A DNA stretch of 64,000 bases from an uncultured Gemmatimonadales bacterium (GTDB taxonomy: Bacteria > Gemmatimonadota > Gemmatimonadetes > Gemmatimonadales > GWC2-71-9), in the NCBI GenBank assembly GCA_963779755.1, contig CAVZZO010000001.1, positions 160,001 to 224,000 on the forward strand. Reading direction: 5' to 3'. Numbering within the stretch: the first letter of the stretch is position 1; each line of letters begins with the position of its first letter. The translations under genes were made by a program, and so were the position numbers. The notes beneath the pieces were generated by a model, which ran no database searches, was not told where the DNA came from, and saw nothing but the letters and a program-made list of their open reading frames with translations. Below are positions 1-64,000 of this stretch, one piece after another.

Positions 1-156
1 GACAGCGGACATGGGAGGATTGGGGAATCGGGAGTGGGGAGTGAAGGGGCGTACTAACATCACCGGAGCGGGCCGATCCGGCAAGCGCCGCCGCGTTGTC
101 AGGTGGTAATGCCGGGGCTAGGCTTCCGGGATCGCTCCTCCAGACCGGACCGGATC

Positions 157-1497
157 ATGCGCTGGTATCGTAAACTCCACTGGCAGATCATCATCGGCCT
201 GCTGCTCGGCGTCGCCTACGGCGTGCTGGCGGCGGCCAGCGGCTGGGGCCGCTTCACCCGCGACTGGATTACTCCGTTCGGGACCATATTCATCAATGCC
301 CTGAAGCTGATCGCCGTGCCGCTGGTCCTGGCCTCGCTCATCACCGGAGTGGCTTCGCTGAGCGACCTGCGGAAGCTCTCCCGCATCGGCGGCAAGACCA
401 TCGCCATCTACCTCGGCACCACCGTAGTGGCCGTGACCATCGGCCTGGTGATGGTGAACCTGCTGCAGCCGGGCCACCAGGTGCCCGAGGCCATGCGGGC
501 CCAGCTGCAGGAGACCTATGCCGGCGCCGCCAGCAGCGGCGAACAGGCGGCCGAGTCAGCCCAGCAACGCGGCCCCCTGCAGATCCTGGTGGATATCGTC
601 CCCGATAACGCCGTGGGGGCCGCGGGCGACAACCAGCACATGCTGCAGGTGGTCTTTCTCGCCATTCTGATCGGGGTCGGCCTGGTCCAGGTACCCGCCG
701 AGAAGGGGAAACCGGTTCTGGATTTCTTCGAGAGCGCCAGCGCCATCATCATCCGGCTGGTGGACCTCATCATGCTGATGGCGCCCGTCGGCGTGTTCGC
801 CCTCATCGCCGGCACCATTACCAGCGTGGCGGGCGACAACCTGGCCCAGATCGTGAACCTCCTGGGAGCCCTGGGGTACTACAGCCTGGCGGTGGTGGCG
901 GGGCTGCTGATCCACACCCTGGTGACCTACCCCATCCTGCTCCGGACGCTGAGCCCGATGAAACTGAAGACCTTCTTCAGCGGGCTGGCACCGGCCCAGC
1001 TGGTGGCGTTCTCCACCAGCTCGAGCGGGGCGACGCTGCCGGTCACCATGGAGCGCTGCGAAGAGAAGCTGGGCGTATCGGAGGAGGTCTCATCCTTCGT
1101 GCTGCCGCTCGGCGCTACCATCAACATGGACGGCACGGCCCTCTACCAGGCGGTGGCGGCGGTGTTCATCGCCCAGGCGCTCGGCATGCAGCTGGGCATC
1201 GGCGCCCAGCTTACGATCATCCTCACGGCCGTGCTGGCCAGCATCGGCACGGCGGCGGTGCCGGGAGCCGGCATCATCATGCTGGTCATCATCCTGGAGG
1301 CGATCGGCGTCCCCAGCGCCGGCATCGCGCTCATCCTGGGGGTGGACCGGATCCTGGATATGCTCCGGACCGTCACCAACGTGACCGGCGATGCTACTGT
1401 GGCTACCATTGTCGCAGCGTCGGAGGGGCAGTTGCGGGTGCCGGACCTGTCGCCAGATGCCGATCGGATCCGGGTGCGGGGTGGCGCTGGTCGCTAG
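157..1497 (+). CDS. Dicarboxylate/amino acid:cation symporter (DAACS, GltP/GltT-like)
   Basis: Motifs AFSTSSSGATLP, LPLGATINMDGTALY and GVDRILDMLRT. Start placed at ATG 157. Confidence 0.95.
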   Translation: MRWYRKLHWQIIIGLLLGVAYGVLAAASGWGRFTRDWITPFGTIFINALKLIAVPLVLASLITGVASLSDLRKLSRIGGKTIAIYLGTTVVAVTIGLVMVNLLQPGHQVPEAMRAQLQETYAGAASSGEQAAESAQQRGPLQILVDIVPDNAVGAAGDNQHMLQVVFLAILIGVGLVQVPAEKGKPVLDFFESASAIIIRLVDLIMLMAPVGVFALIAGTITSVAGDNLAQIVNLLGALGYYSLAVVAGLLIHTLVTYPILLRTLSPMKLKTFFSGLAPAQLVAFSTSSSGATLPVTMERCEEKLGVSEEVSSFVLPLGATINMDGTALYQAVAAVFIAQALGMQLGIGAQLTIILTAVLASIGTAAVPGAGIIMLVIILEAIGVPSAGIALILGVDRILDMLRTVTNVTGDATVATIVAASEGQLRVPDLSPDADRIRVRGGAGR

Positions 1498-1545
1498 TCG
1501 CTAGTCGCTAGTCGTTGGTCGTTGTCGCTAATCGCTGGTCGCTGG
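1492..1545 (+). repeat. Heptamer tandem repeat (GCTAGTC)x3 decaying into variants
   Basis: gctagtcgctagtcgctagtcgttggtcgttgtcgctaatcgctggtcgctgg, overlapping the symporter stop codon. Confidence 0.7.
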
Positions 1546-1604
1546 ATGCTCAGTCCTCAGTTACCAGCCCTCAGTCCTCAATCCTTGGCCGGAGGCGCAG
1601 TTCT

Positions 1605-2336
1605 ATGCTCAGGAAGCCATACATCCTTCTCGGCTGTGCCATCCTCGCCGGTTCCCGTCTCGCCGCCCAGGATGCTCCCCCCGATCCGCTCAAGGCGTCG
1701 ATCGCGGTGGGGTTCGTGAACACGGCCGGCAATACCGAGATTACCACGCTCAACGTAGAGCAGAAGCTGGATTACCAGCCGGTGGGCTCGCCCTGGCAGG
1801 CGAGCCAGTTTTTCAACATCGTCTATGGCAAGCAATCAGGAACGGAGAACGCCAACCTGCTCAAGACCGGCGCGCGCATCGATTACGGCCTGACCCCACG
1901 CCTGTCGGTGTTTGCCGGCGGCAGCTACGAGCGGAACAAATTTGCCGGCATTTCCCGCCGGTTCGAGGAGCCGGTCGGCCTGGCATTCGCCGTCATCAAG
2001 ACCGACAAACAGGACCTGAGCTTCGAGGGCGGCCTGAACTTCACCCAGCAACGCGACCTGGCGGGCGTGAACAACAACTACACCGCTGCCCGGGCGGCGG
2101 GGAAATACCAGTACTCCTTCAGTGAAAAGTCCAACATCAGCCAGAACGTGGAATTTCTCCCCAACCTGGACACCGGCAAGGACTACCGCATCAACTCGGA
2201 AACGGCCCTCACCGCACCCATCTCCAGCCGCATCTCCATGAAGCTCTCCTACGTCATTCACTTCGACAATCTGCCGGAGCCGGGGTTCAAGAAGACCGAC
2301 CGGATCTTCACATCGGGGTTGCAGGTGGCGCTATAA
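1605..2336 (+). CDS. DUF481/YdiY-like outer-membrane beta-barrel protein
   Basis: Signal peptide, G-N-T motif near the N-terminus, alternating beta-strand pattern, C-terminal KKTD..FTSGLQVAL. GGAGG upstream of ATG 1605. Confidence 0.85.
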   Translation: MLRKPYILLGCAILAGSRLAAQDAPPDPLKASIAVGFVNTAGNTEITTLNVEQKLDYQPVGSPWQASQFFNIVYGKQSGTENANLLKTGARIDYGLTPRLSVFAGGSYERNKFAGISRRFEEPVGLAFAVIKTDKQDLSFEGGLNFTQQRDLAGVNNNYTAARAAGKYQYSFSEKSNISQNVEFLPNLDTGKDYRINSETALTAPISSRISMKLSYVIHFDNLPEPGFKKTDRIFTSGLQVAL

Positions 2337-2410
2337 GACGGCAGGACGGCAGGACGGCAGGACGGCAGGACGGCAGGACGGCAGGACGGCAGGACGGCAG
2401 GACGGCAGGA
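2337..2410 (+). repeat. Octamer tandem repeat (GACGGCAG)x9
   Basis: Nine perfect copies directly after the stop codon, between convergent genes. Confidence 0.97.
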
Positions 2411-2428
2411 CCAGAATGTAGGATCCAG

Positions 2429-2467
2429 TTCCCCCTTCCCAACAGGGAAGGGGGACAGGGGGTTAGG
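2429..2467. repeat. REP-like palindrome / bidirectional terminator-like hairpin
   Basis: cccccttccc-aaca-gggaaggggg followed by acagggggttagg. Confidence 0.6.
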
Positions 2468-3289
2468 TCAGAAGGGAGAACCGTGGTCAAATCCCGCCAG
2501 GCCCGCCGCGCGACCCAGCACCTGCTCCGGCGTGGCTCCCGCGGCACGCAGATCGCGGATGCCGGTGTCGCGGTCGGCCTTGCTCAGCTTCTCGCCCGAG
2601 GGCTTGAAGATGAGCGGGTGGTGGAGGTAGCGGGGCGGCTCCTGACGGCCCAGCAGCCGGGCCAGGCGGATTTGCCGGCCGGTCGAGGAGAGCAGGTCCT
2701 CGCCCCGGATCACCAGATCGATCTCCTGCAGCCAGTCGTCCACCGCCACCGCAAACTGGTAGGTCCAGTTCCCCAGGCGGTCGCGGATCAGCAGGTCGCC
2801 GCATTGCAACGCGGGGTCCTGCTCCTGCGGGCCGAGTCGCAGATCCTCAAAGCGTTCCAGTCCGGGCTCCATTCGGACCCGCAAGCTGCGGCTTGGCGCA
2901 TCGTCCAGGTTCCGGTCCCGGCAAGTGCCGGGATAGCGCTGCTCCAGGCCGGACGCATCCCCCGCTTCGCGCGAAATGTCCCTGCGTGAGCAGTCGCAGA
3001 CATACACCAGCCCCCGTCCGGCCAGCCGGTCGGCCTGCGCCTGGTAGAGCGCGCCCCGCTCGCTCTGCCGCACCGGGCCCTCGTCCGGCGCGAAGCCGAG
3101 CCACGCGAGATCCTCCAGCAATGCCTGCTCGAACTCCGGACGGCAGCGCTGGCGATCATGATCCTCGATCCGCAACAGCACCATCGCCCCCCGCGCGCGC
3201 GCATACCCCCACACGTAGATCGCGTTCACCACGTGGCCGAGGTGGAGATACCCCGTGGGCGCGGGGGCGAAGCGGGTGCGGGGAGGCAT
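2468..3289 (-). CDS. gluQ: tRNA glutamyl-Q(34) synthetase (GluRS catalytic-domain paralogue)
   Basis: RFAPAPTGYLHLGH, LRIEDHD, CDCSR, IRGEDL and KLSK motifs. No anticodon-binding domain. Confidence 0.9.
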   Translation of the reverse strand: MPPRTRFAPAPTGYLHLGHVVNAIYVWGYARARGAMVLLRIEDHDRQRCRPEFEQALLEDLAWLGFAPDEGPVRQSERGALYQAQADRLAGRGLVYVCDCSRRDISREAGDASGLEQRYPGTCRDRNLDDAPSRSLRVRMEPGLERFEDLRLGPQEQDPALQCGDLLIRDRLGNWTYQFAVAVDDWLQEIDLVIRGEDLLSSTGRQIRLARLLGRQEPPRYLHHPLIFKPSGEKLSKADRDTGIRDLRAAGATPEQVLGRAAGLAGFDHGSPF

Positions 3290-3351
3290 GATGGAAGATA
3301 GGAGCCTTGGCAGAAGTCTCTGGATCTCTTTGGATCTTCCGACCACTCTGG

Positions 3352-3570
3352 CAGGTCGAGGGTCGAGCAGCGATACGTGCCGTGCTCAGCCGGGGGCCCG
3401 CGGGCTTCCGAGCTGCCGCGTACTCCAGGCAGGTCGAGGGAGTCGAGGGCTAGCAGCGATGCGCGCCGTGCTCAGCCGGGGTCCCGCAACCTTCAGGTCG
3501 AGAGGGTCGAGCGTCGAGGGGTCGAGGGAAGTGGTCGAGAGAGTCGGGGGGCCGAGAGGGGGCGAGGGAC
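3352..3570 (+). repeat. Imperfect ~78-bp direct repeat plus degenerate GTCGAG(G) repeats
   Basis: caggtcgag...agcagcgat..gccgtgctcagccggg..cccgc occurs at about 3352 and 3430, followed by a run of gtcgag variants. Confidence 0.6.
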
Positions 3571-3572
3571 GC

Positions 3573-3630
3573 TTGACAGGATTTCCGACCTATCTTACGA
3601 TATATCGTACGATATGTCCCACGATATAAC
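3573..3630 (+). promoter_or_regulatory. Sigma70 promoter with overlapping PadR-type operator
   Basis: TTGACA(3573)-17 bp-TACGAT(3596). Perfect palindrome TACGATATATCGTA at 3596-3609, with further ACGATAT copies downstream. Confidence 0.8.
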
Positions 3631-3643
3631 TGGAGATAAGTCT

Positions 3644-4240
3644 ATGTGCAGCAAGAATAATGACTGGGGGTTCGGGCCCGGGTTCCCCTTTGGAAACGCC
3701 TGGCGGGGAGCCTGGGAGGGCCGCGGCCGGGGAAGCCGGCGGCGGCGGACCCAGATGTTCGAGTCGGGCGAGGTGAAGTTTGTCCTCCTGCGACTCATCC
3801 GGGAAAAACCGCGGCACGGCTACGAGCTCATCCGCGCTCTGGAGGAAAAGATGGGCGGATACTACACGCCCTCGGCCGGCACGGTCTACCCCACGTTGCA
3901 GCTGCTGGAGGACGAAGGCTACGTCCGGGTGGTGGAGACGGAGGGGAAGAAGGTCTATTACATTACGCCCGAAGGCGAAGCCTATCTGGACGAGCATCGC
4001 GACCTGCTGGATGAAATTCTCGACCGGGTGAAGGAAACGGTTCGCGAGTTCACCGGCGGAGGCATCGGCGAGGTGCAGGGCGCGTTCGCCCGCCTGGCGG
4101 CGGTCACCTTCAAGAAGGCCTGGCGGCGCGGCCCGGACGATCCCGCGTTGCAGAAAGTCGCCGAGGTTCTCCGGCGGGCCACGGAAGAGGTTGAAGCCGT
4201 TTGGGCCGTGAGAGACCAGGCGCAGGAAGGCGGTTCGTAA
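3644..4240 (+). CDS. PadR-family transcriptional regulator (YqjI-like)
   Basis: PRHGYELIRALEE...PSAGTVYPTLQLLEDEG winged helix. GGAG upstream of the start. Confidence 0.93.
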   Translation: MCSKNNDWGFGPGFPFGNAWRGAWEGRGRGSRRRRTQMFESGEVKFVLLRLIREKPRHGYELIRALEEKMGGYYTPSAGTVYPTLQLLEDEGYVRVVETEGKKVYYITPEGEAYLDEHRDLLDEILDRVKETVREFTGGGIGEVQGAFARLAAVTFKKAWRRGPDDPALQKVAEVLRRATEEVEAVWAVRDQAQEGGS

Positions 4241-4509
4241 TGTTCTTCTGGAACGGTCCCTGGCTGGTGGTAGCGGTCATCCTCGTCTGGGTGCTCTTCG
4301 GCAGGCGGCGGGGGCGGGGGTACCGCCCCGGGCGCCTCGAGGGTGGCATCGATGACCGCGAGGCCGCCGCGTTGCGCGGGGAACTGAATGAGCAGCGCGA
4401 ATATATTTCCTCGCTGGAAGCGCGAGTGGCGGAGCTGGAGAACCGCCAGGATTTCACCGAGCGGCTGCTGGCGGCTCCGCGGGAGAAGGATCAGCACCAG
4501 GTCATGTAG
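4240..4509 (+). CDS. Small membrane-anchored coiled-coil protein
   Basis: One N-terminal TM helix and LEARVAELENRQDFTERLL. TAATG overlap couples it to padR. Confidence 0.8.
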   Translation: MFFWNGPWLVVAVILVWVLFGRRRGRGYRPGRLEGGIDDREAAALRGELNEQREYISSLEARVAELENRQDFTERLLAAPREKDQHQVM

Positions 4510-4560
4510 GGCGGCCCTAAAGGACTTCCTCGCGGCTTTCTATTCGAGGCCGCTCGGTCG

Positions 4561-4645
4561 CAGGACGGCAGGACGGCAGGACGGCAGGACGGCAGGACGG
4601 CAGGACGGCAGGACGGCAGGACGGCAGGACGGCAGGACGGCAGGA
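4561..4645 (+). repeat. Octamer tandem repeat (CAGGACGG)x10
   Basis: Ten perfect copies of the same unit as at 2337. Confidence 0.97.
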
Positions 4646-4776
4646 AAATATTGCTGTCATTGCGCGCCCTCGCAGTGACAGCCAGCGGCAGGCATCCTGC
4701 ATCGGCGCTCCACGCCGTCGCAGCGATAGCCGGGCAAGACGCCGTTCCTCCACCTGAACATCCCCTCCGTACCCTG

Positions 4777-5307
4777 ATGAACGACGATCTACGTTACCCC
4801 ATCGGCAGGTTCACCCGTCCCGGGCCGCTTACGCCGGCCGATCGGGCGCGATTGATCGACGAGATCGCCCATGCACCCGGGGCGCTGCGCCAGGCGGTGG
4901 ATGGTCTGGATGACCGCCGGCTGGATACGCCGTACCGGCCCGGCGGCTGGACAGTACGCCAGGTGGTGCATCACCTGCCGGACAGCCACCTCAACGCCTA
5001 TACCCGGTTCAAGCTCGGGCTTACCGAGGACGCGCCGACCATCCGTCCCTACGACGAGAGCGCCTGGGCGGAGCTTCCGGAGGCACGGGCCGCGCCTATC
5101 GGGATCTCGCTGGACCTCCTCGATGCACTCCACATCCGCTGGGTGATGATGCTCCGCGGCCTGCACCAGACCGCGTTCGCCCGCAGGATTCTCCATCCCG
5201 AGAGCGGCGAGATGTCGCTCGACGTCCTGCTCGCCCTCTATGCCTGGCACGGCAGGCACCACGTCGCCCATGTGACCGCCCTGCGGGCGCGGGAGGGCTG
5301 GCGCTGA
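4777..5307 (+). CDS. yfiT: YfiT/BstA-like DinB-family metal-dependent thiol transferase
   Basis: DLRYPIG, TPYRPGGWTVRQVVHHLPDSH and YAWHGRHHVAH motifs. Confidence 0.9.
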   Translation: MNDDLRYPIGRFTRPGPLTPADRARLIDEIAHAPGALRQAVDGLDDRRLDTPYRPGGWTVRQVVHHLPDSHLNAYTRFKLGLTEDAPTIRPYDESAWAELPEARAAPIGISLDLLDALHIRWVMMLRGLHQTAFARRILHPESGEMSLDVLLALYAWHGRHHVAHVTALRAREGWR

Positions 5308-5341
5308 CGGAGTGCCGACCGGGGGGCGCGGCACCCCGGCA

Positions 5342-6235
5342 ATGAATCAGCCTGTCCGAGGGTTGATCGCGCTCGCCACCAGCGCCGACTACCCGGCGCT
5401 CACCAGCGACGACCGGGCGCTGCGCGACGCCCTGGCCGGCGCAGGGTACGAGCCGGCGGTGCGCCGGTGGGACGATACGGCCGCGGACTGGGCCGGCTAC
5501 CGGGCAATCATCATCCGCTCCTGCTGGGATTATCACCGCCGGATCGCGGAGTTTCAGGGCTGGCTCGACCGGCTGGAGCGCGCCGGTATGCAGGTTTTCA
5601 ATTCCGTGCCGGTGCTTCGCTGGAACGCCCGCAAGACCTATCTGAAGGATCTCTCGGCCCGCGGAGTGGCCGTGGTGCCCACCGCCTGGGTTCCCCGGGG
5701 GACCAGAGCGGCGCTGAGTGCCATAGGCGCGGAGCAGGGGTGGGGCCGGATGGTGGTCAAGCCGGTGGTGTCCGCGTCCGCCTTCCACACCTGGCGGACC
5801 GGGACGGAAATCACGGACGAGGATGAATCGGCATTCCGCAGCATGGTGGCCGAGCGCGATCTGATGGTCCAGCCCTTTCAGCCCGAGATCGAAACCGCCG
5901 GCGAGCTGTCGCTCATCTTCTTCGGCACCCGCTTCTCTCACGCGGTCCGCAAGCGTCCCAGGCCCGGAGATTTCCGGGTGCAGGCGGAGTTCGGCGGGAC
6001 GGCGGAACCGGTCGCGGTGGGTGAGGACATCATCGGGCAGGCGGCTGCCGCGGTGCGGTGCGCGCCGGAACCGACACTCTACGCGCGGGTGGACGGCTGC
6101 GAACTCGGCGGCACCTTCCGCGTCATGGAGCTGGAGCTGATCGAGCCATGGCTGTTCTTTCTGGAGGAACCCAGGGCGGCGGGGCGGTGCGTCGAGGCGT
6201 TGGGGGGGGGATCAGTCTTGTCTAGCGCGATATAG
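5342..6235 (+). CDS. ATP-grasp protein (RimK/glutathione-synthetase-like)
   Basis: RSCWDY, WN..K.YL, VVKP.VSASA, GELSL, DFRVQ..FGG, YARVD and MELELIEP motifs. Confidence 0.88.
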   Translation: MNQPVRGLIALATSADYPALTSDDRALRDALAGAGYEPAVRRWDDTAADWAGYRAIIIRSCWDYHRRIAEFQGWLDRLERAGMQVFNSVPVLRWNARKTYLKDLSARGVAVVPTAWVPRGTRAALSAIGAEQGWGRMVVKPVVSASAFHTWRTGTEITDEDESAFRSMVAERDLMVQPFQPEIETAGELSLIFFGTRFSHAVRKRPRPGDFRVQAEFGGTAEPVAVGEDIIGQAAAAVRCAPEPTLYARVDGCELGGTFRVMELELIEPWLFFLEEPRAAGRCVEALGGGSVLSSAI

Positions 6236-6252
6236 CTGGCTATAATAGCCAG
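6218..6252 (+). promoter_or_regulatory. Leaderless TA promoter with inverted-repeat operator
   Basis: TTGTCT(6218)-17 bp-TATAAT(6241). Inverted repeat CTGGCTA-TAA-TAGCCAG at 6236-6252. ATG lies 6 nt after the -10 box. Confidence 0.75.
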
Positions 6253-6549
6253 ATGAGAGCCTATTCTATTTCCGAGGCCAAGAACCGCCTGAGTGCCCTG
6301 CTCGCCCGGGTGCGCAAGGGCAACCGTATCGTCATTACCGACCGGGGGGTTCCGGTCGCGGCTCTCGTTCCCCTGGACGACAGCGGCGCCCCGGCTGCTA
6401 CCGAAGGCAGGCTGCTCCGGCTGGAGCGGGCGGGTCTCATCGCCCGGCGCGCGCGGCCGCTCGCTCCCGAGCTCTATCAGACCCCGCCGCCCCGGGCCCA
6501 AGGTCTCGCGAGCGCGGCATTGCTGGCCGAGCGATTGGACGGCCGGTGA
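6253..6549 (+). CDS. Type II antitoxin, Phd/YefM family
   Basis: SISEAKNRLSALL.RV..G..IVITDRG.PVA.LVP. Confidence 0.92.
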   Translation: MRAYSISEAKNRLSALLARVRKGNRIVITDRGVPVAALVPLDDSGAPAATEGRLLRLERAGLIARRARPLAPELYQTPPPRAQGLASAALLAERLDGR

Positions 6550-6987
6550 GGTTCTGGGACAGCTCCGCGCTGCTGCCCCTCCTGGTGCGGGAGCCTGCCA
6601 CCTCCGCCCTTCAGAAGCTGCTTCGGGCTGATGCGGAAGTCTTCGCCTGGTGGGGGACGCCGGTCGAGGCCGCGTCCGCGCTGGCGCGCCTGGCCCGGGA
6701 GGGAGCACTGGAGCCCGGGGATCACCAGGCCAGCCTGGCCCGTCTGACGCGGCTCACCCAGGGGATGGGCCGAGGTCATTCCGACCGATGCGGTGCGGGA
6801 CCAGGCGGGCAGGCTGCTGCGGCTGCATCCGCTGCGGGCGGCGGACGCCCTGCAGCTCGCCGCCGCGATCATCGCGTGCGAGCATCAGCCGGAGAGCCTC
6901 CCGTTGGTGACACTGGATCAGCGCCTGGCGGAGGCCGCCAGGCGGGAGGGGTTTGCAGTCCTGCCGCAGTCGGTGGGCGGTGAGTGA
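6546..6987 (+). pseudogene. vapC: PIN-domain VapC toxin, split by a +1 frameshift at about 6761-6764
   Basis: N-half FWDSSAL...E..SA and C-half LRAADALQLAAA...TLD.RL lie in different frames. Removing one G from the G4 run joins them. Confidence 0.85.
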
Positions 6988-7091
6988 TGGGGAAGGGCGA
7001 CCGGGCATGGCGCGCGGGCGAGAGCGCCAACCATTCTTCCAGCACGAGCCACTATCCGCTTCCGCACCATCCCGGTTCTAGAAACCCCGAC

Positions 7092-7740
7092 CTACTCAGC
7101 AGGCACTCCCGCGGCCTTCCTAATGCTATCGACTACCACCTTGTCCGCGGCCCCGGACAGCAAGAGATCAGCCGACAGAAGAATAGCTTCCGCAATACCT
7201 GCGCTTGTCAATGGTCTTGCCGAGACTCGGACGCGCTCGATATCCGATCAGGATGGCGCCGGCATCACATGCATAACCGAGCACGAGCCTCCGGTCCTCT
7301 GCTGAAAGCGGAGGGTCAATTGCATCAAGAACCAAGCCTCGGCGGTAGTCATCGTTATTGGTTTCACTCATCTGTAACACGGGGCCAGCTTCTCCCCCAA
7401 ACTCGCGCAAGTACGTACCCTTCGCCCTGAAGGCCACATCGTTGCCAACATCGACCGTATTCGAGATGAGATCTGCAAGAACCCATTCCAGAACCTTCGG
7501 TCTCGTCGTCCGTATTGAATCCAGCATACTCTGCAAATGGGTTGTCCAACCCGACCTCGACATGCGTCTTCAATCCGCAATCTGACCTCCCGCGAGATCT
7601 CAGGAAGCTTCGCAAACACCCGAGTCGTCGTTCTAAGATTACAGGCCGCGGGCAGCGATAGGCCCCCCTCTCTCGGACAGCCCTAAGGCGACAACTCCGA
7701 AGAGACACAGCAAGGCGGCGGTGTAGTTGCTCCCTACCAT
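7092..7740 (-). pseudogene. AT-richer hypothetical gene, apparently broken by several frameshifts
   Basis: Signal-like MVGSNYTAALLCLFGVVALG at 7740, protein-like 7168-7563 ORF, and C-terminal AGIAEAILLSADLLLSGAADKVVVDSIRKAAGVPAE* in another frame. Confidence 0.4.
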
Positions 7741-7937
7741 ATGGGTTCCTTTCAGCACCCAGGTGGCCTTCCCCCGTGATTGAGCCACGATAGGATCTGA
7801 GGGTCCCGACCGGCCTGACGGCCCGGAGGACCCATGAACGCGCTGCTGGGGTCGGGGAAAAGGGACGGGCCGAGGCCGGTGAGCGGTGAGCGGGTGGGGC
7901 GGGCGAGTCTGGACCAGTACCGTTCTCGGAGCAGAAC

Positions 7938-7965
7938 CTGCCGTCCTGCCGTCTTGCCGTCCTGC
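7938..7965 (-). repeat. Degenerate copies of the GGCAGGAC octamer at the tRNA 3' end
   Basis: ctgccgtcctgccgtcttgccgtcctgc. Confidence 0.75.
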
Positions 7966-7969
7966 ACAG

Positions 7970-8041
<72 letters not shown>

Positions 8042-8108
8042 GGGAGGGGGAAATCTATAAGGGCACCGGACAGGCGCCACCTTCGACCTTCGACCGCCCA
8101 GGATACCA

Positions 8109-8468
8109 CTGCCAGCCCTCCGCATCCTCATCGTCTGGCCCGACCAGTGGCCCCGGGCCCTGCTCCGCGCCGAGCTGGTGGAACGCGGCTACGACGCCAT
8201 TGGCGCCACCAGCCTGCTCACCGCCATGCGCTATCCCGAGCGCGATCCCGACCGGGGACCGGTACGGTTGCTGATCCTGGATCAGTCCGCGCTGGACTCT
8301 CCCGTGCTGCTGGAGCGCTTGCGGGCCCATCACCCGGGCTGCCGGACGCTTCTCATTGCCCCGGGCGGGTCACCAACCCCTCCGGGCCACTGGGACCTGC
8401 TTCTTCACCGCCCCATCAGTGTGGGAGATGTGGCGACCGCGGCGGAGAGCTTGCTGAAGCAGGACTAA
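8109..8468 (+). CDS. Degenerate receiver-like (CheY-fold) protein; start uncertain
   Basis: RILIVWPDQWPRALLRAELVERGYDA...RLLILD...LLHRP pattern. The frame stays open upstream of the 8178 call. Confidence 0.55.
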   Translation: MPALRILIVWPDQWPRALLRAELVERGYDAIGATSLLTAMRYPERDPDRGPVRLLILDQSALDSPVLLERLRAHHPGCRTLLIAPGGSPTPPGHWDLLLHRPISVGDVATAAESLLKQD

Positions 8469-8487
8469 GCTGGGGAGAACTTCCTTC

Positions 8488-8871
8488 TTACTCCCCTGCC
8501 GTCTTGCCGTCCTCCTGGCACATCTCCGACCAGTCCACCGGCGCCGTGTTCCCGCAACGGCTGCAGCGCAAGGTCTCGGGCCGTTCGGTGAAGTCCTGGC
8601 GCTCCCGGCAGCGCGGGCATACGGCGTAGAGCGGCGTGACCGGTGTGCCCCCCCAGGCGGGGCGCAGGACGCCGACCCGGCGGACCACCGACCAGCAGGA
8701 CGGGGCCTTGTCACGCAACCGCACCAGGCCGGCGGCGATGGACACTTCCCGCCGGTCCACCAGGAGCACCAGCTCACCCGATGGCGCGTGCCGCACCACC
8801 GGATACCAGGCGCCGCGCCGAAGCAGGTCGGCGCCGGGTTGGTCCAATCGGGCCCACTGGGGGGAGGTCAT
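8488..8871 (-). CDS. Hypothetical protein with C-terminal zinc ribbon
   Basis: CPRC...CSRC pair. Confidence 0.7.
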   Translation of the reverse strand: MTSPQWARLDQPGADLLRRGAWYPVVRHAPSGELVLLVDRREVSIAAGLVRLRDKAPSCWSVVRRVGVLRPAWGGTPVTPLYAVCPRCRERQDFTERPETLRCSRCGNTAPVDWSEMCQEDGKTAGE

Positions 8872-9021
8872 GACGAATATTCAACAATAACGCAGACCCG
8901 AGAATTCGCTCCGTCTTGCTCAGGCCAGGTGAGCCGCTCCCGAGCGGGTGGCCCGCCGACATTCATGCCTGCTCGGGGTACAAACCGGGCGGGAACAGGG
9001 TCGCCCTCGGCGACCGGGCGT

Positions 9022-10404
9022 TCAGCGCGGAACCGGCAGGCCGCTGGGGACACGCTCCGGGATCAGAGACGTGAGGTCGCGCGCGGCGGGGTCGGTGAGT
9101 GCCTGCAGGTAGGCGGTGAGCGCATCGACCACCTCGGGCGCGAGCACCACACCATCAATGATCGTATCACGCGTGGCGAGGACGGCCCCGGCATTGTCCA
9201 CCAGGGTGGGCCGCAGCGCCGGTTCCAGCTGCGAGACGTCGTAATGCCGGAGCTTCTCGTCCGACTCGCTGTAGTGATCAATGAAATCGTGCAGGCTCAC
9301 GAATTCACCCGCGTGGCCATAGGGACCCGGTGAGCTCCACGTTGCGGAGCGGCGTAGTGCGGAAGGCATAGCGCTGCGCGGGATCTCCGGTAATGCGTTC
9401 CCGGCCGAAATCGTCGTTCCCGAGGGGCCCGTCGCCCCGGCCGGGGCCGAATTGCGCCAGGGCGACGTTATGGAATGCGCCGTCGCTGAACGCCGGCCCG
9501 TTGTGGCAGATGGAGCAGCGGATCTGCATGAAGATGCGCGCGCCTTCGAGTTGCTCCTGGTCGAGCGCATTGTCATCGCCGGCGAGGAAGCGGTCCCAGG
9601 GCGAGTGATTAAAGGCCAGCTCCGCCGTCATGAAACCGGCCATGGCATTGGAGGCATAGGCGAAGTTCATCCGCTCGAACGGCGTCCCGGGATATGCAGC
9701 CTCGAAGAGCTCGCGGTACTCGGGCACTGCCCCGAGCCTGTCCATGAGGGCGCGCCAAACGCGTCCACTCTGGTTATCGGGGATACTCGCCAGCTCGTTC
9801 CCGGAGTCGCCGCGCATTTCGGCCCGGGAGAGCACCGGCAGCAGGCCCACGGCAGACAGGGCCCCGAATTCGAACGCACGTGACATATCCTCGGTGACCT
9901 GCGGACCGAGCGAGCCGCGGAAATGCCCCCGAGCGTCGAGCTCGACCCGGCCGTCCCAGAAAAACCTGCTGAGGACGTGCAGGTTGAAGAGCGGCGGTGC
10001 GTTGCGGGGAATGAACTGCCCGTCCGGGTGCACCCGCGCCGGGCCCAGTCCGGTGCCGCCCTGGCCGATGGCGAGATGCCGGGCATCGCCCAGGGCGAAC
10101 CTCGGCGCGTGGCAGGTCATGCACGCGATGTCCCGGTTTCCACTCAGGATGGGATCGAACAGCAGGGCCTGGCCCAGCCGGACCAGCGCCGGCCGTACGG
10201 CCGGCGGAGTCGGCAACGGGCCGATGCCTCGCTCGGCGGCGAGTTGTCGCACCTCACCGGCAATGCTGCCCATCTCCGCCGACATTCATCGTGACTGTCG
10301 GCCCTGCGGGATCCAGCGTGCCGCGGTCTCCGCAGCCGGCGGCAGCCAGCTGCCGCGAACAGCATTAGCGGACCGATCGGGGACTTCGGCTGGCCTCTGG
10401 ACAT
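9022..10404 (-). pseudogene. Di-heme cytochrome c peroxidase / MauG-family lipoprotein, frameshifted (about 9327, 10272 and 10350)
   Basis: CMTCH and CSICH heme motifs; LFDPILSG, RNAP, FWDGR and FRTTPLRN. The GPYGHAG C-terminus and the LAAAGC signal sit in other frames. Confidence 0.85.
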
Positions 10405-11123
10405 GGCTGGCATCCGTGCCTGCGCCGGAGTATCAGCGGAGACCCGCCGCGGGCGGGCCTCCGTCGATCAGCCGGGTTACGGCGTGCAGAGATGGAGCGG
10501 TCGGGACTGATCTGACACTCACAGAGCGGCACGTTCCGGTTGAAGTTCTCGAACATGCCATCGGGGTTGTGCATCCAGGGCCAGATATGCGCGATCCATC
10601 CGGCATGTGCGTCGTTCCAGGTCAGCGGCGTGCCGATGCCCTCGAGAATCGGCGGCTGTCCGGGATAGCCCGACGACGCGGGAGAAGGATAGAGGGTCCC
10701 CGGAATGAAGTAATCGAAACCGGCGTACTGGAGCTTCCCACTCGCGGGGTCGAGAGCATAAACGATAAGTTCCGGCTGGAGCAGGGTCGTCCGATCATCC
10801 AGCAGCGCCGGATTGAGGGTGTGGTAGCCCATACCCCGCGCCTCGGCGGCGGACAGCCCTTCCGTACGCTCGTCCGAACATCCCACATCCACCGTATAAC
10901 CCGCGGCTTCCGCCAAGGTACGGTTGTGCCAGCTGGCGGTCTGCTTGCGCAGCGCCGCCAGGGCCTGTTCGAGGTCCGCCGGCAAAGCCGCCGAGGCCAG
11001 GGGCGTGGTTGCGGAGGGCGAAGCGGTGGCCTCGGAAGGGATCCTGCTGTCCGGGTTGCAGCCTGCCAACGCCAGACAGGCAGCTACCGCCGCGAGACTT
11101 GATGCGAAGGAAGTCGAGTGCAT
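10365..11123 (-). CDS. Uncharacterised lipoprotein (MGYH...PE.IVY...HIW..NP.G.F type); true stop probably near 10477
   Basis: Lipobox LAGC and GGAGG upstream of ATG 11123. The tail after CECQISP looks frameshifted. Confidence 0.8.
   Translation of the reverse strand: MHSTSFASSLAAVAACLALAGCNPDSRIPSEATASPSATTPLASAALPADLEQALAALRKQTASWHNRTLAEAAGYTVDVGCSDERTEGLSAAEARGMGYHTLNPALLDDRTTLLQPELIVYALDPASGKLQYAGFDYFIPGTLYPSPASSGYPGQPPILEGIGTPLTWNDAHAGWIAHIWPWMHNPDGMFENFNRNVPLCECQISPDRSISARRNPADRRRPARGGSPLILRRRHGCQPCPEASRSPRSVR
10438..10462 (-). terminator. GC-rich hairpin between the lipoprotein and peroxidase genes
   Basis: ggagacccgcc-gcg-ggcgggcctcc. No U-tract. Confidence 0.45.
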
Positions 11124-11211
11124 GGTGGCCTCCAGGGTGCGGGGGTTCGAGATCTGGTCCGGAGGGAGCAATCTTGCCCCTCCCGGTATCTTGGAATACG
11201 TTGGCAAGAAG

Positions 11212-11250
11212 CGGTCAACTACCGGTCAGCGGCCGGTCAACGGCGGCTAA
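11212..11250. promoter_or_regulatory. SARP-type heptamer direct repeats with 11-bp period
   Basis: CGGTCAA(11212), CGGTCAG(11223), CGGTCAA(11234), CGGCTAA(11244). Confidence 0.7.
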
Positions 11251-11323
11251 CCCGTTGGCTGACCCCGCATCGTGGCTCGATCCGCCGCGACTGCGGCTGG
11301 ACCGTGCTCCGGTATCCCTTGAT

Positions 11324-13693
11324 ATGATCTCCCTCAGGCTCTTGGGCGGCGCATCCCTCGAGAGCGACGGCGCGGCATTACGTGGCCCGGCTGCCCAGCG
11401 ACATCGCCTGGCGCTGTTGTCGCTGCTGTGCGTTTCCCATCCTCGCGCGCTCAGCCGCGACAAGCTGGTAGGCTACCTCTGGCCCGGGCGCGACGCCGAG
11501 CCTGCCCGCAACCTGCTGAAGCAGGCGGTGCATGTGTTGCGGAAGACGCTGGGCGACGCCGCCATCCTCTCCGCGGGGGACGATCTGCACCTCGGTTCCC
11601 CACCGTTGGACTGCGATGTCTTTGCGTTCCAGAGTGCACTGGCCGCGGGGGACCGGGAAGGGGCAATCGGGCTCTACGCCGGCCCGCTGCTGGACGGCTT
11701 CTTCCTGAGTGAGGCGCCGGAATTCGAGAGCTGGCTCGACCAGGAGCGCGAGCGGTTTCGCCAGTCCTGGCGCACGGCCCTGGGAGAGCTGGCAACGGAG
11801 AAGAGTACCGTGGGCGAGGTCGGCCGCGCCGTGCAATGCTGGCGGCGTCTCCTCCTTGACGATCCCTACGATGCGCGAGTCACGCTCCGGTTGATGGAGG
11901 CGCTGGAGGCGGCGGGCGACCGCGCCGGCGCCCTGCGCCAGGCGCGCCTGCATGAGATCCTGCTGGAGCAGGACTTCGGAGCCGGGCCGGACCCGGCGGT
12001 GCATGCGCTGGCCGAGCGTATCCGGGGGGGATATACCGGAGATGACCCGGCGTCGTCAGCGGACCGTCAGTCGGCGGGGGCGGCCGACGAGGTGATCGCT
12101 CCCGATGGTTCGCCAATGGCCGCGGTGCCCGTGGAGGGCACGGCGGCCGGTGAGAAGCCCGGCCGACCCAGCTGGGGAGGCAAGCGGGCGGCGGGGCTGA
12201 TTGCCGCGCTGCTCGTGCTGGGGTCCCTGGCCTGGGTGTCGGCGCGCTCGTTCCATCACCCGCCCAGCAGGGTCAGGAGCATCGCCGTTCTTCCTCTGGC
12301 AAACCAGACCGGCGATCCGGGGCAGGATCACTTCGTCGCCGGGATGCACGACGCCCTGATCTCGGAGCTGGCCCAGGTCGAGTCCTTGACGGTCTACTCC
12401 CGCCAGTCGGTTCTCCGCTACGAGGGCAGCGACCTGCCACTGCCGGTGATCGCGGAGCAACTGGGGGTGGATGCCCTGGTGGAAGGCATGGTCTTCATGA
12501 GCGGCGACACGGTGCGCGTCAGCGTCCAGGTCGTTCGGGCACACCCGGAAGAGCACCTGGCGTCGTTCATGCTCACGAACTCGCGGGACCGCGCCCTCTC
12601 GCTGCAGGGAAGCGTGGCGCGTGCCGTCGCCGACAGTGTGCGGGTGAAGGTCACGCCGGAGGTCCGCGCCCGACTGGCGCGCAACCGGTCGGTCAATCCA
12701 GCCGCCCAGGAGGCGTTCCTCGCGGGCCTGTATCATCTCGAATATGCCTCCTACGGGCCCCGGCTCCCCGCGACTCGGCGAACGGCAGAACTCCGACTGG
12801 CTATCGCCAAGCTGGAGGAGGCGGTGGCGCTGGATTCCACCTGGGCCAGAGCGTACGCGAAGTTGGCGCTGGCCGATCATTGGCTGGCGAGCACTCAGGA
12901 GAGCGTGGCAGGAGTGGCAGATGAGTACTACCCGAAGGCGAAGGCGGCGGCGTTGCGGGCGCTCGAGCTCGACAATACGGAATCGTGGGCCTATGCCTCG
13001 CTCGGTTTTGTCCTGTTCCGGTATGAACACGACTGGGCAGGCGCGGAGCAGGCGATCCGGCGGGCGGTCGAGCTGGACCCGAACTCACACCACTGGATCT
13101 ACGCCATCTACCTCATGGGCCTGGGTCGGTACGACGAGGCGATCGGGCAATACCAGATGGCCACGGAGCGAGACCCGCTTTCGGATCTCCTGAAGACCCA
13201 GATTGCAGGCGCGTACGCCTGCGCCAATCGCCATCAGGAGGCCATCGCACAAGTCAACCAGCTGCAGGCCCGCGCGGCGCCGGGAGGAGGGCGGGTGGTT
13301 ACGCCGGAGTTGCTGAAGTTCCTCGTGGACGAGTATTCCCTCATCGGGGCACACGCCCAGGCCATCGAGCTGGCGCAGCGGTTGGTCGCGACGACCGACA
13401 CCCTTTCCTCCGGACCCGAACTTGCATTCGCCCTGGCGATGGCCGGCCGGCATGACCAGGCCCGGTCGGTACTCGCGCGGGTAGCCGCGAAGAGTCCCAC
13501 CGGCCACTTCTCACCGTATCCCCGGATCTATGTGGCCCTGGGTGACACCGACCGTGCCATCGCTGCAATGAGGGCGTCGATCGACTCAGACTACGCCATA
13601 GCAACCTCCATACGGTGCTGGACCGCGTATCAATTGCTGCGCGATGACCCGCGGATGCAGGCGCTGGTGAGCACGCTGGATCTTCCCAACTGA
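11324..13693 (+). CDS. SARP/BTAD transcriptional activator with TM helix, TolB-N-like domain and TPRs
   Basis: LRLLGG...SRDKL..YLWP...LY.GPLLDGF...EFE.W...ER; TM segment; SIAVLPL.N..GD...FV.GM.D.LI.EL; TPR array. Confidence 0.9.
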   Translation: MISLRLLGGASLESDGAALRGPAAQRHRLALLSLLCVSHPRALSRDKLVGYLWPGRDAEPARNLLKQAVHVLRKTLGDAAILSAGDDLHLGSPPLDCDVFAFQSALAAGDREGAIGLYAGPLLDGFFLSEAPEFESWLDQERERFRQSWRTALGELATEKSTVGEVGRAVQCWRRLLLDDPYDARVTLRLMEALEAAGDRAGALRQARLHEILLEQDFGAGPDPAVHALAERIRGGYTGDDPASSADRQSAGAADEVIAPDGSPMAAVPVEGTAAGEKPGRPSWGGKRAAGLIAALLVLGSLAWVSARSFHHPPSRVRSIAVLPLANQTGDPGQDHFVAGMHDALISELAQVESLTVYSRQSVLRYEGSDLPLPVIAEQLGVDALVEGMVFMSGDTVRVSVQVVRAHPEEHLASFMLTNSRDRALSLQGSVARAVADSVRVKVTPEVRARLARNRSVNPAAQEAFLAGLYHLEYASYGPRLPATRRTAELRLAIAKLEEAVALDSTWARAYAKLALADHWLASTQESVAGVADEYYPKAKAAALRALELDNTESWAYASLGFVLFRYEHDWAGAEQAIRRAVELDPNSHHWIYAIYLMGLGRYDEAIGQYQMATERDPLSDLLKTQIAGAYACANRHQEAIAQVNQLQARAAPGGGRVVTPELLKFLVDEYSLIGAHAQAIELAQRLVATTDTLSSGPELAFALAMAGRHDQARSVLARVAAKSPTGHFSPYPRIYVALGDTDRAIAAMRASIDSDYAIATSIRCWTAYQLLRDDPRMQALVSTLDLPN

Positions 13694-13717
13694 AGCGATT
13701 CCGCGCGATGCCCCCGC

Positions 13718-16606
13718 CTAGACCGACTGCTCTTCTCCGGCCGTCAGGGCCAGGCGCTTACCCTCCCGCAGAAATCCCTGGAACACATCCGCCGGAACCG
13801 GCCGGCTGAAGAGGTACCCCTGCAGCTGGTCGCAGCGGTGCCGCCGCAGGAAGGCCAGCTGGTCCGGCGTCTCCACCCCTTCGGCCACGATGGTCAGCTC
13901 CAGGCTGCGTCCCATGGCAAGAATGGCGCCGGTGATCAGGGCGTCCTCCGGGTCGGTGGAGAGATCGCGCACGAAGCTGCGATCGATCTTCAGCGTATCC
14001 AGGGGGAAGTGCTTCAGGTAACTCAGGGACGAATACCCGGTCCCGAAATCGTCGATCGAGAGGCAGAGCCCGAGTGAACGCAGCGCATTGAGGGTGGCGA
14101 CGTTCTCCGATTCGTGCTGCATCAGGATGCTTTCCGTCAACTCGAGCGAGATATACCCCGCCTCCACGCCGGTCTCCTGCAGAATGGCATGGACCCGCTC
14201 CACCAGGTTGATCTGGCGCAGCTGCCGGCTCGAGAGATTGGTGGAAATCCGCACGTTCCCCAGCCCCGCTTCACGCCAGGCCGCCTGCTGGGCACAGGCA
14301 CTCCGGAAGATCCACTCGCCCAGCGGTACGATGAGCCCGTTCTCTTCCGCGATGGGAATGAACTCCGCCGGCGGCATGAGCCCCATCTCGGGGTGGCGCC
14401 ACCGCACCAGCGCCTCGGCGCCCACGATCGAGCCGTCGGACAGTTCCACCAGCGGCTGGTAATGCACCTCGAATTCTTCCCGCTCCAGCGCCCGCCGCAG
14501 GCTGTTCTCCACCGTCAGCCGGTGCAGCGCCGTGGCGTTCATCGCCTTGGAATACATCTGGAAGCCGTTCCGCCCCTGCTCCTTGGCATGGTACATGGCG
14601 GTGTCGGCGCTCTTCAGCAGCCCCTGCATGTCCTCGGCGTCGAAGGGATAAATCGCAATGCCGATACTGGCGGTCACGTAGACCTCATGCCCCGCCAGCC
14701 GGAAGGGCTGGCCGAAGCTCCCCAGCAGACGCCGCGCGATGCCGGCCGCCTCCTGCGGATCCTCCAGGTCGGGAATGAGGATGGTGAACTCGTCGCCGCC
14801 CAGGCGCGCCACATTGGGGCGTGCCGCTTCTCCGCCCGGCCGGGCGAGGCTGTCCGACTCCCGGCAGGAAGCCAGCAGCCGCGCGCCCACTTCGCGCACC
14901 AGCTGGTCGCCCTGTTCGTGGCCCAGAGTATCGTTGATTCGCCCGAAGTGATCGAGATCGAGGAAGAAGACCGCCACCATGTGCTGGCCCCGGCGGGCCG
15001 CGGCGAGGGCGTGCTGCAGCCGTTCCTTGAAGAGGATCCGGTTGGGCAGGCTGGTCAGACTGTCGTAGTAGGCCAGAAAGCGGACCCGGTCGATCATCTG
15101 GACGTTGGCCAGGGCCACCGCCACCTGGTCGGCGAGGCGGCGCATCTGCACCAGGTCGTCCTCGTGGCCCACCGGCGTCTGGCTGTTGGCCAGCACGATG
15201 ATACCCGCCAGATCCTGCTTGAAGAGCAGCGGCAGGACCACGTACGAGCGGGCGCCGCGTTGGACCAGCGGGGTGGTGTACGACGGCAGCGCCAGGCCCG
15301 ACTCCAGCTGGAGGATCGGCGGCGAGGCCAGCAGCCGCTCCCGCTCCTCCGCCGGCAGCTCTACCGGCTCCCGCTCCCAGTCCTCCCCCGGCCCGGGCGA
15401 AACGTAGGCCAGGTACCGCTGGTCGTCAGGCAGCACCACGCAGACCATGTCGCAAGGGCAGACATCCCGGGCGCGGACCAGCACCGTCTCCACGATCTGG
15501 GTCACGTCCAGCGCCGACAATACCGCGCGGTCGATCTCCGACGCGGTCTCGAGCGCGGTGAATTGCCGGCCCAGACGGGAGGCCATGGAATTGAATGACC
15601 CGGCCAACTCCTGGAACTCGTCGCCGCTGGTGACCAGCACCCGGCTCTCGAACTGGCGGTCGGCGATGCGCCGGGTTCCCGCCTGCAACGCCTCCAGCGG
15701 TACCAGGCTGCGGCGGATCTGATTCACGCTGAGCAGCAGCACCACCCAGAGGCAGAGCAGCGCCACGCAGATGAACGTGTAACGGAACTCGGCCATGCTG
15801 GCGAAGATGTCGGCCCGCGATTCGCTCAGGACCAGGGTCCAGACACCGCTGGAGAACTGGCGCTTGAGGAAGATGGACCAGTAGGAGGCGAGATAGGGCT
15901 CCTCGTTGATGCTGAGCGGGAACTCCCCCACCGCGTTGTGGTCGATCTGCCAGCGCACCTGGGGCGGGAGAATCAGCGAATCCGGCAGCGTACTGAACAG
16001 CGCATGATCATATTCGTCCAGCACGGTCAGCTGCATACGGGGCGAGAGCGTGTTCTGTTCCGAGTCGCCCCACAGAAGGGAATGACGAACCCGCGCCACC
16101 AGGTAACGGGTGGGATCCCCCGCCAGCGGGTGCACCAGGAAGATCTGCGCCGAGCCGTCGGTCACCATCCGGGTCGTCACCACGGTGCGGCCGCCGCGCA
16201 GGTCTTCCAGTTGCGACGCGCTGAGGGGGGGCCCGCCGCCCACCGCCTCACCCAGCAATGTGGCCAGCAGGGCGTCCGGCGCCCGGCGGGAGTAGAGGCC
16301 CAGCCACTCCAGCTTGGCGGCCAGCTGATCCACCAGCACCCGGGACAGCTGCGGCAGCCCGCCTTGCGGGCCGGGGTGGACACTCTCCAGCTCGGCATCC
16401 AGGAACAGCAGGCGCTCCAGCACCGACATACCCAGCGCCTTGTTCGTGGCGGCGAGCTGGTCTTCCGCCTGGCTCTTGAGCTGACTGGTGACGTAGCGGA
16501 ACGACAGGGTGGCGACCGCAACGATCGGCACCAGGGCGCAGACCGTGAACAGCAGCAGCAGGCGACGGCCGAACCGCGTGCGGAGAAAGGCGTGACGCAG
16601 CGGCAT
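13718..16606 (-). CDS. Membrane sensor (Cache-like)-HAMP-GAF-GGDEF-EAL diguanylate cyclase/phosphodiesterase
   Basis: Two TM helices, D.LT.LPNR, intact GGDEF, EAL and DDFGTGYSS. Confidence 0.95.
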   Translation of the reverse strand: MPLRHAFLRTRFGRRLLLLFTVCALVPIVAVATLSFRYVTSQLKSQAEDQLAATNKALGMSVLERLLFLDAELESVHPGPQGGLPQLSRVLVDQLAAKLEWLGLYSRRAPDALLATLLGEAVGGGPPLSASQLEDLRGGRTVVTTRMVTDGSAQIFLVHPLAGDPTRYLVARVRHSLLWGDSEQNTLSPRMQLTVLDEYDHALFSTLPDSLILPPQVRWQIDHNAVGEFPLSINEEPYLASYWSIFLKRQFSSGVWTLVLSESRADIFASMAEFRYTFICVALLCLWVVLLLSVNQIRRSLVPLEALQAGTRRIADRQFESRVLVTSGDEFQELAGSFNSMASRLGRQFTALETASEIDRAVLSALDVTQIVETVLVRARDVCPCDMVCVVLPDDQRYLAYVSPGPGEDWEREPVELPAEERERLLASPPILQLESGLALPSYTTPLVQRGARSYVVLPLLFKQDLAGIIVLANSQTPVGHEDDLVQMRRLADQVAVALANVQMIDRVRFLAYYDSLTSLPNRILFKERLQHALAAARRGQHMVAVFFLDLDHFGRINDTLGHEQGDQLVREVGARLLASCRESDSLARPGGEAARPNVARLGGDEFTILIPDLEDPQEAAGIARRLLGSFGQPFRLAGHEVYVTASIGIAIYPFDAEDMQGLLKSADTAMYHAKEQGRNGFQMYSKAMNATALHRLTVENSLRRALEREEFEVHYQPLVELSDGSIVGAEALVRWRHPEMGLMPPAEFIPIAEENGLIVPLGEWIFRSACAQQAAWREAGLGNVRISTNLSSRQLRQINLVERVHAILQETGVEAGYISLELTESILMQHESENVATLNALRSLGLCLSIDDFGTGYSSLSYLKHFPLDTLKIDRSFVRDLSTDPEDALITGAILAMGRSLELTIVAEGVETPDQLAFLRRHRCDQLQGYLFSRPVPADVFQGFLREGKRLALTAGEEQSV

Positions 16607-16734
16607 CAGGTCAGGACTCCGATGCGAGGCCGGCAAAGGCCCCGTCGTTGCGGAGGTCGTAATCGGAGTTGAGCGGCACCACTGCCTCCGTCCTCGCACT
16701 GCGGGTCGAGCTCGATTCGGGGCCAGGAAAGCCA

Positions 16735-16750
16735 AGCAATAGCCGTGCCC
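16735..16750 (-). promoter_or_regulatory. Sigma54 (-24/-12) promoter
   Basis: Reverse complement GGGCACG-GCTA-TTGCT, about 130 nt before the GGDEF-EAL start, with an AT-rich tract upstream. Confidence 0.7.
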
Positions 16751-16879
16751 CCTGACCTGATGCTATATATCTTGATACAACAAGGACTTACACGAAGACA
16801 TCAAGGCAGGACGGACCCGGTGTAGAGGGATTTTGCGGTGACGCAGAAATGCCGTGGTGGGAGACGCTCCCGACAGCGC

Positions 16880-18313
16880 CTATCGGGGCTGGTCCGGGGC
16901 CGGGACCACCGGCAACGGGGAGGGCGGCTCGAAGGGGAGGCTGATGCTGATCCGCAGGCCACCGAGCTCGCTTCGCCCGGCGGTCACTTCGCCGCCATGG
17001 AGGCGCACCGCCGACGCGACCAGCGTGAGGCCCAGCCCCGCCCCCGCTCCCCGCCCGCGAGCCGGGTCACCCCGGTAGAGTGGCTCGAACAGGTTGGGCA
17101 GATCGCGGGCGGCGACGCCGGGTCCCGCGTCTTCCACCGTCAGAACGGCCGAGTGGTCTTCCCGCCGGGCGGAGAGACGGACCGGGGTGCCGGGCGGTGT
17201 GTGGCGGTCCAGATTGTCGAGCAACTGATCCAGGACCGAATCGAGTATGGCGCGGTCGCCCCGCAGCGGCACGGGGTCGGAGGCGTGCAACTCCACGGGA
17301 CGGCCATCGCGCAGCATGCCCCGCCGTTCCAGGGCAGCTGTGGCCAGAGCGCCCAGGTCCAGGGGCTCCAACCGGGGGAGGACACCGCCCCCTTCCAGCT
17401 TCATGAGCAGGCCGCTCGCGCGCTCGATCGCGATCAGCCGGTCGATCTCCTCCAGCAGGCTGTGCAGGACCTGGCGATAGCGCTCCGGAGTGCGATCGCC
17501 CCGCAGCGCGACTTCCACCTCCCCCTGCATGGCCGTGAGCGGGGTGCGCAGCTCATGTCCCACGTCGGCCACCATGCGGCGCTGCTGCTGTACCGCGCGC
17601 TCCAGCCGGGCGACCATCTCGTTCAGCACTTCGCGCAGTCCCTGGTACTCCGCGATATCGGCATGCGCCGTGATCCGCTGGCCGGTGCGGCCGCCCTGGA
17701 CCGTCCGCGCCTGCCGCGCGATCTCCTCGACCGGCCGGGTGATGCGCCGCGCCAGCCAGCGCGATCCGACGGCCGTGGCCAGGGTGCCCAGGGCCATGGT
17801 GGCCAGCATGCGCCAGAGCACGCTGGCCGCTTCCTGCTCGAAGGGCCGGGTGGAGGCCACGACCTGCAGCACGGCGTAATCCGCCCGGGAGCCCGGAGGC
17901 ACCGGCCGGTACTGGGCCCGGACGGTCTGTTTTCCCCACCGTTCGGTGAGGCGGGTTTCCTGGCCGGCACGCGCGCGGGTGAACGCCTGGGGGGAATAGG
18001 GAAGGCTGCGGGCCAGCTCGGTATTCAGCGCCACGATACGGCCCGAAGAGTCGCGCACCACCACGAAGCGGTTGACGTGCTGGATGAACCCGATCAGCGC
18101 CGAAGGCTCGCCGCTGGTGGGCAGCAGCGCACCGGTGGCGAGAATCGCGTTCTCCAGCTGCGCGCCGCTCTCCAGGCTCTGGTCCAGTTGCGCCGCCAGG
18201 CGCTCGCGCAGGCCCAGATACACCCAGGCCGTGATCAGCGCGAGCGCGGCAAACATGGTCAGCGTGAATCGGACCTGAAGCGTCCGGCTCAGCGACCGCA
18301 CAGAAGATGGCAT
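16880..18313 (-). CDS. Sensor histidine kinase (HAMP-HisKA-HATPase, CusS-like)
   Basis: HELRTPL, D.GPG, FEP.YR and G.GLGL boxes; two TM helices. Confidence 0.93.
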   Translation of the reverse strand: MPSSVRSLSRTLQVRFTLTMFAALALITAWVYLGLRERLAAQLDQSLESGAQLENAILATGALLPTSGEPSALIGFIQHVNRFVVVRDSSGRIVALNTELARSLPYSPQAFTRARAGQETRLTERWGKQTVRAQYRPVPPGSRADYAVLQVVASTRPFEQEAASVLWRMLATMALGTLATAVGSRWLARRITRPVEEIARQARTVQGGRTGQRITAHADIAEYQGLREVLNEMVARLERAVQQQRRMVADVGHELRTPLTAMQGEVEVALRGDRTPERYRQVLHSLLEEIDRLIAIERASGLLMKLEGGGVLPRLEPLDLGALATAALERRGMLRDGRPVELHASDPVPLRGDRAILDSVLDQLLDNLDRHTPPGTPVRLSARREDHSAVLTVEDAGPGVAARDLPNLFEPLYRGDPARGRGAGAGLGLTLVASAVRLHGGEVTAGRSELGGLRISISLPFEPPSPLPVVPAPDQPR

Positions 18314-18326
18314 GAAGCGAGGTGGG

Positions 18327-18683
18327 TCAGGCGGGCAGCAGGCGGTCCAGGTGGTCCAGCAGCTCGGCAAACCGGAACGGCTTCGCCAGGAAGTCGGTCA
18401 CACCCGCCTCGAGGCAGTGGCGCCGGTCCTGTTCCGAGTCGCGGGCGGTGAGCATGAGAATGGGAAGCTCCCGCCCCTGCCGGCGCAGCTCCCGGGCCAG
18501 GTCCACACCGCTCATCCCGGGCAGCATGAAGTCGAGCAGGATCACATCCCACTGCTCCTGCAGCGCCCGGCTGAGAGCGAGGGCCCCGTCACTCTCGACC
18601 ACAACCCGGTGCCCCTCCTCGCCCAGTCCCTGGGCGAGAAAGCCGGACACCTTGGGGTCGTCTTCGACGAGCAATATTCGCAT
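18327..18683 (-). CDS. Single-domain response regulator (OmpR-like receiver, no output domain)
   Basis: ILLVEDD, LLDFMLP, LTA and KPF motifs; stop after about 118 aa. Confidence 0.9.
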   Translation of the reverse strand: MRILLVEDDPKVSGFLAQGLGEEGHRVVVESDGALALSRALQEQWDVILLDFMLPGMSGVDLARELRRQGRELPILMLTARDSEQDRRHCLEAGVTDFLAKPFRFAELLDHLDRLLPA

Positions 18684-18739
18684 TACTGTCGAAGCTAAGG
18701 ACCTTCCAGTAAGATCCGTTAAAGGCAGTGTGAAGATCG

Positions 18740-20359
18740 CTATTCCCGGCGTTCCAGCTGACCCCGGAACAGCGGCGAAGTCGAAAACGTGAGGCCTTTC
18801 CCGACAACCAGGACCCAACCGGCCCCCTCGGCAGCGTTGGCAAAGCGGCGGGCCAGATCGATCCGGAGCGACTCGACCGCCGAGGACCGGCTGGCGCCGA
18901 GCCGGAGGCCGAGCCCGACATCGGTACCGGTTCGCCGGGGCGAGCCGGCATACCAGGCACCGCCGTAGTCCACGAACGCGGCCAGCCCCACGCCCACCAG
19001 GTCCAGCAGGTCCCGGAAGACGGTCAGCCGGTACTCGGCGGTGGCGTAGAAGGTCCGGTCGCCGGTCAGGGCATGAGCCCGGAAGGCTCGCGGCCCGAGC
19101 CCCAGTCCCAGATCGAACTCCTCGCCCGGCAGGGGCCGGTGGGCCCAGCCGGCATCGGCGTGGAGGAGAATGGTATGACCCCCGCCCGGCTGAAGCACCA
19201 GCGTTCCCGCGGTGAGCACCCGCCCCGAATCCAGGCCCGCCGAGGTCATCAGACCGTTGGCGGCGGCGTCGAGGAACCCGAAGCCGCCGGGGAAACTCAG
19301 GCCGGTCCGGGCGCCCAGCCGGGCGCCCAGGCCGTCCTCCCCGTAACCGAAGGCGCGGGGCGCCCCCAGCAGGCTGAACCGGAGGGTGGTGCTGAGATCC
19401 ACATCCTCCTGCCGGCCGAACCCGGTAAAGCCCCGGGTGACCACATACCGGGCGCGACGCCACTCCAGCCAGGGGCCGAAGCTGCCCGTCACATGATCGG
19501 GAAAGCTGCCGCTGAATCCTTCGGGAACGAAATCATCCCGGCGGACCTGCAGGGTAAACCCGGCGCGCAGGTACCCTTCGGGACCGGAGCGGAGCGCCAG
19601 GCCACCGTCGCCACGCAGCAGGGTATAGCGCCGCTCCAGCGTGTCGCTGGCGACCTCTTCCCCGTTGAAGAAGCGGAGGACACGCTCCCTGCGCGTATCG
19701 AGGACGGTCCCCAGGCTGGTGCGCGACTCGAGATTGAAAAACGGCTGCGACAACTCGGCGACCACCACCGATCCGTCGGAGCGGTCCTCCCAGCTCATTC
19801 CCGCCCGGACGCGGTTGGCGATGAGCCGTGGCTGCAGAAAGCCGACCTCGTAGCTGGTACGATCGACCAGGTGGCGGTACTTCACTCCCACCTGCGTGGC
19901 GGTGCCCACCAGGTTGTCCTCGAAGAACGCCAGCGTGTATTCCACCTGCCCGCCCGTCGAGCGGAATCGGAAATCGGGGCGGGTACTCCAGCCGTCGCGG
20001 GTCACCACCCGTGCCACCAGGCCGCTGTCGGTCCGCACCGAATCCACCGTGACCTGGGTGAAGATACCCAGCCCGCGGAGGTTGCGCTCCGTCTCCGCCG
20101 CCCGGGCCGAATCCCACGCAGCACCCGGCTGCAGCAGTACCTCGCGCCGCACCACGTAGCCGCGGGTGACCACATGCAGCGCGTTGGCGGTGCGGAACAG
20201 CCAGTTGTCGGCCTCGGCCGGGCTGAAGATGTTCTGTCGCTCGATCTGCACGTCCCGCAGCACCGGGGCCGCGGAGTCGCCGCGCGCGGGCGCCTCCTGG
20301 GCGCCCACGAGGGCCGGCGGCGCCAGCCAGAACAGCAGCGTGAGAAGGCGGAACGACAC
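18740..20359 (-). CDS. POTRA + beta-barrel outer-membrane protein (Omp85/BamA-TamA-like)
   Basis: Signal peptide, ETERNLRGLGIF POTRA, RAF...TGDR, AAFVDYG and G.GLR motifs. Confidence 0.85.
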   Translation of the reverse strand: MSFRLLTLLFWLAPPALVGAQEAPARGDSAAPVLRDVQIERQNIFSPAEADNWLFRTANALHVVTRGYVVRREVLLQPGAAWDSARAAETERNLRGLGIFTQVTVDSVRTDSGLVARVVTRDGWSTRPDFRFRSTGGQVEYTLAFFEDNLVGTATQVGVKYRHLVDRTSYEVGFLQPRLIANRVRAGMSWEDRSDGSVVVAELSQPFFNLESRTSLGTVLDTRRERVLRFFNGEEVASDTLERRYTLLRGDGGLALRSGPEGYLRAGFTLQVRRDDFVPEGFSGSFPDHVTGSFGPWLEWRRARYVVTRGFTGFGRQEDVDLSTTLRFSLLGAPRAFGYGEDGLGARLGARTGLSFPGGFGFLDAAANGLMTSAGLDSGRVLTAGTLVLQPGGGHTILLHADAGWAHRPLPGEEFDLGLGLGPRAFRAHALTGDRTFYATAEYRLTVFRDLLDLVGVGLAAFVDYGGAWYAGSPRRTGTDVGLGLRLGASRSSAVESLRIDLARRFANAAEGAGWVLVVGKGLTFSTSPLFRGQLERRE

Positions 20360-20447
20360 GGGATCCTTGCGAGAGTCCGGGGAGCGGAGAAGCAAGATAA
20401 CCGGCGGGAGCCGTGCTGACTGCAGGTGCGATCACCGGCCGCCCGGT

Positions 20448-21236
20448 TTACAGCCGGGCAATGCTCTCCAGCAAGGCGTCGGGCGTCACCTCCGAGCCGG
20501 CAAGCACCTCCGGGCGGAACTTGCCGGTCCGGACCAGGTATCCCCGGAGCCCGGCCCGCTGGGCTCCCTGGACGTCGGTATAGAGGTCATCGCCCACCAT
20601 GACGATCTCCTGCCGGGGCACCTCCGGCGGCAGCTCCAGGCTCGCCACGGCCGCCTGGAAGAACTCCGGGCTGGGCTTTCCCGCCACCCGGGCAGGGCGC
20701 CCGGCGGCGTGCTCCAGCGCCGCGACAAAGGGGCCGGCATCCAGCACCAGCTTGCCGCCCTGCCGCCAGTAGCGGTCCCGCGAGAGGGCAATGAACTCCG
20801 CCCCGGCCTGCAGCAACTCGAACGCCTCCTGGAGAAGAGGGTAGGTCCAGCCCGCACCCAGATCGCCCACAATCAGGGCGGTCGGGAGGCCGGTGGGGGC
20901 GAGGGGTGAGGGAGCGGTGCCGCCCGACAGCGCGAACTGGTCCAGATCCTCCAGCGCCTCCGGGGCGAGATAGGGCGCCAGCCGGGCATGGCCCTCCGCC
21001 CGCGCCAGCAGGGCGCCCGCCCGGACGGCGGTGAAGATCTCCCCCGGCTGCACCTCGAATCCACAGGAGCCGAGCCGGTCCAGCAGCAGCCGCCGCGACC
21101 GGCTCGTGGTATTGGTCAGCAGGCGGAAGGGAGTCCCGGCCCGGCGGAGCCGGTGCAGCAGCTCCACCGCGCCCGGGATGGCCACGCCCTCCTGGTAGAG
21201 GGTTCCGTCCAGGTCCAGGAGGTACGCGGCTGGCAT
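20448..21236 (-). CDS. HAD subfamily IIA hydrolase (LHPP/HDHD2-like)
   Basis: DLDGTL, TNTT, GKP, MVGDD..D and VRTGKF motifs. Confidence 0.92.
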   Translation of the reverse strand: MPAAYLLDLDGTLYQEGVAIPGAVELLHRLRRAGTPFRLLTNTTSRSRRLLLDRLGSCGFEVQPGEIFTAVRAGALLARAEGHARLAPYLAPEALEDLDQFALSGGTAPSPLAPTGLPTALIVGDLGAGWTYPLLQEAFELLQAGAEFIALSRDRYWRQGGKLVLDAGPFVAALEHAAGRPARVAGKPSPEFFQAAVASLELPPEVPRQEIVMVGDDLYTDVQGAQRAGLRGYLVRTGKFRPEVLAGSEVTPDALLESIARL

Positions 21237-21255
21237 GACGGCTCGCGTCCGGGGG

Positions 21256-22635
21256 CTAGTACCGCCCCAGGTAGCTGTCGATCTCCCAGCGGCTCACCTG
21301 GAGATTGTACTGCATCACTTCGGCGCGCTTGGCTTCGAGGAAGCGTTCGGTCAGATGCTCGCCCAGTGCTTCCCGGATGACGCTGTCCTTCTGGAACTTC
21401 TCCAGCGCCTCGTGCAGGTCGCGCGGCAGTTCGTCGATGCGGTACTTGCGCCGGTCGCGGTGGCTCATGGTGAAGATGTTGCGATTGACCGGTTCGCGGG
21501 CCTTGAGCTTCCGGGTGACGCCGTCGAGCCCGGCCGCCAGCTGCACCGTGAGCGCCAGATAGGGGTTGGCCGAAGGGTCCGGCATGCGCAGCTCGCACCG
21601 GGTGCCCAGGCCCCGCCGGTCGGGGATGCGCACCAGAGGCGAGCGGTTGCGCATGGACCAGGCAACGTTCACCGGCGCCTCATAGCCCGGCACCAGCCGC
21701 TTGTAGCTGTTCACCAGGGGGTTGGTGATGGCGCAGAATCCGGCGGCATGCTGCAGCAGCCCCTCGATGTAGCTCAGGGCGACTTTCGAAAGCTGGTGAT
21801 CGCCCTTCTGATCGAAGAACGCGTTGTCCTTGCCCTTGAACAGCGACTGGTGGGTGTGCATGCCGCTGCCGTTCTGTCCCTGGATCGGCTTGGGCATGAA
21901 GGAAGCGACGAAGCCGTGGCGCTGGGCCACGTTGCGGACCACGAAGCGGAAGGTGGCCAGGTTGTCGGCGGTGGTGAGGGCATCGGCGTACTTGAAGTCG
22001 ATCTCGTGCTGCCCCGGCGCCACCTCATGATGCGCCGCCTCCACCTCGAACCCCATGTCCTCGAGCTGCTCCACGATGATCCGGCGGATCTCCTCGCCCC
22101 GGTCCACCGGGGTCAGATCGAAATACGCACCGGAATCGTGGGTGTTGGTCGTGATGCCCCCCTCGGGCGTGGTTTCGAAGAGGAAAAACTCCGCCTCGCA
22201 ACCCGCCATCATGGTGTAGCCCACCTTGCGGGCCTTCTCCAGCTGGCGCTTGAGCGTCATCCGGGGGCAGCCGGCGAAGGCGGTGCCGTCGGGGGTGTAG
22301 ATGTCGCACAGCAGCCGGGCCACCCGGCCGCCCTGGTCTTCGTAGGGCAGTAGCCGGAAGGTGTCGAGCTCCGGGCGCAGCAGCATGTCGCTTTCCTCGA
22401 TCCGCACGAACCCTTCGATCGAGGATCCATCGAACATGATCTCCCCCTCCAGCGCCTTCTCGAACTGGCTGCGGGGCACTTCCACGTTCTTGTTGATGCC
22501 GAGGATGTCGGTAAACTGCAGACGCAGGAAATCCACCTGAAATTCATTCACCAGTTTCAGGATATCGGACTTCCTGCTGCCGTTGAGCTGGCGGGGAAAG
22601 GCCTTGAGCTGGGGCCGGGAGCCGGGCGCGGGCAT
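21256..22635 (-). CDS. glnA: Glutamine synthetase type I
   Basis: FDGSSIEGF, HHEVAPGQHE, FMPKP...NGSGMH, NSYKRLVPGYEAP and E.R.PDP.ANPY motifs. Confidence 0.97.
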   Translation of the reverse strand: MPAPGSRPQLKAFPRQLNGSRKSDILKLVNEFQVDFLRLQFTDILGINKNVEVPRSQFEKALEGEIMFDGSSIEGFVRIEESDMLLRPELDTFRLLPYEDQGGRVARLLCDIYTPDGTAFAGCPRMTLKRQLEKARKVGYTMMAGCEAEFFLFETTPEGGITTNTHDSGAYFDLTPVDRGEEIRRIIVEQLEDMGFEVEAAHHEVAPGQHEIDFKYADALTTADNLATFRFVVRNVAQRHGFVASFMPKPIQGQNGSGMHTHQSLFKGKDNAFFDQKGDHQLSKVALSYIEGLLQHAAGFCAITNPLVNSYKRLVPGYEAPVNVAWSMRNRSPLVRIPDRRGLGTRCELRMPDPSANPYLALTVQLAAGLDGVTRKLKAREPVNRNIFTMSHRDRRKYRIDELPRDLHEALEKFQKDSVIREALGEHLTERFLEAKRAEVMQYNLQVSRWEIDSYLGRY

Positions 22636-22679
22636 GAGGACCTTCAGGGATAAGGGGGAACCGGTGGCGGACGGGCGGG

Positions 22680-22708
22680 AATGTACCACTGCACACCGGG
22701 GAATGCAA
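22680..22708 (-). promoter_or_regulatory. Sigma70-type promoter of glnA
   Basis: Reverse complement TTGCAT-17 bp-TACATT with an extended TG. Confidence 0.6.
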
Positions 22709-22770
22709 AAAGTGCTGGAAAATGGGAACGTCTCTGCCGGGAATACGGGGAAAGGCTCCCGTCGACATAG

Positions 22771-22795
22771 AATTTGTGCAGAATGGGCACAAATT
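22771..22795. promoter_or_regulatory. Palindromic operator upstream of glnA
   Basis: AATTTGTGC-N7-GCACAAATT perfect inverted repeat. Confidence 0.6.
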
Positions 22796-22853
22796 GATGG
22801 AAAAGGAAAGCGGGGAAGGGCGGCCAATCCCCTTCCCGCTTCCCTTTCCCCCA

Positions 22854-22912
22854 CCTGCCGCCTTGCCGTCCTGCCGCCTTGCCGTCCTGCCGTCCTGCCG
22901 CCTTGCCGTCCT
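22854..22912 (-). repeat. Degenerate octamer tandem repeat (GGCAGGAC family, about 7 copies)
   Basis: cctgccgc/cttgccgt/cctgccgt units following a stop codon. Confidence 0.85.
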
Positions 22913-23189
22913 ACGACAGGCTCTCCAGCAGCTTCCACAGCTCGGCCGCGCTGAATTCGCCGAAGCGGTTCAGCACGTCCTGATCCGACCATTCCAGGAA
23001 GATCCAGGCGGTACTGCGGCGGCGGGTTCCCTGCGCGAAGAGCAGTCGTCCGGCGACGAGGTCGCCGTCGGGGCGAGTTTCCAGATAAACGCTCCAGCGC
23101 ACGTCGCTGCGAGCGAGATCGCCCAGGTGGTGGGCGGCGGGTGCGTCGGGCAGGCGGGCGGGCGGTGCGATGGCGTCCGGCTGTCCCAT
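22911..23189 (-). CDS. Hypothetical protein (92 aa)
   Basis: GGAGG before ATG. Natural composition, ending ELWKLLESLS. Confidence 0.75.
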   Translation of the reverse strand: MGQPDAIAPPARLPDAPAAHHLGDLARSDVRWSVYLETRPDGDLVAGRLLFAQGTRRRSTAWIFLEWSDQDVLNRFGEFSAAELWKLLESLS

Positions 23190-23288
23190 GGCGGCCTCCG
23201 GGGTTGCCTTTCACGGTAACGGGAGAGCCGTGCGGGCGCCAGCCGCCGCGGTGTACCGCCGCCCGCCGCCCCCTTAGATTCCGCCGCC

Positions 23289-24077
23289 ATGCTCCCCACC
23301 TTCTGCTCCGCCTGCGGCGCCACCGCGCAGGGCGGCAACTTCTGCAGCGCCTGCGGCGCCCCACTGGCCACCGGGTCCTGCCCGTCCTGCGGGACCACGC
23401 TGAGCCCGGGCGCGCGGTTTTGCCATCTCTGCGGAGAGACTGTCGGCGGGCGGGTGGCCCCCAGCCGCGAGCGTACCGCCTGGACCGCGGCGGCCACCGC
23501 CTGCGTCGCGCTGCTGGCGGTCATCATCTGGTGGGTGATCCGCGATGCCCCGGCCCCGGAGGTGCCCGACATGGCCAATCCGGGTACGGCGGCCGCAGCG
23601 GCGAACGCCCCGGGCGGCCTCAGCACCACGGCCTCGGACATCAGCAGCATGAGCCGCCGGGAGCAGTTCGACCGGCTCTACAGCCGGGTCTCGGCCGCCG
23701 CTGCCGCGGGAGACTCCGCCCAGGTGGTAATGTTCCTGCCCATGGCCCTGGGTGCGTATGCCCGGCTCGATACCATCAATGCGTCGGCGCGATTTCAGGC
23801 GGCGATCCTGTATCTGGGCGCCGGCCAGGACGCCGCCGCCCGCGCGCTGGCGGACACCATCGCCGCCAACGGGCAAGGCACTCTCTACGCCGACGCGATT
23901 CGCGCCACGGTGGAGGACATCCAGGGCGACAGCGCCGCCACCCGGCGCAGTTATCGCGATTTTCTCAGCCGCTACGATGCCGAGCTGCGCAGCAACGCCA
24001 ACGTCTACGCCAGCCACCTGAACGAACTCTCCGACTTCCGCATCCGGGCGCAGGCCACCTTGAAGTCCGGGTCCTGA
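23289..24077 (+). CDS. Double zinc-ribbon membrane protein
   Basis: Four CxxCG motifs, a TM helix and a helical extracytoplasmic domain. Confidence 0.85.
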   Translation: MLPTFCSACGATAQGGNFCSACGAPLATGSCPSCGTTLSPGARFCHLCGETVGGRVAPSRERTAWTAAATACVALLAVIIWWVIRDAPAPEVPDMANPGTAAAAANAPGGLSTTASDISSMSRREQFDRLYSRVSAAAAAGDSAQVVMFLPMALGAYARLDTINASARFQAAILYLGAGQDAAARALADTIAANGQGTLYADAIRATVEDIQGDSAATRRSYRDFLSRYDAELRSNANVYASHLNELSDFRIRAQATLKSGS

Positions 24078-24112
24078 TTCCCGTTTCCCCTTTTCCCGTT
24101 TCCCCGCTGCTC

Positions 24113-24970
24113 ATGCCTCGCACCATCCACGTCGCCCACAGCCCCGATTCCGACGATGCGTTCATGTTCTACGCACTCGCGGAAGGGAAGCTCGATACCG
24201 GCAGCCTCCGCTACGAACATGAGCTCTCTGATATCGAATCGCTCAACCAGCGGGCCTTGCGCGGCGAGCTCGAAGTCACCGCCGTTTCCATTCACGCCTA
24301 TGCCCATCTGCACCGGCAGTACGCCCTGCTGGGTAGCGGGTCCTCCATGGGCGACGGCTACGGCCCCCGGCTGGTCTCCCGTGCCGAGCGTCCCGGCGAT
24401 CCCCGCTCGGCCCTGCGGGGGCAGCGGGTTGCCATCCCGGGCCGGCTGACCACCGCCTGGCTGGCGCTGCAGCTCTACCAGCCCGAGGTGGAGGCGGTCG
24501 TGGTCCCGTTCGACCAGATCGAGGATGCCGTGGCGCGGGGCGAGGTTGAGGTGGGGCTTCTGATCCACGAGGGCCAGCTCACCTATGGCGACGCCGGGTT
24601 CCACCTGTGGGAAGACCTCGGCGCCTGGTGGCTGGGCGACACCGGCTTGCCCCTCCCGCTGGGCGGCAACGTGGTTCGCCGCGATCTGGGCCGGGACGTG
24701 GTCCACCAGATCGCCCGCGACCTCCGGGCCAGCATCCAGTACGGCCTGGCGCACCGGGCCTCGGCCCTGGCCCACGCGCGGCAGTACAGCCGCGGCCTTA
24801 CGGAGGAGCGGACCGACGCCTTTGTGGGGATGTATGTCAACGAGTGGACCCTGGACTACGGTCCCCGCGGGCGCGCCGCGGTACAGGCGCTGCTCGACCG
24901 GGCCTGGGACGCGGGCCTGATTCCCGGGCAGGTGACCGCCGAGTTCGTCGACGGGGAGCCGATTTCTTGA
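24113..24970 (+). CDS. mqnD: MqnA/MqnD-family futalosine-pathway menaquinone enzyme (MqnD-like)
   Basis: HSPDSDD.FMF, DIE.LN, G.GYGP, AIPG..TTA, LIHEG and LPLPLG motifs. Confidence 0.85.
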   Translation: MPRTIHVAHSPDSDDAFMFYALAEGKLDTGSLRYEHELSDIESLNQRALRGELEVTAVSIHAYAHLHRQYALLGSGSSMGDGYGPRLVSRAERPGDPRSALRGQRVAIPGRLTTAWLALQLYQPEVEAVVVPFDQIEDAVARGEVEVGLLIHEGQLTYGDAGFHLWEDLGAWWLGDTGLPLPLGGNVVRRDLGRDVVHQIARDLRASIQYGLAHRASALAHARQYSRGLTEERTDAFVGMYVNEWTLDYGPRGRAAVQALLDRAWDAGLIPGQVTAEFVDGEPIS

Positions 24971-25066
24971 CGGTCTTCGAAGCCCCCGGTACCTTCTCTG
25001 CAATACGGCGGCCTGCCCGGTGGCCTCTTCCGGCAGCCGCCGTTCACCTCTCAGCACCCGAGTAGA

Positions 25067-26125
25067 ATGACCCAGGGCCCCACCACGGTACTCGTCGTCG
25101 ACGACGAAGAGCCGATTCGCACCGCGCTCCGCAAGTACCTCACACAGCAGGGGTACGAGGTCAGCACGGCCGCGAACGGCGAGGAGGCCCTCGCGGTGCT
25201 GCAGCGGCAGAAGATCGCCTGTATGCTGCTCGACGTCCGCATGCCCGGCATCAGCGGGGTCGACCTGGTCCCGCGGGTGATGGAAATCGAGCCCAACATC
25301 GCACTCCTCATGCTGACCGCGGTGAACGACGCCACCAGCGCCGCCCTGTGCATGCAGCGGGGCGCCCTGGACTATCTCACCAAGCCGGTCGAACTCTTCG
25401 AGCTGGAGCGCGCGGTCCAACGGGCCCTGAAGCGGCGCGGCACCGCGCTGGAGCAGCAGAATCTCAACCATTGGCTCAAGGAGGAGGTCGCCCTGCGCAC
25501 CGCCGAGGTGCGCAGCGAGCGGGCCAAGCTGGAGCGCCTCTCCGTCGCCACCCTGGAAACGCTGGTCAATGCGCTCGAGGCCAAGGATCCCTACCTCCGC
25601 GGCCACTCCGCCCGTATCGCCGACCTGTCGGCCAGCATCGCCGCCGAGATGGGACTGCCGGATGAAACGGTCGAATCCATCCGCACCGCCGGCCGGCTGC
25701 ACGACATCGGCAAGATCGGCATCCGGGAGGAGATCCTCAACAAGGAAGGGCCGCTGACCGCCGCGGAGTACGAGCAAGTCAAGCAGCACGTGCTGGTGGG
25801 CTCGCAGATCCTGGCTCCCCTGGCGCACCTGCGCGACATCCTGGGGTACGTCCGCAGCCATCACGAGCGCTGGGACGGCAAGGGCTATCCCGACGGGCTG
25901 CGGGATGCCGCGATCCCGGTCGGCGCCCGGATCATCGGCACGGCCGAGATCTACGATGCCCTTACCACCAGCCGGCCCTACCAGGAAAAAATGCTCCCCG
26001 AGATGGCCGTCGAGCGCATGCGCGATCTGACCGGCACCGTGCTCGATCCCGACGTGCATACCGCGCTCGAGGCCGTGGTGAAGCGCCGCCAGGCGCTGGT
26101 CTTTCTCGACGAAGAAAAGACCTGA
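25067..26125 (+). CDS. Response regulator with HD-GYP c-di-GMP phosphodiesterase domain
   Basis: Receiver domain plus GHS.R, LHDIGK, HHERWDGKGYP and RPY motifs. Confidence 0.95.
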   Translation: MTQGPTTVLVVDDEEPIRTALRKYLTQQGYEVSTAANGEEALAVLQRQKIACMLLDVRMPGISGVDLVPRVMEIEPNIALLMLTAVNDATSAALCMQRGALDYLTKPVELFELERAVQRALKRRGTALEQQNLNHWLKEEVALRTAEVRSERAKLERLSVATLETLVNALEAKDPYLRGHSARIADLSASIAAEMGLPDETVESIRTAGRLHDIGKIGIREEILNKEGPLTAAEYEQVKQHVLVGSQILAPLAHLRDILGYVRSHHERWDGKGYPDGLRDAAIPVGARIIGTAEIYDALTTSRPYQEKMLPEMAVERMRDLTGTVLDPDVHTALEAVVKRRQALVFLDEEKT

Positions 26126-26242
26126 TCCCGGCCCCAATGGCCGCCGCCGGACCACGAGGCCTCCCCGCGGGACGGCCTCGTTCCGTTCACGCGCCGGAAG
26201 AGGTAGGTTTCCGGATTCTCTCTCCTCCCGCATGGAGCGCCC

Positions 26243-26614
26243 ATGCCGAAGGTGATCCTCGTCATAGAAGACGATCCCGCGCAGCGGCGATTGATCGAGG
26301 GAATGCTGGGCGCCTCGGGCTACCGTACCGCGAGTGCTTCCGACGGCGACAGCGGGCTGGCCGCGGCCCGCGCCCGCACTCCAGATTTGATCATCCTCGA
26401 TGTCATGATGCCCGGGCGTAATGGATACCAGACGTGCCGCGCCCTCCGGGCCGAGGAAGCCACCCGGCAGGTCCCGATCCTGATCCTGACCGCCAAGGAA
26501 CAGGAGACCGACCGGTTCTGGGCCGCCCAGGTGGGCTCGTCCGGCTTCCTGCGGAAGCCGGTCGAACCAGCCGAATTGCTGGATGCCGTCGCCGGGCTGC
26601 TGGGCCGGCCGTGA
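26243..26614 (+). CDS. Single-domain response regulator (PilH/CheY-like)
   Basis: EDD, LDVMMP..NGY, LTAK.QETDRFW and KP motifs. Confidence 0.92.
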   Translation: MPKVILVIEDDPAQRRLIEGMLGASGYRTASASDGDSGLAAARARTPDLIILDVMMPGRNGYQTCRALRAEEATRQVPILILTAKEQETDRFWAAQVGSSGFLRKPVEPAELLDAVAGLLGRP

Positions 26615-29600
26615 GCTTTCTCGACGTCATTCTGGTCGCCGCGGCCGCTATCGCGGCGATCGCCATCATCGCCGTACTTACCTGGCTGCTCTACACCAGC
26701 TATCTCAACCGGCTGGAGCACCGGCTCGCGGTCCGCAAGGGATTCTACCGGGACACCGTGGCCGGCATGGCCGCGCGCGACCGCGCGCTGCTGGAACCCG
26801 TGCTGCACCAGATTTCCACCTATCGGGATTTCGAAGCGCTGGAGGCGGTGCTGGAGGAGCAGGCGCGGGGCGCCACCGAACGGCCCGCCTGGCTGCTCGA
26901 CACCTACGACCGGCTCGGGCTGGTGGACAAGTACATCCGCCAGGTGCGGGAAGGCCGGCGCTGGCGCGAACGGGCGTTCGCGGCGGAGTTGCTGGGCCGG
27001 GTCGGGAATGCCAAGGCGGTGGGACCGCTGCTGGAGACGGTCCAGGCAACCCGGGCGGAGGACGCCGATGTGCGGGAGATCGCCTTGCGCGCCCTGGCCC
27101 GCATCGCCGATCCCCGCGCGGTGCCGCCGCTGGCTGAGGCGCTCCGGCGCGCGGAGGTCTGGCTCGCCCCGCGGATCGCGGATATCCTGGCCCGCCACGG
27201 CGAAGTCGTGGTAGACCCGATGATCGCCTTCCTGGAGGAACGAAGCCAGCATCCCGCCCGTGCCTGGGCGGCGAATATCCTGGGCGAAGTCAGGGCGGTG
27301 CGCGCCTTTCCCACCCTGGTCCGTGCGCTGGACGACCTGGACGACGAGGTGCGGGCCAAGTCCGCCACCGCCCTCGGCAAGCTGCACGATCAGCGTGCGA
27401 TCACCTATCTGCTCGATCACCTGCTGACCGACCCCGCGCCCTTTGTCCGGGCGCGCATCGCCAGCGCGCTGGGCCGGTTCAACGACCCCGAGGTCATCGA
27501 TACCCTGGTGCGCGCCCTGGGCGATCCCGCCTGGTGGGTCCGCATGCGCAGCGTCGAAGCCCTGGAGCAGATCGGGGCGGTCGCCGAGGCGCCGCTCATG
27601 CTGGCCCTGGATGACACCGATCCGGAAATCCGCATCCGTGCCGCCGTGGCGCTGGAACGTCTGGGCGTCCCCAACCGGCTGATCGGGCAGATCGAAAGTG
27701 GCACCGCCTCGCCCGAGGTCGGCGAAATCCTTACCAAATTCGGCCTGGCGGGCGCGCGGGAGCTGCTGGCCGAGCAGCTGCAGCACCCCTCTCCGCTGGT
27801 GCGGCGGGCGGTCATTGAAGCCATTCAGCGCGCCGGACGCCGCGACCTCGCTCCGGAGCTCACCCAGGTCGCGCGGCACGACGACGATCCCTCCCTCCGT
27901 GCCTTTGCCTTCGAGACCTTGCGGCACCTGGGGGCCAGCGAAGCCGTGCCCACGGCGCTGGAAGGGCTGGGTGATCCTCATCGGGACGTCCGCACGGCGG
28001 CGATGCGGCTGGTCGGCGATCTGGGCGAGGCGGAGGTGGCCGACATGATCCGCCCTCGCACCACCGACAAGGAACCGGTGGTGCGCGCCGCGGCCGCCCG
28101 CGCACTGGGGCAGCTGCATGCGCGCGATGCCCAGCCCGAGTTGGCGCGGCTGCTGAAAGATCCGGTCCCCGAAGTACGCGCCGCCGCCACCGACGGCGTG
28201 GCGGACAGCAACGGCACCTGGGGCGTCCCCGAGCTGGGGCACCTGCTGGGCGATGCCGATCCCGCCGTGCGAAGCGGCGCGGCCCGGGCGCTCGGCCGGG
28301 TGGGGGACGCTTCCGTGCTGCCCGCCCTGCTGCGCAGCTTTCAGACCGGAACACCCGAGCTGCGCGAAGTCATCGCCGATGCCGTCGCCCGCCTCGACCC
28401 GGCCGCACTGCCGGGCCTGCTCGACGTGCTCATCGCCGCCGGCGACCGGGACTCCCGTCTGGGCGTGGTACGGATTCTCACCGGTATCGACACCCCCGCC
28501 AGCCTCGACCTGCTGGAGGTCGTCTGGCACGACCACAGCCCGGAGGTACGGGCGCTGACGGTGGATGCCCTTGCCCGGCTGGGGAGCGATCGCGCCGCCG
28601 GTCTTCTGGGCCAGGGGCTGCAGGATCCCGATGCCACGGTACGGGCCCGCACGGCCGACGCCCTGGCCCGGCTGGGCCGCGCCGAGTTCGGGCCTGCCCT
28701 GCGTTCCCTGCTGGCCGACGACCCCGCCCCACGCGTGCGGGAGCGGGCCGCCCTGGCGGTGGGCGCCCTGCAGGTCCCCGGCGGCGAGGCAGCCCTGCTC
28801 CACGCCTGCCGGGCGGACGAGCCGCTCTCGGTGCGGGCCGCCGCGGCGCTGGCCGTCGGCGCCTACGATCAGGAGAGCATCGTGGCCCAGGTGGTCGGCA
28901 TGGTAGACGAGGAGCCGGTACGGGAACACCTGCGCGACTGCCTTCGCGATGATCCGGGTTACCGGGTCATTCGCGAGCGGCTGCGCGAGGCGCGGCAGGT
29001 CGAGCTGCGCGCGCTGGGCAGCCTCAACCGCGACCAGATGGAAGCCTCCCTGGTGGAAGGCATGCGCTCGGTGCTCGAGGCCGGTGAGCGGGTGCGCCTG
29101 ATCGGGGCGCTCCACGCCTTCCAGGGCGAGCGCAGCCGGCGCGCCCTGCTGTATTCCGTTCGGAACGACCCCGACCCCGAGGTGCGCGCCGCCGCGCTGA
29201 GCGCGGTGGGCGGGATGCTCGAGGCAGGAGAGCTGGTGCTCACGGCGCGGCGCGCCGTGTCCGACCCCCACCCCGCCGTGCGCCGGGTGGCGGTCACCCT
29301 CTTCTCCCGGGTGCCGCCCGAGGAGGCGCTGCCGGTCCTGATCCGCGTGGTGCGCCCCGGCGACGAGGACCCCGCGCTGCTGCAGACCATCGCCGCGCAT
29401 GCCGAGCAGGCGTTCGATACCTTCGTGGACCTGACCCTGGGATTGGCCCAGTCCGGCCGGGAGGGACTCGTCGTCACCCGCGTGGCGCGCTATATCCATC
29501 ATGCCGGGCTGCGCAATCTGCTGCCGCCGCTGGCCCGGAGTGCGGTGCCGGAAGTGCGGGAAGGACTGGCGCGCCTCTGGTGGCAGCGGCCGGAGCTGGC

Positions 29601-30090
29601 GCAACCCGACGCATTGCGCAACCTGGTCGCCGATCCGGTCACTGCCGTCCGGCGCGAGGCCGTCCGGGCGCTGGCCCTCAATCCCGGCGCCGCCGATCTG
29701 GCGGCCCTGGCAGAGGACCCGGTGGCGGAGATCCGCACCGAGCTGGCGCGGGTGCTCCCGGCGGCATCCGCGGCGCTGGCAGAACTGCGGCGGGATCCGG
29801 TGGAGGCGGTACGCGCCGCCGCCTGGTACAGCGAATTGGGCCGGGGCGGGAGCACGGAGGTCCCGGCGGACGTGTCGCGGGAGGCCCTGGTGGCCGAGGT
29901 CCGCGCCATCGCCGTGCTGGCCGATCTGGTGCGCATCGCCCGGTCGGATCCTGACACGGACCGGCGGCGCGCCGCCGGAGTCGGGCTGGCCCTGCTCCAG
30001 GATCCGGCCGCGCGGCAGGTAGCCTCCGAAGACCCGGCGCCCACGGTGCGGGATGCCGTGCGGCGGTGGCTCGAGGCGGGCCCGGCCTGA
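26611..30090 (+). CDS. Membrane-anchored large HEAT/PBS-lyase repeat protein
   Basis: N-terminal TM helix and more than 20 L.D....VR..A..ALG repeats. GTGA overlap with the upstream gene. Confidence 0.92.
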   Translation: MSFLDVILVAAAAIAAIAIIAVLTWLLYTSYLNRLEHRLAVRKGFYRDTVAGMAARDRALLEPVLHQISTYRDFEALEAVLEEQARGATERPAWLLDTYDRLGLVDKYIRQVREGRRWRERAFAAELLGRVGNAKAVGPLLETVQATRAEDADVREIALRALARIADPRAVPPLAEALRRAEVWLAPRIADILARHGEVVVDPMIAFLEERSQHPARAWAANILGEVRAVRAFPTLVRALDDLDDEVRAKSATALGKLHDQRAITYLLDHLLTDPAPFVRARIASALGRFNDPEVIDTLVRALGDPAWWVRMRSVEALEQIGAVAEAPLMLALDDTDPEIRIRAAVALERLGVPNRLIGQIESGTASPEVGEILTKFGLAGARELLAEQLQHPSPLVRRAVIEAIQRAGRRDLAPELTQVARHDDDPSLRAFAFETLRHLGASEAVPTALEGLGDPHRDVRTAAMRLVGDLGEAEVADMIRPRTTDKEPVVRAAAARALGQLHARDAQPELARLLKDPVPEVRAAATDGVADSNGTWGVPELGHLLGDADPAVRSGAARALGRVGDASVLPALLRSFQTGTPELREVIADAVARLDPAALPGLLDVLIAAGDRDSRLGVVRILTGIDTPASLDLLEVVWHDHSPEVRALTVDALARLGSDRAAGLLGQGLQDPDATVRARTADALARLGRAEFGPALRSLLADDPAPRVRERAALAVGALQVPGGEAALLHACRADEPLSVRAAAALAVGAYDQESIVAQVVGMVDEEPVREHLRDCLRDDPGYRVIRERLREARQVELRALGSLNRDQMEASLVEGMRSVLEAGERVRLIGALHAFQGERSRRALLYSVRNDPDPEVRAAALSAVGGMLEAGELVLTARRAVSDPHPAVRRVAVTLFSRVPPEEALPVLIRVVRPGDEDPALLQTIAAHAEQAFDTFVDLTLGLAQSGREGLVVTRVARYIHHAGLRNLLPPLARSAVPEVREGLARLWWQRPELAQPDALRNLVADPVTAVRREAVRALALNPGAADLAALAEDPVAEIRTELARVLPAASAALAELRRDPVEAVRAAAWYSELGRGGSTEVPADVSREALVAEVRAIAVLADLVRIARSDPDTDRRRAAGVGLALLQDPAARQVASEDPAPTVRDAVRRWLEAGPA

Positions 30091-31667
30091 TGACGCGCGA
30101 GGGACTGATCACGGCACTGGCGATTCTGGGGCTCGTCCTCCAGCCGTTCTTTCTTGTCTACTTCCTGCTCTACAATACCTACACCTTGTCGCTGATCGTG
30201 CTGTCCGCGCGCCAGGTGCGGCGGCGCGTCGCGGGTCACTTTATCGAAGACCTCGACCTCATCGACGAGCACGACTCCACTAAGCCGCTTACCATGGTCG
30301 TCCCCGCCTACAACGAGGAAGTGACCATCGTGGATACGGTCACCAACCTGATCCACTGTGACTACCCCCGCTTCGAAGTGGTGGTAGTGAACGACGGATC
30401 GGGGGATCGTACCCTGGACATGCTCAAGCAGGCGTTCCGTCTGCGGCGGACCGACCTGGCCTACCGTGAGGCCATCGGGACCGCCCGGGTGCGCGCCACC
30501 TACGAGGCGACCATCCCGCTGCCGGCCAGCGTCACCAAGGTCGTGGTCATCGACAAGGAAAACGCGGGCAAGGCCGATGCCCTGAACGCCGGCATCAATG
30601 CCTCCACCGCGCCCTACTTCGTGTCCCTCGATGCCGACTCCATCCTGGACCAGCGGGCGCTCAAGGAGCTCATGCGGGTCATCCAGGAGGATCCCCGGGT
30701 GGTGGCGGTGGGAGGCCAGGTCGCCATCGCCAACGGCTGCGCCATCCGCAACGGCCGGGTCGTGAGCGTGGGGCTACCCACCAGCCCGCTCGCCCGCTTC
30801 CAGATGGTGGAGTACCTCCGGTCCTTTACCACCGGGCGCACCGGGCTCGACCGGCTCGACGCCATCCTGATCCTCTCCGGCGTGTTTGCCGTCTTCGAGA
30901 AGGAGACCGTCATCCGGGCCGGCGGCTATCTCACCCCGTTCGTCACGCATCGCATCGTGGAGGAGTACGTCGGCGGGCGCACCGGTACGGTGTGCGAGGA
31001 CATGGAAATCATCGTGCGGCTGCACCGGTTCGTACGCGACAAGCTGCGCGACAAGCGGGTAGCGTTTCTGCCCCATCCCGTGGCCTGGACCGAGGTCCCC
31101 GAACGCCGCGACTCCCTGCGCAAGCAGCGCGGCCGCTGGTATCGGGGCCTGCGCGAGTCGCTGCTCTACCACCGCCGGATGCTGTTCAACCGGAACTTCG
31201 GCCGCATCGGTTTCTTTGCCCTGCCCACCTTCTGGCTCTTCGAATACTGGGGCCCGGTGATCGAGCTGACGGGCTATTGTTTCGTCGCGCTCTTTCTGCT
31301 GGCCGAATTGGTACTGCACCGCAACTTTCTCAACGAAGCCTATGCGGTGGCCTTCTTCCTGGCCTCGCTGGGCTACGGCATTCTGGTGAATCTGCTGGCG
31401 GTGCTGGTGGGCGCCTGGCGCTTCCGTTTCGGCCTGGCCGATCGCATGCAGCGGGGCCTCCTGCCCTTCAGCCGCCGCCGCGATGTGATGATCCTGCTGC
31501 TCTACGCCGTGCTGGAGAACATCCCGTTCTCCTACCGCCACTGGACTCTGTACTGGCGCATGCGCGGCCTGTGGGACGCCTGGCGGGGCAAGACCACCTG
31601 GGAAAAATTCGCCCGCGTCGGGTTCCGCACCGCCCCCGGCGCGGCGCCGGGCAGCGTCCATGGCTGA
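30090..31667 (+). CDS. Processive GT2 glycosyltransferase (PgaC/IcaA-like)
   Basis: VPAYNEE, NDGS, GKADALN, DAD, ED and QRGRW (D,D,D,QxxRW) motifs; flanking TM helices. Confidence 0.93.
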   Translation: MTREGLITALAILGLVLQPFFLVYFLLYNTYTLSLIVLSARQVRRRVAGHFIEDLDLIDEHDSTKPLTMVVPAYNEEVTIVDTVTNLIHCDYPRFEVVVVNDGSGDRTLDMLKQAFRLRRTDLAYREAIGTARVRATYEATIPLPASVTKVVVIDKENAGKADALNAGINASTAPYFVSLDADSILDQRALKELMRVIQEDPRVVAVGGQVAIANGCAIRNGRVVSVGLPTSPLARFQMVEYLRSFTTGRTGLDRLDAILILSGVFAVFEKETVIRAGGYLTPFVTHRIVEEYVGGRTGTVCEDMEIIVRLHRFVRDKLRDKRVAFLPHPVAWTEVPERRDSLRKQRGRWYRGLRESLLYHRRMLFNRNFGRIGFFALPTFWLFEYWGPVIELTGYCFVALFLLAELVLHRNFLNEAYAVAFFLASLGYGILVNLLAVLVGAWRFRFGLADRMQRGLLPFSRRRDVMILLLYAVLENIPFSYRHWTLYWRMRGLWDAWRGKTTWEKFARVGFRTAPGAAPGSVHG

Positions 31668-32700
31668 AGCGGGAAAGCCGCACGTCCTGATCGTCGACGA
31701 CGATCCGGCCATGGCCAACCTGCTGCGCCAGATCCTCGCCGCGGAAGGATACGACTCGCCGGAATGGGCCGATACCGGCCGCGCGGCGCTGGCCCTGGAC
31801 TCCTCCGCCGATATCGTCCTGCTCGATCATCAGCTCCCCGACACCACCGGCCTCGAGCTGCTGGAAACTCTGCGGCACGGGCCGGGACACCCTTCGATCA
31901 TCATGGTGACCGGACACGGCGATGAAATGCTGGCCTCGCTCGCCCTCCGTCGCGGCGCCGACGACTATCTGATCAAGGACGCCTCACTCCCCCGGCTGCT
32001 GCCCCAGATCCTCGAACGGGTTCGCCGCATGCGGGCCTTGCGCGACGCGCTGGCGGCCGCCGAGCGCGACCTGGTCAACGCCGAACGGCTCGCCGCCATC
32101 GGCCAGATGACGGTCACCCTGCATCATGAGCTCAACAACCCGCTCATGGCGGCGGGAGCAGCGGTCGATCTTCTGCTGCGCCAGGCCGGCGGTCTGTCGG
32201 CGATACAGCGCGAGTCGCTGGAGACGCTGCGCGACGCCTTGCACCGTATCGGTGCGACCCTGCGCAGGGCCGGGGAGCTGCACGCCGCCGAGCCGGTGGA
32301 ATACATCGACGGCATTCAGATGATCGCTCTGGGGGAGACTCCCGCTCCCCGGCGGCCAGAGCAGCGGGGCGAGGCAGTGTTATGGATTCCCGATCGCGAC
32401 CTGCAGCGGGTCGTGGCTCTCCTGTTGCGCCACGGCGGGTTCACCATCCGGGAGGTATCCCGGCCCGAGGAGATTCTCCCCACGGCCGGCCGGCTGGGGG
32501 TCACTCTGGTGCTGGCGGCGCCGCCCGCCGGCGCCGGCATCGGCTTCAGCCCGCCCCGCGGCCGCCTCTGGCGGCTGGTGCTGCTCACCGGCCAGGACGA
32601 TGCCGCCGGCCTCCGCGCCGCCGGCGCCGATGCGGTCATGCCCCTGCCGATCGATCCCGGCTCCTTCACCGGGGAGATCCTGCGGGTACTCGATGATTGA
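31660..32700 (+). CDS. Receiver-HisKA-degenerate receiver protein lacking a HATPase domain
   Basis: Receiver, ERLAAIG...HELNNPL H-box, no N/G boxes, receiver-like tail. Confidence 0.8.
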   Translation: MAEAGKPHVLIVDDDPAMANLLRQILAAEGYDSPEWADTGRAALALDSSADIVLLDHQLPDTTGLELLETLRHGPGHPSIIMVTGHGDEMLASLALRRGADDYLIKDASLPRLLPQILERVRRMRALRDALAAAERDLVNAERLAAIGQMTVTLHHELNNPLMAAGAAVDLLLRQAGGLSAIQRESLETLRDALHRIGATLRRAGELHAAEPVEYIDGIQMIALGETPAPRRPEQRGEAVLWIPDRDLQRVVALLLRHGGFTIREVSRPEEILPTAGRLGVTLVLAAPPAGAGIGFSPPRGRLWRLVLLTGQDDAAGLRAAGADAVMPLPIDPGSFTGEILRVLDD

Positions 32701-34209
32701 TCAGTCGGGGCCGGTCGGGGCCGGGCGAGCGGGAGGTTCCGGGGTGCCGATATCCAGCTCCTCCCGGGTGGCGAGGCGGGGCAGCGTCCGGTCCGGCTCG
32801 TGGGCCGGCGAAAATGCGACCACCGCCTCCGCCGGCAGCAGGTGGCGGATGCCATTGGCGTAATACTCCAGCAGAGGTCGCTGCTCCGGCAGCACCAGCA
32901 GGGTCTCCCCCTCGGCCACGACCAGCCGGCGGAGATGGAACATCCGCCAGGCCCGGTCCCAGACGTCCGCGATGGGAATGTCTCCCCGAACCAGCCGCGC
33001 GTTGAGTGAGCGCAGGGTATCGCGCAGGTCGTCCATCCGCTCCAGCAGCCGGGAACGGCTGACGGCGCTGGAGCCGAACGAGAGTAGCGCCGCGGCGGCC
33101 AGCGGCACCGGGGTTACCGGCACGACCGCGCCGATTTCCCGCATCAGCAGTTCGCCCAGCCGTTGCACCCAGGGCAACCGCTCGGCGCGGGGCAGCGCCA
33201 GCACTCCGGCCGGTTGCCGTCCCACCCAGTCCCGGGCGGAGACGGGTGTTCCAAAAGTCACGGCCGCGCGCCCGTAGCGGCGCAGCCGCCCGGTGAGCAG
33301 GCGCGCGAGATTGGTCAGGAGATAGGCCGTGACCGTGGCAAGCTGCCGCGCCCGGCCCGGGAGACGCCCCCCCACGATCCGTTCCCGGATAAGGACACGG
33401 TCCTCCAGCACGCGGTCGTAGTTGATGCCGACGGGAATGAACCAGAGCCCGCGCTGAAAGGCCGGGTCGCGCAGACTGCCCAGCAGATAGTCCAGCAGCC
33501 CCAGCTTGGGCGGCCGCAGCGCGCCGTCGCGCGTGAGGCCGCCCTCCAGGAAGATCCCCTGTGTCACCCCGTTGCGGGTGATGAGCTGGACATACCGCTC
33601 CAGCACCGTGTGGTAGAGCGGTTCGCGGTAGCGCCGCCGCACGAAATAGCTGCCGAAGCTCTTGAAGACATACTCCAGCGGCCACACCCGCGCCCATTCT
33701 CCCACCGCATAGCTGATGCTCACCACCCGTGCCAGCACATAGGCCACGACTACGTAGTCGGCATTACTGCGGTGGTTCATGACGTAGACCACCACGTCCT
33801 CGCGGGGGATCCGCTCCAGCGCCTCGCGGTCTTCGTAGGCAATGGACGAGCGATACAGCAGGTTCAGGACCAGCCGGCTCAGGTTATAGCCCAGCCGGTA
33901 GTAGGAGAGCACGTTGAAGAAGGGGACGATCTCGTCGATATAGCGCACCACCCGGCGGCGAACCGCTTCCGGGGAGGTGCCGCTGGCCCGGGCACGTGCC
34001 GCGATGGCCTCGAGCACGGCGGAGTCGGCCAGCAGCTCGGCCTGGATATGCCGCCGGGCCACCAGCTTGTAGCGGTCCAGCCGGGCCCGGAACTGGCGCA
34101 CCGCGCGGCGGCCCATGCGCCGCAGCCTCCGCCGGAGCAGGCCGAGCGCCAGCAGACCCAGCACCAGGACCGCGCCGCCGGCCGCCAGCCAGCGCCAGGA
34201 ACCGGTCAC
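32701..34209 (-). CDS. Glycerol-3-phosphate acyltransferase (PlsB-like)
   Basis: NHRSNAD (HX4D), G.YF.RR, FLEGG.TRDG and IPV.I.YD motifs. Confidence 0.9.
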   Translation of the reverse strand: MTGSWRWLAAGGAVLVLGLLALGLLRRRLRRMGRRAVRQFRARLDRYKLVARRHIQAELLADSAVLEAIAARARASGTSPEAVRRRVVRYIDEIVPFFNVLSYYRLGYNLSRLVLNLLYRSSIAYEDREALERIPREDVVVYVMNHRSNADYVVVAYVLARVVSISYAVGEWARVWPLEYVFKSFGSYFVRRRYREPLYHTVLERYVQLITRNGVTQGIFLEGGLTRDGALRPPKLGLLDYLLGSLRDPAFQRGLWFIPVGINYDRVLEDRVLIRERIVGGRLPGRARQLATVTAYLLTNLARLLTGRLRRYGRAAVTFGTPVSARDWVGRQPAGVLALPRAERLPWVQRLGELLMREIGAVVPVTPVPLAAAALLSFGSSAVSRSRLLERMDDLRDTLRSLNARLVRGDIPIADVWDRAWRMFHLRRLVVAEGETLLVLPEQRPLLEYYANGIRHLLPAEAVVAFSPAHEPDRTLPRLATREELDIGTPEPPARPAPTGPD

Positions 34210-35243
34210 CCCATGGCGCCCGCGGACGAGTTGAGCGCATTGCGCTTGGCTTCCTGGTAGGCCATGCCGCGCAGCCGCGCGATGCGCACCCGGGTCGGCG
34301 GGTGGGAGGCGAGAATATCGCCCAACCGGCCCTCACGGTCGGCGATGTGCCGGTCGCCCGGGTCCACGATGCAGAGGTGGGCCGCGCCCCGCTTGATTGT
34401 CCGGGTGGGATCCGCCGCCGCCTCGAGCTTGTCCAGCGCCGATGCCAGCGCCATCGGGTTCCGGGTAAACTGCGCGCCGGTGGCATCGGCCAGAAACTCG
34501 CGCTTGCGGCTCACCGCCATGGCCAGGATGCGGGAGATGAGCGGCGCCAGGATCAGCGTGACCAGCCAGAGCGCCAGCACCAGGAGGCCCAGGGGGTTAT
34601 TGCCGCCGCGCCGCCCGCCGGAGCTGCGGCCGCCACTCACCCGGACACCCCCGCGCAACACCCGGCCCAGCCCGTCGTGCATCAGCACGATGGCGCCCAC
34701 CATCGCCGCCAGCAGCGTCATCAGGCGGATGTCCAGATTGCCGATGTGCGCCATCTCATGCGCGATGACGCCCTGCAGCTCATCTCGATTGAGCGTGCGC
34801 AGCAACCCCTCGGTCACCGCGATATTCGCGTGCCCCGCGTCGAGGCCGGTAGCGAAGGCGTTGGGATCGGGATCGGGCACGATCCAGATGCGCGGCCGCG
34901 GCGTGCCCGAGGCGATGGCCATCTCCTCCACTACGTTCACCAGCTGTTGCTGCTCCGGGGTATCGGGAGTGATCAGCTCCCAGGCACCGGTGGACCAGAG
35001 TACCCGGCTGGCGCCCCGCTGCCAGGAATAGAGGCAGACCACGGCGGCCGCCGCGCTCAGTACCAGGCCGATGAAGGGAACGACATGGTGGTACGCACCG
35101 GGGGGCGCGTCGCGAGTCAGCAGATAGGCGGCGAGATCGCCACCAAATCCGACCCAGGCAAAAAAGAGGATAAAGCCGGCGACCAGCCAGACCGACCGGC
35201 GGCGATTGGACTCCTGTTGCGCGAAGAGATTGGGCGCCGTCAC
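34206..35243 (-). CDS. htpX: M48 zinc metalloprotease HtpX
   Basis: PNAFATG, HEMAH, SRKREFLAD and SHPP motifs. Confidence 0.93.
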   Translation of the reverse strand: MTAPNLFAQQESNRRRSVWLVAGFILFFAWVGFGGDLAAYLLTRDAPPGAYHHVVPFIGLVLSAAAAVVCLYSWQRGASRVLWSTGAWELITPDTPEQQQLVNVVEEMAIASGTPRPRIWIVPDPDPNAFATGLDAGHANIAVTEGLLRTLNRDELQGVIAHEMAHIGNLDIRLMTLLAAMVGAIVLMHDGLGRVLRGGVRVSGGRSSGGRRGGNNPLGLLVLALWLVTLILAPLISRILAMAVSRKREFLADATGAQFTRNPMALASALDKLEAAADPTRTIKRGAAHLCIVDPGDRHIADREGRLGDILASHPPTRVRIARLRGMAYQEAKRNALNSSAGAMG

Positions 35244-35812
35244 GCCTGCGGCTTGTTCATGGAGAGATCGACCTGCGGCACCGCCCGCTCGGCCGGCTCG
35301 TCGATTTCCCACAGCTCCGCCGGCGTCGCCCGGGCCATGCCCGCCACCAGATTGGTGGGGAACTGCATCTGCCGGGTGTTGTACTCGGTGGCGACGTCGT
35401 TGTAGAGCTGGCGCGCAAACCCCACCTTGTTCTCCGTGCTGGTGAGCTCTTCCTGCAGCTGCGCGATGTTCCCGGTGGCCTTGAGATCGGGGTAATTCTC
35501 TACCAGGGCAAAGAGCCGCCCCAGCGCCTGGGTCAGCTCACCCTCGGCCCGCGCCGTTTCCTTCACGCCGCTCGCCGCTACCGCCCGGTTCCGGGCGGCG
35601 ATAACCGCTTCCATCGTGTTGCGCTCGAACTGCATGGCGCCCTTCACCGTATTCACCAGGTTGGGAATCAGATCGTGCCGCCGCTTGAGCTGCACGTCGA
35701 TCTGCTTCCAGGCGTTCAGCACCCGGTTCTTCAGCGCGACGAGGACATTGTAGGTACGGATCAGCCAGACCACCAGCAGCGCGAAGGCGGCGAGGAGAAT
35801 GAAGCCGAGCAT
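35240..35812 (-). CDS. lemA: LemA family protein
   Basis: W.QIDVQLKRRHDLIPNLV, ENYPDLKA and YN...FP motifs. Confidence 0.96.
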   Translation of the reverse strand: MLGFILLAAFALLVVWLIRTYNVLVALKNRVLNAWKQIDVQLKRRHDLIPNLVNTVKGAMQFERNTMEAVIAARNRAVAASGVKETARAEGELTQALGRLFALVENYPDLKATGNIAQLQEELTSTENKVGFARQLYNDVATEYNTRQMQFPTNLVAGMARATPAELWEIDEPAERAVPQVDLSMNKPQA

Positions 35813-35878
35813 GTCGATCTCCCGGACTGAGGAAAGGAGTACTGTACCGCAACGGCGCACGCCGGGGGGCGTGGCCGG

Positions 35879-36529
35879 TCAGGCGTCCTCTCCTTCCACC
35901 GCGCGCGCGATCGCGTCCCGAATGGCCTCGGCCAGCGCCTGCTCGCCGGCGGGGCGGTGGAAGAGCGGATGGCGCTCGTCGATCAGCAGCTCGAGTCCGG
36001 CGTCCAGCGGCAGCCGCCGGCAGGTGCTGGGCCGGGCAGGGCTCCCGGTCGCTTCGGCCGGCCGGGCCCAGCCGGCCATCACCCGCCCCACCTTGCCGCG
36101 GGGCACCTCCTGTGGCGGCAGCAGCAGACGGTCCGGCGGGGGGAGGCCTGCGCCCAGCGCGGCAGCCACCCGGCGCTCGACCACATCGCCGCCCTGGTCC
36201 TGGAGGTCGCGGGTAATGGCGCCCAGCGTGGCTCCCTCCATTTGGCGGAGCTTGATCGCCAGCACCTGGAGCAGGTGGCGGTAGGTGTAAATCGCGGCGG
36301 TACCGCGGCCCTCGGGCGGGCTCACCAGCCCCTGGGCTACGTAGAACCGGATGGTTCGTTCGGTGGGCCGGGCACGCGCGGCGGCATTGAGAGGAAACAC
36401 CCCGGAGGCACCGAGGATAGCCCCCGCGAGCGCACTCAGATCGCGCAGGCTCCAGGGCGCCAGCGCCCGGTATTCGCGCAGCACCGTAATGGGATCGGGC
36501 GATGCCGGATTGGGGCGGGCGGCGGTCAT
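35879..36529 (-). CDS. MerR-family HTH regulator
   Basis: RTIRFYVAQGLV.PP.G....A.Y..RHL. Confidence 0.88.
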   Translation of the reverse strand: MTAARPNPASPDPITVLREYRALAPWSLRDLSALAGAILGASGVFPLNAAARARPTERTIRFYVAQGLVSPPEGRGTAAIYTYRHLLQVLAIKLRQMEGATLGAITRDLQDQGGDVVERRVAAALGAGLPPPDRLLLPPQEVPRGKVGRVMAGWARPAEATGSPARPSTCRRLPLDAGLELLIDERHPLFHRPAGEQALAEAIRDAIARAVEGEDA

Positions 36530-36933
36530 GCCGACCCGTTGCTCTGCCGCGGCAGAGACTCGGTCTGCGCCGACAGTACCGTGGCGATCAGCGATTCCAG
36601 TTCCTTGAGGGCAAACGGTTTGGCCAGCATGGGCCGGCGGCGCAGCTCCTCCGGCCATTCATCGCGGCAGTGTTCCGGGTCGCCGCTCATGAATACCACC
36701 CGGCCCCGCAGCCGGGGCCAGCGCCGCACCAGGGCAAGGTACAAGGTATCGCCCGTCATCTGGGGCATGCGGACGTCCAGCAGCACCAGATCCACGTCCG
36801 TCTCCGACAGCAGCTCGTAGGCGGAATCGGCGCCCGAGGCCAGCAGCACTTCGTACCCGCACCACCGGAGCGCCCGGTCCAGGGCGTGCCGGATGCTGGG
36901 CTCGTCATCGATCACCAGCAGCCGCGTGCTCAC
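36526..36933 (-). CDS. Single-domain response regulator
   Basis: IDDE, LDVRMP, MSG and KPF motifs. Confidence 0.92.
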   Translation of the reverse strand: MSTRLLVIDDEPSIRHALDRALRWCGYEVLLASGADSAYELLSETDVDLVLLDVRMPQMTGDTLYLALVRRWPRLRGRVVFMSGDPEHCRDEWPEELRRRPMLAKPFALKELESLIATVLSAQTESLPRQSNGSA

Positions 36934-37721
36934 GATACCGCCTCCCGGGCCTGCTCGAAATAGCGCGACGTCACGATGGCCAGCGCATCCTCGGCCGACA
37001 GGGAGAGGCGCAACTCCCCGGCGGTCAGCCCGAAGACTTCCTTGAGATGCATCTGCAGGCTCCTCGCCTTGCTGTAACCCAGCTTCATCGCCACGTCCTC
37101 TACCGTATAGCCCGGATCCAGCAGCAGCCGGTGCGCGTACAACAGCCGCGCCAGCATCAGTACCACCTTGGGCGACGGCAACCCGCTGCGGGCAAACCAG
37201 CGCTCGCAGGTGCGCCGCTGCAGGCTGGCCCGGTCCGCCAGCGCCGACACGGTGGCGGCATCGGTGGGCGTGTGCAGCATTGCCTCCAGTGCCCAGCGCA
37301 GCTGCGGCGGTAGCCCCTTCAGCAGCCCGACGATGGCCTGAATCACCTTGCGGGAAGCGGTCTGCTCCAGCTCCTCCCGCAGTGCCACCCGCAGGGCCGG
37401 CGGGGAGTCGTCGAACCGGGTGAACACCGCCCGGCGGATCCCGATCCGCCCCAACTCCAGCAGCACCCCCGCCGTATCGGGCGACAGGGTGGTGTAGACC
37501 AGCAGCGGCAGCGAGGGGAAGAGAACCCGAAGCCGTTCGATCTCATGCGTACGGGGCTGCCCGCTGAGCAGCGGGTCGGCCACGACCATCTCGATCGGCT
37601 GGCGCCGGATGATCTCGATCACCTCGGCCCAGGCGGGCACCGTGACGAACGCATAGCGATCGGGCTCCGCAGAGCGCAACCGCTGGACACGATCGTCGGG
37701 AACCGCGGCCAGGAGCAGCAT
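36930..37721 (-). CDS. AraC-family regulator with receiver-like N-terminal domain
   Basis: V..LA......RT..R.F...G...P...L...RL..A..LL.....TVE.VA..LGY double HTH. Confidence 0.88.
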   Translation of the reverse strand: MLLLAAVPDDRVQRLRSAEPDRYAFVTVPAWAEVIEIIRRQPIEMVVADPLLSGQPRTHEIERLRVLFPSLPLLVYTTLSPDTAGVLLELGRIGIRRAVFTRFDDSPPALRVALREELEQTASRKVIQAIVGLLKGLPPQLRWALEAMLHTPTDAATVSALADRASLQRRTCERWFARSGLPSPKVVLMLARLLYAHRLLLDPGYTVEDVAMKLGYSKARSLQMHLKEVFGLTAGELRLSLSAEDALAIVTSRYFEQAREAVS

Positions 37722-37723
37722 CG

Positions 37724-37794
37724 TGTCGCAAAAACGTCCCTTGCTGTCGCGAAACAGGCCTAACAGGAAGTCGGCGTCGCCGCAATTTTGCGGC
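37724..37794. promoter_or_regulatory. Divergent control region with 21-bp-spaced direct repeats and an inverted repeat
   Basis: TGTCGCAAAAAC(37724) and TGTCGCGAAAC(37745); GCCGCAA-TT-TTGCGGC at 37779-37794. Confidence 0.6.
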
Positions 37795-37832
37795 ACCCCT
37801 GACGCCCTCCCTGCCGTTAAAGGAGTCGAGTC

Positions 37833-37973
37833 ATGCTTCTCAGCAAGCGCCTGGTCCTCGCCCTGCTCGTCGTCGCGATGTTCGGCGTGTCCGCCTGCTC
37901 CGACGCTACCGGCCCTCGTCCCGATAGCCAGCCGTGCGAGCAGCAGGGCACGGGTGGCAGAACCTGCCAGTGA
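37833..37973 (+). CDS. 46-aa lipopeptide MLLSKRLVLALLVVAMFGVSACSDATGPRPDSQPCEQQGTGGRTCQ (absent from the ORF track)
   Basis: AAGGAG RBS at 37820; basic n-region, hydrophobic h-region, lipobox VSAC and a C-terminal Cys pair. Confidence 0.85.
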   Translation: MLLSKRLVLALLVVAMFGVSACSDATGPRPDSQPCEQQGTGGRTCQ

Positions 37974-37974
37974 T

Positions 37975-39240
37975 CTAGACGCCTACCTGGGCAAGTTCCC
38001 GGATCCCCTCGGAAATCTGCACGACGGCCGGAGCCTGGACCGCTTCGGCCGTCTCGTTTCTGGTATGCCAGCTGTCGGGGCAGGGTTCGAGCCCGCGCAG
38101 CACCCGGTCGATCCGGAAATACCACTCGTTGAGGCCGTGCGTCTCGGCCAGGGTCAGCGCCTCGCGCATGACGGAGCGGGCGCGCTGTTCGCGCCCGAAG
38201 CGGGCCAGGCCCACCCCCATCTTGTAACGGTAGTCGATGGCCATGCTGGGCGGCATGCGATTTTCCACCAGGCGCGCCTCCTGCCGGAACCGCTCGTACG
38301 CCACCCGGTTCCCCACCGCCGACTCCAGATCCATCAGCTCAAGATAGACGTTGGCCCGGATAAGGAAGCCGGCATCACCCCGCAGCACCATTTCGAAGCA
38401 GTGCCGCGCCGCATCATAGGCCCCGACGGCCCGCAACGCGATGCCCAGGTCGCCCAGGACACGGCTGCGCTGGATGGGATCGCGCAGGCGCTTGAGGGCT
38501 TCGTACTTGGCGACCAGATCGCCGAAGATATCCCCCTGCACCGCCAGCACCACCGAGAGGTCGAACCAGGCACGGCCCTGCACCTCGAGCAGCGGCTTGC
38601 TGTCGCAGTCCTGGATGATCCGCTTCAGCGCCGCCTGGGCCGACGACAGGTTCCCCCGGCCCCGGAGCACGTTGGCCTGGCCGATCCGGGCCAGCATCAC
38701 CTCGTTCAGTTCGCCGCAGCGCTGCCCGGCCTGCTCCGCCATCCCGTAGGCTCGTCCGGCGGCATCCCAATGGGCCAGCGCCCGATGTATCCGCCCGATG
38801 AACAGGGCCAGGGTGGGCAGCTCACCCACGGGAATCCCGGACCCATACGTATGCGCGGCCAGCCCCAGCATGTCCAGCGCCTCTTCCAGGCGGCCCTCAT
38901 GCTCGAGGTAGTAGGCGAAGGCCAGGGCCGCCATCCGCATGATGGTGGCGCGGTGCCGTTCTTCGATGCAGACCGATTCGACGATGCCGAGCAGGTGGGC
39001 CGCTTCCGGCTGATCGGAGGGAAGCTCGCGGAGAAAGCGCTGGGTGCTCTGCAGCTGCCAGTTGAAGCCTTCGACCTCATCCGGCTCGCTGCTCAGCCGC
39101 AGCCGGCGGTCGAACAGGCGGGCGACAAGATAGGCTCCCAGCGCGGTGCGGGACCCCAGCTCATTGCCCTGTTCGCGCTCGGCGCGGGCGCGATCCAGAA
39201 AAGAGGAGAAGCCGACAAGATCCGCCGAAGGCGGTCTCAC
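37975..39240 (-). CDS. Cytoplasmic TPR-repeat protein; start uncertain (frame open to 39408)
   Basis: Repeated helical motifs (G.L..A, RGRGNL..A, LGDLG.AL...G.Y.AA). No signal peptide seen. Confidence 0.85.
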   Translation of the reverse strand: MRPPSADLVGFSSFLDRARAEREQGNELGSRTALGAYLVARLFDRRLRLSSEPDEVEGFNWQLQSTQRFLRELPSDQPEAAHLLGIVESVCIEERHRATIMRMAALAFAYYLEHEGRLEEALDMLGLAAHTYGSGIPVGELPTLALFIGRIHRALAHWDAAGRAYGMAEQAGQRCGELNEVMLARIGQANVLRGRGNLSSAQAALKRIIQDCDSKPLLEVQGRAWFDLSVVLAVQGDIFGDLVAKYEALKRLRDPIQRSRVLGDLGIALRAVGAYDAARHCFEMVLRGDAGFLIRANVYLELMDLESAVGNRVAYERFRQEARLVENRMPPSMAIDYRYKMGVGLARFGREQRARSVMREALTLAETHGLNEWYFRIDRVLRGLEPCPDSWHTRNETAEAVQAPAVVQISEGIRELAQVGV

Positions 39241-39578
39241 CGCAAAGAGATCGTCGGGACAGAACACCCGGGCACTCCCGGAGTAGGCGTGGCTCAGCAC
39301 AGTCTGGCTAGTATGCCCTAACCCGCAGTGCGCGGCAAGCCCCGTTGGGGGAAGGGAGCCCGCCAGCCATCGCAACCGCTCTCTACGGTTGGCCCCTGCA
39401 AAACGCACGAAGTATGCCTCCTGCGACAGGGCTCCGCCATTAACAGCCAGCTGCTTGCCCCGGCGCGAGATAAGCCGGGAATCCCTGCGGCGGCACCCTG
39501 GCCCTGCTCGCGTTTCAGCGCCGCCTCCTGCAACAACCGGATGACGGACCGTCGCTCGCCGCCAGCGACATTGTCCCC

Positions 39579-40001
39579 ATGCGCCGTGGCACTACGCTGA
39601 CCGAGCTTCTGCTGGCCCTCGTCGTCCTGGCGGTTACGGCGGCCCTGGTCGTGCCGAAAGTTGCACCCTGGGTCGACCGTGCCGCGGTCGAACGCAGCGC
39701 CAGAGCCATCGCCAGCGCCCAGACCAGAGCTCGGCTGGAGGCCGCCGCGCGCGGAACCGTTCTCATCATGACGATCGGCACCGACAGTCTCCGACTCGAG
39801 GACCGGCTGGGCGCCAGGCTGTGGCAGGCGCCCGGTCCGGGGGCGGCGAACGTCGCGCTGGCACCGGCCGGTCACCAGGTCACCTACGCTCCCTCGGGAC
39901 TGGCCCTCGGTTTTTCGAATGTTACCCTGCGACTCTCCCGCGGATCGGCTCAGCGCCGGGTGGTCATCTCCCGGATGGGAAGAGTCCGGGTGCTGCCGTG
40001 A
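39579..40001 (+). CDS. Prepilin-type (GspH/FimT-like) pseudopilin
   Basis: MRRG|TTLTELLLALVVL type IV prepilin cleavage motif; C-terminal ISRMGRVR. Confidence 0.88.
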   Translation: MRRGTTLTELLLALVVLAVTAALVVPKVAPWVDRAAVERSARAIASAQTRARLEAAARGTVLIMTIGTDSLRLEDRLGARLWQAPGPGAANVALAPAGHQVTYAPSGLALGFSNVTLRLSRGSAQRRVVISRMGRVRVLP

Positions 40002-40021
40002 GCCGGCCGCCCTGTCCCCGG

Positions 40022-40402
40022 TTATCGCACCGATTCAAGCCCATAGCGGCGGATCTTCGCCAGCAGAGTAGAGCGGGCGACCCCCAGCTGGAGTGCCGCC
40101 TGCCGGCGATTGCCCCCCGTGTACCGCAGCATGTCAGCGATGTGCCGGCGTTCCGCCTCTTCCAGCGACAGAGGCGCGGCGGGAAGGCGCGGCGCGAGTG
40201 CGGCTCGCAGTGCGGCAAGATCGACGTCGGGCAGGCCCGGGTCCAGGAGCACGAGGCGGAATGCGCCGCCGGCCACCGCCTGAGCGGCTTCGGCGCCGTC
40301 GTGGACGAGCATCGTCCGGTATCCGGCAGCCTCGAACATGGCTCGCAGTTGTTCCTGCCGGAGGGGGTCGCGCTCCAGCACCAGCACGGTCGCCTCGCTC
40401 AT
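40022..40402 (-). CDS. Receiver-like domain fused directly to a Fis-type HTH
   Basis: LVLLD..LP followed by SLEEAERRHI...L..TGGNRRQAA..LG.ARSTL..K. Confidence 0.88.
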   Translation of the reverse strand: MSEATVLVLERDPLRQEQLRAMFEAAGYRTMLVHDGAEAAQAVAGGAFRLVLLDPGLPDVDLAALRAALAPRLPAAPLSLEEAERRHIADMLRYTGGNRRQAALQLGVARSTLLAKIRRYGLESVR

Positions 40403-40463
40403 GGCACTTAGTATATCTTTGGGCGGGAGTCCCGCAACGCCGCCTCAGCCCACCGACACCGTC

Positions 40464-41441
40464 ATGGATATCATCGACCTCACCCGCCTCGAAGTCGGGC
40501 ACCGGCTGCAGGATCCGCTGCTGGTCCTGGAGATCGACCAGCGCGGTAGCGGGGAGGGCTCCTTTACCGTGCTCACCTTCGGCAACAGCACGGGGCGAAT
40601 CGCCAGCGCGCCCTTCTGGTTTGAAGAACAGCCGCGGGTCGCGGGCGTCGGCCGGGGCGATGTGGTCCAGGTCATCGGCGAGGTAACCACCTACCGCGAC
40701 CGGCGCCAGCTGAAAGTCACCTCGCTCCGCGTATTGCCGCGGGGCAACGTGGATTGGCGGTCCCTGCTCCCCTCGGTGGGCGATACCACCCGCTACTGGG
40801 AGGTGCTCGATCAGTGGCGCCGGGATATCGCCGGCGGCCGCCTGCGGGATACGCTCGCTCTCTTCTACGAGGACGACGACTTCCGCCGCCGGTACGGCGA
40901 ATGCCCCGCCAGCCTGAGCGGGCATCACGCCATGCTGGGCGGTCTGCTCAAGCACACCGCCGAGGTCGCCACCATCGGGCGGGCCATCGCCCGCACCATC
41001 CCGCGCGCCGATCCCGACCTGGTACTGGCCGGCGTGCTGCTGCACGATATCGGCAAGCTGGAATCCTACCGCTGGGAAGGGGTCTTCGAGATGACCGACC
41101 GCGGCGCCCTCTATGGCCACGTCGTGCTGGGCACCCTGATGCTCGAGCGCCGCATCCGGGACTGTCCCGCTCCCCCCTGTGAGCCCGCCGAACTCGATCT
41201 GCTGCACCACCTCATCCTGAGCCACCATGGGAAGCTGGAATTCGGGGCGCCGGTCTCCCCCATGACGCTCGAGGCGGAGATCCTCCATTTTGCCGACAAC
41301 GCCAGCGCCAAGACCACCAGCATGGCCGACGCCCTGGCCGACGGCGAGAATTTCACCGGCGACGGCCTGGTCAGCGCCCGGACCATCTGGCAGCTGGACC
41401 GCCGGAGAGCCTATCGCGGGACGAGCGACTGGGGCCGGTAG
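40464..41441 (+). CDS. yhaM: OB-fold + HD-domain 3'-5' exoribonuclease, YhaM family
   Basis: PAS..HHA..GGLL.HT, LLHDIGK, GH, HLILSHHG..EFG.PV.P...EA.ILH.AD. Confidence 0.88.
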   Translation: MDIIDLTRLEVGHRLQDPLLVLEIDQRGSGEGSFTVLTFGNSTGRIASAPFWFEEQPRVAGVGRGDVVQVIGEVTTYRDRRQLKVTSLRVLPRGNVDWRSLLPSVGDTTRYWEVLDQWRRDIAGGRLRDTLALFYEDDDFRRRYGECPASLSGHHAMLGGLLKHTAEVATIGRAIARTIPRADPDLVLAGVLLHDIGKLESYRWEGVFEMTDRGALYGHVVLGTLMLERRIRDCPAPPCEPAELDLLHHLILSHHGKLEFGAPVSPMTLEAEILHFADNASAKTTSMADALADGENFTGDGLVSARTIWQLDRRRAYRGTSDWGR

Positions 41442-41450
41442 CGAATGCGC

Positions 41451-41531
41451 AAATGTGGATTCACATTCTCCACACGGGTGTGGACAGGGGGCCAAGCTGG
41501 CTTTCCGATCAGCACTTAGCGATCCACATTT
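41451..41531. promoter_or_regulatory. Cluster of four DnaA-box-like motifs
   Basis: TGTGGATTC(41454), TTCTCCACA(41466), TGTGGACAG(41479), CGATCCACA(41520). The outer pair forms a 10-bp inverted repeat. Confidence 0.5.
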
Positions 41532-41572
41532 CTTCCACTTCAAAGCAGCGTAACCCGAATAAATACAGGCAC

Positions 41573-41600
41573 TTGCGCGTTTCCAGCGAGGCCCTATCTT
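41573..41600 (+). promoter_or_regulatory. Sigma70-like promoter for the candidate ncRNA
   Basis: TTGCGC-16 bp-TATCTT with an AT-rich upstream tract. Confidence 0.55.
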
Positions 41601-41606
41601 AGGCTC

Positions 41607-42030
41607 ACGCCGGACGAGATCGCGAGAAATGCCTCCGCGCATGATCGAATGAGCTTCTGGCGGGTCTGGGCGGGATATCGGAGGAGATTGCCGACGCAAC
41701 CAAGGGCTCAGGCAATCGGTGATCCCGGTGGCCACTCCAGTCCAGACCGATAAGGCCAGTCGCGTGCCTTATCCACCCCGATTCAGCGCCTCGGGGTGCA
41801 GTGCGGAAAGTCGGTCCGCGACCCGATTGATCCGCAGCGCCCGCAGTGATGAACCAGGTGGGATGGCCATCCGGCCTGGGGATCGAAGCCGAGGCCTCTG
41901 CAGACCTTACCGCGAGCGTATCAGTTCACGGCGGCAGCAGAGAGAAGAACGGCAGCAAACGCTCCGACCTCGGGTAATCACTGTGCGGGACGGCCGCCTA
42001 GTCTGAGGGCTAGGCGGCCGTTCCATTTCC
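41607..42030 (+). ncRNA. Candidate large structured non-coding RNA of unknown class
   Basis: At least 10 nested or abutting helices, no credible ORF, bounded by a promoter and a terminator. Confidence 0.65.
41987..42030 (+). terminator. Strong hairpin terminator (probably bidirectional)
   Basis: GGGACGGCCGCCTAG-8 nt loop-CTAGGCGGCCGTTCC followed by ATTT. Confidence 0.75.
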
Positions 42031-42057
42031 CCCTCCCCAGGCCTCGCCGCCGCGAGG

Positions 42058-42669
42058 CTATGGCCTTCCGGAATCCTCGCGGGTGGACCTGCGCTTCGGA
42101 GAGTCGAGACCTCCCGCCAGCGGATTGGGCCCGGCGCCGAGCGGCCGCAGGCGGATGTTGATCGCCCGTAATACGTCGTTGGCCGAGGCATCGTACCGGT
42201 GAATCGCGTCCGCCGTCTTGAGCGCGGTGGACACTCCGTAGCCCCGAAGCTCCTCCGACTTGTCCCGATCGGTCCAGGCCGTAAACTTCTGCTGGCACGC
42301 CTTGAGGGAAGTTTCCAGCGCATCCATGTGCCGCCGCAGCATCAGGCGCTGCGGTTCCGGCACGCTGTCCATCAGCGGGGAGCGCAGGAACGATTCCCGC
42401 GTGGAGGGGAGCGTGCGGGAAGCGGCTCCGCACCGCTCCTGCAGTATCCGCGCGCGGGAGGACAGCACGTAGGATGAACTCTGGGAAAGATCGCGCTGCA
42501 GCCGGGCGATCGAGGCGGTGACACCGGCCAGGCTGTCGCGCAGGATCAGGTAGCCGTCCCGGACCGCCGCATGCGGCGGATCGAGCGGCTTCTCCGGCAG
42601 CGCAATGGCCTGGGCGGACAGTGGAACGGGAAGGGCCAGCAGACCCAGCAACAGCAGACGGCGGATCAC
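42058..42669 (-). CDS. Hypothetical secreted helical protein
   Basis: Signal peptide MIRRLLLLGLLALPVPLSA-Q; coupled to the upstream gene. Confidence 0.8.
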   Translation of the reverse strand: MIRRLLLLGLLALPVPLSAQAIALPEKPLDPPHAAVRDGYLILRDSLAGVTASIARLQRDLSQSSSYVLSSRARILQERCGAASRTLPSTRESFLRSPLMDSVPEPQRLMLRRHMDALETSLKACQQKFTAWTDRDKSEELRGYGVSTALKTADAIHRYDASANDVLRAINIRLRPLGAGPNPLAGGLDSPKRRSTREDSGRP

Positions 42670-43277
42670 GATTCCAGTCCCACCTCGATATAGCGGAACG
42701 AAGTCTCTTCACTGCTGGAGGAAAACAGGCACCCCGCCGCACTGGCGGCAAACCAGCCCGCCATCAGGGGGCGCGGACCGTCCAGTTCCTGAACCACCGG
42801 CCCCAGCCACCGCCGGATATGGCGGATCTCCGGAGCCCGCCGGCCCAGCAGCGAAATCAGCGCGCCCGTGCCCGAGGTGGCCCGGAGGAAATGCGCCAGG
42901 CTGTGCGCACGCTGGCTGAACTCCACGACCTTTACGCCCGGCTCGTCGAAGATCACCGCGCCGTCCATGGCATCCATGGGCGGCGCATCCAGCCGCGGCC
43001 CGAGATAGAGGAAGCGGCGGCCGTCTTCTCCTTTGCGCTCGATGACGGCGGCAGCGGTTTCGCTGGTCAGCCGCGCGGCATGCAGCAGGTCGTCATCGAA
43101 CAGGGCTCCGACCGCGTTGGTCCATTCGAGGGCCGCCAGCGCAGTTTCGACCGGGCAGCCCAGTGCCTCGTCGAACGCAAGCAGCCGGGGCGCTTCGCCG
43201 GCACGGAGCAGAAAATGGCTCAGGGCCTCCGCACGGTCGAGCAGCGTCCGGACCACCAGGCTGTTGGGCTGGGTCAT
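42666..43277 (-). CDS. Hypothetical protein with internal duplication (RAEALSHFL / RAHSLAHFL)
   Basis: ORF with typical codon usage; start placed at MTQPNS. Confidence 0.75.
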   Translation of the reverse strand: MTQPNSLVVRTLLDRAEALSHFLLRAGEAPRLLAFDEALGCPVETALAALEWTNAVGALFDDDLLHAARLTSETAAAVIERKGEDGRRFLYLGPRLDAPPMDAMDGAVIFDEPGVKVVEFSQRAHSLAHFLRATSGTGALISLLGRRAPEIRHIRRWLGPVVQELDGPRPLMAGWFAASAAGCLFSSSSEETSFRYIEVGLES

Positions 43278-43411
43278 AGGAAGGAACAATAAGGTCTCCG
43301 GTCCCCAGTCTCCAGTCTCCCCCTGCCCCCGTTCCATTCTGGAGCCCCACCCTCCCGCGTCCGGCGAGGGCGCTAACCTCTTAGATTCCACCAGGCTTCA
43401 CGAGGCTCGCC

Positions 43412-43933
43412 ATGAAGGTCGAATGGAACAGTTACCAGTCACCGCTGGGCCCGCTGGTGCTGGTGGAATCTCCCGCCGGACCGCTGGTGGTGGAGTATGC
43501 CCAGCGCGCCGCGCTGCCTGAAACGGATGACCTGTTACGGCGGCGCTTCCCCGGCCTGGAGCCGGCGCTGGGACCCTGCCGGGCCACCAGCGGCTGGCTC
43601 GATGCCTACTTCGGTGGTCAGCCGCTTGGCTTTCCCTACCCGGAATACCTGGAGCGCTATCTGCGGGTCACCCCCGCCGCCGCGGCGGTCTGGCGGGCCA
43701 TGTGCGATATCCCCTTCGGCGAAACCCGCACCTATCAGGCGTTGGGGCGCGCCACCGGACTGCATGCCCGCCTGGTGGGGAGGATGGCGGGGGCCAATCA
43801 CCTGGCCATCCTGATCCCCTGCCACCGGGTAGTCGGCAGCCGGGGCGATCTGGTGGGATATGGCGGTGGTATCGGTCGCAAGCGGCGGCTGCTGGCGCAT
43901 GAGCTTCGCAGCAGTGGCGTTCTGCTTCGCTGA
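43412..43933 (+). CDS. ogt: Methylated-DNA--protein-cysteine methyltransferase
   Basis: SPLG, IPFGETRTY, IPCHRV and GYGGG motifs. Confidence 0.93.
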   Translation: MKVEWNSYQSPLGPLVLVESPAGPLVVEYAQRAALPETDDLLRRRFPGLEPALGPCRATSGWLDAYFGGQPLGFPYPEYLERYLRVTPAAAAVWRAMCDIPFGETRTYQALGRATGLHARLVGRMAGANHLAILIPCHRVVGSRGDLVGYGGGIGRKRRLLAHELRSSGVLLR

Positions 43934-43950
43934 GATTTTCAACGACCATC

Positions 43951-44529
43951 ATGCTTCGATCACTCTGGGCGGCGCTCTCTCTCCGCCGGACGGCCCGGCT
44001 GCCCGGCCGCCGCTCGCTCCTGCCGACGGCGCTGGCCATACTCCTCGGTCCTCCCCTGCTGGCGGCGCAGGCCCCCGCCCGAGCGCCCCTCGGCATCTTT
44101 GGCTTTGCGCCGGGAGACAGCCTGCGGCAGATCCGGGCCGCCCTGTCGGCCCGCCACGGATCGGGCTGGGTCTGCCGCGGCTCGCGGGCAGACGCCTCCG
44201 TCGTCGAATGCCGGGGCAGCTTTCCCGATCCGCTGCATCGGAATCCGGTCACATTGTGGCTGTCGGCGATCGACGGGCGGGCGGGCATCCTGACGCTGCA
44301 GGCGATGCTGACGCCCGCGGGGCTGGCGGAGTGGCAGGACGGCTTGTCGGCCAGCTACGGCCCGGCCCCCGCCGAACGGCGGGGCCCGCTCCGTATGATG
44401 CAGTGGATCCGCAGCGGACGGATGCTGCGCCTCACCTGGCACGCCGGCGCCCGGGGGATCGAAGCGTCGATCAGCCTGGTTGACGGCGGCATCCTCGACC
44501 GATGGGGACGGCCGCGGAGCGGGGGCTAA
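43951..44529 (+). CDS. Hypothetical secreted protein
   Basis: Signal-like LAILLGPPLLAAQ; co-oriented with ogt. Confidence 0.65.
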   Translation: MLRSLWAALSLRRTARLPGRRSLLPTALAILLGPPLLAAQAPARAPLGIFGFAPGDSLRQIRAALSARHGSGWVCRGSRADASVVECRGSFPDPLHRNPVTLWLSAIDGRAGILTLQAMLTPAGLAEWQDGLSASYGPAPAERRGPLRMMQWIRSGRMLRLTWHAGARGIEASISLVDGGILDRWGRPRSGG

Positions 44530-44831
44530 CCCGCGAGCCGCACCAGAAAGCTTCCTTCGGTGTCTTCCAGCTGATAGTCCCGCACCACCTTCCCTTCCTC
44601 GGCCAGCCGGCGCAGCAGGGTCCGTACCCGGCTGCGGACCGGGGCCCGACCGCCCGAGCGCCCGCGGCCCGTAATGAGGCGCACGATGGCTCCCGGGCGC
44701 ACCCGGGCCTGGCTGCGGAGAAACTGCTCGGCGGAATGCGCGGCTTCGAGCACTCTCTGGCCGTGCAGATCGAATACCATGGCGGGCGGCCGGTCGGTCC
44801 AGTCGAGCATCGTGTCGCTCCGGGGATCCAT
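44526..44831 (-). CDS. Stand-alone Smr/MutS2-C domain protein
   Basis: FDLHG...LITGRG...GSFLV.L. Confidence 0.9.
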   Translation of the reverse strand: MDPRSDTMLDWTDRPPAMVFDLHGQRVLEAAHSAEQFLRSQARVRPGAIVRLITGRGRSGGRAPVRSRVRTLLRRLAEEGKVVRDYQLEDTEGSFLVRLAG

Positions 44832-45003
44832 GGGGCGTCAGTAGTCGCCCCGATTGCGCGTGTCAGGAGAAACTACTAACCTAGGGGGCCCTGGGTCAGT
44901 ATCGACAATCCGACACCGCGCTCGATACGCAAGCGGCTGCATGCGCCTGCGCGGCGAACACCGGATCTCGATTATTCTGCTTCCCGACCTCAATTCCGTT
45001 CCG

Positions 45004-46119
45004 ATGCCACGCCGTCTCTTTCCGCTGGCGGTCCTGCTGGCTCTTGCTGCCTGCGGTCGCAGCCACAGGCCGATACAAATCGGCATTGCGGGGACGTTCA
45101 GCGATTCGCTGACGGTCTCCATGCGGCATGCCGCGGAGCTCGCCGCCGAGGAGATCAACGCGACCGGCGGGATCGGCGGCCGCCGGCTCGAGCTGGTGCT
45201 GCGCGATGACTACGGCAGCGTGGACTCGGCGGTCCGGGTGGCAACCGAGTTGTACCGGAGCGACGTGGTCGCCGTCATCGGTCACAGCTTTTCCGCGCCG
45301 ACGCTGGCAGCCGCCCCGGTCTATAACGGCGGCGCGCATCCCCTGGTACAGATCTCTCCCTCCGCCTCCTCGCCCGACATCAGCAACGCCGGCCGGTATA
45401 CCTTCCGCGTCTGCCCCAGCGACCTGGCGCACGGCAGCGTCCTGGCGCGCTGGGCACGCCAGCACCTGGGCTACGAGCGCGGTGCCATTCTGTATCTGAA
45501 CAACGGCTACGGCCGCGGCATCCGGCAGACCTTCTCCGGCGAATTTACCCGGCTGGGCGGGCAGGTCCTCTCGATGGATCCGTATCTCGGCGATACGCCC
45601 GAAGTGGATCCCTATCTCGACCGTATCGCGGCCCGGCAGCAGGCCCAGTTCATCCTCCTCGCCGGCTACCAGCCGGACGCCACCGTGGCCATTCGCGATG
45701 CGCGGGCGCGGGGCATCACGGTTCCGTTCCTGGGCGGCGACGGGCTGGAACAGATCTATCAGCTGGGTCCGCTGGCCGAAGGCACTTACGTAACCAACGC
45801 CTACTTCGAGAGCATCGCCACACCCGGCAACCGACAGTTTCTCCAGCGATACCACCGGCGCTTCCCGCGGGGAGCGACGCCCAACCAGTCGGCCATCGGG
45901 ACCTGGGACGCATTAATGCTGCTGCGCGAGGTCATCGCCCGAACCGGTACCGACCGTGCCGCCATCCGCGCCGGGGTCGCGGCCGTCGGCTCCACCCAGC
46001 CGGCCTACCAGGGGCTGACCCGCCGGATTGCGTTCGACCAGCACGGCGATCTGGCCGATCAGAATGTGTTCATCGGGATGGTGCGCGGAGGTCGTGTCAT
46101 TCCGGTGAGCACGCAATGA
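45004..46119 (+). CDS. LivJ/LivK-type periplasmic binding lipoprotein
   Basis: Lipobox LAAC, EEINA.GGI.GR, VIGH..S and FRVCPSD motifs. Confidence 0.92.
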   Translation: MPRRLFPLAVLLALAACGRSHRPIQIGIAGTFSDSLTVSMRHAAELAAEEINATGGIGGRRLELVLRDDYGSVDSAVRVATELYRSDVVAVIGHSFSAPTLAAAPVYNGGAHPLVQISPSASSPDISNAGRYTFRVCPSDLAHGSVLARWARQHLGYERGAILYLNNGYGRGIRQTFSGEFTRLGGQVLSMDPYLGDTPEVDPYLDRIAARQQAQFILLAGYQPDATVAIRDARARGITVPFLGGDGLEQIYQLGPLAEGTYVTNAYFESIATPGNRQFLQRYHRRFPRGATPNQSAIGTWDALMLLREVIARTGTDRAAIRAGVAAVGSTQPAYQGLTRRIAFDQHGDLADQNVFIGMVRGGRVIPVSTQ

Positions 46120-47240
46120 GGCTCCGCGAGCGCGCCGCCGCCGCGGGGCTCCTCCTTCTCGGCATTGCGGCGTGCCGGGGCGGCGACCGGACCGCCATTA
46201 CCATCGGCTGGGCGGGGCCGGCCACCGACTCGATCGGCGCGGGCTCGCTCCGGGCGGCACGGCTCGCGGTCGATGAAATCAACGCCGCCGGCGGCGTCGG
46301 TGGCCGGCAGTTCGTGCTGCTCGCCGCCGACGACGCGGGAGACGCCGACTCCGCGGTGCGGGTAGCGCAGATGCTGGCCGCCAGCCCGGCGGTGGCGGTC
46401 ATCGGCCATATCTACTCCAGCGCGACGCTGGCCGCGGCGCCGGTCTACAACGGGGCAAAGGATCCGGTGGTCGAGATCTCGCCCTCGTCTTCTTCCCCCG
46501 AGGTGAGTCTGGCGGGGCCTTACACGTTCCGGGTCTGTCCCAGCGACGATCAATACGGCGCGGCCCTGGCCCGCTGGACTTTCCAGCATCTGGGGCTGCT
46601 GCAGGGAGCGGTGGTCTACGTCAACGACGACTACGGCCGCGGCTTCCGCCAGACCTTTACCGGCGAATTCGAGCGCCTGGGAGGGACCGTGACCGAGATC
46701 GACCCGTTTCTGGCGGCATCGCCCGAAGCCGGGCCCTACCTCGACCGGATCGCCCAGTCGGGGGCGCAGTTTCTGGTCCTGGCCGCCAATATTGAGGAAG
46801 GAGAGAAGGTCCTGCGCCAGGTGCGCACCAGCGACGTGTCGCTGCCGCTCTTGGCGGGTGACGGGTTCGACGGCATCGAGGACGCGGGGGCCGTGGCCGA
46901 AGGGATCTTCGTGACCACCGGATATCTCGCCAGTGAGCCGTCGGCGGCCAACCGGCGGCTGGTGGAGGCCTACCACGCGCGATATCCCGACGCGGGGCCG
47001 CTGGATCAGCCCTCCGCCGCCACGTACGACATTGTTTATCTCCTGCGCCGGGTGCTGGCTCAGGCGGGCAGCGACCGCCAGGCCGTGCGCGACGCGCTGG
47101 CGCGGGTGGGGAGCGCCGATCCGGCCTTCGCCGGCGTCACCGGCAGGATCGCGTTCGACTCCCTGGGAGACGTTCCCTCCCTGGAGGTGCGCATGGGGGT
47201 GGTGCAGAACGGAGTTCTCCGGCCTGCGGAGGAGCAGTGA
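46116..47240 (+). CDS. Second LivJ/LivK-type periplasmic binding lipoprotein (paralogue)
   Basis: Lipobox IAAC and the same motifs; ATGA overlap. Confidence 0.92.
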
Positions 47241-48931
47241 AACTGTTCAAGGGTCTGACCGAGCGTATCTGGCTGCTGACCGCCGTGCTGCTGCTCCCCT
47301 TTTTCCTGATCACGGGGCTTGGCATCTGGGCGCTGCGCTCGGTGGGCCGGACGGCGAGTACCGAGCTGTCGGGGCTGGCCGTCGAAGCCGACGTGGGCAG
47401 CGGACTGGTCGGCTGGGTCATCGGAGAGATCCGGGCCGCCCAGCAGTATCTGCTCGCGCCCTCGTACCAACTGCGATTCCAGTTTATCGCGGCGGGCGAT
47501 TCGGCCTATGCCTACCAGCGCCGCTTCCGCGACCTGCCCTCTCTCACCAACGAAGAGCGGCTGGTGCTGAACCGCATCGCGGTGAAGCAATCCGAAATCG
47601 AAGTCGCCTACAGCCTGGCGCACGCGGAGGCCGATCTCGGCCGCACCGAGCAGGCCATGGCGCAGGCCGCCGCGGCCCAGGCCCCCGCCGATTCCCTGAT
47701 CGCCATGGTGCGGGGCCTCACCGCCTCGCAGGCCCGCGCGGCCCTGGCCCGGGCCGCCGTGCTGCGGCGGGAAGCCACCCGCAGCCAGTCCGTCATGGGC
47801 GTGGTATTCCTCGTGGTGCTGATCTTCGGGCTTATCATTGCCGTCTGGACCATTACCGCGATCGCCGAGCATCTCCGGCGGCTGGTGGGAGCCGCCGAAC
47901 GCTTCGGCTCCGGCGACCTCCGACCGGTCCAGCTGGGCCAGATGCCCACCGAACTGCAGCTGCTGGCCAGCACACTGGACAGTACCGGCGCCCGGCTCCG
48001 TACCGTCGTCGTCGAGGTCATCCGGGAAGCGGACCAGATCAGCACCAGTGCCGGCGAGTTCTCTGCCATGAGTCAGGAGCTGGCCGCAAGCGGACACGAG
48101 ATCTCCACCGCCATGGTCAAGGTGTCCACCAGCGCCGAAGGACAGGTGCAGGGAATGCGCCGGGCCGACGGCATGCTGGAACAGCTGCGCCAGGCCACCA
48201 CCACCAACGTCGAGGCGGCCAATCGGGTGGTCGGCCTGGGCGAGAACATCCGCGGGATCGCCGCGCAGCACCAGGCGGATGTCGATGCGGCCCGGCGGAC
48301 CCTGCTGGATGTGCGGGAGGTGGTCCGGACATCCTCGCAGCAGATCCGCCAGTTGGCGCAGCTGTCCGCTTCGATCACGGCATTCATCGATCTGATCAAG
48401 CAGATCTCCAGCCAGACCAACCTGTTGGCGCTCAACGCCGCCATCGAAGCGGCCCGGGCGGGCGAGCAGGGCCGCGGGTTTGCCGTGGTGGCCGAGGAGG
48501 TCCGCAATCTGGCCGACTCCAGCGCCCGGGCAGCCGAAGACGTCACCAAGACTGTCCAGCTCCTGCTGACGCAGGTGCGTGATGCCTCGAGCACCATGGA
48601 GGCCGGTAGCGGGAAAGTGGAGGGTATCGAGCACGTAGCGCACGCCGCAGCCCGGGGGCTGGAAGAGATCGCCCAGGCGGTCGCCGAGATTCAGGAGGCC
48701 GCTGCCCGGGTAAAGAGCGAAGCAGAGAAAAACCAGGCGGTAGTGGACAGCCTCGGGGATGTCACCGGCCAGGCGGCAGGGGCCGCCGCCGAACACGCCA
48801 CCTCAAGCGAAGCCGTGACCGCCGCGGCCGAAGAACAGAACGCTGCCACCGAGGAGATGGCGGCGGCGGCGAGCGAATTGCTTCATGGCGCCAACCGGCT
48901 GACCGGGCTGGTCTCCGACTTCAAGACCTGA
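47237..48931 (+). CDS. Methyl-accepting chemotaxis protein
   Basis: Two TM helices, HAMP, and [31 protein letters not shown]. Confidence 0.96.
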
Positions 48932-48939
48932 CGCCCGGC

Positions 48940-49398
48940 CTAGCGCCGCTTGGACTTGGGCGCGGCCTTCTTGTGGGCGGCCCGGGCCTTGGGCTTCGCG
49001 GCGGCTTTGGGCTTGGGTTTCGCCTTGGGCTTGGCCTTGGGCTTGGCGGCGGCTTTGGCCTTGGGTTTCGGCTTGGCGGCCGCCTTGGCCTGGGTCGCGG
49101 GACGTGGCGGGGCCTTGCTCGTCTTGGTGCGCCGCTCTGCTGCCCGGTCGGCGCGCCGCTGGGCGGCGGCCTGGACCTCCTCCAGCAACCGCTCACCTTC
49201 CTCCGCCCCCAGCAGACTCCGCCGGACCGAGTAGCGGATAAGCTCTTCGGCATCGGCGGCATCGAAATCGGTCAGGCGGGCAGCGGCACGAATGACATTC
49301 ACGAGCGCATCGGCCACCGGACTCCGCAGCACCGTCGCAATCCCCGGGAGGGTCTCGAGCAGCGTTGAGATCTGAGAACCACCGAGATCAGTCACCAA
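48940..49398 (-). CDS. Protein with Lys/Ala/Pro-rich histone-H1-like tail
   Basis: AAAGGAGG RBS before TTG/GTG; C-terminal KAAAKPK repeats. Confidence 0.8.
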   Translation of the reverse strand: MVTDLGGSQISTLLETLPGIATVLRSPVADALVNVIRAAARLTDFDAADAEELIRYSVRRSLLGAEEGERLLEEVQAAAQRRADRAAERRTKTSKAPPRPATQAKAAAKPKPKAKAAAKPKAKPKAKPKPKAAAKPKARAAHKKAAPKSKRR

Positions 49399-49786
49399 CG
49401 CTAACCCTCCTTTCGGGCCCCCCCAGTGAGCCCTGGTCAGTTGCCAAAAAACTTGACGGCAACGTAGCCGGGATGCACCAGACACGTCAAGGAGATGGCC
49501 CGAACATGCGAAAGCGTTGCGGCTACTGGTTTTGCTGCATTGGCTGTATGGCCAGTCTAACAACACATACCAAAACAGCCCGCCTGCGAGCAGCGGAAAC
49601 TTGATCGGGGCAGACTGCCTGACTGACCAGTCGCGCGCTTGGCCGATCTCGCGTCGAGTCGGACCCCTGGAACAAGCATCCAGCGCATGCACCTGCATGC
49701 AGCTTGGTCATAACACCTTGGTCTGGGGGATGGACCTGCCAATGTACGGGCGGATTTGCGGTCGGGCAACCACGAGCGGTCTTCGG

Positions 49787-50191
49787 CTACCGCCCTCTTT
49801 TGACCGTCAGGTCGATATGAGAATGCTGGTAGGCACGGTGGGTGGTGCAGAAGAGCTGGTAGGTCCCGTCCGGTACTTTGGGCACCACCAGAGAGTACTG
49901 ATCGCCCGCCTGCAGAAGGAGCGGACCCCGGAGTTCGCCTACCCGGTCGGGAAAGGCCCGGTTCCACGCGGCCGCCACCCGCGCATCGAGCCCGGCTGCC
50001 AGCATCCCGACGGCGTGCGGCGCGCCGCCCATCACCCGGAAGCGGAGGACATCGCCGGGACGAACCGTGAGCCGGGCGGGTTCCATGCGAGGGGAGCCGT
50101 CTGCGCCGGCATTGAGCGTCACCACCACCGGCCGCTGCGCTGCCAGTGGGGCGGCCAGCGCCAGCAGCAGGCCGGTAGCCAGAACGGACAA
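49787..50191 (-). CDS. Plastocyanin/azurin-like cupredoxin; start uncertain
   Basis: Signal peptide, P..LTV.PGD...F, PH and G.Y..FC..H motifs. Confidence 0.8.
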   Translation of the reverse strand: MSVLATGLLLALAAPLAAQRPVVVTLNAGADGSPRMEPARLTVRPGDVLRFRVMGGAPHAVGMLAAGLDARVAAAWNRAFPDRVGELRGPLLLQAGDQYSLVVPKVPDGTYQLFCTTHRAYQHSHIDLTVKRGR

Positions 50192-50309
50192 GCGAAGTCT
50201 TCGGGCGATATTCGCGAGAGGTTTGCCGGTGTTCCTGACCGGACCTAGATTCGAAGAACGCGGCCAGCTGGCGACCGCGCCGGCCGCCAGGCCGCGGGAA
50301 GGAACTACC

Positions 50310-50573
50310 GTGGGACGACGAGGCATCAAGGAATACCGGGCCTCCGAGGCGCTGAACTTGATCGCGGCCGACCGCGACCGGGAAGCGCTCGTTTGCCCCA
50401 GTTGCGGGTCGACCGATATCGAACGTATCCCCAGGCGTCCCGCAAAACCAGGGCAGCGCGAAGCCGGCCGGGTCACCCTCCATTGCCAGAAGTGTGGCCG
50501 CTCGGCGGTATATCTTGCCGGGGCGGCCAGCCCCGAGCGCCCCCGGCCCGGGCACAACCAGCCGACCTCCTGA
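50310..50573 (+). CDS. Small zinc-ribbon protein
   Basis: GAAGGA before GTG; CPSCG...CQKCG. Confidence 0.75.
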   Translation: MGRRGIKEYRASEALNLIAADRDREALVCPSCGSTDIERIPRRPAKPGQREAGRVTLHCQKCGRSAVYLAGAASPERPRPGHNQPTS

Positions 50574-50598
50574 CGCCCGGCAGCCGCCGGGCGTTTCT
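50573..50598 (+). terminator. Intrinsic terminator-like hairpin
   Basis: acgcccggc-agcc-gccgggcgt-ttct. Confidence 0.6.
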
Positions 50599-50708
50599 GC
50601 TGCGCGCCGCTGAACACTCTCGCCGCACTGGCCCTTGCGCCCTGACGCACTATATATCTCGGCCGCGTGCCGTCCAGGCGCGCGGTACCCGTTCCACCGG
50701 AGTAACGC

Positions 50709-51896
50709 ATGTCCGCACCGACGGAGCCCGCCGTCAGCCGTCGTCCCGCCATGGCGATTCTGTTTATCACGGTCGTCATCGATCTCATTGGATTCGGCAT
50801 CGTCCTGCCCCTGCTGCCCTCCTATGCCGCCGGGTTCCACGCGGGCGACATGGCCATCGGCCTGCTGGTGGCCAGCTTCTCACTGATGCAGTTCATTTTC
50901 GCTCCGCGCTGGGGTCGGCTGAGCGACCGCATCGGCCGGCGTCCCGTCCTGCTGATCGGCCTCTGCGGCAGCGCGGGGTCGTATCTGCTCTTCGCGCTGG
51001 CCGGTAACTACTGGGTCCTGTTACTCTCCCGGGTGCTGGCGGGCGGCATGGGGGCCACCGTCAACGTAGCCCAGGCCTATCTCGCCGACATCACCCCGCC
51101 CGAGCGCCGGTCGCATGCCATGGGCCTCATCGGTGCCGCGTTTGGCCTGGGCTTTGTGCTGGGGCCGGCCATCGCGGGCCTCACCGTCCGTTTCGGACAG
51201 GGCGTTCCCGGCTTCGTGGCGGCGGGTATCTCTGCCGGCGCTTTCCTGCTGGCGCTCATGCGCCTCCCCGAGACCCGGGTCCACCGCCCCAGCGAAGCCG
51301 CCGCCGGCCCGCTCCACTGGCGGTCGCTGGCCCCCAGCTACGGGGTCCTCTTCTTTGCCGTGCTGGCCTTTGCCGTCATCAGCGTGGCGCTGCCGCTCTA
51401 TACCACCCGCGATCTGGGCTATTCCGAAATGCAGACGGCCCATCTCTTCGTGCTCATGGGGCTGGCATCCGCGCTGGTACAGGGCTGGCTGGTGGGCAAG
51501 TTGTCGCGGCGGTTTCCCGAGCGCAGTCTCATCCGGGCGGGCACCACGCTGCTGGCGCTCGGCCTGGCGGGCATTCCGGTGAGCCACCTCTCCAGCGTTC
51601 CGTCCCCCTGGCATCTGCCGCTGATGCTCGTCTCCATCGTGGTCCTGGCAGCCGGCGTGGGGCTCAACGGCCCCAGCGTGACCGGCTACCTCAGCCGCAC
51701 GGTGGGACGGCATGAGCAGGGACGCGCCCTGGGCACGCTCCAGAGCGTGAATTCAATGGCGCGCATCCTGGGGCCGCCGGGGGCGGGGCTGGTGATGGCA
51801 ACGGCGGGGACGGCGATAACGTTTTTCGCCGCCGCCGCCATGGCCCTCATGGCCCTGCTGGTGAGCGTGGTCGGGATGGGTCCCGATGCGCTGTAA
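50709..51896 (+). CDS. MFS transporter, TetA/DHA1-like
   Basis: DLIGFGIVLP, GRLSDRIGRRPVL and G.AFGLGF.LGP motifs; about 12 TM helices. Confidence 0.93.
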   Translation: MSAPTEPAVSRRPAMAILFITVVIDLIGFGIVLPLLPSYAAGFHAGDMAIGLLVASFSLMQFIFAPRWGRLSDRIGRRPVLLIGLCGSAGSYLLFALAGNYWVLLLSRVLAGGMGATVNVAQAYLADITPPERRSHAMGLIGAAFGLGFVLGPAIAGLTVRFGQGVPGFVAAGISAGAFLLALMRLPETRVHRPSEAAAGPLHWRSLAPSYGVLFFAVLAFAVISVALPLYTTRDLGYSEMQTAHLFVLMGLASALVQGWLVGKLSRRFPERSLIRAGTTLLALGLAGIPVSHLSSVPSPWHLPLMLVSIVVLAAGVGLNGPSVTGYLSRTVGRHEQGRALGTLQSVNSMARILGPPGAGLVMATAGTAITFFAAAAMALMALLVSVVGMGPDAL

Positions 51897-51902
51897 CGCG
51901 CC

Positions 51903-52670
51903 TCAGCGGGGCGTGCTGAACAGCCGGTGCCAGCGGACGGCGGAAAAGAAGGGCAGCGGCTTGTAACTGCTCGGGTCGTAGCTGAAGTAGATGACGATCG
52001 GACGCCCCCGCACGTTTTCCCGCGGCAGAAACCCCCAGTACCGGCTGTCGTAGGAACTGTCCCGGTTGTCCCCCATCACGAAGAACGAATCGGGCGGGAC
52101 CACGATGGGCCCCCAGTCGTGCAGGTCCGGCTCGTAGGTATCCGGATCACGGCCCACCAGATGTTTCAACTGCCAGTCCCGCATCCGGGCCCGCTGGAAG
52201 GGATCTTCGCCCCGGGTGGGATCGGTATGGATGGCCCAGGGTTCCTCCAGCCGCCGTCCGTTGCGGTAGAGATCGCCCCCTTCCATCCAGAGGGTATCGC
52301 CCGGTACGCCCACCAGCCGCTTCACCACCTTGAGGTCGGGGGTTTCCGGCTCCACCGAGTCGAAGACAATCACGTCTCCCCGCTTGGGCTCGCGGATCAC
52401 CGGCAGGTGGTAATGGGTAAACGGCACTTCGGCCCCGTAGAGGGCCTTGTTCACGAAGAGAAAGTCTCCGATCAGCAGCGTGTTTTCCATGCTGCCGGAA
52501 GGAATGCGGAAGGCTTCGATCAGAAAGGTCCGCAGCAGCAGCCAGATGACCAGAGCAACGCCGATGGACTTGGTCCAGTCCCAGAGCCAGGCGGAGAAGG
52601 TCCGTTCGGGGAGTGCAGGGGCGGGCTCGGGCTTTTCGGACGCGGGACGGGATTGAGAAGATCGGCTCAT
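51903..52670 (-). CDS. lepB: Signal peptidase I
   Basis: IPSGSM..TL, VKRL.G.PGD and GDNRDSSYDSRYWG motifs. Confidence 0.96.
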   Translation of the reverse strand: MSRSSQSRPASEKPEPAPALPERTFSAWLWDWTKSIGVALVIWLLLRTFLIEAFRIPSGSMENTLLIGDFLFVNKALYGAEVPFTHYHLPVIREPKRGDVIVFDSVEPETPDLKVVKRLVGVPGDTLWMEGGDLYRNGRRLEEPWAIHTDPTRGEDPFQRARMRDWQLKHLVGRDPDTYEPDLHDWGPIVVPPDSFFVMGDNRDSSYDSRYWGFLPRENVRGRPIVIYFSYDPSSYKPLPFFSAVRWHRLFSTPR

Positions 52671-52773
52671 CGGCTCATCGGGCTGGGAAAGGGTCGCCCC
52701 GCGACGCGGGGGCGCCCGGAAACATAATCGCCGGGTGCCCGCTGTCGCGGGACGCGTACCCTCGGAGGCGGCG

Positions 52774-53865
52774 CTAGTTCACCCAGTCGGCGATGAACAG
52801 GTTGGTTTCGCCCGGATTGTCGGCGTGCCGGTTGCTGGCCCAGACCAGCTTCGACCCGTCGGGGCTCCACATGGGAAATCCGTCGAAATCGGGCGCCGTG
52901 GTGATCCGCTCCAGACCGGTGCCGTCCATGTTGATGACGTAGAGGTCGAAATGCCCGCTGTGCGGATCGGGGAAGTTGCTGGAGAAGATGATCCGCTTGC
53001 CGTCCGGATGCCAGAAGGGCGCGAAGTTGGCCCCGCCCAGATGCGTGATCTGACGGGGATTGCTCCCATCGGCATTGGCCACCCAGAGCTCGACCCTGGC
53101 CGGCCGCACCAGACGCTGGTGCAGCAGGGTGAGGTAGTCGGCGGAATCGGCCGCCGTCTGAGGATAGCCCGCGCGCCACACGATGTACTTGCCGTCGGGA
53201 GAAAAGAACGCGCCGCCGTCGTAGCCCACCCGGTGCGTGAGCCGCCGGAGGTTGCTCCCGTCGATGTTCATGGTGTAGAGCTCGAGGTCGCCGTCCATGG
53301 TGCTGGTGAAGATGATCTTCGTACCATCCTCCGACACCGTGGCCTCGGCGTTGTACGCGCCGTTGGAGGTCAGCGGCCTGAGCTCGCTGCCGTCGTCCCT
53401 GGCGGTGTAGATCTCCAGATGCGACAACGGCCACACGTACCCGTGGCTGCGGTCCGGCACCGGCGGACAAGCGGGAGAATACTGGAAGGTCGAGCTGTAG
53501 AGAATCCGGTGATCGTTATCGTAGAAATACCCGCAGGTCGTGCGGCCCTCGCCATTGGAAATGCGATGCAGGTTGGAGCCATCGGTGTTGATGATGTATT
53601 CCTGGTCGCATCCCTGGTCCAGCACCGGCTGGCGCTGGAAGATCAGCCGGGTGCCGTCCCGGGAGAAATACGCCTCGGCATTGTTACCGCTGAAGGTGAG
53701 CTGCCGGATCTGGCGCAGGTGCGTCTCCCCCGGCTCCGGCTGGACGTAGACGGTCGAGGGACCGTTCCCGGCGGCGCCGTCCGACGGGGTCTGGGCGGCG
53801 GCGCCCGCCACCAGGAGGGCCGGCAGCAGCCCGGCAGTCGCGGCGGCAAACAGGTGTCTGGTCAT
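52774..53865 (-). CDS. TolB-like PD40 beta-propeller secreted protein
   Basis: Signal peptide and repeated FSPDG/WSPDG PD40 units. Confidence 0.9.
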   Translation of the reverse strand: MTRHLFAAATAGLLPALLVAGAAAQTPSDGAAGNGPSTVYVQPEPGETHLRQIRQLTFSGNNAEAYFSRDGTRLIFQRQPVLDQGCDQEYIINTDGSNLHRISNGEGRTTCGYFYDNDHRILYSSTFQYSPACPPVPDRSHGYVWPLSHLEIYTARDDGSELRPLTSNGAYNAEATVSEDGTKIIFTSTMDGDLELYTMNIDGSNLRRLTHRVGYDGGAFFSPDGKYIVWRAGYPQTAADSADYLTLLHQRLVRPARVELWVANADGSNPRQITHLGGANFAPFWHPDGKRIIFSSNFPDPHSGHFDLYVINMDGTGLERITTAPDFDGFPMWSPDGSKLVWASNRHADNPGETNLFIADWVN

Positions 53866-53922
53866 AGCGCTGAAAAATAGTGAAGGGGGTCGAGGCACCA
53901 TCCGTAGTAGTACGGACCGACC

Positions 53923-54399
53923 TCAGGAGGCAGCGGAGTCCCGCAGCGCCGCGAGAACCTGGGCGGCGTGGCCCCGCGGCTTCACTCTTTCGAAAATGCG
54001 AACGATTCGCCCGTCCGGGCCGATCAGCAAGGTGGTCCGCAGCACCCCCTGGTACTTGCGGCCATACATCGACTTCTCACCCCAGGCCCCATACCGCTCG
54101 GCCACGGCGTGATCCCGATCGCTCAGCAGGGGGAACGGCAGATCATGCTTGGCCCGGAACTTCTCGTGCGAACCGGTGGAATCGGGCGACACGCCGAGCA
54201 CCACGGCGCCGGTGGCCTGGACGTCGACCCAGGAATCGCGGAACTCGCAGGCCTCGATCGTGCATCCGCTGGTATCGTCCTTGGGATAGAAGTAGAGTAC
54301 CACGGATCGTCCCGCAAAATCCTTGAGCGATACCCGGCCTTCGTCGCTGTCGAGGGTGAAGGCGGGCGCCTTATCGCCCGGCGCCAGGGATGTAGTCAT
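53923..54399 (-). CDS. bcp: Thioredoxin-dependent peroxiredoxin Bcp
   Basis: YFYPKDDTSGCT.EAC.FRD. Confidence 0.96.
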   Translation of the reverse strand: MTTSLAPGDKAPAFTLDSDEGRVSLKDFAGRSVVLYFYPKDDTSGCTIEACEFRDSWVDVQATGAVVLGVSPDSTGSHEKFRAKHDLPFPLLSDRDHAVAERYGAWGEKSMYGRKYQGVLRTTLLIGPDGRIVRIFERVKPRGHAAQVLAALRDSAAS

Positions 54400-56347
54400 C
54401 AGTCGTGCTCCGGATGGGGGGGAGAATACGGGTGGCGGCCACCCGCACGGCGCCGTCCTCGATGGTGAATTCGATCTCCGGAATCAGCACATGCCGCTCG
54501 CGCTTCGGCAGCACCAGATCGGCCGATCGGCTCCGGGGCCAGCGCCGGCTCACCGCGGCATCGCCTGCCAGCGCGTCAGGATCCGCGCCCTGCGCAATCA
54601 GCCGCGCCAGGACCGCGCGCGGGCTGCCCAGAGACCGTGCCAGCACCCGGATCAGGTGATACCCCAGCACATGGGGATTGTTCGCGGCCAGGCTGGCCCG
54701 CTTCTCCGCCTCACCCAGCAGCAGCAGCGGCAGCCGCCGGGCCGCGGGCTGCAGCAGGCGCTCCGTTTCCCATTCTGCCAGGCCCTCGGCCAGAAAGGGA
54801 TCCAGTTCCGGCAGAAGAAGCCAGCCGCTGCGCTCCAGCGGACGGCCGGGACCGGCGCGCCAGCGGCGCTCGTGTTCGATGTGCAGCCACTCGTGGATCA
54901 GGGTGCCCACCGCGAACACCGGCTCATAGGACGGGTCCAGCAGAATCAGATCGTGCGGTTCCAGGAACCCGTTGAACGCTTCATCCGCATACCGTCCCGG
55001 GGAGAGGACGCGCCAGCTGCCCGCACGACTGTCCAGCGTCGTGGCTTCGCCGAAATCGGAGCTCAGCGCGTGCACCGAGACCAGCAGCGCGGCAACACCA
55101 TGGCGATCCAGCCACTGGCGGGCGGGAGCGTTTATCGGCGCCACCAGTTGCAGCGCCGAGCTGTCCGGCAGGCCGAAGCGGGCCGATCCCTCGGGATAGC
55201 CGAAGATCCTGATCGCCAGTTCGGGAGTGCGCGCCCCCGGCTCCGGCCACTGCACCTGCCGCATCAATCCGGCAACGCTCCTCGGGCCGTCGGACCCCGG
55301 TATCCAGTCGTCCTGGAGAAAGAACTCCATCACCCGCCGGTACCAGCCTTCGGCCGCCACATAGCCCCCGAGGAGGGACAGCGCCGCGGCTCCGGAGGCT
55401 GAATCGGCCCCGAGCAGGGTCGCGCGGTCTTCCTGCGATGCGACACTGTCCCGGGCCCAGCGGGCCAGCATGCGGTAAAGCGCGCCCGGGACATCACTCT
55501 CGCCGGCGTTAGCCGGCAGCAACTGCGCCGATTGCAGCGCGGGCAGCGCGGCCGCCCAGGTGATGCCGGGCGACCGGACCCGGGCGGCAACCAGTGCCGC
55601 ATCGTGGAGATCCACCTGCCAGCCGGAATCGGGGCGAAAGAGATAGTCGAACCGTGCCCGGGTGGAATCGCCGCGCAGCCCCGCGCGGATGGAAGCCAGA
55701 GCGTCAATCATGCGGGGGCGCAAGCGATCGCGCTGATACAGACCCATGGCACGATTCAGGACTTCGGCCCCCAGACTGTCCCGCGGGAGGGGCTCGAGTC
55801 CGGCCGCCCCCGCCAATCGGGCGTAGGCGCGATACAAACTGTCCGCGGTCTCACCGTCGCGCGCGGCGGCGGCCAGCCAGGCGCCGGGGATGTGATAGGA
55901 GGAATCGTCCTGGCCGATCAGGATTTCGCGCAGCAGAAAGCGCGGCGGGGCGGCATAGTACTCCTGCCCGGGGGATAACCGGAAGGCACGCCAGCGAGAG
56001 GAGGCTCCGCCGCTCAGCACCTCGCCCTCGAGCTGGTCGCCGGTTGCAGTTCCGTGGAACCGCCGGGGAGGAAGGGAGGCCGTCCGGAACCGGACCTCGT
56101 CTCCGCTCCAGGAGAGATCTTCCAGCGGCAGCCATGAGCTGTCGCGGTTCTCCAGCAGAAGCCGGCCGGTGAGGCCGGCGGTGCCGGAATCGATCCGCAG
56201 CTCGCCATGCAGATCGGCCGCACCCTGGCGGATGGTCAGGGCCCAGCGGGACGGTTGCTGGGCCCGTATTCCCTGCGGACAGAAAGTGAGCAGCAGGGCG
56301 AGCGCGATGCCGCCCCGGCCCCGGCTCGATGATGCGCCGGCAATCAT
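54371..56347 (-). CDS. Secreted protein with putative gluzincin site; start uncertain
   Basis: Signal-like segment; HEWLH followed about 30 aa later by EGLAE. Confidence 0.7.
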   Translation of the reverse strand: MIAGASSSRGRGGIALALLLTFCPQGIRAQQPSRWALTIRQGAADLHGELRIDSGTAGLTGRLLLENRDSSWLPLEDLSWSGDEVRFRTASLPPRRFHGTATGDQLEGEVLSGGASSRWRAFRLSPGQEYYAAPPRFLLREILIGQDDSSYHIPGAWLAAAARDGETADSLYRAYARLAGAAGLEPLPRDSLGAEVLNRAMGLYQRDRLRPRMIDALASIRAGLRGDSTRARFDYLFRPDSGWQVDLHDAALVAARVRSPGITWAAALPALQSAQLLPANAGESDVPGALYRMLARWARDSVASQEDRATLLGADSASGAAALSLLGGYVAAEGWYRRVMEFFLQDDWIPGSDGPRSVAGLMRQVQWPEPGARTPELAIRIFGYPEGSARFGLPDSSALQLVAPINAPARQWLDRHGVAALLVSVHALSSDFGEATTLDSRAGSWRVLSPGRYADEAFNGFLEPHDLILLDPSYEPVFAVGTLIHEWLHIEHERRWRAGPGRPLERSGWLLLPELDPFLAEGLAEWETERLLQPAARRLPLLLLGEAEKRASLAANNPHVLGYHLIRVLARSLGSPRAVLARLIAQGADPDALAGDAAVSRRWPRSRSADLVLPKRERHVLIPEIEFTIEDGAVRVAATRILPPIRSTTDDYIPGAGR

Positions 56348-56587
56348 GCCCCGCAATCTAGACCTGCCCCTGCGGAGGTGCCGCGGTGCCGCAGCCCGCG
56401 GCACAATGCCGCCCGGGGACTGGGGGCTCCGGCCGCTCTCCCTCAGGATCCGGCTCAGGCTGCGGTAGCACAACGGGATAGGATGCCTAAGCATGGGCAG
56501 GCGGGCGCAGGAAGAAGGAGGCCTGATTCTGGCTGCCATTGCGATTGCCTGCCCCGCTTGTGGCAGGGCGGCGCGCTCCGGACTGTA

Positions 56588-57682
56588 CTAGGGCTGAGAA
56601 CCGGCCGCTTCCTCGCTCCGCTGCACGGGCCGGCGATCGACCGGTTTCGCATTGACCGGCATGCCGTCCTGCAGCCGCTCCAGTCCCCCGGTAACCACCT
56701 GCTCCCCGCCATCCAGCCCGCTCCGGATCTCGACGAAGCCCGGGGTCCGGACACCGAGCCCCACCTGCCGCCGTACCGCTTTGCCCGAGTCCACCACCCA
56801 GACGAAGTTCGCGCCCCGAACCGGGAGAATCGCCTCCTCCGGCACCACGACGGCATCGGGACGCACGTCCGTCGCGAGGCGCGCTTCGATGAACATGCCC
56901 GCCTGCAGGCTCCGTCCCGGATTCGGCACCACCGCTTTCACCAGAATGGTCCGGGCGGGCAGCTGGACTACCGGGTCGACGAAGTCCACCCGCCCGGTGA
57001 ACTCCCGCGCCGGCAGGGCGGCGACCGTGAACCGCACCGTTTGTCCCACCTTCAGCTGTCCGGCATAGCGCTCGGGCACCCGCAGGACGGCTCGTTGGGG
57101 ATTCACCGTCTGCAGCATGATGAGCGGCGTGCTCGACGTGACGTAATCGCCCAGGCTGGCGAAGCGCTGCCCGGCGATCCCGGCAAAGGGGGCGCGCACC
57201 ACGGTCCGGGAGAGCCGCACCTGGGTCAGCTCCAGCTGGGCGCGGGCGCTGCGGGCGGCGGCTTGCGCCTGCTCCAGATCGGCCTGGGAGGCGGCCTTCT
57301 GCTCCAGCAGCGACCGGGTGCGGGTCAGAGCCTGTTCGGCCAGGTCGCGCTCGGCTTCGAGCCGCGCCACCTGGGCCTTCAGCTCGGCATCATCCACCTT
57401 GAAGAGCGCATCGCCCCTGGCCACCATCTGCCCTTCGCGCGCGTAGATCTCCACGAGGCGGCCGTCGATATCAGGGCGCAGCTCGGTGGACTGGAACGGC
57501 TCGATCTGGCCGGTGGCGCCGATGGCATCGACCACCGTGTCGCGGAAGGCCGCCGAAACCTCGACCGGCATGGCGAACCCGCCGCCCTCGCCGGCCGCGG
57601 GGGCGGCATCGCCCTTGCCGCAGCCGGCGAGAGCAGCCAGCAGGAGCAGCGGGGCGGCGGGGCGGCGGATCATGGCATTCAT
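56588..57682 (-). CDS. RND efflux membrane-fusion (periplasmic adaptor) lipoprotein
   Basis: Lipobox LAGC, G.L..I...EG..V..G, APF.G and GMF motifs. Confidence 0.95.
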   Translation of the reverse strand: MNAMIRRPAAPLLLLAALAGCGKGDAAPAAGEGGGFAMPVEVSAAFRDTVVDAIGATGQIEPFQSTELRPDIDGRLVEIYAREGQMVARGDALFKVDDAELKAQVARLEAERDLAEQALTRTRSLLEQKAASQADLEQAQAAARSARAQLELTQVRLSRTVVRAPFAGIAGQRFASLGDYVTSSTPLIMLQTVNPQRAVLRVPERYAGQLKVGQTVRFTVAALPAREFTGRVDFVDPVVQLPARTILVKAVVPNPGRSLQAGMFIEARLATDVRPDAVVVPEEAILPVRGANFVWVVDSGKAVRRQVGLGVRTPGFVEIRSGLDGGEQVVTGGLERLQDGMPVNAKPVDRRPVQRSEEAAGSQP

Positions 57683-57731
57683 CGGTAACCGCTCGTGCAT
57701 AAGGTGAAGCCTCGTCGTCGTTCTCATCCTG

Positions 57732-59012
57732 TTACGGCGCGGGCGGCGCCGCAAACAGCCGCCGGCCCACGATTGCCTCGAGGCCGGCCAGCGCCAGCCG
57801 GGCGCTGAACCGCCCCTGCACCAGATCCGTTTCCGCCTGAGTGAGGCTGAACTGGGCGTTGAGCAGGTCCAGAATCGTGCTGGCCCCCGCCCGATAGCGC
57901 GCATCCTGGACCCGGTAGTTCTCCCGGGCTACGGTAATCGAGGCTTCGGAGGCCCGGATCGCCTCCCGGGCGTTGCTGTAGGCCAGATACGCCTGGGTCA
58001 CATCGACCCGGGCCGCCCGCTCCAGGTCGCCCCGGATGGCGCGGGCGACGTCGCGGTTGACCCGGGCCTGGCTCACCGCCAGCTCCCGCTGGGCATTGTT
58101 CCAGATGGGGATGGTAACGTTCAGCGCCACCGACGACACCACTCGGGCGTTGGGGAAGAACTGGGTGTCGAAGCGGGAGTGGCTGCCGGTCAGCGTCACC
58201 GTGGGCAGATAGTCGCCGTAGCGCCCCCGCAGTGTCGCCTGCGCCGCCCGCTCATTGGCCCGCGCCGCCCGGTACTGGGGCCCCTGATCCAACGCCTCCC
58301 TTACCGCGGCCCCGAGACCCAGGGGCAGCTCGGGCGCGGCGACGGCGGCCAGGGGGACGGCATCCACCGGACCGGCAGCGCCCACCCGGCGCCCCAGTTC
58401 CAGCCGGGAGACATCCAGCGCCGCCCGCTGCCGCAGCAGCTGGAGGTCGGCTTGGGTCAGCTCCAGCTGCAGCTGGAGCGAGTCGCTCTGCACCGCCGCG
58501 CCCGAGGTCACCCGGGCGCGGGCCACCGTCAGCGCTTCCCGGGCGCGTTGCACCCGCTCTTCCGCCAGCCGCACCAGCTCCTGATCGGCCAGCACGGCGT
58601 AGAAATCGGATTCCGTGAGCAGCGCCGCGGCGTAGCGGGCCTGCACCTCGGTCGCCTGGGCGCTTTCCAGCTCGGCGCCGGTGCGCGACAGATCGGTGAA
58701 CTTTCGCAGGCTGAAGAGCTCGTACCGCGCGTCGGCCCGGCCGATCACCGAGGTCTTCTGCAGCTGCCCGGTGCCGATGTTGAAGAAGGCCTCGGAGTAG
58801 CGGGTCACGTCCAGACTCACGCTGAGCGACGGCGCCACGAAGGCGAGGATGGATGCGCGGCGGCCCCACTCGGCGCTGGCCACCTGGCCCAGGGCGCGCA
58901 CATAATCGGGGTTGAGCCGGGATGCCTGCTGCAGGGCCTCCGGCAGGGTGACCGCGGGCAGACTGTCGGGCGGCGCCGCCAATTGCAGCGCCGCCAGCAG
59001 CGCGAGCATCAT
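57732..59012 (-). CDS. TolC-family outer-membrane channel
   Basis: Duplicated OEP repeats; RY.AG..T.LDLL.A. Confidence 0.93.
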   Translation of the reverse strand: MMLALLAALQLAAPPDSLPAVTLPEALQQASRLNPDYVRALGQVASAEWGRRASILAFVAPSLSVSLDVTRYSEAFFNIGTGQLQKTSVIGRADARYELFSLRKFTDLSRTGAELESAQATEVQARYAAALLTESDFYAVLADQELVRLAEERVQRAREALTVARARVTSGAAVQSDSLQLQLELTQADLQLLRQRAALDVSRLELGRRVGAAGPVDAVPLAAVAAPELPLGLGAAVREALDQGPQYRAARANERAAQATLRGRYGDYLPTVTLTGSHSRFDTQFFPNARVVSSVALNVTIPIWNNAQRELAVSQARVNRDVARAIRGDLERAARVDVTQAYLAYSNAREAIRASEASITVARENYRVQDARYRAGASTILDLLNAQFSLTQAETDLVQGRFSARLALAGLEAIVGRRLFAAPPAP

Positions 59013-62000
59013 GGCGCCTCCGCCGGCCGGCGTTCGGCGGCGGGAGCCCGGCGCCGGGTCCGCTCCAGGGCAAGCTCGAAGAGCACCCAGACCACCGGCA
59101 CCAGGAACAGCGTCAGCGCCGTGGAGAAGAACACGCCGCCTACGATTCCGTAGCCCAGCGGCCGCCTGCTGGTGGAGCCGGCGCCCAGCCCCAGGGCGAT
59201 AGGCAGCCCGCCCATGATGGTCGCAAAGGAGGTCATCAGGATGGGACGGAGGCGGATGCGGCCCGACTCGCGCATGGCGGCCAGCGTGTCCAGGCCTCGG
59301 GCCTTGAGCTGGTTGGCGTATTCCACCAGCAGAATGGAGTTCTTGGTGACGATGCCGATCAGCAGGATCATGCCGATCTGGCTGTAGAGGTTCAGCGTGC
59401 TGCCCGTCAGCTTGAGCGTCAGCAGCGCTCCGGTGACGGCGAGCGGCACGGCCAGCAGCACGGTGAACGGGTGGATCAGCGACTCGAACTGCGAGGCCAG
59501 CACCATGAACACCACCACCAGCGCCAGCACGAAGGCGAAGTAGAGCGAGGAGCCGCTTTCTTCCAGCTCGCGTGACTCGCCCGCCAGCGCCGTGCTACTT
59601 CCGGTGGGCAGAACCTCCTGGGCGATGGCATGCAGCGAATCCAGCGCCACTCCCAGAGGGAAGCCCGGGGCCAGGCTGGCGGTGAGCGTGAAGGAGCGCA
59701 CCCGGTTGAAGTGGTTGAGCGACTGGGGAGCGACGCCCTCTTCGAGCCGGGTGACGGCGCTGAGCTGGACCAGCTCGCCCCCGCGGCCACGGACGTAGAG
59801 GCCGGAGACGTCGGAGGGCGTCAGCCGCTCTTCCGGGTTCAGCTGCACGATCACGTCGTAGAGCTTGTTGTTACGGGTGAACGTGCTGGTGCGCCGGCCG
59901 CCCAGCATGGTCTGCAGGGTCGCGGCCACGTCGCCGACCGGCACGCCCAGATCTTCGGCCCGGTCGCGGTCGAAGCTCACGGTAAGTTGCGGCTTGTTGA
60001 TGCGGAGATCGGTGTCCACGTTGAGCAGTCCCGGGATGGCACGGGCCCGCGCCGTCATGGTGTCCATGGCGGACGCCAGGCGGTCAAAATCGGGCTGCTG
60101 CACCACGAACTGTACCGGGCTGCCGAAGCCGAAGGCCGGAGGGTTCTGGGCAAAGGCCAGCACCCCGGGCACCGCAAAGAACTTCGGCTGAATCTCGCTC
60201 AGCACTTCCTGGACGCTCCGGTTCCGGTCGTGCCAGTCCTTGAGCCGGGTGAAGAGCATACCCCGGTTCACCCGGCCGCCGAAGCCGACCGCGCTGAAAT
60301 AGCTGACGACCTCGGGCGTGTGAGCCAGCACTTCCTCGATCTGCTTCTGGTACTGGTCGGTATACGCCACCGTGGAGCCCTCGGGCGCCAGCACGATGGT
60401 GAAGAACCAGCCGCGGTCTTCCGGCGGCACGAATTCGCGCTTGAGCGAGGTGAAGACCAGCACCGCCAGCGCCAGGGTGCCCGCGGCCCCCAGCAGCACG
60501 GTGCCGCGGTGCCGCATCGCCCAGTCGAGGCTGCGGGCGTAGAGGTCCGAGAGCCGGTTGAAGCCGCGCTCCAGCGCCTTGAAGACCGGCCCGTGTTCCT
60601 TCGGCACCCGCAGGACCTGGGCGCACAGCATGGGCGTCAGCGTGAGCGCCACGAAGCCGGAGAGCACCACCGCGCCCGCCAGCGCAAGCCCGAACTCGCT
60701 GAAGAGCCGCCCGGTGGTGCCGCGGAGAAAGGCCAGCGGCGTGAACACCGCCGCCAGGGAGATGGTCGTGGCGATGACCGCGAAGGCGATCTCGCGCGTC
60801 CCGTTGGTGGCGGCGTCCACCGGGGTTTCGCCCAGCTCCTCCTGGTGGCGGTAGGCATTTTCCAGCACGATGATGGCGTCGTCCACCACGATGCCGATGG
60901 CCAGCGTGAGCGCCAGCAGCGTCAGATTGTTGATGGAAAAGCCGAACGCATACATCAACGCGAAGGTGGCGACGATGCTGGCGGGAATGGCGAGGCCGGG
61001 AATGATGGTGGCCCGGAGGTTCCGCAGAAAGAGGAAGATGATCACCACCACCAGAGCGGCGGCGATCAGCAGGGTCTCCTCGGCCTCCTGGATCGAACGT
61101 CGCACGAAGATCGACTGGTCGAAGGCCACATCGATGGACACACCCGGCGGCAGCTGCTGGCGGATGGCGGGCAGCTCCCGGTAGATGGCATCCGCGACCT
61201 GGATCAGGTTGGCCTTACTCTGCCGGATCACCCCGACCGCCACCGCCGGCGTCTGGTTGTACCGGATGGCGCTGCGCTCGTCCTCCGGGCCCAGCTCGAC
61301 GCGGCCCACGTCCCGGAGCCGCACCAGCTGCCCGTTGCGGCTGTCCACCACCAGGTTGCCGAACTCCTGCGGGGTCTTGAGCTCGCCCAGCGACCGCACC
61401 GTGAACTCACGCTGCACCGACTCGATCCGCCCGCTGGGAATCTCCACGTTGCGCGAGCGGATGGCGCTCTCCACGTCCTGCACCGTCAGGTTCCGCGCCG
61501 CCAGTTCCGGCGCCGACAGCCAGACCCGCATGGAGTAGCGGCGCTCCCCGAACACCTGCGCGCGCCCCACGCCGGGGAGCGTCTGCAGGCGGGTCTTCAC
61601 GATCCGGTCGCCGATATCGGAGAGCTGGAGCAGATCGTAGCTGGTGCCCGAGAGCGCCAGCCAGAAGAAGGGGTTGGCATCCGCCTCCTGCTTGGCCACG
61701 ACCGGCTCCAGCACCTCTTCCGGCAGGCGTCCGCGCACCCGGGCGACCTTGTCGCGCACATCCTGCGCGGCCGCTTCGACGTCCCGGTCGAGATTGAATT
61801 CCAGGGTGATATTGCTGAACTGCTCCGCACTCGAACTGGTAAGCGTGCGTACCCCCGCGATGGTACTGAGCTCTTCCTCCAGGATGTCGGTGACGGCCGA
61901 TTCCACCACCTGGGGGTTTGCCCCCGGCAGGGTGGTGGACACCGAGATCACCGGCGGGTCGATATCGGGGAACTCGCGCACCGACAGGCGGGTGTAGCCC

Positions 62001-62080
62001 AGCACCCCGAACAGCACCAGGGCGACGCTGATCATACTGGCGAGGACCGGCCGCCGGATTGCGGTATCGGACAGCTTCAT
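59009..62080 (-). CDS. RND efflux permease (AcrB/AcrD/AcrF family)
   Basis: I.RPV, GIVVDDAIIVLEN, KNSILLVE and RLRPILMT motifs. Confidence 0.97.
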   Translation of the reverse strand: MKLSDTAIRRPVLASMISVALVLFGVLGYTRLSVREFPDIDPPVISVSTTLPGANPQVVESAVTDILEEELSTIAGVRTLTSSSAEQFSNITLEFNLDRDVEAAAQDVRDKVARVRGRLPEEVLEPVVAKQEADANPFFWLALSGTSYDLLQLSDIGDRIVKTRLQTLPGVGRAQVFGERRYSMRVWLSAPELAARNLTVQDVESAIRSRNVEIPSGRIESVQREFTVRSLGELKTPQEFGNLVVDSRNGQLVRLRDVGRVELGPEDERSAIRYNQTPAVAVGVIRQSKANLIQVADAIYRELPAIRQQLPPGVSIDVAFDQSIFVRRSIQEAEETLLIAAALVVVIIFLFLRNLRATIIPGLAIPASIVATFALMYAFGFSINNLTLLALTLAIGIVVDDAIIVLENAYRHQEELGETPVDAATNGTREIAFAVIATTISLAAVFTPLAFLRGTTGRLFSEFGLALAGAVVLSGFVALTLTPMLCAQVLRVPKEHGPVFKALERGFNRLSDLYARSLDWAMRHRGTVLLGAAGTLALAVLVFTSLKREFVPPEDRGWFFTIVLAPEGSTVAYTDQYQKQIEEVLAHTPEVVSYFSAVGFGGRVNRGMLFTRLKDWHDRNRSVQEVLSEIQPKFFAVPGVLAFAQNPPAFGFGSPVQFVVQQPDFDRLASAMDTMTARARAIPGLLNVDTDLRINKPQLTVSFDRDRAEDLGVPVGDVAATLQTMLGGRRTSTFTRNNKLYDVIVQLNPEERLTPSDVSGLYVRGRGGELVQLSAVTRLEEGVAPQSLNHFNRVRSFTLTASLAPGFPLGVALDSLHAIAQEVLPTGSSTALAGESRELEESGSSLYFAFVLALVVVFMVLASQFESLIHPFTVLLAVPLAVTGALLTLKLTGSTLNLYSQIGMILLIGIVTKNSILLVEYANQLKARGLDTLAAMRESGRIRLRPILMTSFATIMGGLPIALGLGAGSTSRRPLGYGIVGGVFFSTALTLFLVPVVWVLFELALERTRRRAPAAERRPAEAP

Positions 62081-62244
62081 GTCTGTGTGCGGCTGGAGGA
62101 TAGGGAACGGCCGTGCCAGAGCCTACGACCACCAGGGGGCGCAGGTTTCCGCCACGGCGAGCCCGTATGATACCGGGATGCGCCCCGGGAGCAAGGCAGC
62201 CGCCGGCTATGGCTGCGGGGGAGTCCGGCGCTTAGCTTGAGCGC

Positions 62245-62601
62245 ATGGGACTCAAGCTCAACAACCGGCAGCAGGTGCAGCTGGGATTTCTCGACGCGCA
62301 GGAGCCGAAGCTCCAGCGAGTCTATGCCCTGATCGAAAAACTGGGCACACCCTCCGAGGCCGAATCGGCCGCCCGGGCCGCCGCCCGGTCGTTCGACGAC
62401 ATCAAGGCCAACGCCACCGTGTCAGGGCTGCCCAAGCTGGCCGATGCCGCCGCCAGCATGGCCATGACCGCGCGGCGGGGGGTCAGCCCCCAGATCAAGC
62501 AACGGGCATTGCGGGAAGGATTCGTGATGCTGAAGCATCACTTCGAGGCGGCCCGGAAGGCCGCGACGACCCCGGAACCGGGGCCGGCGCCGGAGAGCTA
62601 G
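62245..62601 (+). CDS. Hpt-like four-helix protein lacking the phospho-acceptor His
   Basis: RSFDDIKANATVSGLPKLADAA aligns with the Hpt pattern R..H.LKG.A...G...L...A. Confidence 0.6.
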   Translation: MGLKLNNRQQVQLGFLDAQEPKLQRVYALIEKLGTPSEAESAARAAARSFDDIKANATVSGLPKLADAAASMAMTARRGVSPQIKQRALREGFVMLKHHFEAARKAATTPEPGPAPES

Positions 62602-62771
62602 GCGGTGGTGCGGGAGCGGCGGGCCAGCAGCGCGTCGATGGCGGTGCCCGAGATCAGAACGATCATCCCGTTGACCAGGGCGCCGATGAGCAGCGAAACG
62701 GTCAGCAGCGCACCCAGAATCAGGGCGACGCCAATGCCCGCGAAGATCCCACCCAGTACGTAGAGCAGCAC
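62598..62771 (-). CDS. Small two-TM membrane protein (57 aa, absent from the ORF track)
   Basis: GGAGAGG before GTG; VLLYVLGGIFAGIGVALILGALL...DALLARRSRTTA. Confidence 0.6.
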   Translation of the reverse strand: MLLYVLGGIFAGIGVALILGALLTVSLLIGALVNGMIVLISGTAIDALLARRSRTTA

Positions 62772-62847
62772 ACGCCTCTCCCGGAAAAAATTCGATCCGC
62801 CGGTAGCTTAGCCCGCCCCGGGACGCGCCGCAAGGCGGAGCCGCCCG

Positions 62848-64000
62848 TCAGCCCTTGCGGCGCAGTGCCTCGATGGCCGCCGCCTTCACCACCCCGTCGG
62901 AGCGGCGCACCAGCGTGTCCAGCATGCGGCGGGCCGCCCGCGTTTCCGAGCCCGCCAGCGCCTCGACGATCGCCAGGCGGTCGGCCAGCGACCGGCGCCC
63001 GCGCAGCAGCACCGGGCGCTGCAGTACCAGCCCCAGCAGGACGCGGCCCGACTCATCGGAATCGACCTGCGCCAGCCCCTGGACCAGCGCGCGCCACACC
63101 CGGGGGTCGGATTCTTCATCCAGCGCTGCCGCCAGGGGCATCACCAGAGAGCCACTGTTGTACGCGGCCAGCGCCGCCGCCGCCGCGATCCGCACCTCGG
63201 GCGACGCCGACCGCAGCGCGCGGCGCAGCGGATCGACCCCTTCGGGCGCACCGAGCCGGCCCAGGGCCTCGACCGCCGCCAGCACCACCCGTTCCTCGGG
63301 ATGCGTGACGCAGACCCGGAGCGGGCCCACGCCTTCCGCCAGCCCCAGCCGGCCAAGCAGCTCGGCGCCATGCCGCGCTTCGTGCCAGAAGGCGCTGGTG
63401 GTCAGATGCGCCAGCAGTGGGAAGGCCTCGGGGATGCGCGCCAGCGCATCGTGGAGGAACCGGCGTATCCCCACGCTTTCCGATTGCCGGACATACTCCA
63501 CCATTCGCTCCGCCGCCGGGGCGCCCAGCCACTGCAGCACCTCGGCCGCCCGGTACTGCTCCTCGGTGACGCGCAACGCGTGCTCGATACACCCGTCCAC
63601 GACCGGCGGCGGAAATTCCCGCCGCACCGTGATGCCGAAGGAGCGCCGGTCGGCGTCGGGAATGCGCGGCGCCATCCGGACCAGCGCCTGCCCGGCCTGC
63701 AGCACCGCGCCCCAGTCGCCGGCCGCCGCCGCCTGCTGCAGCGCCGTTACCAGCGTCGTCAGATCGCGATCCAGACCCTGCGGCAGCCGCGCCGGCCGGG
63801 GTTCGGCCGGATCGCGCAGCAGCAGAAGATAGGAAGGGGGCTGGGTGCCCTCCGACGGCCGGACGGCACCAGTGTCCGGCCGGGCGTTGCGGATTGGAGT
63901 AGGCACCAGCGTCAGCCGGATATCGTCCGAGGCCGGGAAGTCACCCCCATCCGCCGCCAGCGACCGGGCCAGCGCCAGAAGGTCCGCCGCGGCCGCACCG
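62848..64000 (-). CDS. HEAT-repeat protein (5'-partial, continues beyond the window)
   Basis: ERV..AAVEALG.LG and EVR.AAA.AL repeats. Confidence 0.85.
   Translation of the reverse strand, partial: GAAAADLLALARSLAADGGDFPASDDIRLTLVPTPIRNARPDTGAVRPSEGTQPPSYLLLLRDPAEPRPARLPQGLDRDLTTLVTALQQAAAAGDWGAVLQAGQALVRMAPRIPDADRRSFGITVRREFPPPVVDGCIEHALRVTEEQYRAAEVLQWLGAPAAERMVEYVRQSESVGIRRFLHDALARIPEAFPLLAHLTTSAFWHEARHGAELLGRLGLAEGVGPLRVCVTHPEERVVLAAVEALGRLGAPEGVDPLRRALRSASPEVRIAAAAALAAYNSGSLVMPLAAALDEESDPRVWRALVQGLAQVDSDESGRVLLGLVLQRPVLLRGRRSLADRLAIVEALAGSETRAARRMLDTLVRRSDGVVKAAAIEALRRKG

Follow-up and report, generated by a model that had tools for sequence, protein, structure and literature searches.

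The RRNPP (RRNPPA) quorum-sensing systems of Firmicutes and their phages include Rap-Phr, NprR-NprX, PlcR-PapR, PrgX and AimR-AimP. Their propeptides give peptides of 5-10 aa that an oligopeptide permease brings back into the cell for the receptor, which has an HTH or works on a response regulator; Rap proteins act on Spo0F and ComA. The enterococcal sex pheromones cCF10 and cAD1 are cut from the signal peptide of a lipoprotein whose mature form plays no part in signalling. RRNPP peptide signalling is placed in Firmicutes by the available part of the literature (PMC10075063). Further, propeptides with several copies of the core are described for the Phr, NprX, AimP and PlcR types, as far as the available parts of two papers go (PMC5199041, PMC9765709).

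Here we describe a locus in a stretch of 64,000 nucleotides from an uncultured Gemmatimonadales bacterium (GCA_963779755.1, CAVZZO010000001.1:160001-224000; below, the window), where the gene of a 46-residue pre-lipopeptide lies between those of a cytoplasmic TPR protein and an AraC-type regulator. Judged from sequence, it appears to be an undescribed peptide-based regulatory module that is conserved across Gemmatimonadales, and a signalling role is plausible.

As in RRNPP systems, a small exported propeptide gene adjoins the gene of a cytoplasmic TPR-type protein, and receiver-domain proteins are encoded alongside. The precursor also ends in an active-looking core of 7-8 residues that is multiplied in some lineages, a trait found in the available parts of PMC5199041 and PMC9765709. 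However, the TPR protein of the module has no sequence homology to the Rap, NprR, PlcR, PrgX/Rgg or AimR families, its fold matches Rap and NprR no better than OGT or LGN, and it has no HTH. The precursor carries a lipobox and not a signal peptidase I site, the genes are convergent with their 3' ends almost touching, and the core is almost invariant, whereas RRNPP signals and pherotypes usually diversify. Finally, the host belongs to a diderm phylum, while RRNPP is ascribed to Firmicutes in the part of PMC10075063 available. The RRNPP-like system proposed in an initial annotation of this DNA gains support from the adjacent exported propeptide and from the tandem C-terminal core; it gains none from sequence homology, and nothing specific from fold or co-evolution.

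The likeness to the enterococcal pheromones is that there a lipoprotein precursor gives a short signalling peptide, whose sensor is a cytoplasmic RRNPP-type receptor. The difference is that the conserved element of the module lies in the mature C-terminal part, and conservation is lowest in the signal peptide.

The small lipoprotein gene

The small ORF is found at 37833-37973 on the plus strand and its protein is MLLSKRLVLALLVVAMFGVSACSDATGPRPDSQPCEQQGTGGRTCQ (46 aa). In this DNA, with its 68% G+C, the region 34000-42500 is overlapped by 86 ORFs of 30 aa or more, so the size of an ORF alone means nothing; this one stands above chance because it is conserved in relatives. A Shine-Dalgarno sequence, AAGGAG (37820-37825, plus strand), lies 7 nt 5' of the ATG. 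The signal peptide comprises residues 1-21 (37833-37895), with K5/R6 in the n-region followed by a hydrophobic core, and it ends in a pattern-based lipobox, V-S-A-C, with Cys22 at 37896-37898. The strong ribosome binding site and the lipoprotein signal that had been claimed for this ORF are therefore all present. After Cys22 follows a D-A-T-G-P motif. The core, E36-Q-Q-G-T-G-G42 (37938-37958), is flanked by C35 and C45, which enclose EQQGTGGRT and span 11 residues with both Cys counted.

The stop, TGA at 37971-37973, is separated by a gap of 1 nt from the TAG (37975-37977, minus strand) of the convergent TPR gene, just as initially annotated. A terminator-like hairpin with a T-run (38023-38053, plus strand; one found against 0.3 expected from shuffles) is located 50 nt beyond the small-ORF stop, within the 3' portion of the TPR coding sequence.

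A homologue is present on the opposite strand just past the TPR stop in 54 of the 54 related Gemmatimonadales loci that have this DNA, and a truncated 55th locus (L012) has a peptide fragment at the same site. The proposed check, for short lipobox ORFs with a QG motif beside TPR homologues, was thus positive in every examinable locus. All 55 peptides differ from one another. In the family, pairwise differences at codon positions 1, 2 and 3 are 0.40, 0.31 and 0.54, and changes in length are in frame, as repeat units of 8 codons. C22, D24, P28, E36 and G39 (window numbering) are invariant, and at the invariant C, D, P and G all synonymous codons are in use, including all four for both Pro and Gly. 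An SD-like 4-mer precedes the gene in 51 of 55 members.

A profile of the family found one segment per locus, at the expected site only, in 687 kb (12,943 six-frame segments), and even at E<=10 there was no other match among these segments; 13 of the matched loci were outside the training set. At E<=0.01 the profile matches 760 cluster representatives, all unnamed or labelled "hypothetical protein". Among the 120 matches listed of the 760, the lipobox is present in all 120 and one core in 117. Taking ORF reading, homologues, codon pattern and profile search together, we are nearly certain that the small ORF is a real gene. No Pfam or NCBIfam family matched the peptide and, by these sequence comparisons, the lipopeptide is a new, well-supported gene family without a model in either. 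Literature searches on the core motifs and on peptide quorum sensing in Gemmatimonadetes gave nothing on the module among the matches listed.

The precursors of the family are 43-70 aa long and consist of a Sec-type signal peptide, the lipobox Cys, D-x-T-G-P, a Pro/Ser/Gln-rich linker and the core. In the lipobox, called by the pattern [LVI][ASTVI][GAS]C only, the Cys is invariant and Ala is found at -1 in 96% of the family. The signal peptide has a mean pairwise distance of 0.59, versus 0.43. The core is a heptapeptide, E-x-Q-G-(S/A/T/G)-(N/G)-(N/G/T), in 1-3 copies at or near the C-terminus, and in the clade of the window E-x-Q-G-(S/A)-N-N takes the variant form with Q-G-T-G. The core is almost invariant across the order, although the TPR proteins are only about 43-58% identical to that of the window.

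The 55 peptides can be divided into 19 with a Cys pair, 24 linear ones and 12 with two or three tandem copies of the core. On the TPR tree (quick IQ-TREE) the tandem core was gained at least three times. The Cys loop, central to the first reading of this ORF, does exist in the window peptide, but with a Cys pair in 19/55 peptides it is not the conserved element of the family.

The TPR protein

The convergent gene (37975-39267, minus strand) encodes a cytoplasmic, all-TPR protein. Its longest ORF is 477 aa; however, the relatives start at the position of the GTG at 39267-39265, with GGGAG 7 nt upstream. From there the protein would have about 430 aa, in line with the approximately 420 aa first annotated. 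An HTH-looking stretch occurs only in the 477-aa ORF, whose extension is not conserved, and since the relatives start about 48 residues later an N-terminal HTH was rejected. Neither a signal peptide nor a DNA-binding domain was found in the TPR protein, and a search for longer, fused forms returned none, which is weak evidence.

Pfam gives only sub-threshold generic TPR matches (TPR_12, 28 bits; cut-off 30.1) and NCBIfam no match. A profile of the TPR protein against PDB sequences returned only OGT and designed TPRs, and the ESM Atlas only Gemmatimonadota TPR clusters with generic names. The model (pLDDT 89.7) is all-helical, with 22 helices. It aligns with pLS20 Rap, NprR, RapF/J and RapH at E-values of 2e-5 to 1.5e-4. 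However, the query TM-scores for Rap and NprR are 0.40-0.46, and OGT, CTPR (designed TPRs) and LGN rank higher. The structural comparison that had been suggested thus shows, for Rap and NprR, agreement in fold class but no specific likeness beyond this generic match.

Co-evolution of the peptide and the TPR protein, also suggested as a check, gave a similar picture. When peptide distances are set against gene distances, the partial correlations are 0.23 for TPR, 0.35 for MerR and 0.21 for the receiver (REC) gene, i.e. the peptide tracks the TPR protein no more than MerR, REC or AraC. A complex prediction of the TPR protein with peptide residues 17-46 scored 0.01 against a mark of 0.32; made without controls, it speaks neither for nor against binding. 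That the TPR protein binds the peptide directly is in our judgement rather doubtful.

The regulators and the candidate operator

The gene divergent from the small ORF (36930-37721, minus strand; ATG at 37721) encodes, according to Pfam, alignment and model, a receiver with an AraC/XylS HTH_18 output. HTH_18 scores 53.1 bits (cut-off 33.6), the output domain matches AdpA and VirS in PDB, and the modelled C-terminal domain has seven helices. In the model (pLDDT 90.8) the N-terminal part forms five strand-helix units, with target TM-scores of 0.74-0.79 to the receivers of HupR, Spo0F and CheY4. D49 and T77 are invariant in this domain. The acidic pair after strand 1 is replaced by A-A-V-P, and the receiver part has no invariant Lys, whereas a conserved one would be expected after strand 5. 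As modelled, this is a response regulator whose receiver is atypical or a pseudo-receiver. The initial annotation took AraC as the output; the HTH_18 domain agrees with this, but the protein is itself a response regulator and may therefore take signal input as well as give output.

A canonical single-domain receiver of 135 aa follows (36526-36933, minus strand; Response_reg 61 bits), which is present in 51/55 loci and by sequence reading appears to have the canonical residues. Next comes a syntenic MerR-like regulator (35879-36529, minus strand). The AraC-type stop overlaps the receiver start in GTGA (36930-36933), and the receiver stop overlaps the likely, in-frame ATG of the MerR-like ORF in ATGA (36526-36529). 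These overlaps are what the annotated translational coupling of the three genes would predict.

Activators of the AraC/XylS family bind pairs of direct repeats spaced by two helical turns, as at araI1-I2 of araBAD and as XylS and RhaS do. The module resembles these in its HTH_18 output and in two direct repeats of about 17-19 bp with cores 21 bp apart. It differs in that the regulatory domain has a receiver fold instead of a sugar-binding or cupin one, and in that the repeats also overlap the start codon region of the regulator itself.

In the window the repeat cores are TGTCGCAAAA (37724-37733) and TGTCGCGAAA (37745-37754), and the whole candidate operator (37724-37763, minus strand) abuts the AraC-type start. 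The family consensus is TAGGGsCnnTTTTGCGACA. The initial description of about 110 bp of repeat-bearing DNA between the divergent genes fits: the spacer is 111 bp, and the cores are exactly 21 bp apart in 50/54 loci as well as in the window. In nearly all loci the spacer measures 104-119 bp, and the repeats are located 65-110 bp upstream of the start of the gene that they would control. Their conservation extends to all three codon positions, and the codons that they use are rare ones; in some loci they read in frame, in others there are stops. Given their overlap with the start of the regulator, they could act on its expression alone.

One locus, L032, carries 2-3 extra copies of the element, all pointing the same way, ahead of a second lipoprotein gene. 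This gene is the larger of the two, and a receiver-HD gene comes after it. With L032 excepted, a relaxed extended-operator pattern gave mostly noise beyond the canonical site. About 25 nt from the repeats there is a conserved -10-like block (37777-37796, minus strand; family consensus CCAAtcTGG, CAAAAT in the window), whose place in a promoter is uncertain from sequence; a scan of the spacer with the sigma-70 consensus recognised no promoter. On balance we lean towards the direct repeats being the predicted operator of the AraC-type regulator.

Conservation of the neighbourhood

The peptide gene is always convergent with the TPR gene, and an AraC-type gene is adjacent in 54/55 loci. The distance between the peptide and TPR stops ranges from -4 to +66 nt; the -117 of L054 was left aside and is not meaningful, because tblastn recovered its TPR gene in split form. 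A GspH-like pseudopilin gene (39579-40001, plus strand), divergent from the TPR gene, is syntenic in 48/55 loci. On the other side, genes for LemA and an HtpX-like M48 protease (34206-35860, minus strand) are co-linear in most loci and lie outside the minimal module. Since all 55 loci come from one order, Gemmatimonadales, and this wider block from the GspH-like to the M48 gene is also syntenic in most of them, the adjacency of TPR, peptide and AraC is partly a matter of inheritance.

Two diverged copies are found in unrelated flanks, L027 and L032, the latter being a second module copy in the same bin as L035. Both have kept TPR, peptide and AraC, and L027 also REC; the GspH-like and the MerR-like genes are missing from both. 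To judge from these two, neither a peptidase nor an importer nor a kinase belongs to the minimal module. Secretion genes were found neither in the window nor in the examined loci. In our view TPR, peptide and AraC probably form a functional unit.

Discussion

The main reading, to which we assign a probability of roughly 0.4, takes the locus as a regulatory module that is self-contained, conserved in Gemmatimonadales and equipped with a very small lipopeptide as its signal element. The AraC-type regulator would bind the repeats and thereby control the peptide gene, and probably itself too. The precursor would be exported, lipidated by Lgt and cut by signal peptidase II, and the heptapeptide core would be the active epitope, either displayed on its tether or cut off. 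The status of the peptide would then feed back on the two receiver proteins. For this step there are two options: the peptide may be taken up and the TPR protein act on the receivers as Rap does, or an unlinked kinase may sense the periplasm while the TPR protein modulates from the cytoplasm. That the peptide acts as a signal at all is put forward tentatively.

With a lipid anchor and an envelope of two membranes, it is demanding to release the peptide and take it up again.

RcsF and NlpE are envelope lipoproteins that feed two-component systems; they are folded and longer than 100 aa. Like them, the lipopeptide could serve the response regulators of a diderm as sensor or signal without being re-imported. 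Unlike the module, they are not encoded beside a TPR protein, and the module has no kinase. A possible, if somewhat unlikely, alternative to a signal is that the lipopeptide is an envelope effector and a target gene of the AraC-type response regulator, tethered in the periplasm, where its E-x-Q-G-S-N-N epitope binds or modulates a conserved envelope partner. The TPR protein would then have an accessory role, regulating the response regulators from the cytoplasm, and would never meet the peptide. The strong lipobox and the conserved motif after the Cys argue for a tethered product, and a near-invariant core suits a conserved partner better than a pherotype. The operator before the second lipoprotein gene of L032 agrees with this too, and it suggests that a set of envelope lipoproteins may be under the control of the regulator; nor is the co-evolution of the peptide specific to TPR. 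However, the mature part, at only about 25 aa, lacks a foldable domain, and the core copies were multiplied at least three times independently. Further, it is with three or four regulators that the gene is associated, and the minimal copies lack envelope machinery.

Within the main reading, a peptide signal could close an autoinduction loop of RRNPP logic that evolved independently, with a tethered precursor, uptake of the heptapeptide, a non-homologous TPR receptor that controls the receivers, and the AraC-type regulator driving the peptide gene from the 21-bp-spaced repeats. We regard this full circuit as unlikely.

It is quite unlikely that the arrangement reflects inherited synteny only, i.e. 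that a real lipoprotein gene, functionally unrelated to TPR, happens to sit between two co-oriented genes. The co-linearity of the block from GspH-like to M48 genes in most loci of one order would suit this, and so would the lack of a specific co-evolution signal. But L027 and L032 have lost all other neighbours and kept TPR, peptide and AraC together with the candidate operator, and the short stop-to-stop distances and the spacer of 104-119 bp persist despite a TPR identity of 39-58%.

Type III secretion class II chaperones are about 160 aa, with three TPRs. Sec/lipoprotein precursors are not known to need TPR chaperones, which counts against a further model in which the TPR protein holds the unexported precursor and, once export is efficient, the free TPR protein co-activates or inhibits the AraC-type regulator. 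This switch would combine TPR protein, AraC-family regulator and exported small protein in one module and make re-import unnecessary. It has a precedent in SicA/InvF and IpgC/MxiE, where, in the available parts of the sources, a TPR chaperone works with an AraC/XylS activator and the two are genetically coupled to an exported protein (PMC10761746, PMC10977090, bioRxiv 10.1101/2022.04.20.488988). However, the TPR protein of the module, at 430 aa, is about three times larger than such chaperones, no homology to them was found, and no secretion system is adjacent. We consider the model highly improbable.

Finally, we give hardly any credence to a chance frame whose conservation reflects the TPR gene's 3' end or a regulatory DNA/RNA element: at 68% G+C such frames arise often, but the codon-position pattern, the synonymous codons at invariant residues, the in-frame 8-codon length changes and the conserved start, SD, lipobox and stop all stand against it.

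The Gemmatimonadales are widespread soil bacteria whose regulation is almost unstudied by experiment, and genes of such small size are easily missed in annotation. Even if the idea of signalling fails, a new small-protein family with 760 cluster representatives has been defined, as well as a new subfamily of receiver-AraC regulators with a likely, predicted binding site. The module has testable parts: its peptide core is open to synthesis, its candidate operator is defined, and its three proteins are small and expressible. It is thereby a concrete candidate for TPR-sensed peptide signalling outside Firmicutes, to which the available part of PMC10075063 assigns this trait. If the autoinduction loop were true, it would be the first peptide-pheromone circuit of RRNPP logic beyond the monoderm Firmicutes and common to a whole order of abundant soil bacteria. 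Its signal would be a peptide of the E-x-Q-G-S-N-N type, released in one to three copies and closed by a disulfide in the clade of the window.

The small open reading frame is a conserved gene

The short open reading frame at 37833-37973 on the plus strand of the window (46 aa, MLLSKRLVLALLVVAMFGVSACSDATGPRPDSQPCEQQGTGGRTCQ) lies inside the 255-bp gap between the gene of a TPR protein (37975-39267, minus strand, about 430 aa) and that of an AraC-type regulator (36930-37721, minus strand, 263 aa). AAGGAG stands 7 nt 5' of its start, and its stop is separated from the stop of the TPR gene by 1 nt. On the other side, a 111-bp spacer with two direct repeats, 21 bp apart, leads to the ATG of the AraC-type gene. 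That gene overlaps a receiver gene (36526-36933, minus strand, 135 aa, Pfam Response_reg) at GTGA, and the receiver gene in turn overlaps a MerR-like gene (35879-36529, minus strand) at ATGA; genes for LemA (35240-35860) and an HtpX-like M48 protease (34206-35312) are found further along the same strand. Every element listed in the initial annotation, i.e. the frame, its ribosome site, the near-touching stops, the overlapping junctions and the repeat-bearing spacer, is found in the sequence. The G+C content of the window is 68%, and the named relatives of its genes all come from Gemmatimonadota or Gemmatimonadales.

In the region 34000-42500 there are 86 overlapping ORFs of at least 30 aa, so an open frame by itself is weak evidence for a gene. 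We therefore rely on comparison. Among 8000 candidates scored, 433 relatives of the TPR protein were found at E<=0.001, typically 428-435 aa long, and an alignment of 22 TPR relatives was used to fetch 55 genomic loci of 13 kb (L001-L055) from species-representative genomes. All of them belong to one order and were found via two peptide patterns, so that distant or rearranged relatives would escape.

A short lipobox ORF, which the initial annotation proposed to look for in the flanks of TPR homologues, is indeed present there. In most loci tblastn places a match to the window peptide on the strand opposite the TPR gene and directly past it, and explicit ORF extraction gives a complete homologue in 54 of the 55. 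The remaining locus, L012, ends 141 nt past the TPR gene, and the fragment DATGPSDSPQVSFEEGVG is still visible.

The 55 peptides (54 loci and the window) are all distinct, and 51 of their genes have a Shine-Dalgarno-like site. Over 41 well-occupied codon columns, the mean pairwise difference at codon positions 1, 2 and 3 is 0.40, 0.31 and 0.54. All available synonymous codons are used for the invariant Cys, Asp, Pro and Gly, and changes in length are whole codons, including inserted 8-codon repeat units. A profile built from 41 members was tested on 12,943 six-frame segments (687 kb in all): it matched one segment per locus, always the peptide site, and no other even at E<=10. Thirteen loci outside the training set were also matched at this site; those missed are the truncated L012 and L027, which has a diverged member. 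On this comparative sequence evidence we regard it as established that the small ORF is a gene.

Peptide architecture

The family follows a common plan: an M-S-R-x-K/R n-region, a hydrophobic stretch and a lipobox, (S/T/A)-(A/T/S)-(A/G)-C, the signal peptide being judged by pattern only. After the lipobox come (T-R)-x-D-x-T-G-P, a short linker rich in Pro, Ser and Gln, F or L (or C), and then the heptapeptide core, E-x-Q-G-(S/A/T/G)-(N/G)-(N/G/T). Most members end with the core or 2 residues beyond it. In a large protein collection 760 cluster representatives match the profile at E<=0.01. The 120 of them that were listed are all unnamed or "hypothetical protein" and lack Pfam domains; each carries a lipobox, in 117 the pattern recognises one core, and their endings include ...QGANN (40), ...NNGK, ...NNHH and ...NNNK.

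Three styles of peptide can be distinguished. A linear peptide with a single core is seen in 24 of the 55, while 12 have two or three cores, either directly in tandem (SESQGSNN-SESQGSNN-LESQGSNN in L008) or parted by an 8-residue spacer (L035). In 19, Cys residues bracket the core, as in the window and its closest relatives: C-E-x-Q-G-(S/T)-G-G-R-x-C. On a quick TPR tree the tandem state changes three times, and all three changes are forced by well-supported branches. Given these three styles, the disulfide loop, earlier proposed as the ligand, is better described as a clade-specific dressing of a general heptapeptide; from the sequences, the Q-G-T-G of the window reads as a local form of Q-G-S-N.

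In the diverged member (L027:7329-7532, minus strand) the lipobox is separated from a Cys-bracketed core, G-E-M-Q-G-W-S-K-S, by a run of 11 Thr and more Thr-rich sequence.

The stop codons of the peptide and TPR genes overlap (gap -4) in 14 of the 51 members measured; the other gaps are 1-66 nt, L054 excepted, and no locus has space for two separate terminators. In the window a hairpin with a 12-bp stem and a T-run (38023-38053, plus strand) lies 50 nt past the small ORF stop, within the TPR coding region. If it ends the peptide transcript, the convergent mRNAs would overlap by ~80 nt, and antisense effects might follow.

A conserved tandem element between the divergent genes

In nearly all loci 104-119 bp separate the peptide start from the equivalent of the window AraC start; shorter values belong to loci where an upstream peptide start codon was chosen. 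The aligned spacers contain a strongly conserved element, TAGGGsCnnTTTTGCGACA, twice. When at most one mismatch per core is allowed, 50 of the 54 loci with this region have TTGCGAC cores spaced exactly 21 bp, and so does the window (minus strand, 37725 and 37746). In the other four (L024, L030, L038 and L046) the copies are recognisable and more diverged. In the rest of the 687 kb there are a dozen core pairs with a spacing of 19-23 bp, and two exact cores are present only at a site in L032.

The element abuts or overlaps the start of the AraC-type regulator, and the frame is open through it in many loci. The AraC ORF of the window stays open for another 25 codons, through the element, up to a possible start GTG at 37796 that has GGGAGGG 5' of it; in other loci the start is, judging from the sequence, likely a TTG within the proximal repeat. 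Where the element is in frame it consists of rare codons (TTG, CGA, CAA, ATA) in genomes with a GC3 of about 0.8, and in L003, L005 and L006 its DNA contains stops in the AraC frame. The rare codons and the stops together indicate that the constraint acts on nucleic acid. About 25 nt from the repeats lies another conserved block, CCAAtcTGG, in which A and T reach at least 90%; it resembles a -10 hexamer. A consensus scan of the spacer for sigma-70 promoters found none.

The site in L032 has two full and one partial copy on the other strand (8362-8420), in the interval from the AraC stop to a 122-aa ORF (8523-8891) with a signal peptide and a lipobox by pattern, which is followed by a receiver-HD (HD_5) gene. 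The orientation of the element to this lipoprotein gene is the same as to the small peptide gene, and the distance is similar. Of the observations made, this one hints most strongly that the repeats serve as a control site upstream of genes read in the GTCGCAA direction, and the 122-aa lipoprotein gene may be a second regulon member.

The regulators and the TPR protein

The name AraC, used in the initial annotation, fits the output domain, as HTH_18 covers residues 186-263 of the long ORF; it does not fit the N-terminal half. In the model of the 263-aa form (pLDDT 90.8), five strand-helix units precede a seven-helix domain. The N-terminal half matches the receivers HupR, Spo0F and CheY4 with target TM-scores of 0.74-0.79, and the whole model matches FixJ and PorX. 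D49 and T77 are invariant, while A-V-P replaces the acidic pair after strand 1. The fold, the two residues and the missing pair together identify the protein, as modelled, as a response regulator with an atypical receiver. In the 135-aa receiver the canonical acidic pair, acceptor Asp, Ser/Thr and Lys can all be read from the sequence.

For the TPR protein, Pfam gives only sub-threshold TPR repeats and NCBIfam no match. An N-terminal HTH was considered and rejected, since the 48 N-terminal residues of the longest ORF are not common to the relatives. The AlphaFold model (pLDDT 89.7) has 22 helices. Foldseek against PDB places OGT, designed CTPRs and LGN at the top (E 2e-6 to 1e-5), followed by the pLS20 Rap at ranks 17-18, NprR at 28, RapF/J at 30 and RapH-Spo0F at 49, the Rap and NprR matches having query TM-scores of 0.40-0.46. 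The matches show a shared fold class and give no evidence of kinship with RRNPP receptors.

In L054 (6001-7282) the TPR gene is apparently split, with an early apparent stop and a single tblastn piece at 6004-6426, which is a frameshift, a pseudogene or an assembly error. The peptide gene there is intact and has three cores.

The genes as a probable unit

Conserved gene order in the 55 loci includes the GspH-like gene in 48, TPR in 55, AraC in 54, the receiver in 51, MerR in 49, LemA in 47 and M48 in 45. By itself, synteny of the whole block could be inherited gene order. Two minimal copies have other surroundings: L032 has an asparaginyl/aspartyl-tRNA synthetase gene upstream and, downstream, the lipoprotein, receiver-HD and Ser/Thr kinase-TPR genes, while in L027 a gene for a TonB-dependent receptor lies upstream of the module, which is followed by cold-shock and receiver genes. 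Both retain the TPR protein, the peptide, the candidate operator and AraC, and L027 also the receiver; their TPR branches are long. Since L032 is placed in the same metagenome bin as the canonical locus L035, L032 seems to be a duplicated copy of the module, although bins can be mixed.

The GspH-like pseudopilin gene (39579-40001, plus strand in the window), divergent from the TPR gene, is missing from both minimal copies, and no other pilus or type II secretion genes lie near it in the window. Next to it, 40022-40402 (minus strand) encodes a 126-aa protein with a truncated receiver (Pfam profile positions 1-56 only) and a Fis-type HTH; its longest ORF and that of a divergent YhaM-like HD/OB-fold gene (40338-41441, plus strand) have 65 nt in common. 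A 1218-aa protein at 26434-30090 (plus strand) is nearly all HEAT repeats (HEAT_2 335 bits, 10 stretches); a family-2 glycosyltransferase gene and then a receiver-HisKA gene lie 3' of it. At 11009-18370 a signalling cluster encodes a BTAD/Trans_reg_C-TPR regulator (894 aa), a HAMP-GAF-GGDEF-EAL protein (1005 aa) and a HAMP histidine kinase (496 aa), the last being a possible unlinked partner for the orphan receivers.

Proposed mechanism and relation to known systems

AraC/XylS behaviour offers a model for a dimer on two direct repeats two helical turns apart. Starting from the gene, its architecture, the module, the repeats and the receiver fold found here, we propose by analogy that a dimeric AraC-type regulator would bind both repeats and control the divergent peptide gene as well as its own expression. 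The precursor would be exported, lipidated and cleaved, giving, to judge from the lipobox, a tethered peptide of about 25 residues. The heptapeptide would be the functional unit, and its dose would matter, because the protein is tiny, the linker unstructured, the core C-terminal and its multiplication repeated and independent. Core dose and multiplication are likewise described, in passages of two papers, for Phr, NprX, AimP and PlcR-type propeptides (PMC5199041, PMC9765709).

From the tethered peptide, one route would be action in the periplasm on an unlinked kinase, the TPR protein being a cytoplasmic modulator. The other would be release and uptake of the peptide and binding by the TPR protein, which would act on the receivers in a Rap-like manner. 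Against the latter speak the lipid anchor and two membranes, the near-invariant core, and a minimal module without protease or importer. The co-evolution of peptide and TPR protein that it would suggest was also looked for: in the 39 loci having all six genes, partial correlations with peptide distance are 0.23 for TPR against 0.35 for MerR, 0.21 for the receiver, 0.17 for AraC, 0.12 for LemA and 0.06 for M48, i.e. there is no TPR-specific signal.

In logic the closest known system is Rap-Phr. However, the module fails the RRNPP homology test and differs in signal type, gene orientation, host envelope and signal conservation. As far as partial descriptions go, SicA-InvF and IpgC-MxiE have the pairing of TPR and AraC in common with it, but differ in size and context. 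An excerpt of an RRNPP survey places peptide quorum sensing in Firmicutes (PMC10075063). The peptide, the TPR protein and the MerR-like protein are covered by none of the family models of Pfam or NCBIfam. A literature search by core motif strings gave no relevant report, and one on peptide quorum sensing in Gemmatimonadetes nothing relevant among the titles and abstracts of the matches listed.

Read from sequence, this is a new small-protein family with a regulator module built on familiar logic, whose function we infer.

Follow-up and report, generated by a model that had tools for sequence, protein, structure and literature searches.

It is now rare for a new class of large, highly structured RNA to be found in bacteria. 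RNase P RNA, tmRNA, OLE, ROOL, GOLLD and raiA each opened new biochemistry or structural biology, and some orphan large structured RNAs self-associate. The raiA motif RNA, OLE, ROOL and GOLLD are encoded by free-standing genes of a few hundred nucleotides; they have many covarying helices as well as candidate pseudoknots, occur in a narrow range of taxa and lack an assigned biochemical role. Type A RNase P RNA (~400 nt) combines a conserved core, a lineage-variable periphery and long-range helices with its own promoter; 6S RNA and the actinobacterial Ms1 RNA are stand-alone, sigma-70-driven and terminator-ended, and bind protein via shape, not via a seed. Cobalamin and c-di-GMP-II riboswitch aptamers, in turn, have compact cores whose invariant loops engage in kissing-loop or pseudoknot pairings.

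Features of all these systems recur at a locus of the Gemmatimonadota, a phylum of soil bacteria of which very few have been cultured. The 64,000-nt stretch of DNA analysed here, from an uncultured Gemmatimonadales bacterium (the window), carries at 41607..42030 on the + strand a free-standing gene for an elaborately folded non-coding RNA of ~420 nt; the transcript is predicted from sequence, as are its ends and abundance. This RNA fits none of the described RNA families, and Gemmatimonadales are the only group in which it has so far been seen. It shares with raiA, OLE, ROOL and GOLLD the features named above, and differs from them in its phylum, in the lack of a match to their Rfam models, and in its build of a three-hairpin core with optional flanking domains behind a conserved upstream box array. 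Its newness means that it lies outside the described RNA families and says nothing on mechanism. Overall, we consider it likely that the locus is a free-standing gene for an RNA of a new family, with a pseudoknotted core, controlled through the upstream boxes and acting in trans via tertiary structure. The candidate RNA is ready for bench work, having defined ends, a secondary structure backed by covariation and a minimal natural form of ~190 nt, and it also brings two testable tertiary contacts and a candidate operator. The features of the locus are collected in the table.

Table. Features of the RNA locus and its flanks (positions refer to the window).
Feature	Position	Strand	Remarks
HD + OB-fold protein gene, YhaM-like	40464..41441	+	325 aa by homologues; Pfam HD 1e-14
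Operator-like array of TGTGGA/TCCACA half-sites	41451..41485	.	near-palindrome TGTGGATTCACA, then TCCACA-N4-TGTGGA
Fourth box, GATCCACATTT	41520..41531	.	invariant TC.ACA columns; inverted repeat I8
Conserved element GCGTAACCCGAATAAATACAGGCA	41549..41572	+	immediately upstream of -35; UP-like or activator site
Sigma-70-type promoter	41573..41600	+	-35 TTGCGC (41573-78), 16-nt spacer, -10 TATCTT (41595-41600)
Predicted RNA transcript, ~424 nt	41607..42030	+	start placed from the -10 position, end from the terminator
Variable 5' leader hairpin region	41608..41662	+	poorly conserved; no supported consensus helix; missing from reduced forms
Domain I, optional	41663..41748	+	long stem GGUCUGG/CCAGACC, internal helices, conserved apical loop
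Core hairpin A, GAUAAGGC/GCCUUAUC	41749..41773	+	loop contains GUCGCG (41759-64)
Core hairpin B, CACCCCGA/UCGGGGUG	41774..41798	+	loop contains GCGC (41786-89)
Core hairpin C, two-tier stem	41802..41840	+	A5 helices 7-8
Domain III, optional	41843..41984	+	long-range stem around hairpin P8 + multi-helix junction; A3 helices 10-18
Intrinsic terminator	41987..42030	+	arms 41987-42001 and 42010-42024, tail AUUUCC; inverted repeat I2
Convergent flanking gene	42058..42669	-	203-aa protein, signal-peptide-like N-terminus; GC3 0.80
Next gene	42666..43277	-	203-aa protein, very conserved, not assigned to any family

Coding status, folding and comparison with described RNAs

The RNA interval is non-coding, because the codon-position GC bias of the flanking genes (GC3 ~0.8-0.9) is absent from 41442-42057 and the homologues carry frameshifts and in-frame stops. 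The 95-codon ORF at 41719-42006, singled out for checking in the preliminary description, is not conserved: its length differs by a non-multiple of three in 9 of 14 homologous rows, and in-frame stops likewise occur in 9/14. Together with the missing GC3 bias, these disruptions rule out protein coding.

The + strand of 41600-42030 folds at -208.9 kcal/mol, against a mean of -177.1 (sd 6.5) for its shuffles (z -4.88), and none of 100 shuffles folds as well; the - strand reaches a z of -1.69, with 5/100 shuffles as good. The folding excess is restricted to the + strand. A consensus structure computed with RNAalifold from 15 sequences (alignment A3) comprises 19 helices in three domains, preserved across species by compensatory changes. 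Such changes occur in 61 of its 117 predicted pairs, and 96.7% of cells pair, versus 88.2% in shuffles (0/500 as high) and 33-45% in slid controls. The core model, built on 22 sequences (alignment A5), has 30/53 pairs with compensatory change, a level that 0/500 shuffles attain, and slid controls across the 15- and 22-sequence tests pair in 24-45% of cells; the shuffle-based statistics are inflated because the aligned sequences are closely related (mean column identity 77%). G-U cells outnumber A-C cells in the consensus helices by 193 to 23, which fixes the strand of the RNA as +.

When the whole window was compared with Rfam 15 (4227 models) at the gathering threshold, only a tRNA at 7970-8041 was found. 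With E up to 10, the interval 41300-42200 gave eight weak matches, none of them over the RNA body and the best at 19.2 bits, where the gathering score is 40. Seven homologue loci, searched at E up to 1, gave no match on the RNA. ARAGORN called 0 genes in 41000-42500. The preliminary description had proposed a stand-alone large non-coding RNA of unknown class and named comparison with Rfam, covariation among homologous intervals and a folding score against shuffles as ways to check it; the lack of a matching family for the window copy and the seven homologues, the strong conservation and covariation, the z-score on the + strand and the lack of conserved coding all support that proposal. Full-text searches of the literature found no paper joining Gemmatimonad* with structured RNA, and term look-up in the searchable text of PMC5737381, PMC11109978 and bioRxiv 10.64898/2026.10.21.760802 returned 0 occurrences of Gemmatimon*.

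Core, optional domains and candidate tertiary contacts

Nine of the ten internal helices first drawn for this interval reappear in the 15-sequence consensus. The helices GGTCTGG/CCAGACC, GATAAGGC/GCCTTATC, CACCCCGA/TCGGGGTG and CCGAGG/CCTCGG are present and covary, as does TGCGGA/TCCGCA with its inner helix. Every pair covaries in GATTGCC/GGCAATC (7/7) and CTCTGC/GCAGAG (5/5), as do all inner pairs of GCAGTGAT/ATCACTGT (6/6), and CCAGG/CCTGG is present and mostly invariant. The tenth helix, CGGGAT 41671/ATCCCG 41722, is not retained: 85.6% of its cells pair, its score does not exceed that of its own -1 slide, and a competing pairing with better support takes its place (A3 columns 80-83 with 127-130; 98.3% paired, 3/4 covarying).

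A core of ~95 nt, made up of the three adjacent hairpins A, B and C, is common to all 22 copies. Hairpin A (A5 helix 5) has nine pairs, four of them compensatory, and is 97.5% paired; hairpin B (A5 helix 6) has seven pairs, three compensatory, and is 98.1% paired. The loop of hairpin C contains CGCGAC (41817-22) and is followed by GCGC at 41837-40. A kissing interaction of six pairs, formed by loops A and C, may lock this core; it is 99.2% paired and includes one G-C to U-G change in three related sequences. Measured by pairs with a change on both sides, the candidate is equalled by 173/500 shuffles. The core might also be locked by a four-pair pseudoknot in which loop B pairs with the GCGC on the 3' side of hairpin C; these pairs are 100% paired, with one C-G to U-A change in the homologous copy L026. 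Each candidate pseudoknot is backed by a single evolutionary event amid otherwise invariant columns.

Domains I and III form a periphery that is present, swapped or absent depending on lineage. Domain I corresponds to A5 helices 1-4, with compensatory change in 19 of 23 pairs, and is missing from copies L019, L025 and L027. Within Domain III, the long-range stem encloses hairpin P8 (41854-79, loop UGGCCA) and the multi-helix junction holds a conserved purine run, GAGAAGAACGG; the domain is replaced or absent in copies L033, L006, L010 and L003 and in the reduced forms. In three forms of ~190 nt, hairpins A-C are retained along with the terminator and just one additional hairpin. The palindromic loop hexamer UGGCCA occurs at both 41864-69 and 41731-36, and would permit self-association.

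Control region and genomic setting

The promoter and terminator proposed in the preliminary description are both confirmed by the comparison. The TTGCGC and TATCTT hexamers fall on columns that are invariant in 19 sequences (TTG and TAnnTT), and the spacer sequence varies between them. The hexamers agree with the consensus at just 8/12 positions, and a simple consensus scan of 41000-42600 called neither a promoter nor a terminator. The element just upstream of the -35 hexamer is invariant in the columns TAA.CCGAA..AA....GGC of the 19 sequences and is retained in the reduced forms. At the 3' end, the terminator arms of 15 nt each are 93% complementary, and the hairpin (A3 helix 19) has 14 pairs, 10 of them compensatory, with 99.5% of cells paired; in L026 the stem differs entirely in sequence. 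The U tract of the window copy is poor (AUUUCC versus GUUUUU in most homologues).

Further upstream, the columns of the operator-like array are nearly invariant in alignment A2 (19 sequences). The 12-mer TGTGGATNCACA is present in 12 of 80 loci, once per locus and upstream of the RNA every time, and the fourth box is a 10-nt perfect inverted copy of 41451-41460. The core of these TGTGGA/TCCACA boxes resembles a DnaA box: in several species, the conserved TGTGGAT/ATCCACA boxes, putative DnaA sites, agree at 7-8/9 positions with the DnaA box consensus. Across the whole window WTCCACA is not enriched (7 found, 7.2 expected).

The upstream HD/OB protein scores 118.6 bits against the NCBIfam YhaM model, under the 460-bit cut-off, and its homologues, at 65-88% identity, are labelled Gemmatimonadales. 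The product of the convergent gene 42058..42669 gave no match in Pfam and NCBIfam searches, and the gene has a tblastn match in 5/21 RNA-bearing loci. The next gene, 42666..43277, has a match in 20/21, and in most other genomes it lies directly upstream of the RNA in the same orientation. Its protein is 74-83% identical among the 119 other clusters listed and has no Pfam or NCBIfam family. An AlphaFold2 model (mean pLDDT 61.3) yielded no fold match: a Foldseek comparison with the PDB found none at E <= 0.001, and TM was at most 0.22 among the 48 matches listed. Language-model look-alikes of this protein score just 0.85 and bear the label SUKH/SMI1, a lead at most; this neighbour gave no clue to what the RNA does.

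Other genomes were searched within ~4 kb either side of the HD/OB marker gene. Homologues of the RNA adjoin this gene in 21/38 Gemmatimonadota loci and in 0/42 loci from other phyla, and the window holds a single copy. The link between the RNA and the HD/OB gene is positional only, because 11 Gemmatimonadota loci with the gene and at least 600 nt downstream of it lack the RNA. A filters-off cmsearch for more distant homologues in 12 RNA-negative Gemmatimonadota loci scored at best 17.6 bits (E 0.046), with a match that falls within the HD gene.

The placement of the RNA after a YhaM-type gene, as originally described, holds for the window; in the other 21 loci the RNA does not follow that gene but is convergent with it. 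Compared with 21/21 other loci, the window carries the whole cassette in inverted orientation, with the order and strands of the flanking genes unchanged, which points to an independent transcription unit. Together with its own promoter and covarying terminator on the strand of the structure, this inversion between the same neighbours marks a free-standing gene. No co-oriented gene follows the RNA in either arrangement. The earlier claim that the RNA is not a 5' leader therefore stands: in the window the RNA faces the convergent gene 42058-42669 on the - strand, and in each of the 21 other loci it faces the convergent HD gene. A riboswitch or other leader class does not fit on the same grounds. 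We read the inversion as a lineage-specific rearrangement; a site-specific invertible element was discarded, as no inverted repeats surround the cassette. A mobile, plasmid or phage origin was likewise discarded, with no blastn match in plasmid or phage collections and ordinary chromosomal genes as neighbours.

Proposed function and alternative readings

The RNA would be transcribed from the conserved sigma-70-type promoter and end at the covarying GC-rich hairpin. Protein binding to the conserved TGTGGA/TCCACA array, 60-150 nt upstream, may control its expression. The RNA would then act in trans by virtue of its tertiary fold, serving a protein or ligand as partner or scaffold, or perhaps working as a catalyst, and would be neither a base-pairing sRNA nor a cis-regulatory leader. 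Judged by architecture alone, our best guess is thus a trans-acting RNA whose tertiary structure binds a protein or ligand, via shape and not via a seed, as 6S and Ms1 RNAs do. In a bolder version, which we regard as unlikely, the doubly pseudoknotted ~95-nt core would be the active module of a new class (a ribozyme, or an RNP subunit or sensor), the DnaA-box-like array would couple production of the RNA to replication or DNA-damage status, and the optional outer domains with their palindromic loops would drive self-assembly into a higher-order RNA particle.

It is quite improbable that the locus is riboswitch-like, with the A-B-C core as an aptamer and the terminator as an expression platform gating antisense read-through into the convergent neighbour. 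The core, with its two candidate pseudoknots and invariant loops, does have aptamer-like size and complexity, comparable to the cobalamin or c-di-GMP-II aptamers, and a convergent gene lies just past the terminator in 22/22 copies (the HD gene in 21, 42058-42669 in the window). However, the convergent target differs after the inversion, so that no single antisense target is conserved. Unlike riboswitch aptamers, moreover, this RNA has a co-oriented gene downstream in 0/22 copies, matches no riboswitch model, and has its own promoter and strong terminator behind an elaborate upstream control region. In Domain III, the conserved GAACGGCRGC shows 90% complementarity to the terminator's 3' arm (I17), but the terminator is a very stable stem of 14-15 pairs without a conserved competitor, and Domain III is missing in several lineages. 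An antiterminator pairing of this strand was set aside because the strand sits in a covarying hairpin (A3 helix 18).

A base-pairing sRNA, or an sRNA derived from the 3' UTR of the upstream 203-aa gene, would act by a short conserved seed on mRNA targets, and we give this reading little credence too. In 20/21 other loci the RNA comes immediately after the conserved 203-aa gene, or after that gene together with the signal-peptide gene, in the same orientation; yet it has its own invariant promoter, and in the window it is inverted away from the 203-aa gene. An intrinsic terminator at its end, as in most sRNAs, and an invariant GCGCC in loop B would suit a seed-based regulator, but a length of 190-420 nt with 117 mostly covarying pairs goes beyond typical sRNAs, and the invariant loops would be consumed by the candidate intramolecular pairings.

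Far less probable is a divergent universal RNA (RNase P RNA, tmRNA, 6S RNA or SRP RNA) missed by the Rfam models in this phylum. The Rfam 6S model does miss divergent members; the size of ~420 nt and the domain organisation recall RNase P RNA, and the string GGAAAGUCGG at 41806-15 is superficially like the RNase P CR-I motif. Against this, the sole such match listed at E up to 10 is a truncated RNase P model at 12.2 bits, on the - strand over the terminator hairpin, and seven homologue loci gave none at E up to 1. Type A RNase P RNA is rejected on the lack of an RF00010 match and on the pairing of the GGAAAGUC string, which lies locally in the covarying hairpin C and not in a long-range P4. 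The ~190-nt forms found here, which lack most of the molecule, are a further difference, as is the range, so far a single order. For tmRNA, ARAGORN and Rfam gave no match and no ORF is conserved. For 6S RNA there is no RF00013 match, and in contrast to a rod with closing stem and central bubble, the molecule strings together local hairpins and multi-helix domains; its ends are joined only by a weak helix of 5 pairs (81% paired), in which the terminator tail takes part.

Finally, a DNA-level element, in which a cluster of DnaA-type boxes next to a structured region would help to control replication or organise the chromosome, the folds being incidental, is very unlikely indeed: there are four or five conserved TGTGGA/TCCACA boxes and a shallow minimum of the window's cumulative GC skew near 44-48 kb, but the skew is weak and without a sharp switch and no replication genes lie nearby, on which grounds a replication origin was rejected, and the helices tolerate G-U but not A-C, which is sensible only for a one-strand RNA, with promoter and terminator on that same strand.

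A conserved, covarying and strand-specific fold

The intergenic stretch at 41442-42057, flanked by one gene on each side, carries an RNA fold that is conserved, covarying and strand-specific; promoter and terminator motifs, likewise conserved, lie on that strand, and the unit is independent of its neighbours (see table). The preliminary description had read it as a stand-alone large non-coding RNA of no known class and without a credible open reading frame, and our analysis supports that reading. Protein coding of the interval is ruled out, since the codon-position bias of the flanking genes (GC3 of 0.80-0.86) is absent from it. Elsewhere in the window, the + strand has an ORF of 1218 aa with HEAT repeats (26320-30108), and opposite it runs an antisense ORF of ~1100-1260 codons whose GC3 is just as high (0.83); ORF length is thus an unreliable guide in this 68% GC genome.

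Features of the locus, in window coordinates
Feature	Position	Strand	Remarks
HD and OB-fold protein gene, YhaM-like	40464-41441	+	Pfam HD 1e-14; left flank
Near-palindrome TGTGGATTCACA	first in box array		consensus TGTGGA.TCCACA
TCCACA-N3/4-TGTGGA	box array, after TGTGGATTCACA		conserved
ATCCACAT	box array, ~40 nt beyond TCCACA-N3/4-TGTGGA		conserved
-35 hexamer TTGCGC	41573-78	+	invariant TTG columns
-10 hexamer TATCTT	41595-41600	+	invariant TAnnTT columns
Variable 5′ leader	41608-62	+	first part of RNA
Domain I	41663-41748	+	after 5′ leader
Hairpin A	41749-73	+	first of three adjacent hairpins
Hairpin B	41774-98	+	second of three adjacent hairpins
Hairpin C	41802-36	+	third of three adjacent hairpins
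Domain III	41843-41984	+	long-range stem around hairpin P8 and multi-helix junction
Terminator	41987-42024	+	last part of RNA
Right-flank convergent gene	42058-42669	-	no family
203-aa protein gene, neighbour	42666-43277	-	no Pfam or NCBIfam family

On the + strand, segment 41600-42030 folds at -208.9 kcal/mol, compared with a dinucleotide-shuffle mean of -177.1 (sd 6.5; z = -4.88), and none of 100 shuffles was as good; the - strand gave z = -1.69, with 5/100 shuffles as good. The surplus of structure is thus genuine and specific to the + strand. Using a 15-sequence transcript alignment (A3; mean column identity 77%), RNAalifold predicted 117 pairs, 61 of which show at least one compensatory double change. 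The consensus pairs 96.7% of 1750 cells (88.2% in column shuffles) and holds 164 compensatory cells (47.8 in shuffles); none of five measures was reached by any of 500 shuffles, statistics that are inflated by the fairly close relationship of the aligned sequences. Controls in which the 3′ partners were slid by 1-3 columns preserve this relatedness, and under them pairing fell to 33-45% and the number of compensatory pairs to 7-16, which argues against an artefact. The 22-sequence core alignment, which is biased in the model's favour because it was fitted to that model, reached 96.2% pairing and 30/53 compensatory pairs, with 0/500 shuffles as high. There are, moreover, 193 G-U cells and only 23 A-C cells, and the opposite-strand reading would pair just 87.0% of cells, which fixes the RNA strand.

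Nine of the ten internal helices originally proposed are recovered in the consensus, as is the terminal hairpin, which covaries in 10/14 pairs. The remaining helix, CGGGAT 41671/ATCCCG 41722, was rejected: 85.6% of its cells pair, a slide by -1 gives a score at least as good, and it competes with a pairing of A3 columns 80-83 with 127-130 (98.3% of cells, 3/4 pairs covarying).

At gathering thresholds, the sole Rfam 15 match in the entire window is a tRNA. With E relaxed to 10, the RNA locus itself drew eight matches, all weak and short and most of them over the terminator hairpin; in seven homologue loci, searched with E up to 1, the RNA had no match. ARAGORN found neither tRNA nor tmRNA at the locus, and plasmid and phage collections yielded no similar DNA. 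Within the texts reached by full-text literature search, no structured RNA was paired with Gemmatimonad*, and term look-ups in the text of RNA-discovery papers found no mention of the phylum. The RNA can be put forward, with good support, as a candidate new structured-ncRNA family of Gemmatimonadales. The tRNA, which is the sole Rfam match in the window, lies at 7970-8041 on the - strand (68.5 bits), its anticodon GCA (Cys) being read from the aligned anticodon loop. Sub-threshold matches to the Rfam cspA thermoregulator (32-34 bits; gathering score 78) occur downstream of the ogt gene in three loci (L013 6907-7300, L016 6291-6580 and L003 6754-7092) and are likely to correspond to a cold-shock gene with its leader.

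Distribution, orientation and neighbours of the cassette

The HD protein has homologues at 65-88% identity, those with a name all being from Gemmatimonadales; the protein itself is called YhaM-like because its score against the NCBIfam YhaM model (118.6 bits) is far below the 460-bit cut-off. Species-representative genomes were scanned with an alignment of 30 homologues; of the 80 loci recovered, 38 belong to Gemmatimonadota and 42 to other phyla. Searching with the intergenic stretch (nhmmer and blastn) gave near-full-length matches in 18 loci (67-78% nucleotide identity) and partial ones in three more, nearly all just downstream of the HD gene. The core covariance model identified 22 copies (the window and 21 Gemmatimonadota loci) at 68-215 bits; the 42 loci outside Gemmatimonadota yielded no copy. 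Among the 17 Gemmatimonadota loci without a match, six have <350 nt after the HD gene, too short to judge, and the RNA is absent from 11 with at least 600 nt there; a filters-off search of these 11 and of the short locus L005 returned only noise (best 17.6 bits). The RNA is thus linked to the HD gene by position, and the link is not obligatory.

In 21/21 other loci, the element lies opposite in strand to the HD gene, convergent with it and co-oriented with the genes on the other side. The window's whole cassette of boxes, promoter, RNA and terminator is inverted relative to these, with the order and strands of the flanking genes unchanged. Flanking inverted repeats were not found around it, and we therefore read the inversion as a lineage-specific rearrangement. 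This inversion is the strongest argument that the RNA is its own gene: with the same genes on its two sides, the unit occurs in both orientations, which rules out a leader or a 3′ UTR. The earlier exclusion of a 5′ leader holds likewise, as no co-oriented gene follows the RNA in either orientation. In the window, the sequence between the HD stop codon and the RNA promoter holds no terminator, which leaves room for read-through out of the HD gene. The closest homologue (L030) carries a partial duplicate of one terminator arm (5099-5116 and 5166-5183) between the HD gene and the RNA terminator.

The hexamers initially picked out as a promoter fall on invariant columns; their spacer is conserved in length and variable in sequence, and an almost invariant 24-nt element lies immediately upstream. 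Transcription would start from this TTGCGC/TATCTT promoter. Simple consensus scans called neither promoter nor terminator at the RNA locus; the window copy's terminator ends in AUUUCC, a poorer tail than GUUUUU, which most homologues have, and in L026 the entire stem is replaced. The conserved box array, 60-150 nt upstream of the predicted start, may mediate regulation. TGTGGATNCACA occurs in 12/80 loci, one copy each and invariably at the array position, and TCCACA-N4-TGTGGA has one mismatch-free occurrence in the 64-kb window; the 7-mer WTCCACA is not enriched across the window (7 found, 7.2 expected). As a lead only, the (G/C)TATCCACA boxes of several species agree at 8/9 positions with the DnaA box consensus. 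A replication origin here is unlikely, because GC skew is weak and replication genes are absent nearby. Cumulative skew over the 64 kb has a shallow minimum at 44000-48000, a weak signal with no origin-type genes near it.

The 203-aa protein shows 74-83% identity among the 119 other Gemmatimonadales clusters listed and is more conserved than the HD protein. Its tblastn matches occur in 20/21 RNA-bearing and 0/17 RNA-negative loci, a co-occurrence confounded by synteny; its AlphaFold2 model is poor (pLDDT 61), without a fold match in the PDB. Just upstream of the HD gene lies a small pilin-like gene (39579-40001, + strand; GspH domain and N-terminal methylation motif), with tblastn matches in 24/38 Gemmatimonadota loci.

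Core, periphery and possible function

Natural forms of ~190 nt in three loci (L019, L025 and L027) lack domains I and III, and their hairpin A starts a few nucleotides past the predicted transcript start; in these rows helix 1 of the covariance model was erroneously matched to promoter sequence. In L033, L006, L010 and L003, domain III is swapped for a short hairpin, or the RNA runs directly into the terminator. These variants make the ~95-nt block of hairpins A, B and C, whose loops are invariant, the universal core.

Two tertiary contacts may shape this core. Loop A GUCGCG (41759-64) could kiss loop C CGCGAC (41817-22), a pairing present in 99.2% of 132 cells, the three reduced forms having U-G in place of G-C at one pair. 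Loop B GCGC (41786-89) could form a pseudoknot with the GCGC that directly follows hairpin C (41837-40), paired in 88/88 cells; L026, the sole sequence varying in those columns, has one C-G to U-A change, which breaks the alternative nested pair used by the model. We treat both as hypotheses, because a single evolutionary event lies behind each.

A pseudoknotted core with invariant loops and a lineage-variable periphery is the pattern of RNAs that act through shape (ribozymes, RNP subunits and aptamers), not of seed-pairing sRNAs. Judging from this architectural resemblance, we favour an RNA that would act in trans by binding a protein or ligand. A riboswitch-like sensor that gates antisense read-through is improbable. 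We give equally little credence to a base-pairing or 3′-UTR-derived sRNA. Less likely still are a divergent member of a universal RNA and, to the same degree, an element acting at the DNA level.

The P8 loop contains a palindromic hexamer, UGGCCA (41864-41869; GGCCA invariant), and a second UGGCCA lies in an internal region of domain I (41731-41736), where most homologues have UGAUCA. These sites could permit self-association, or an intramolecular contact in the window copy.
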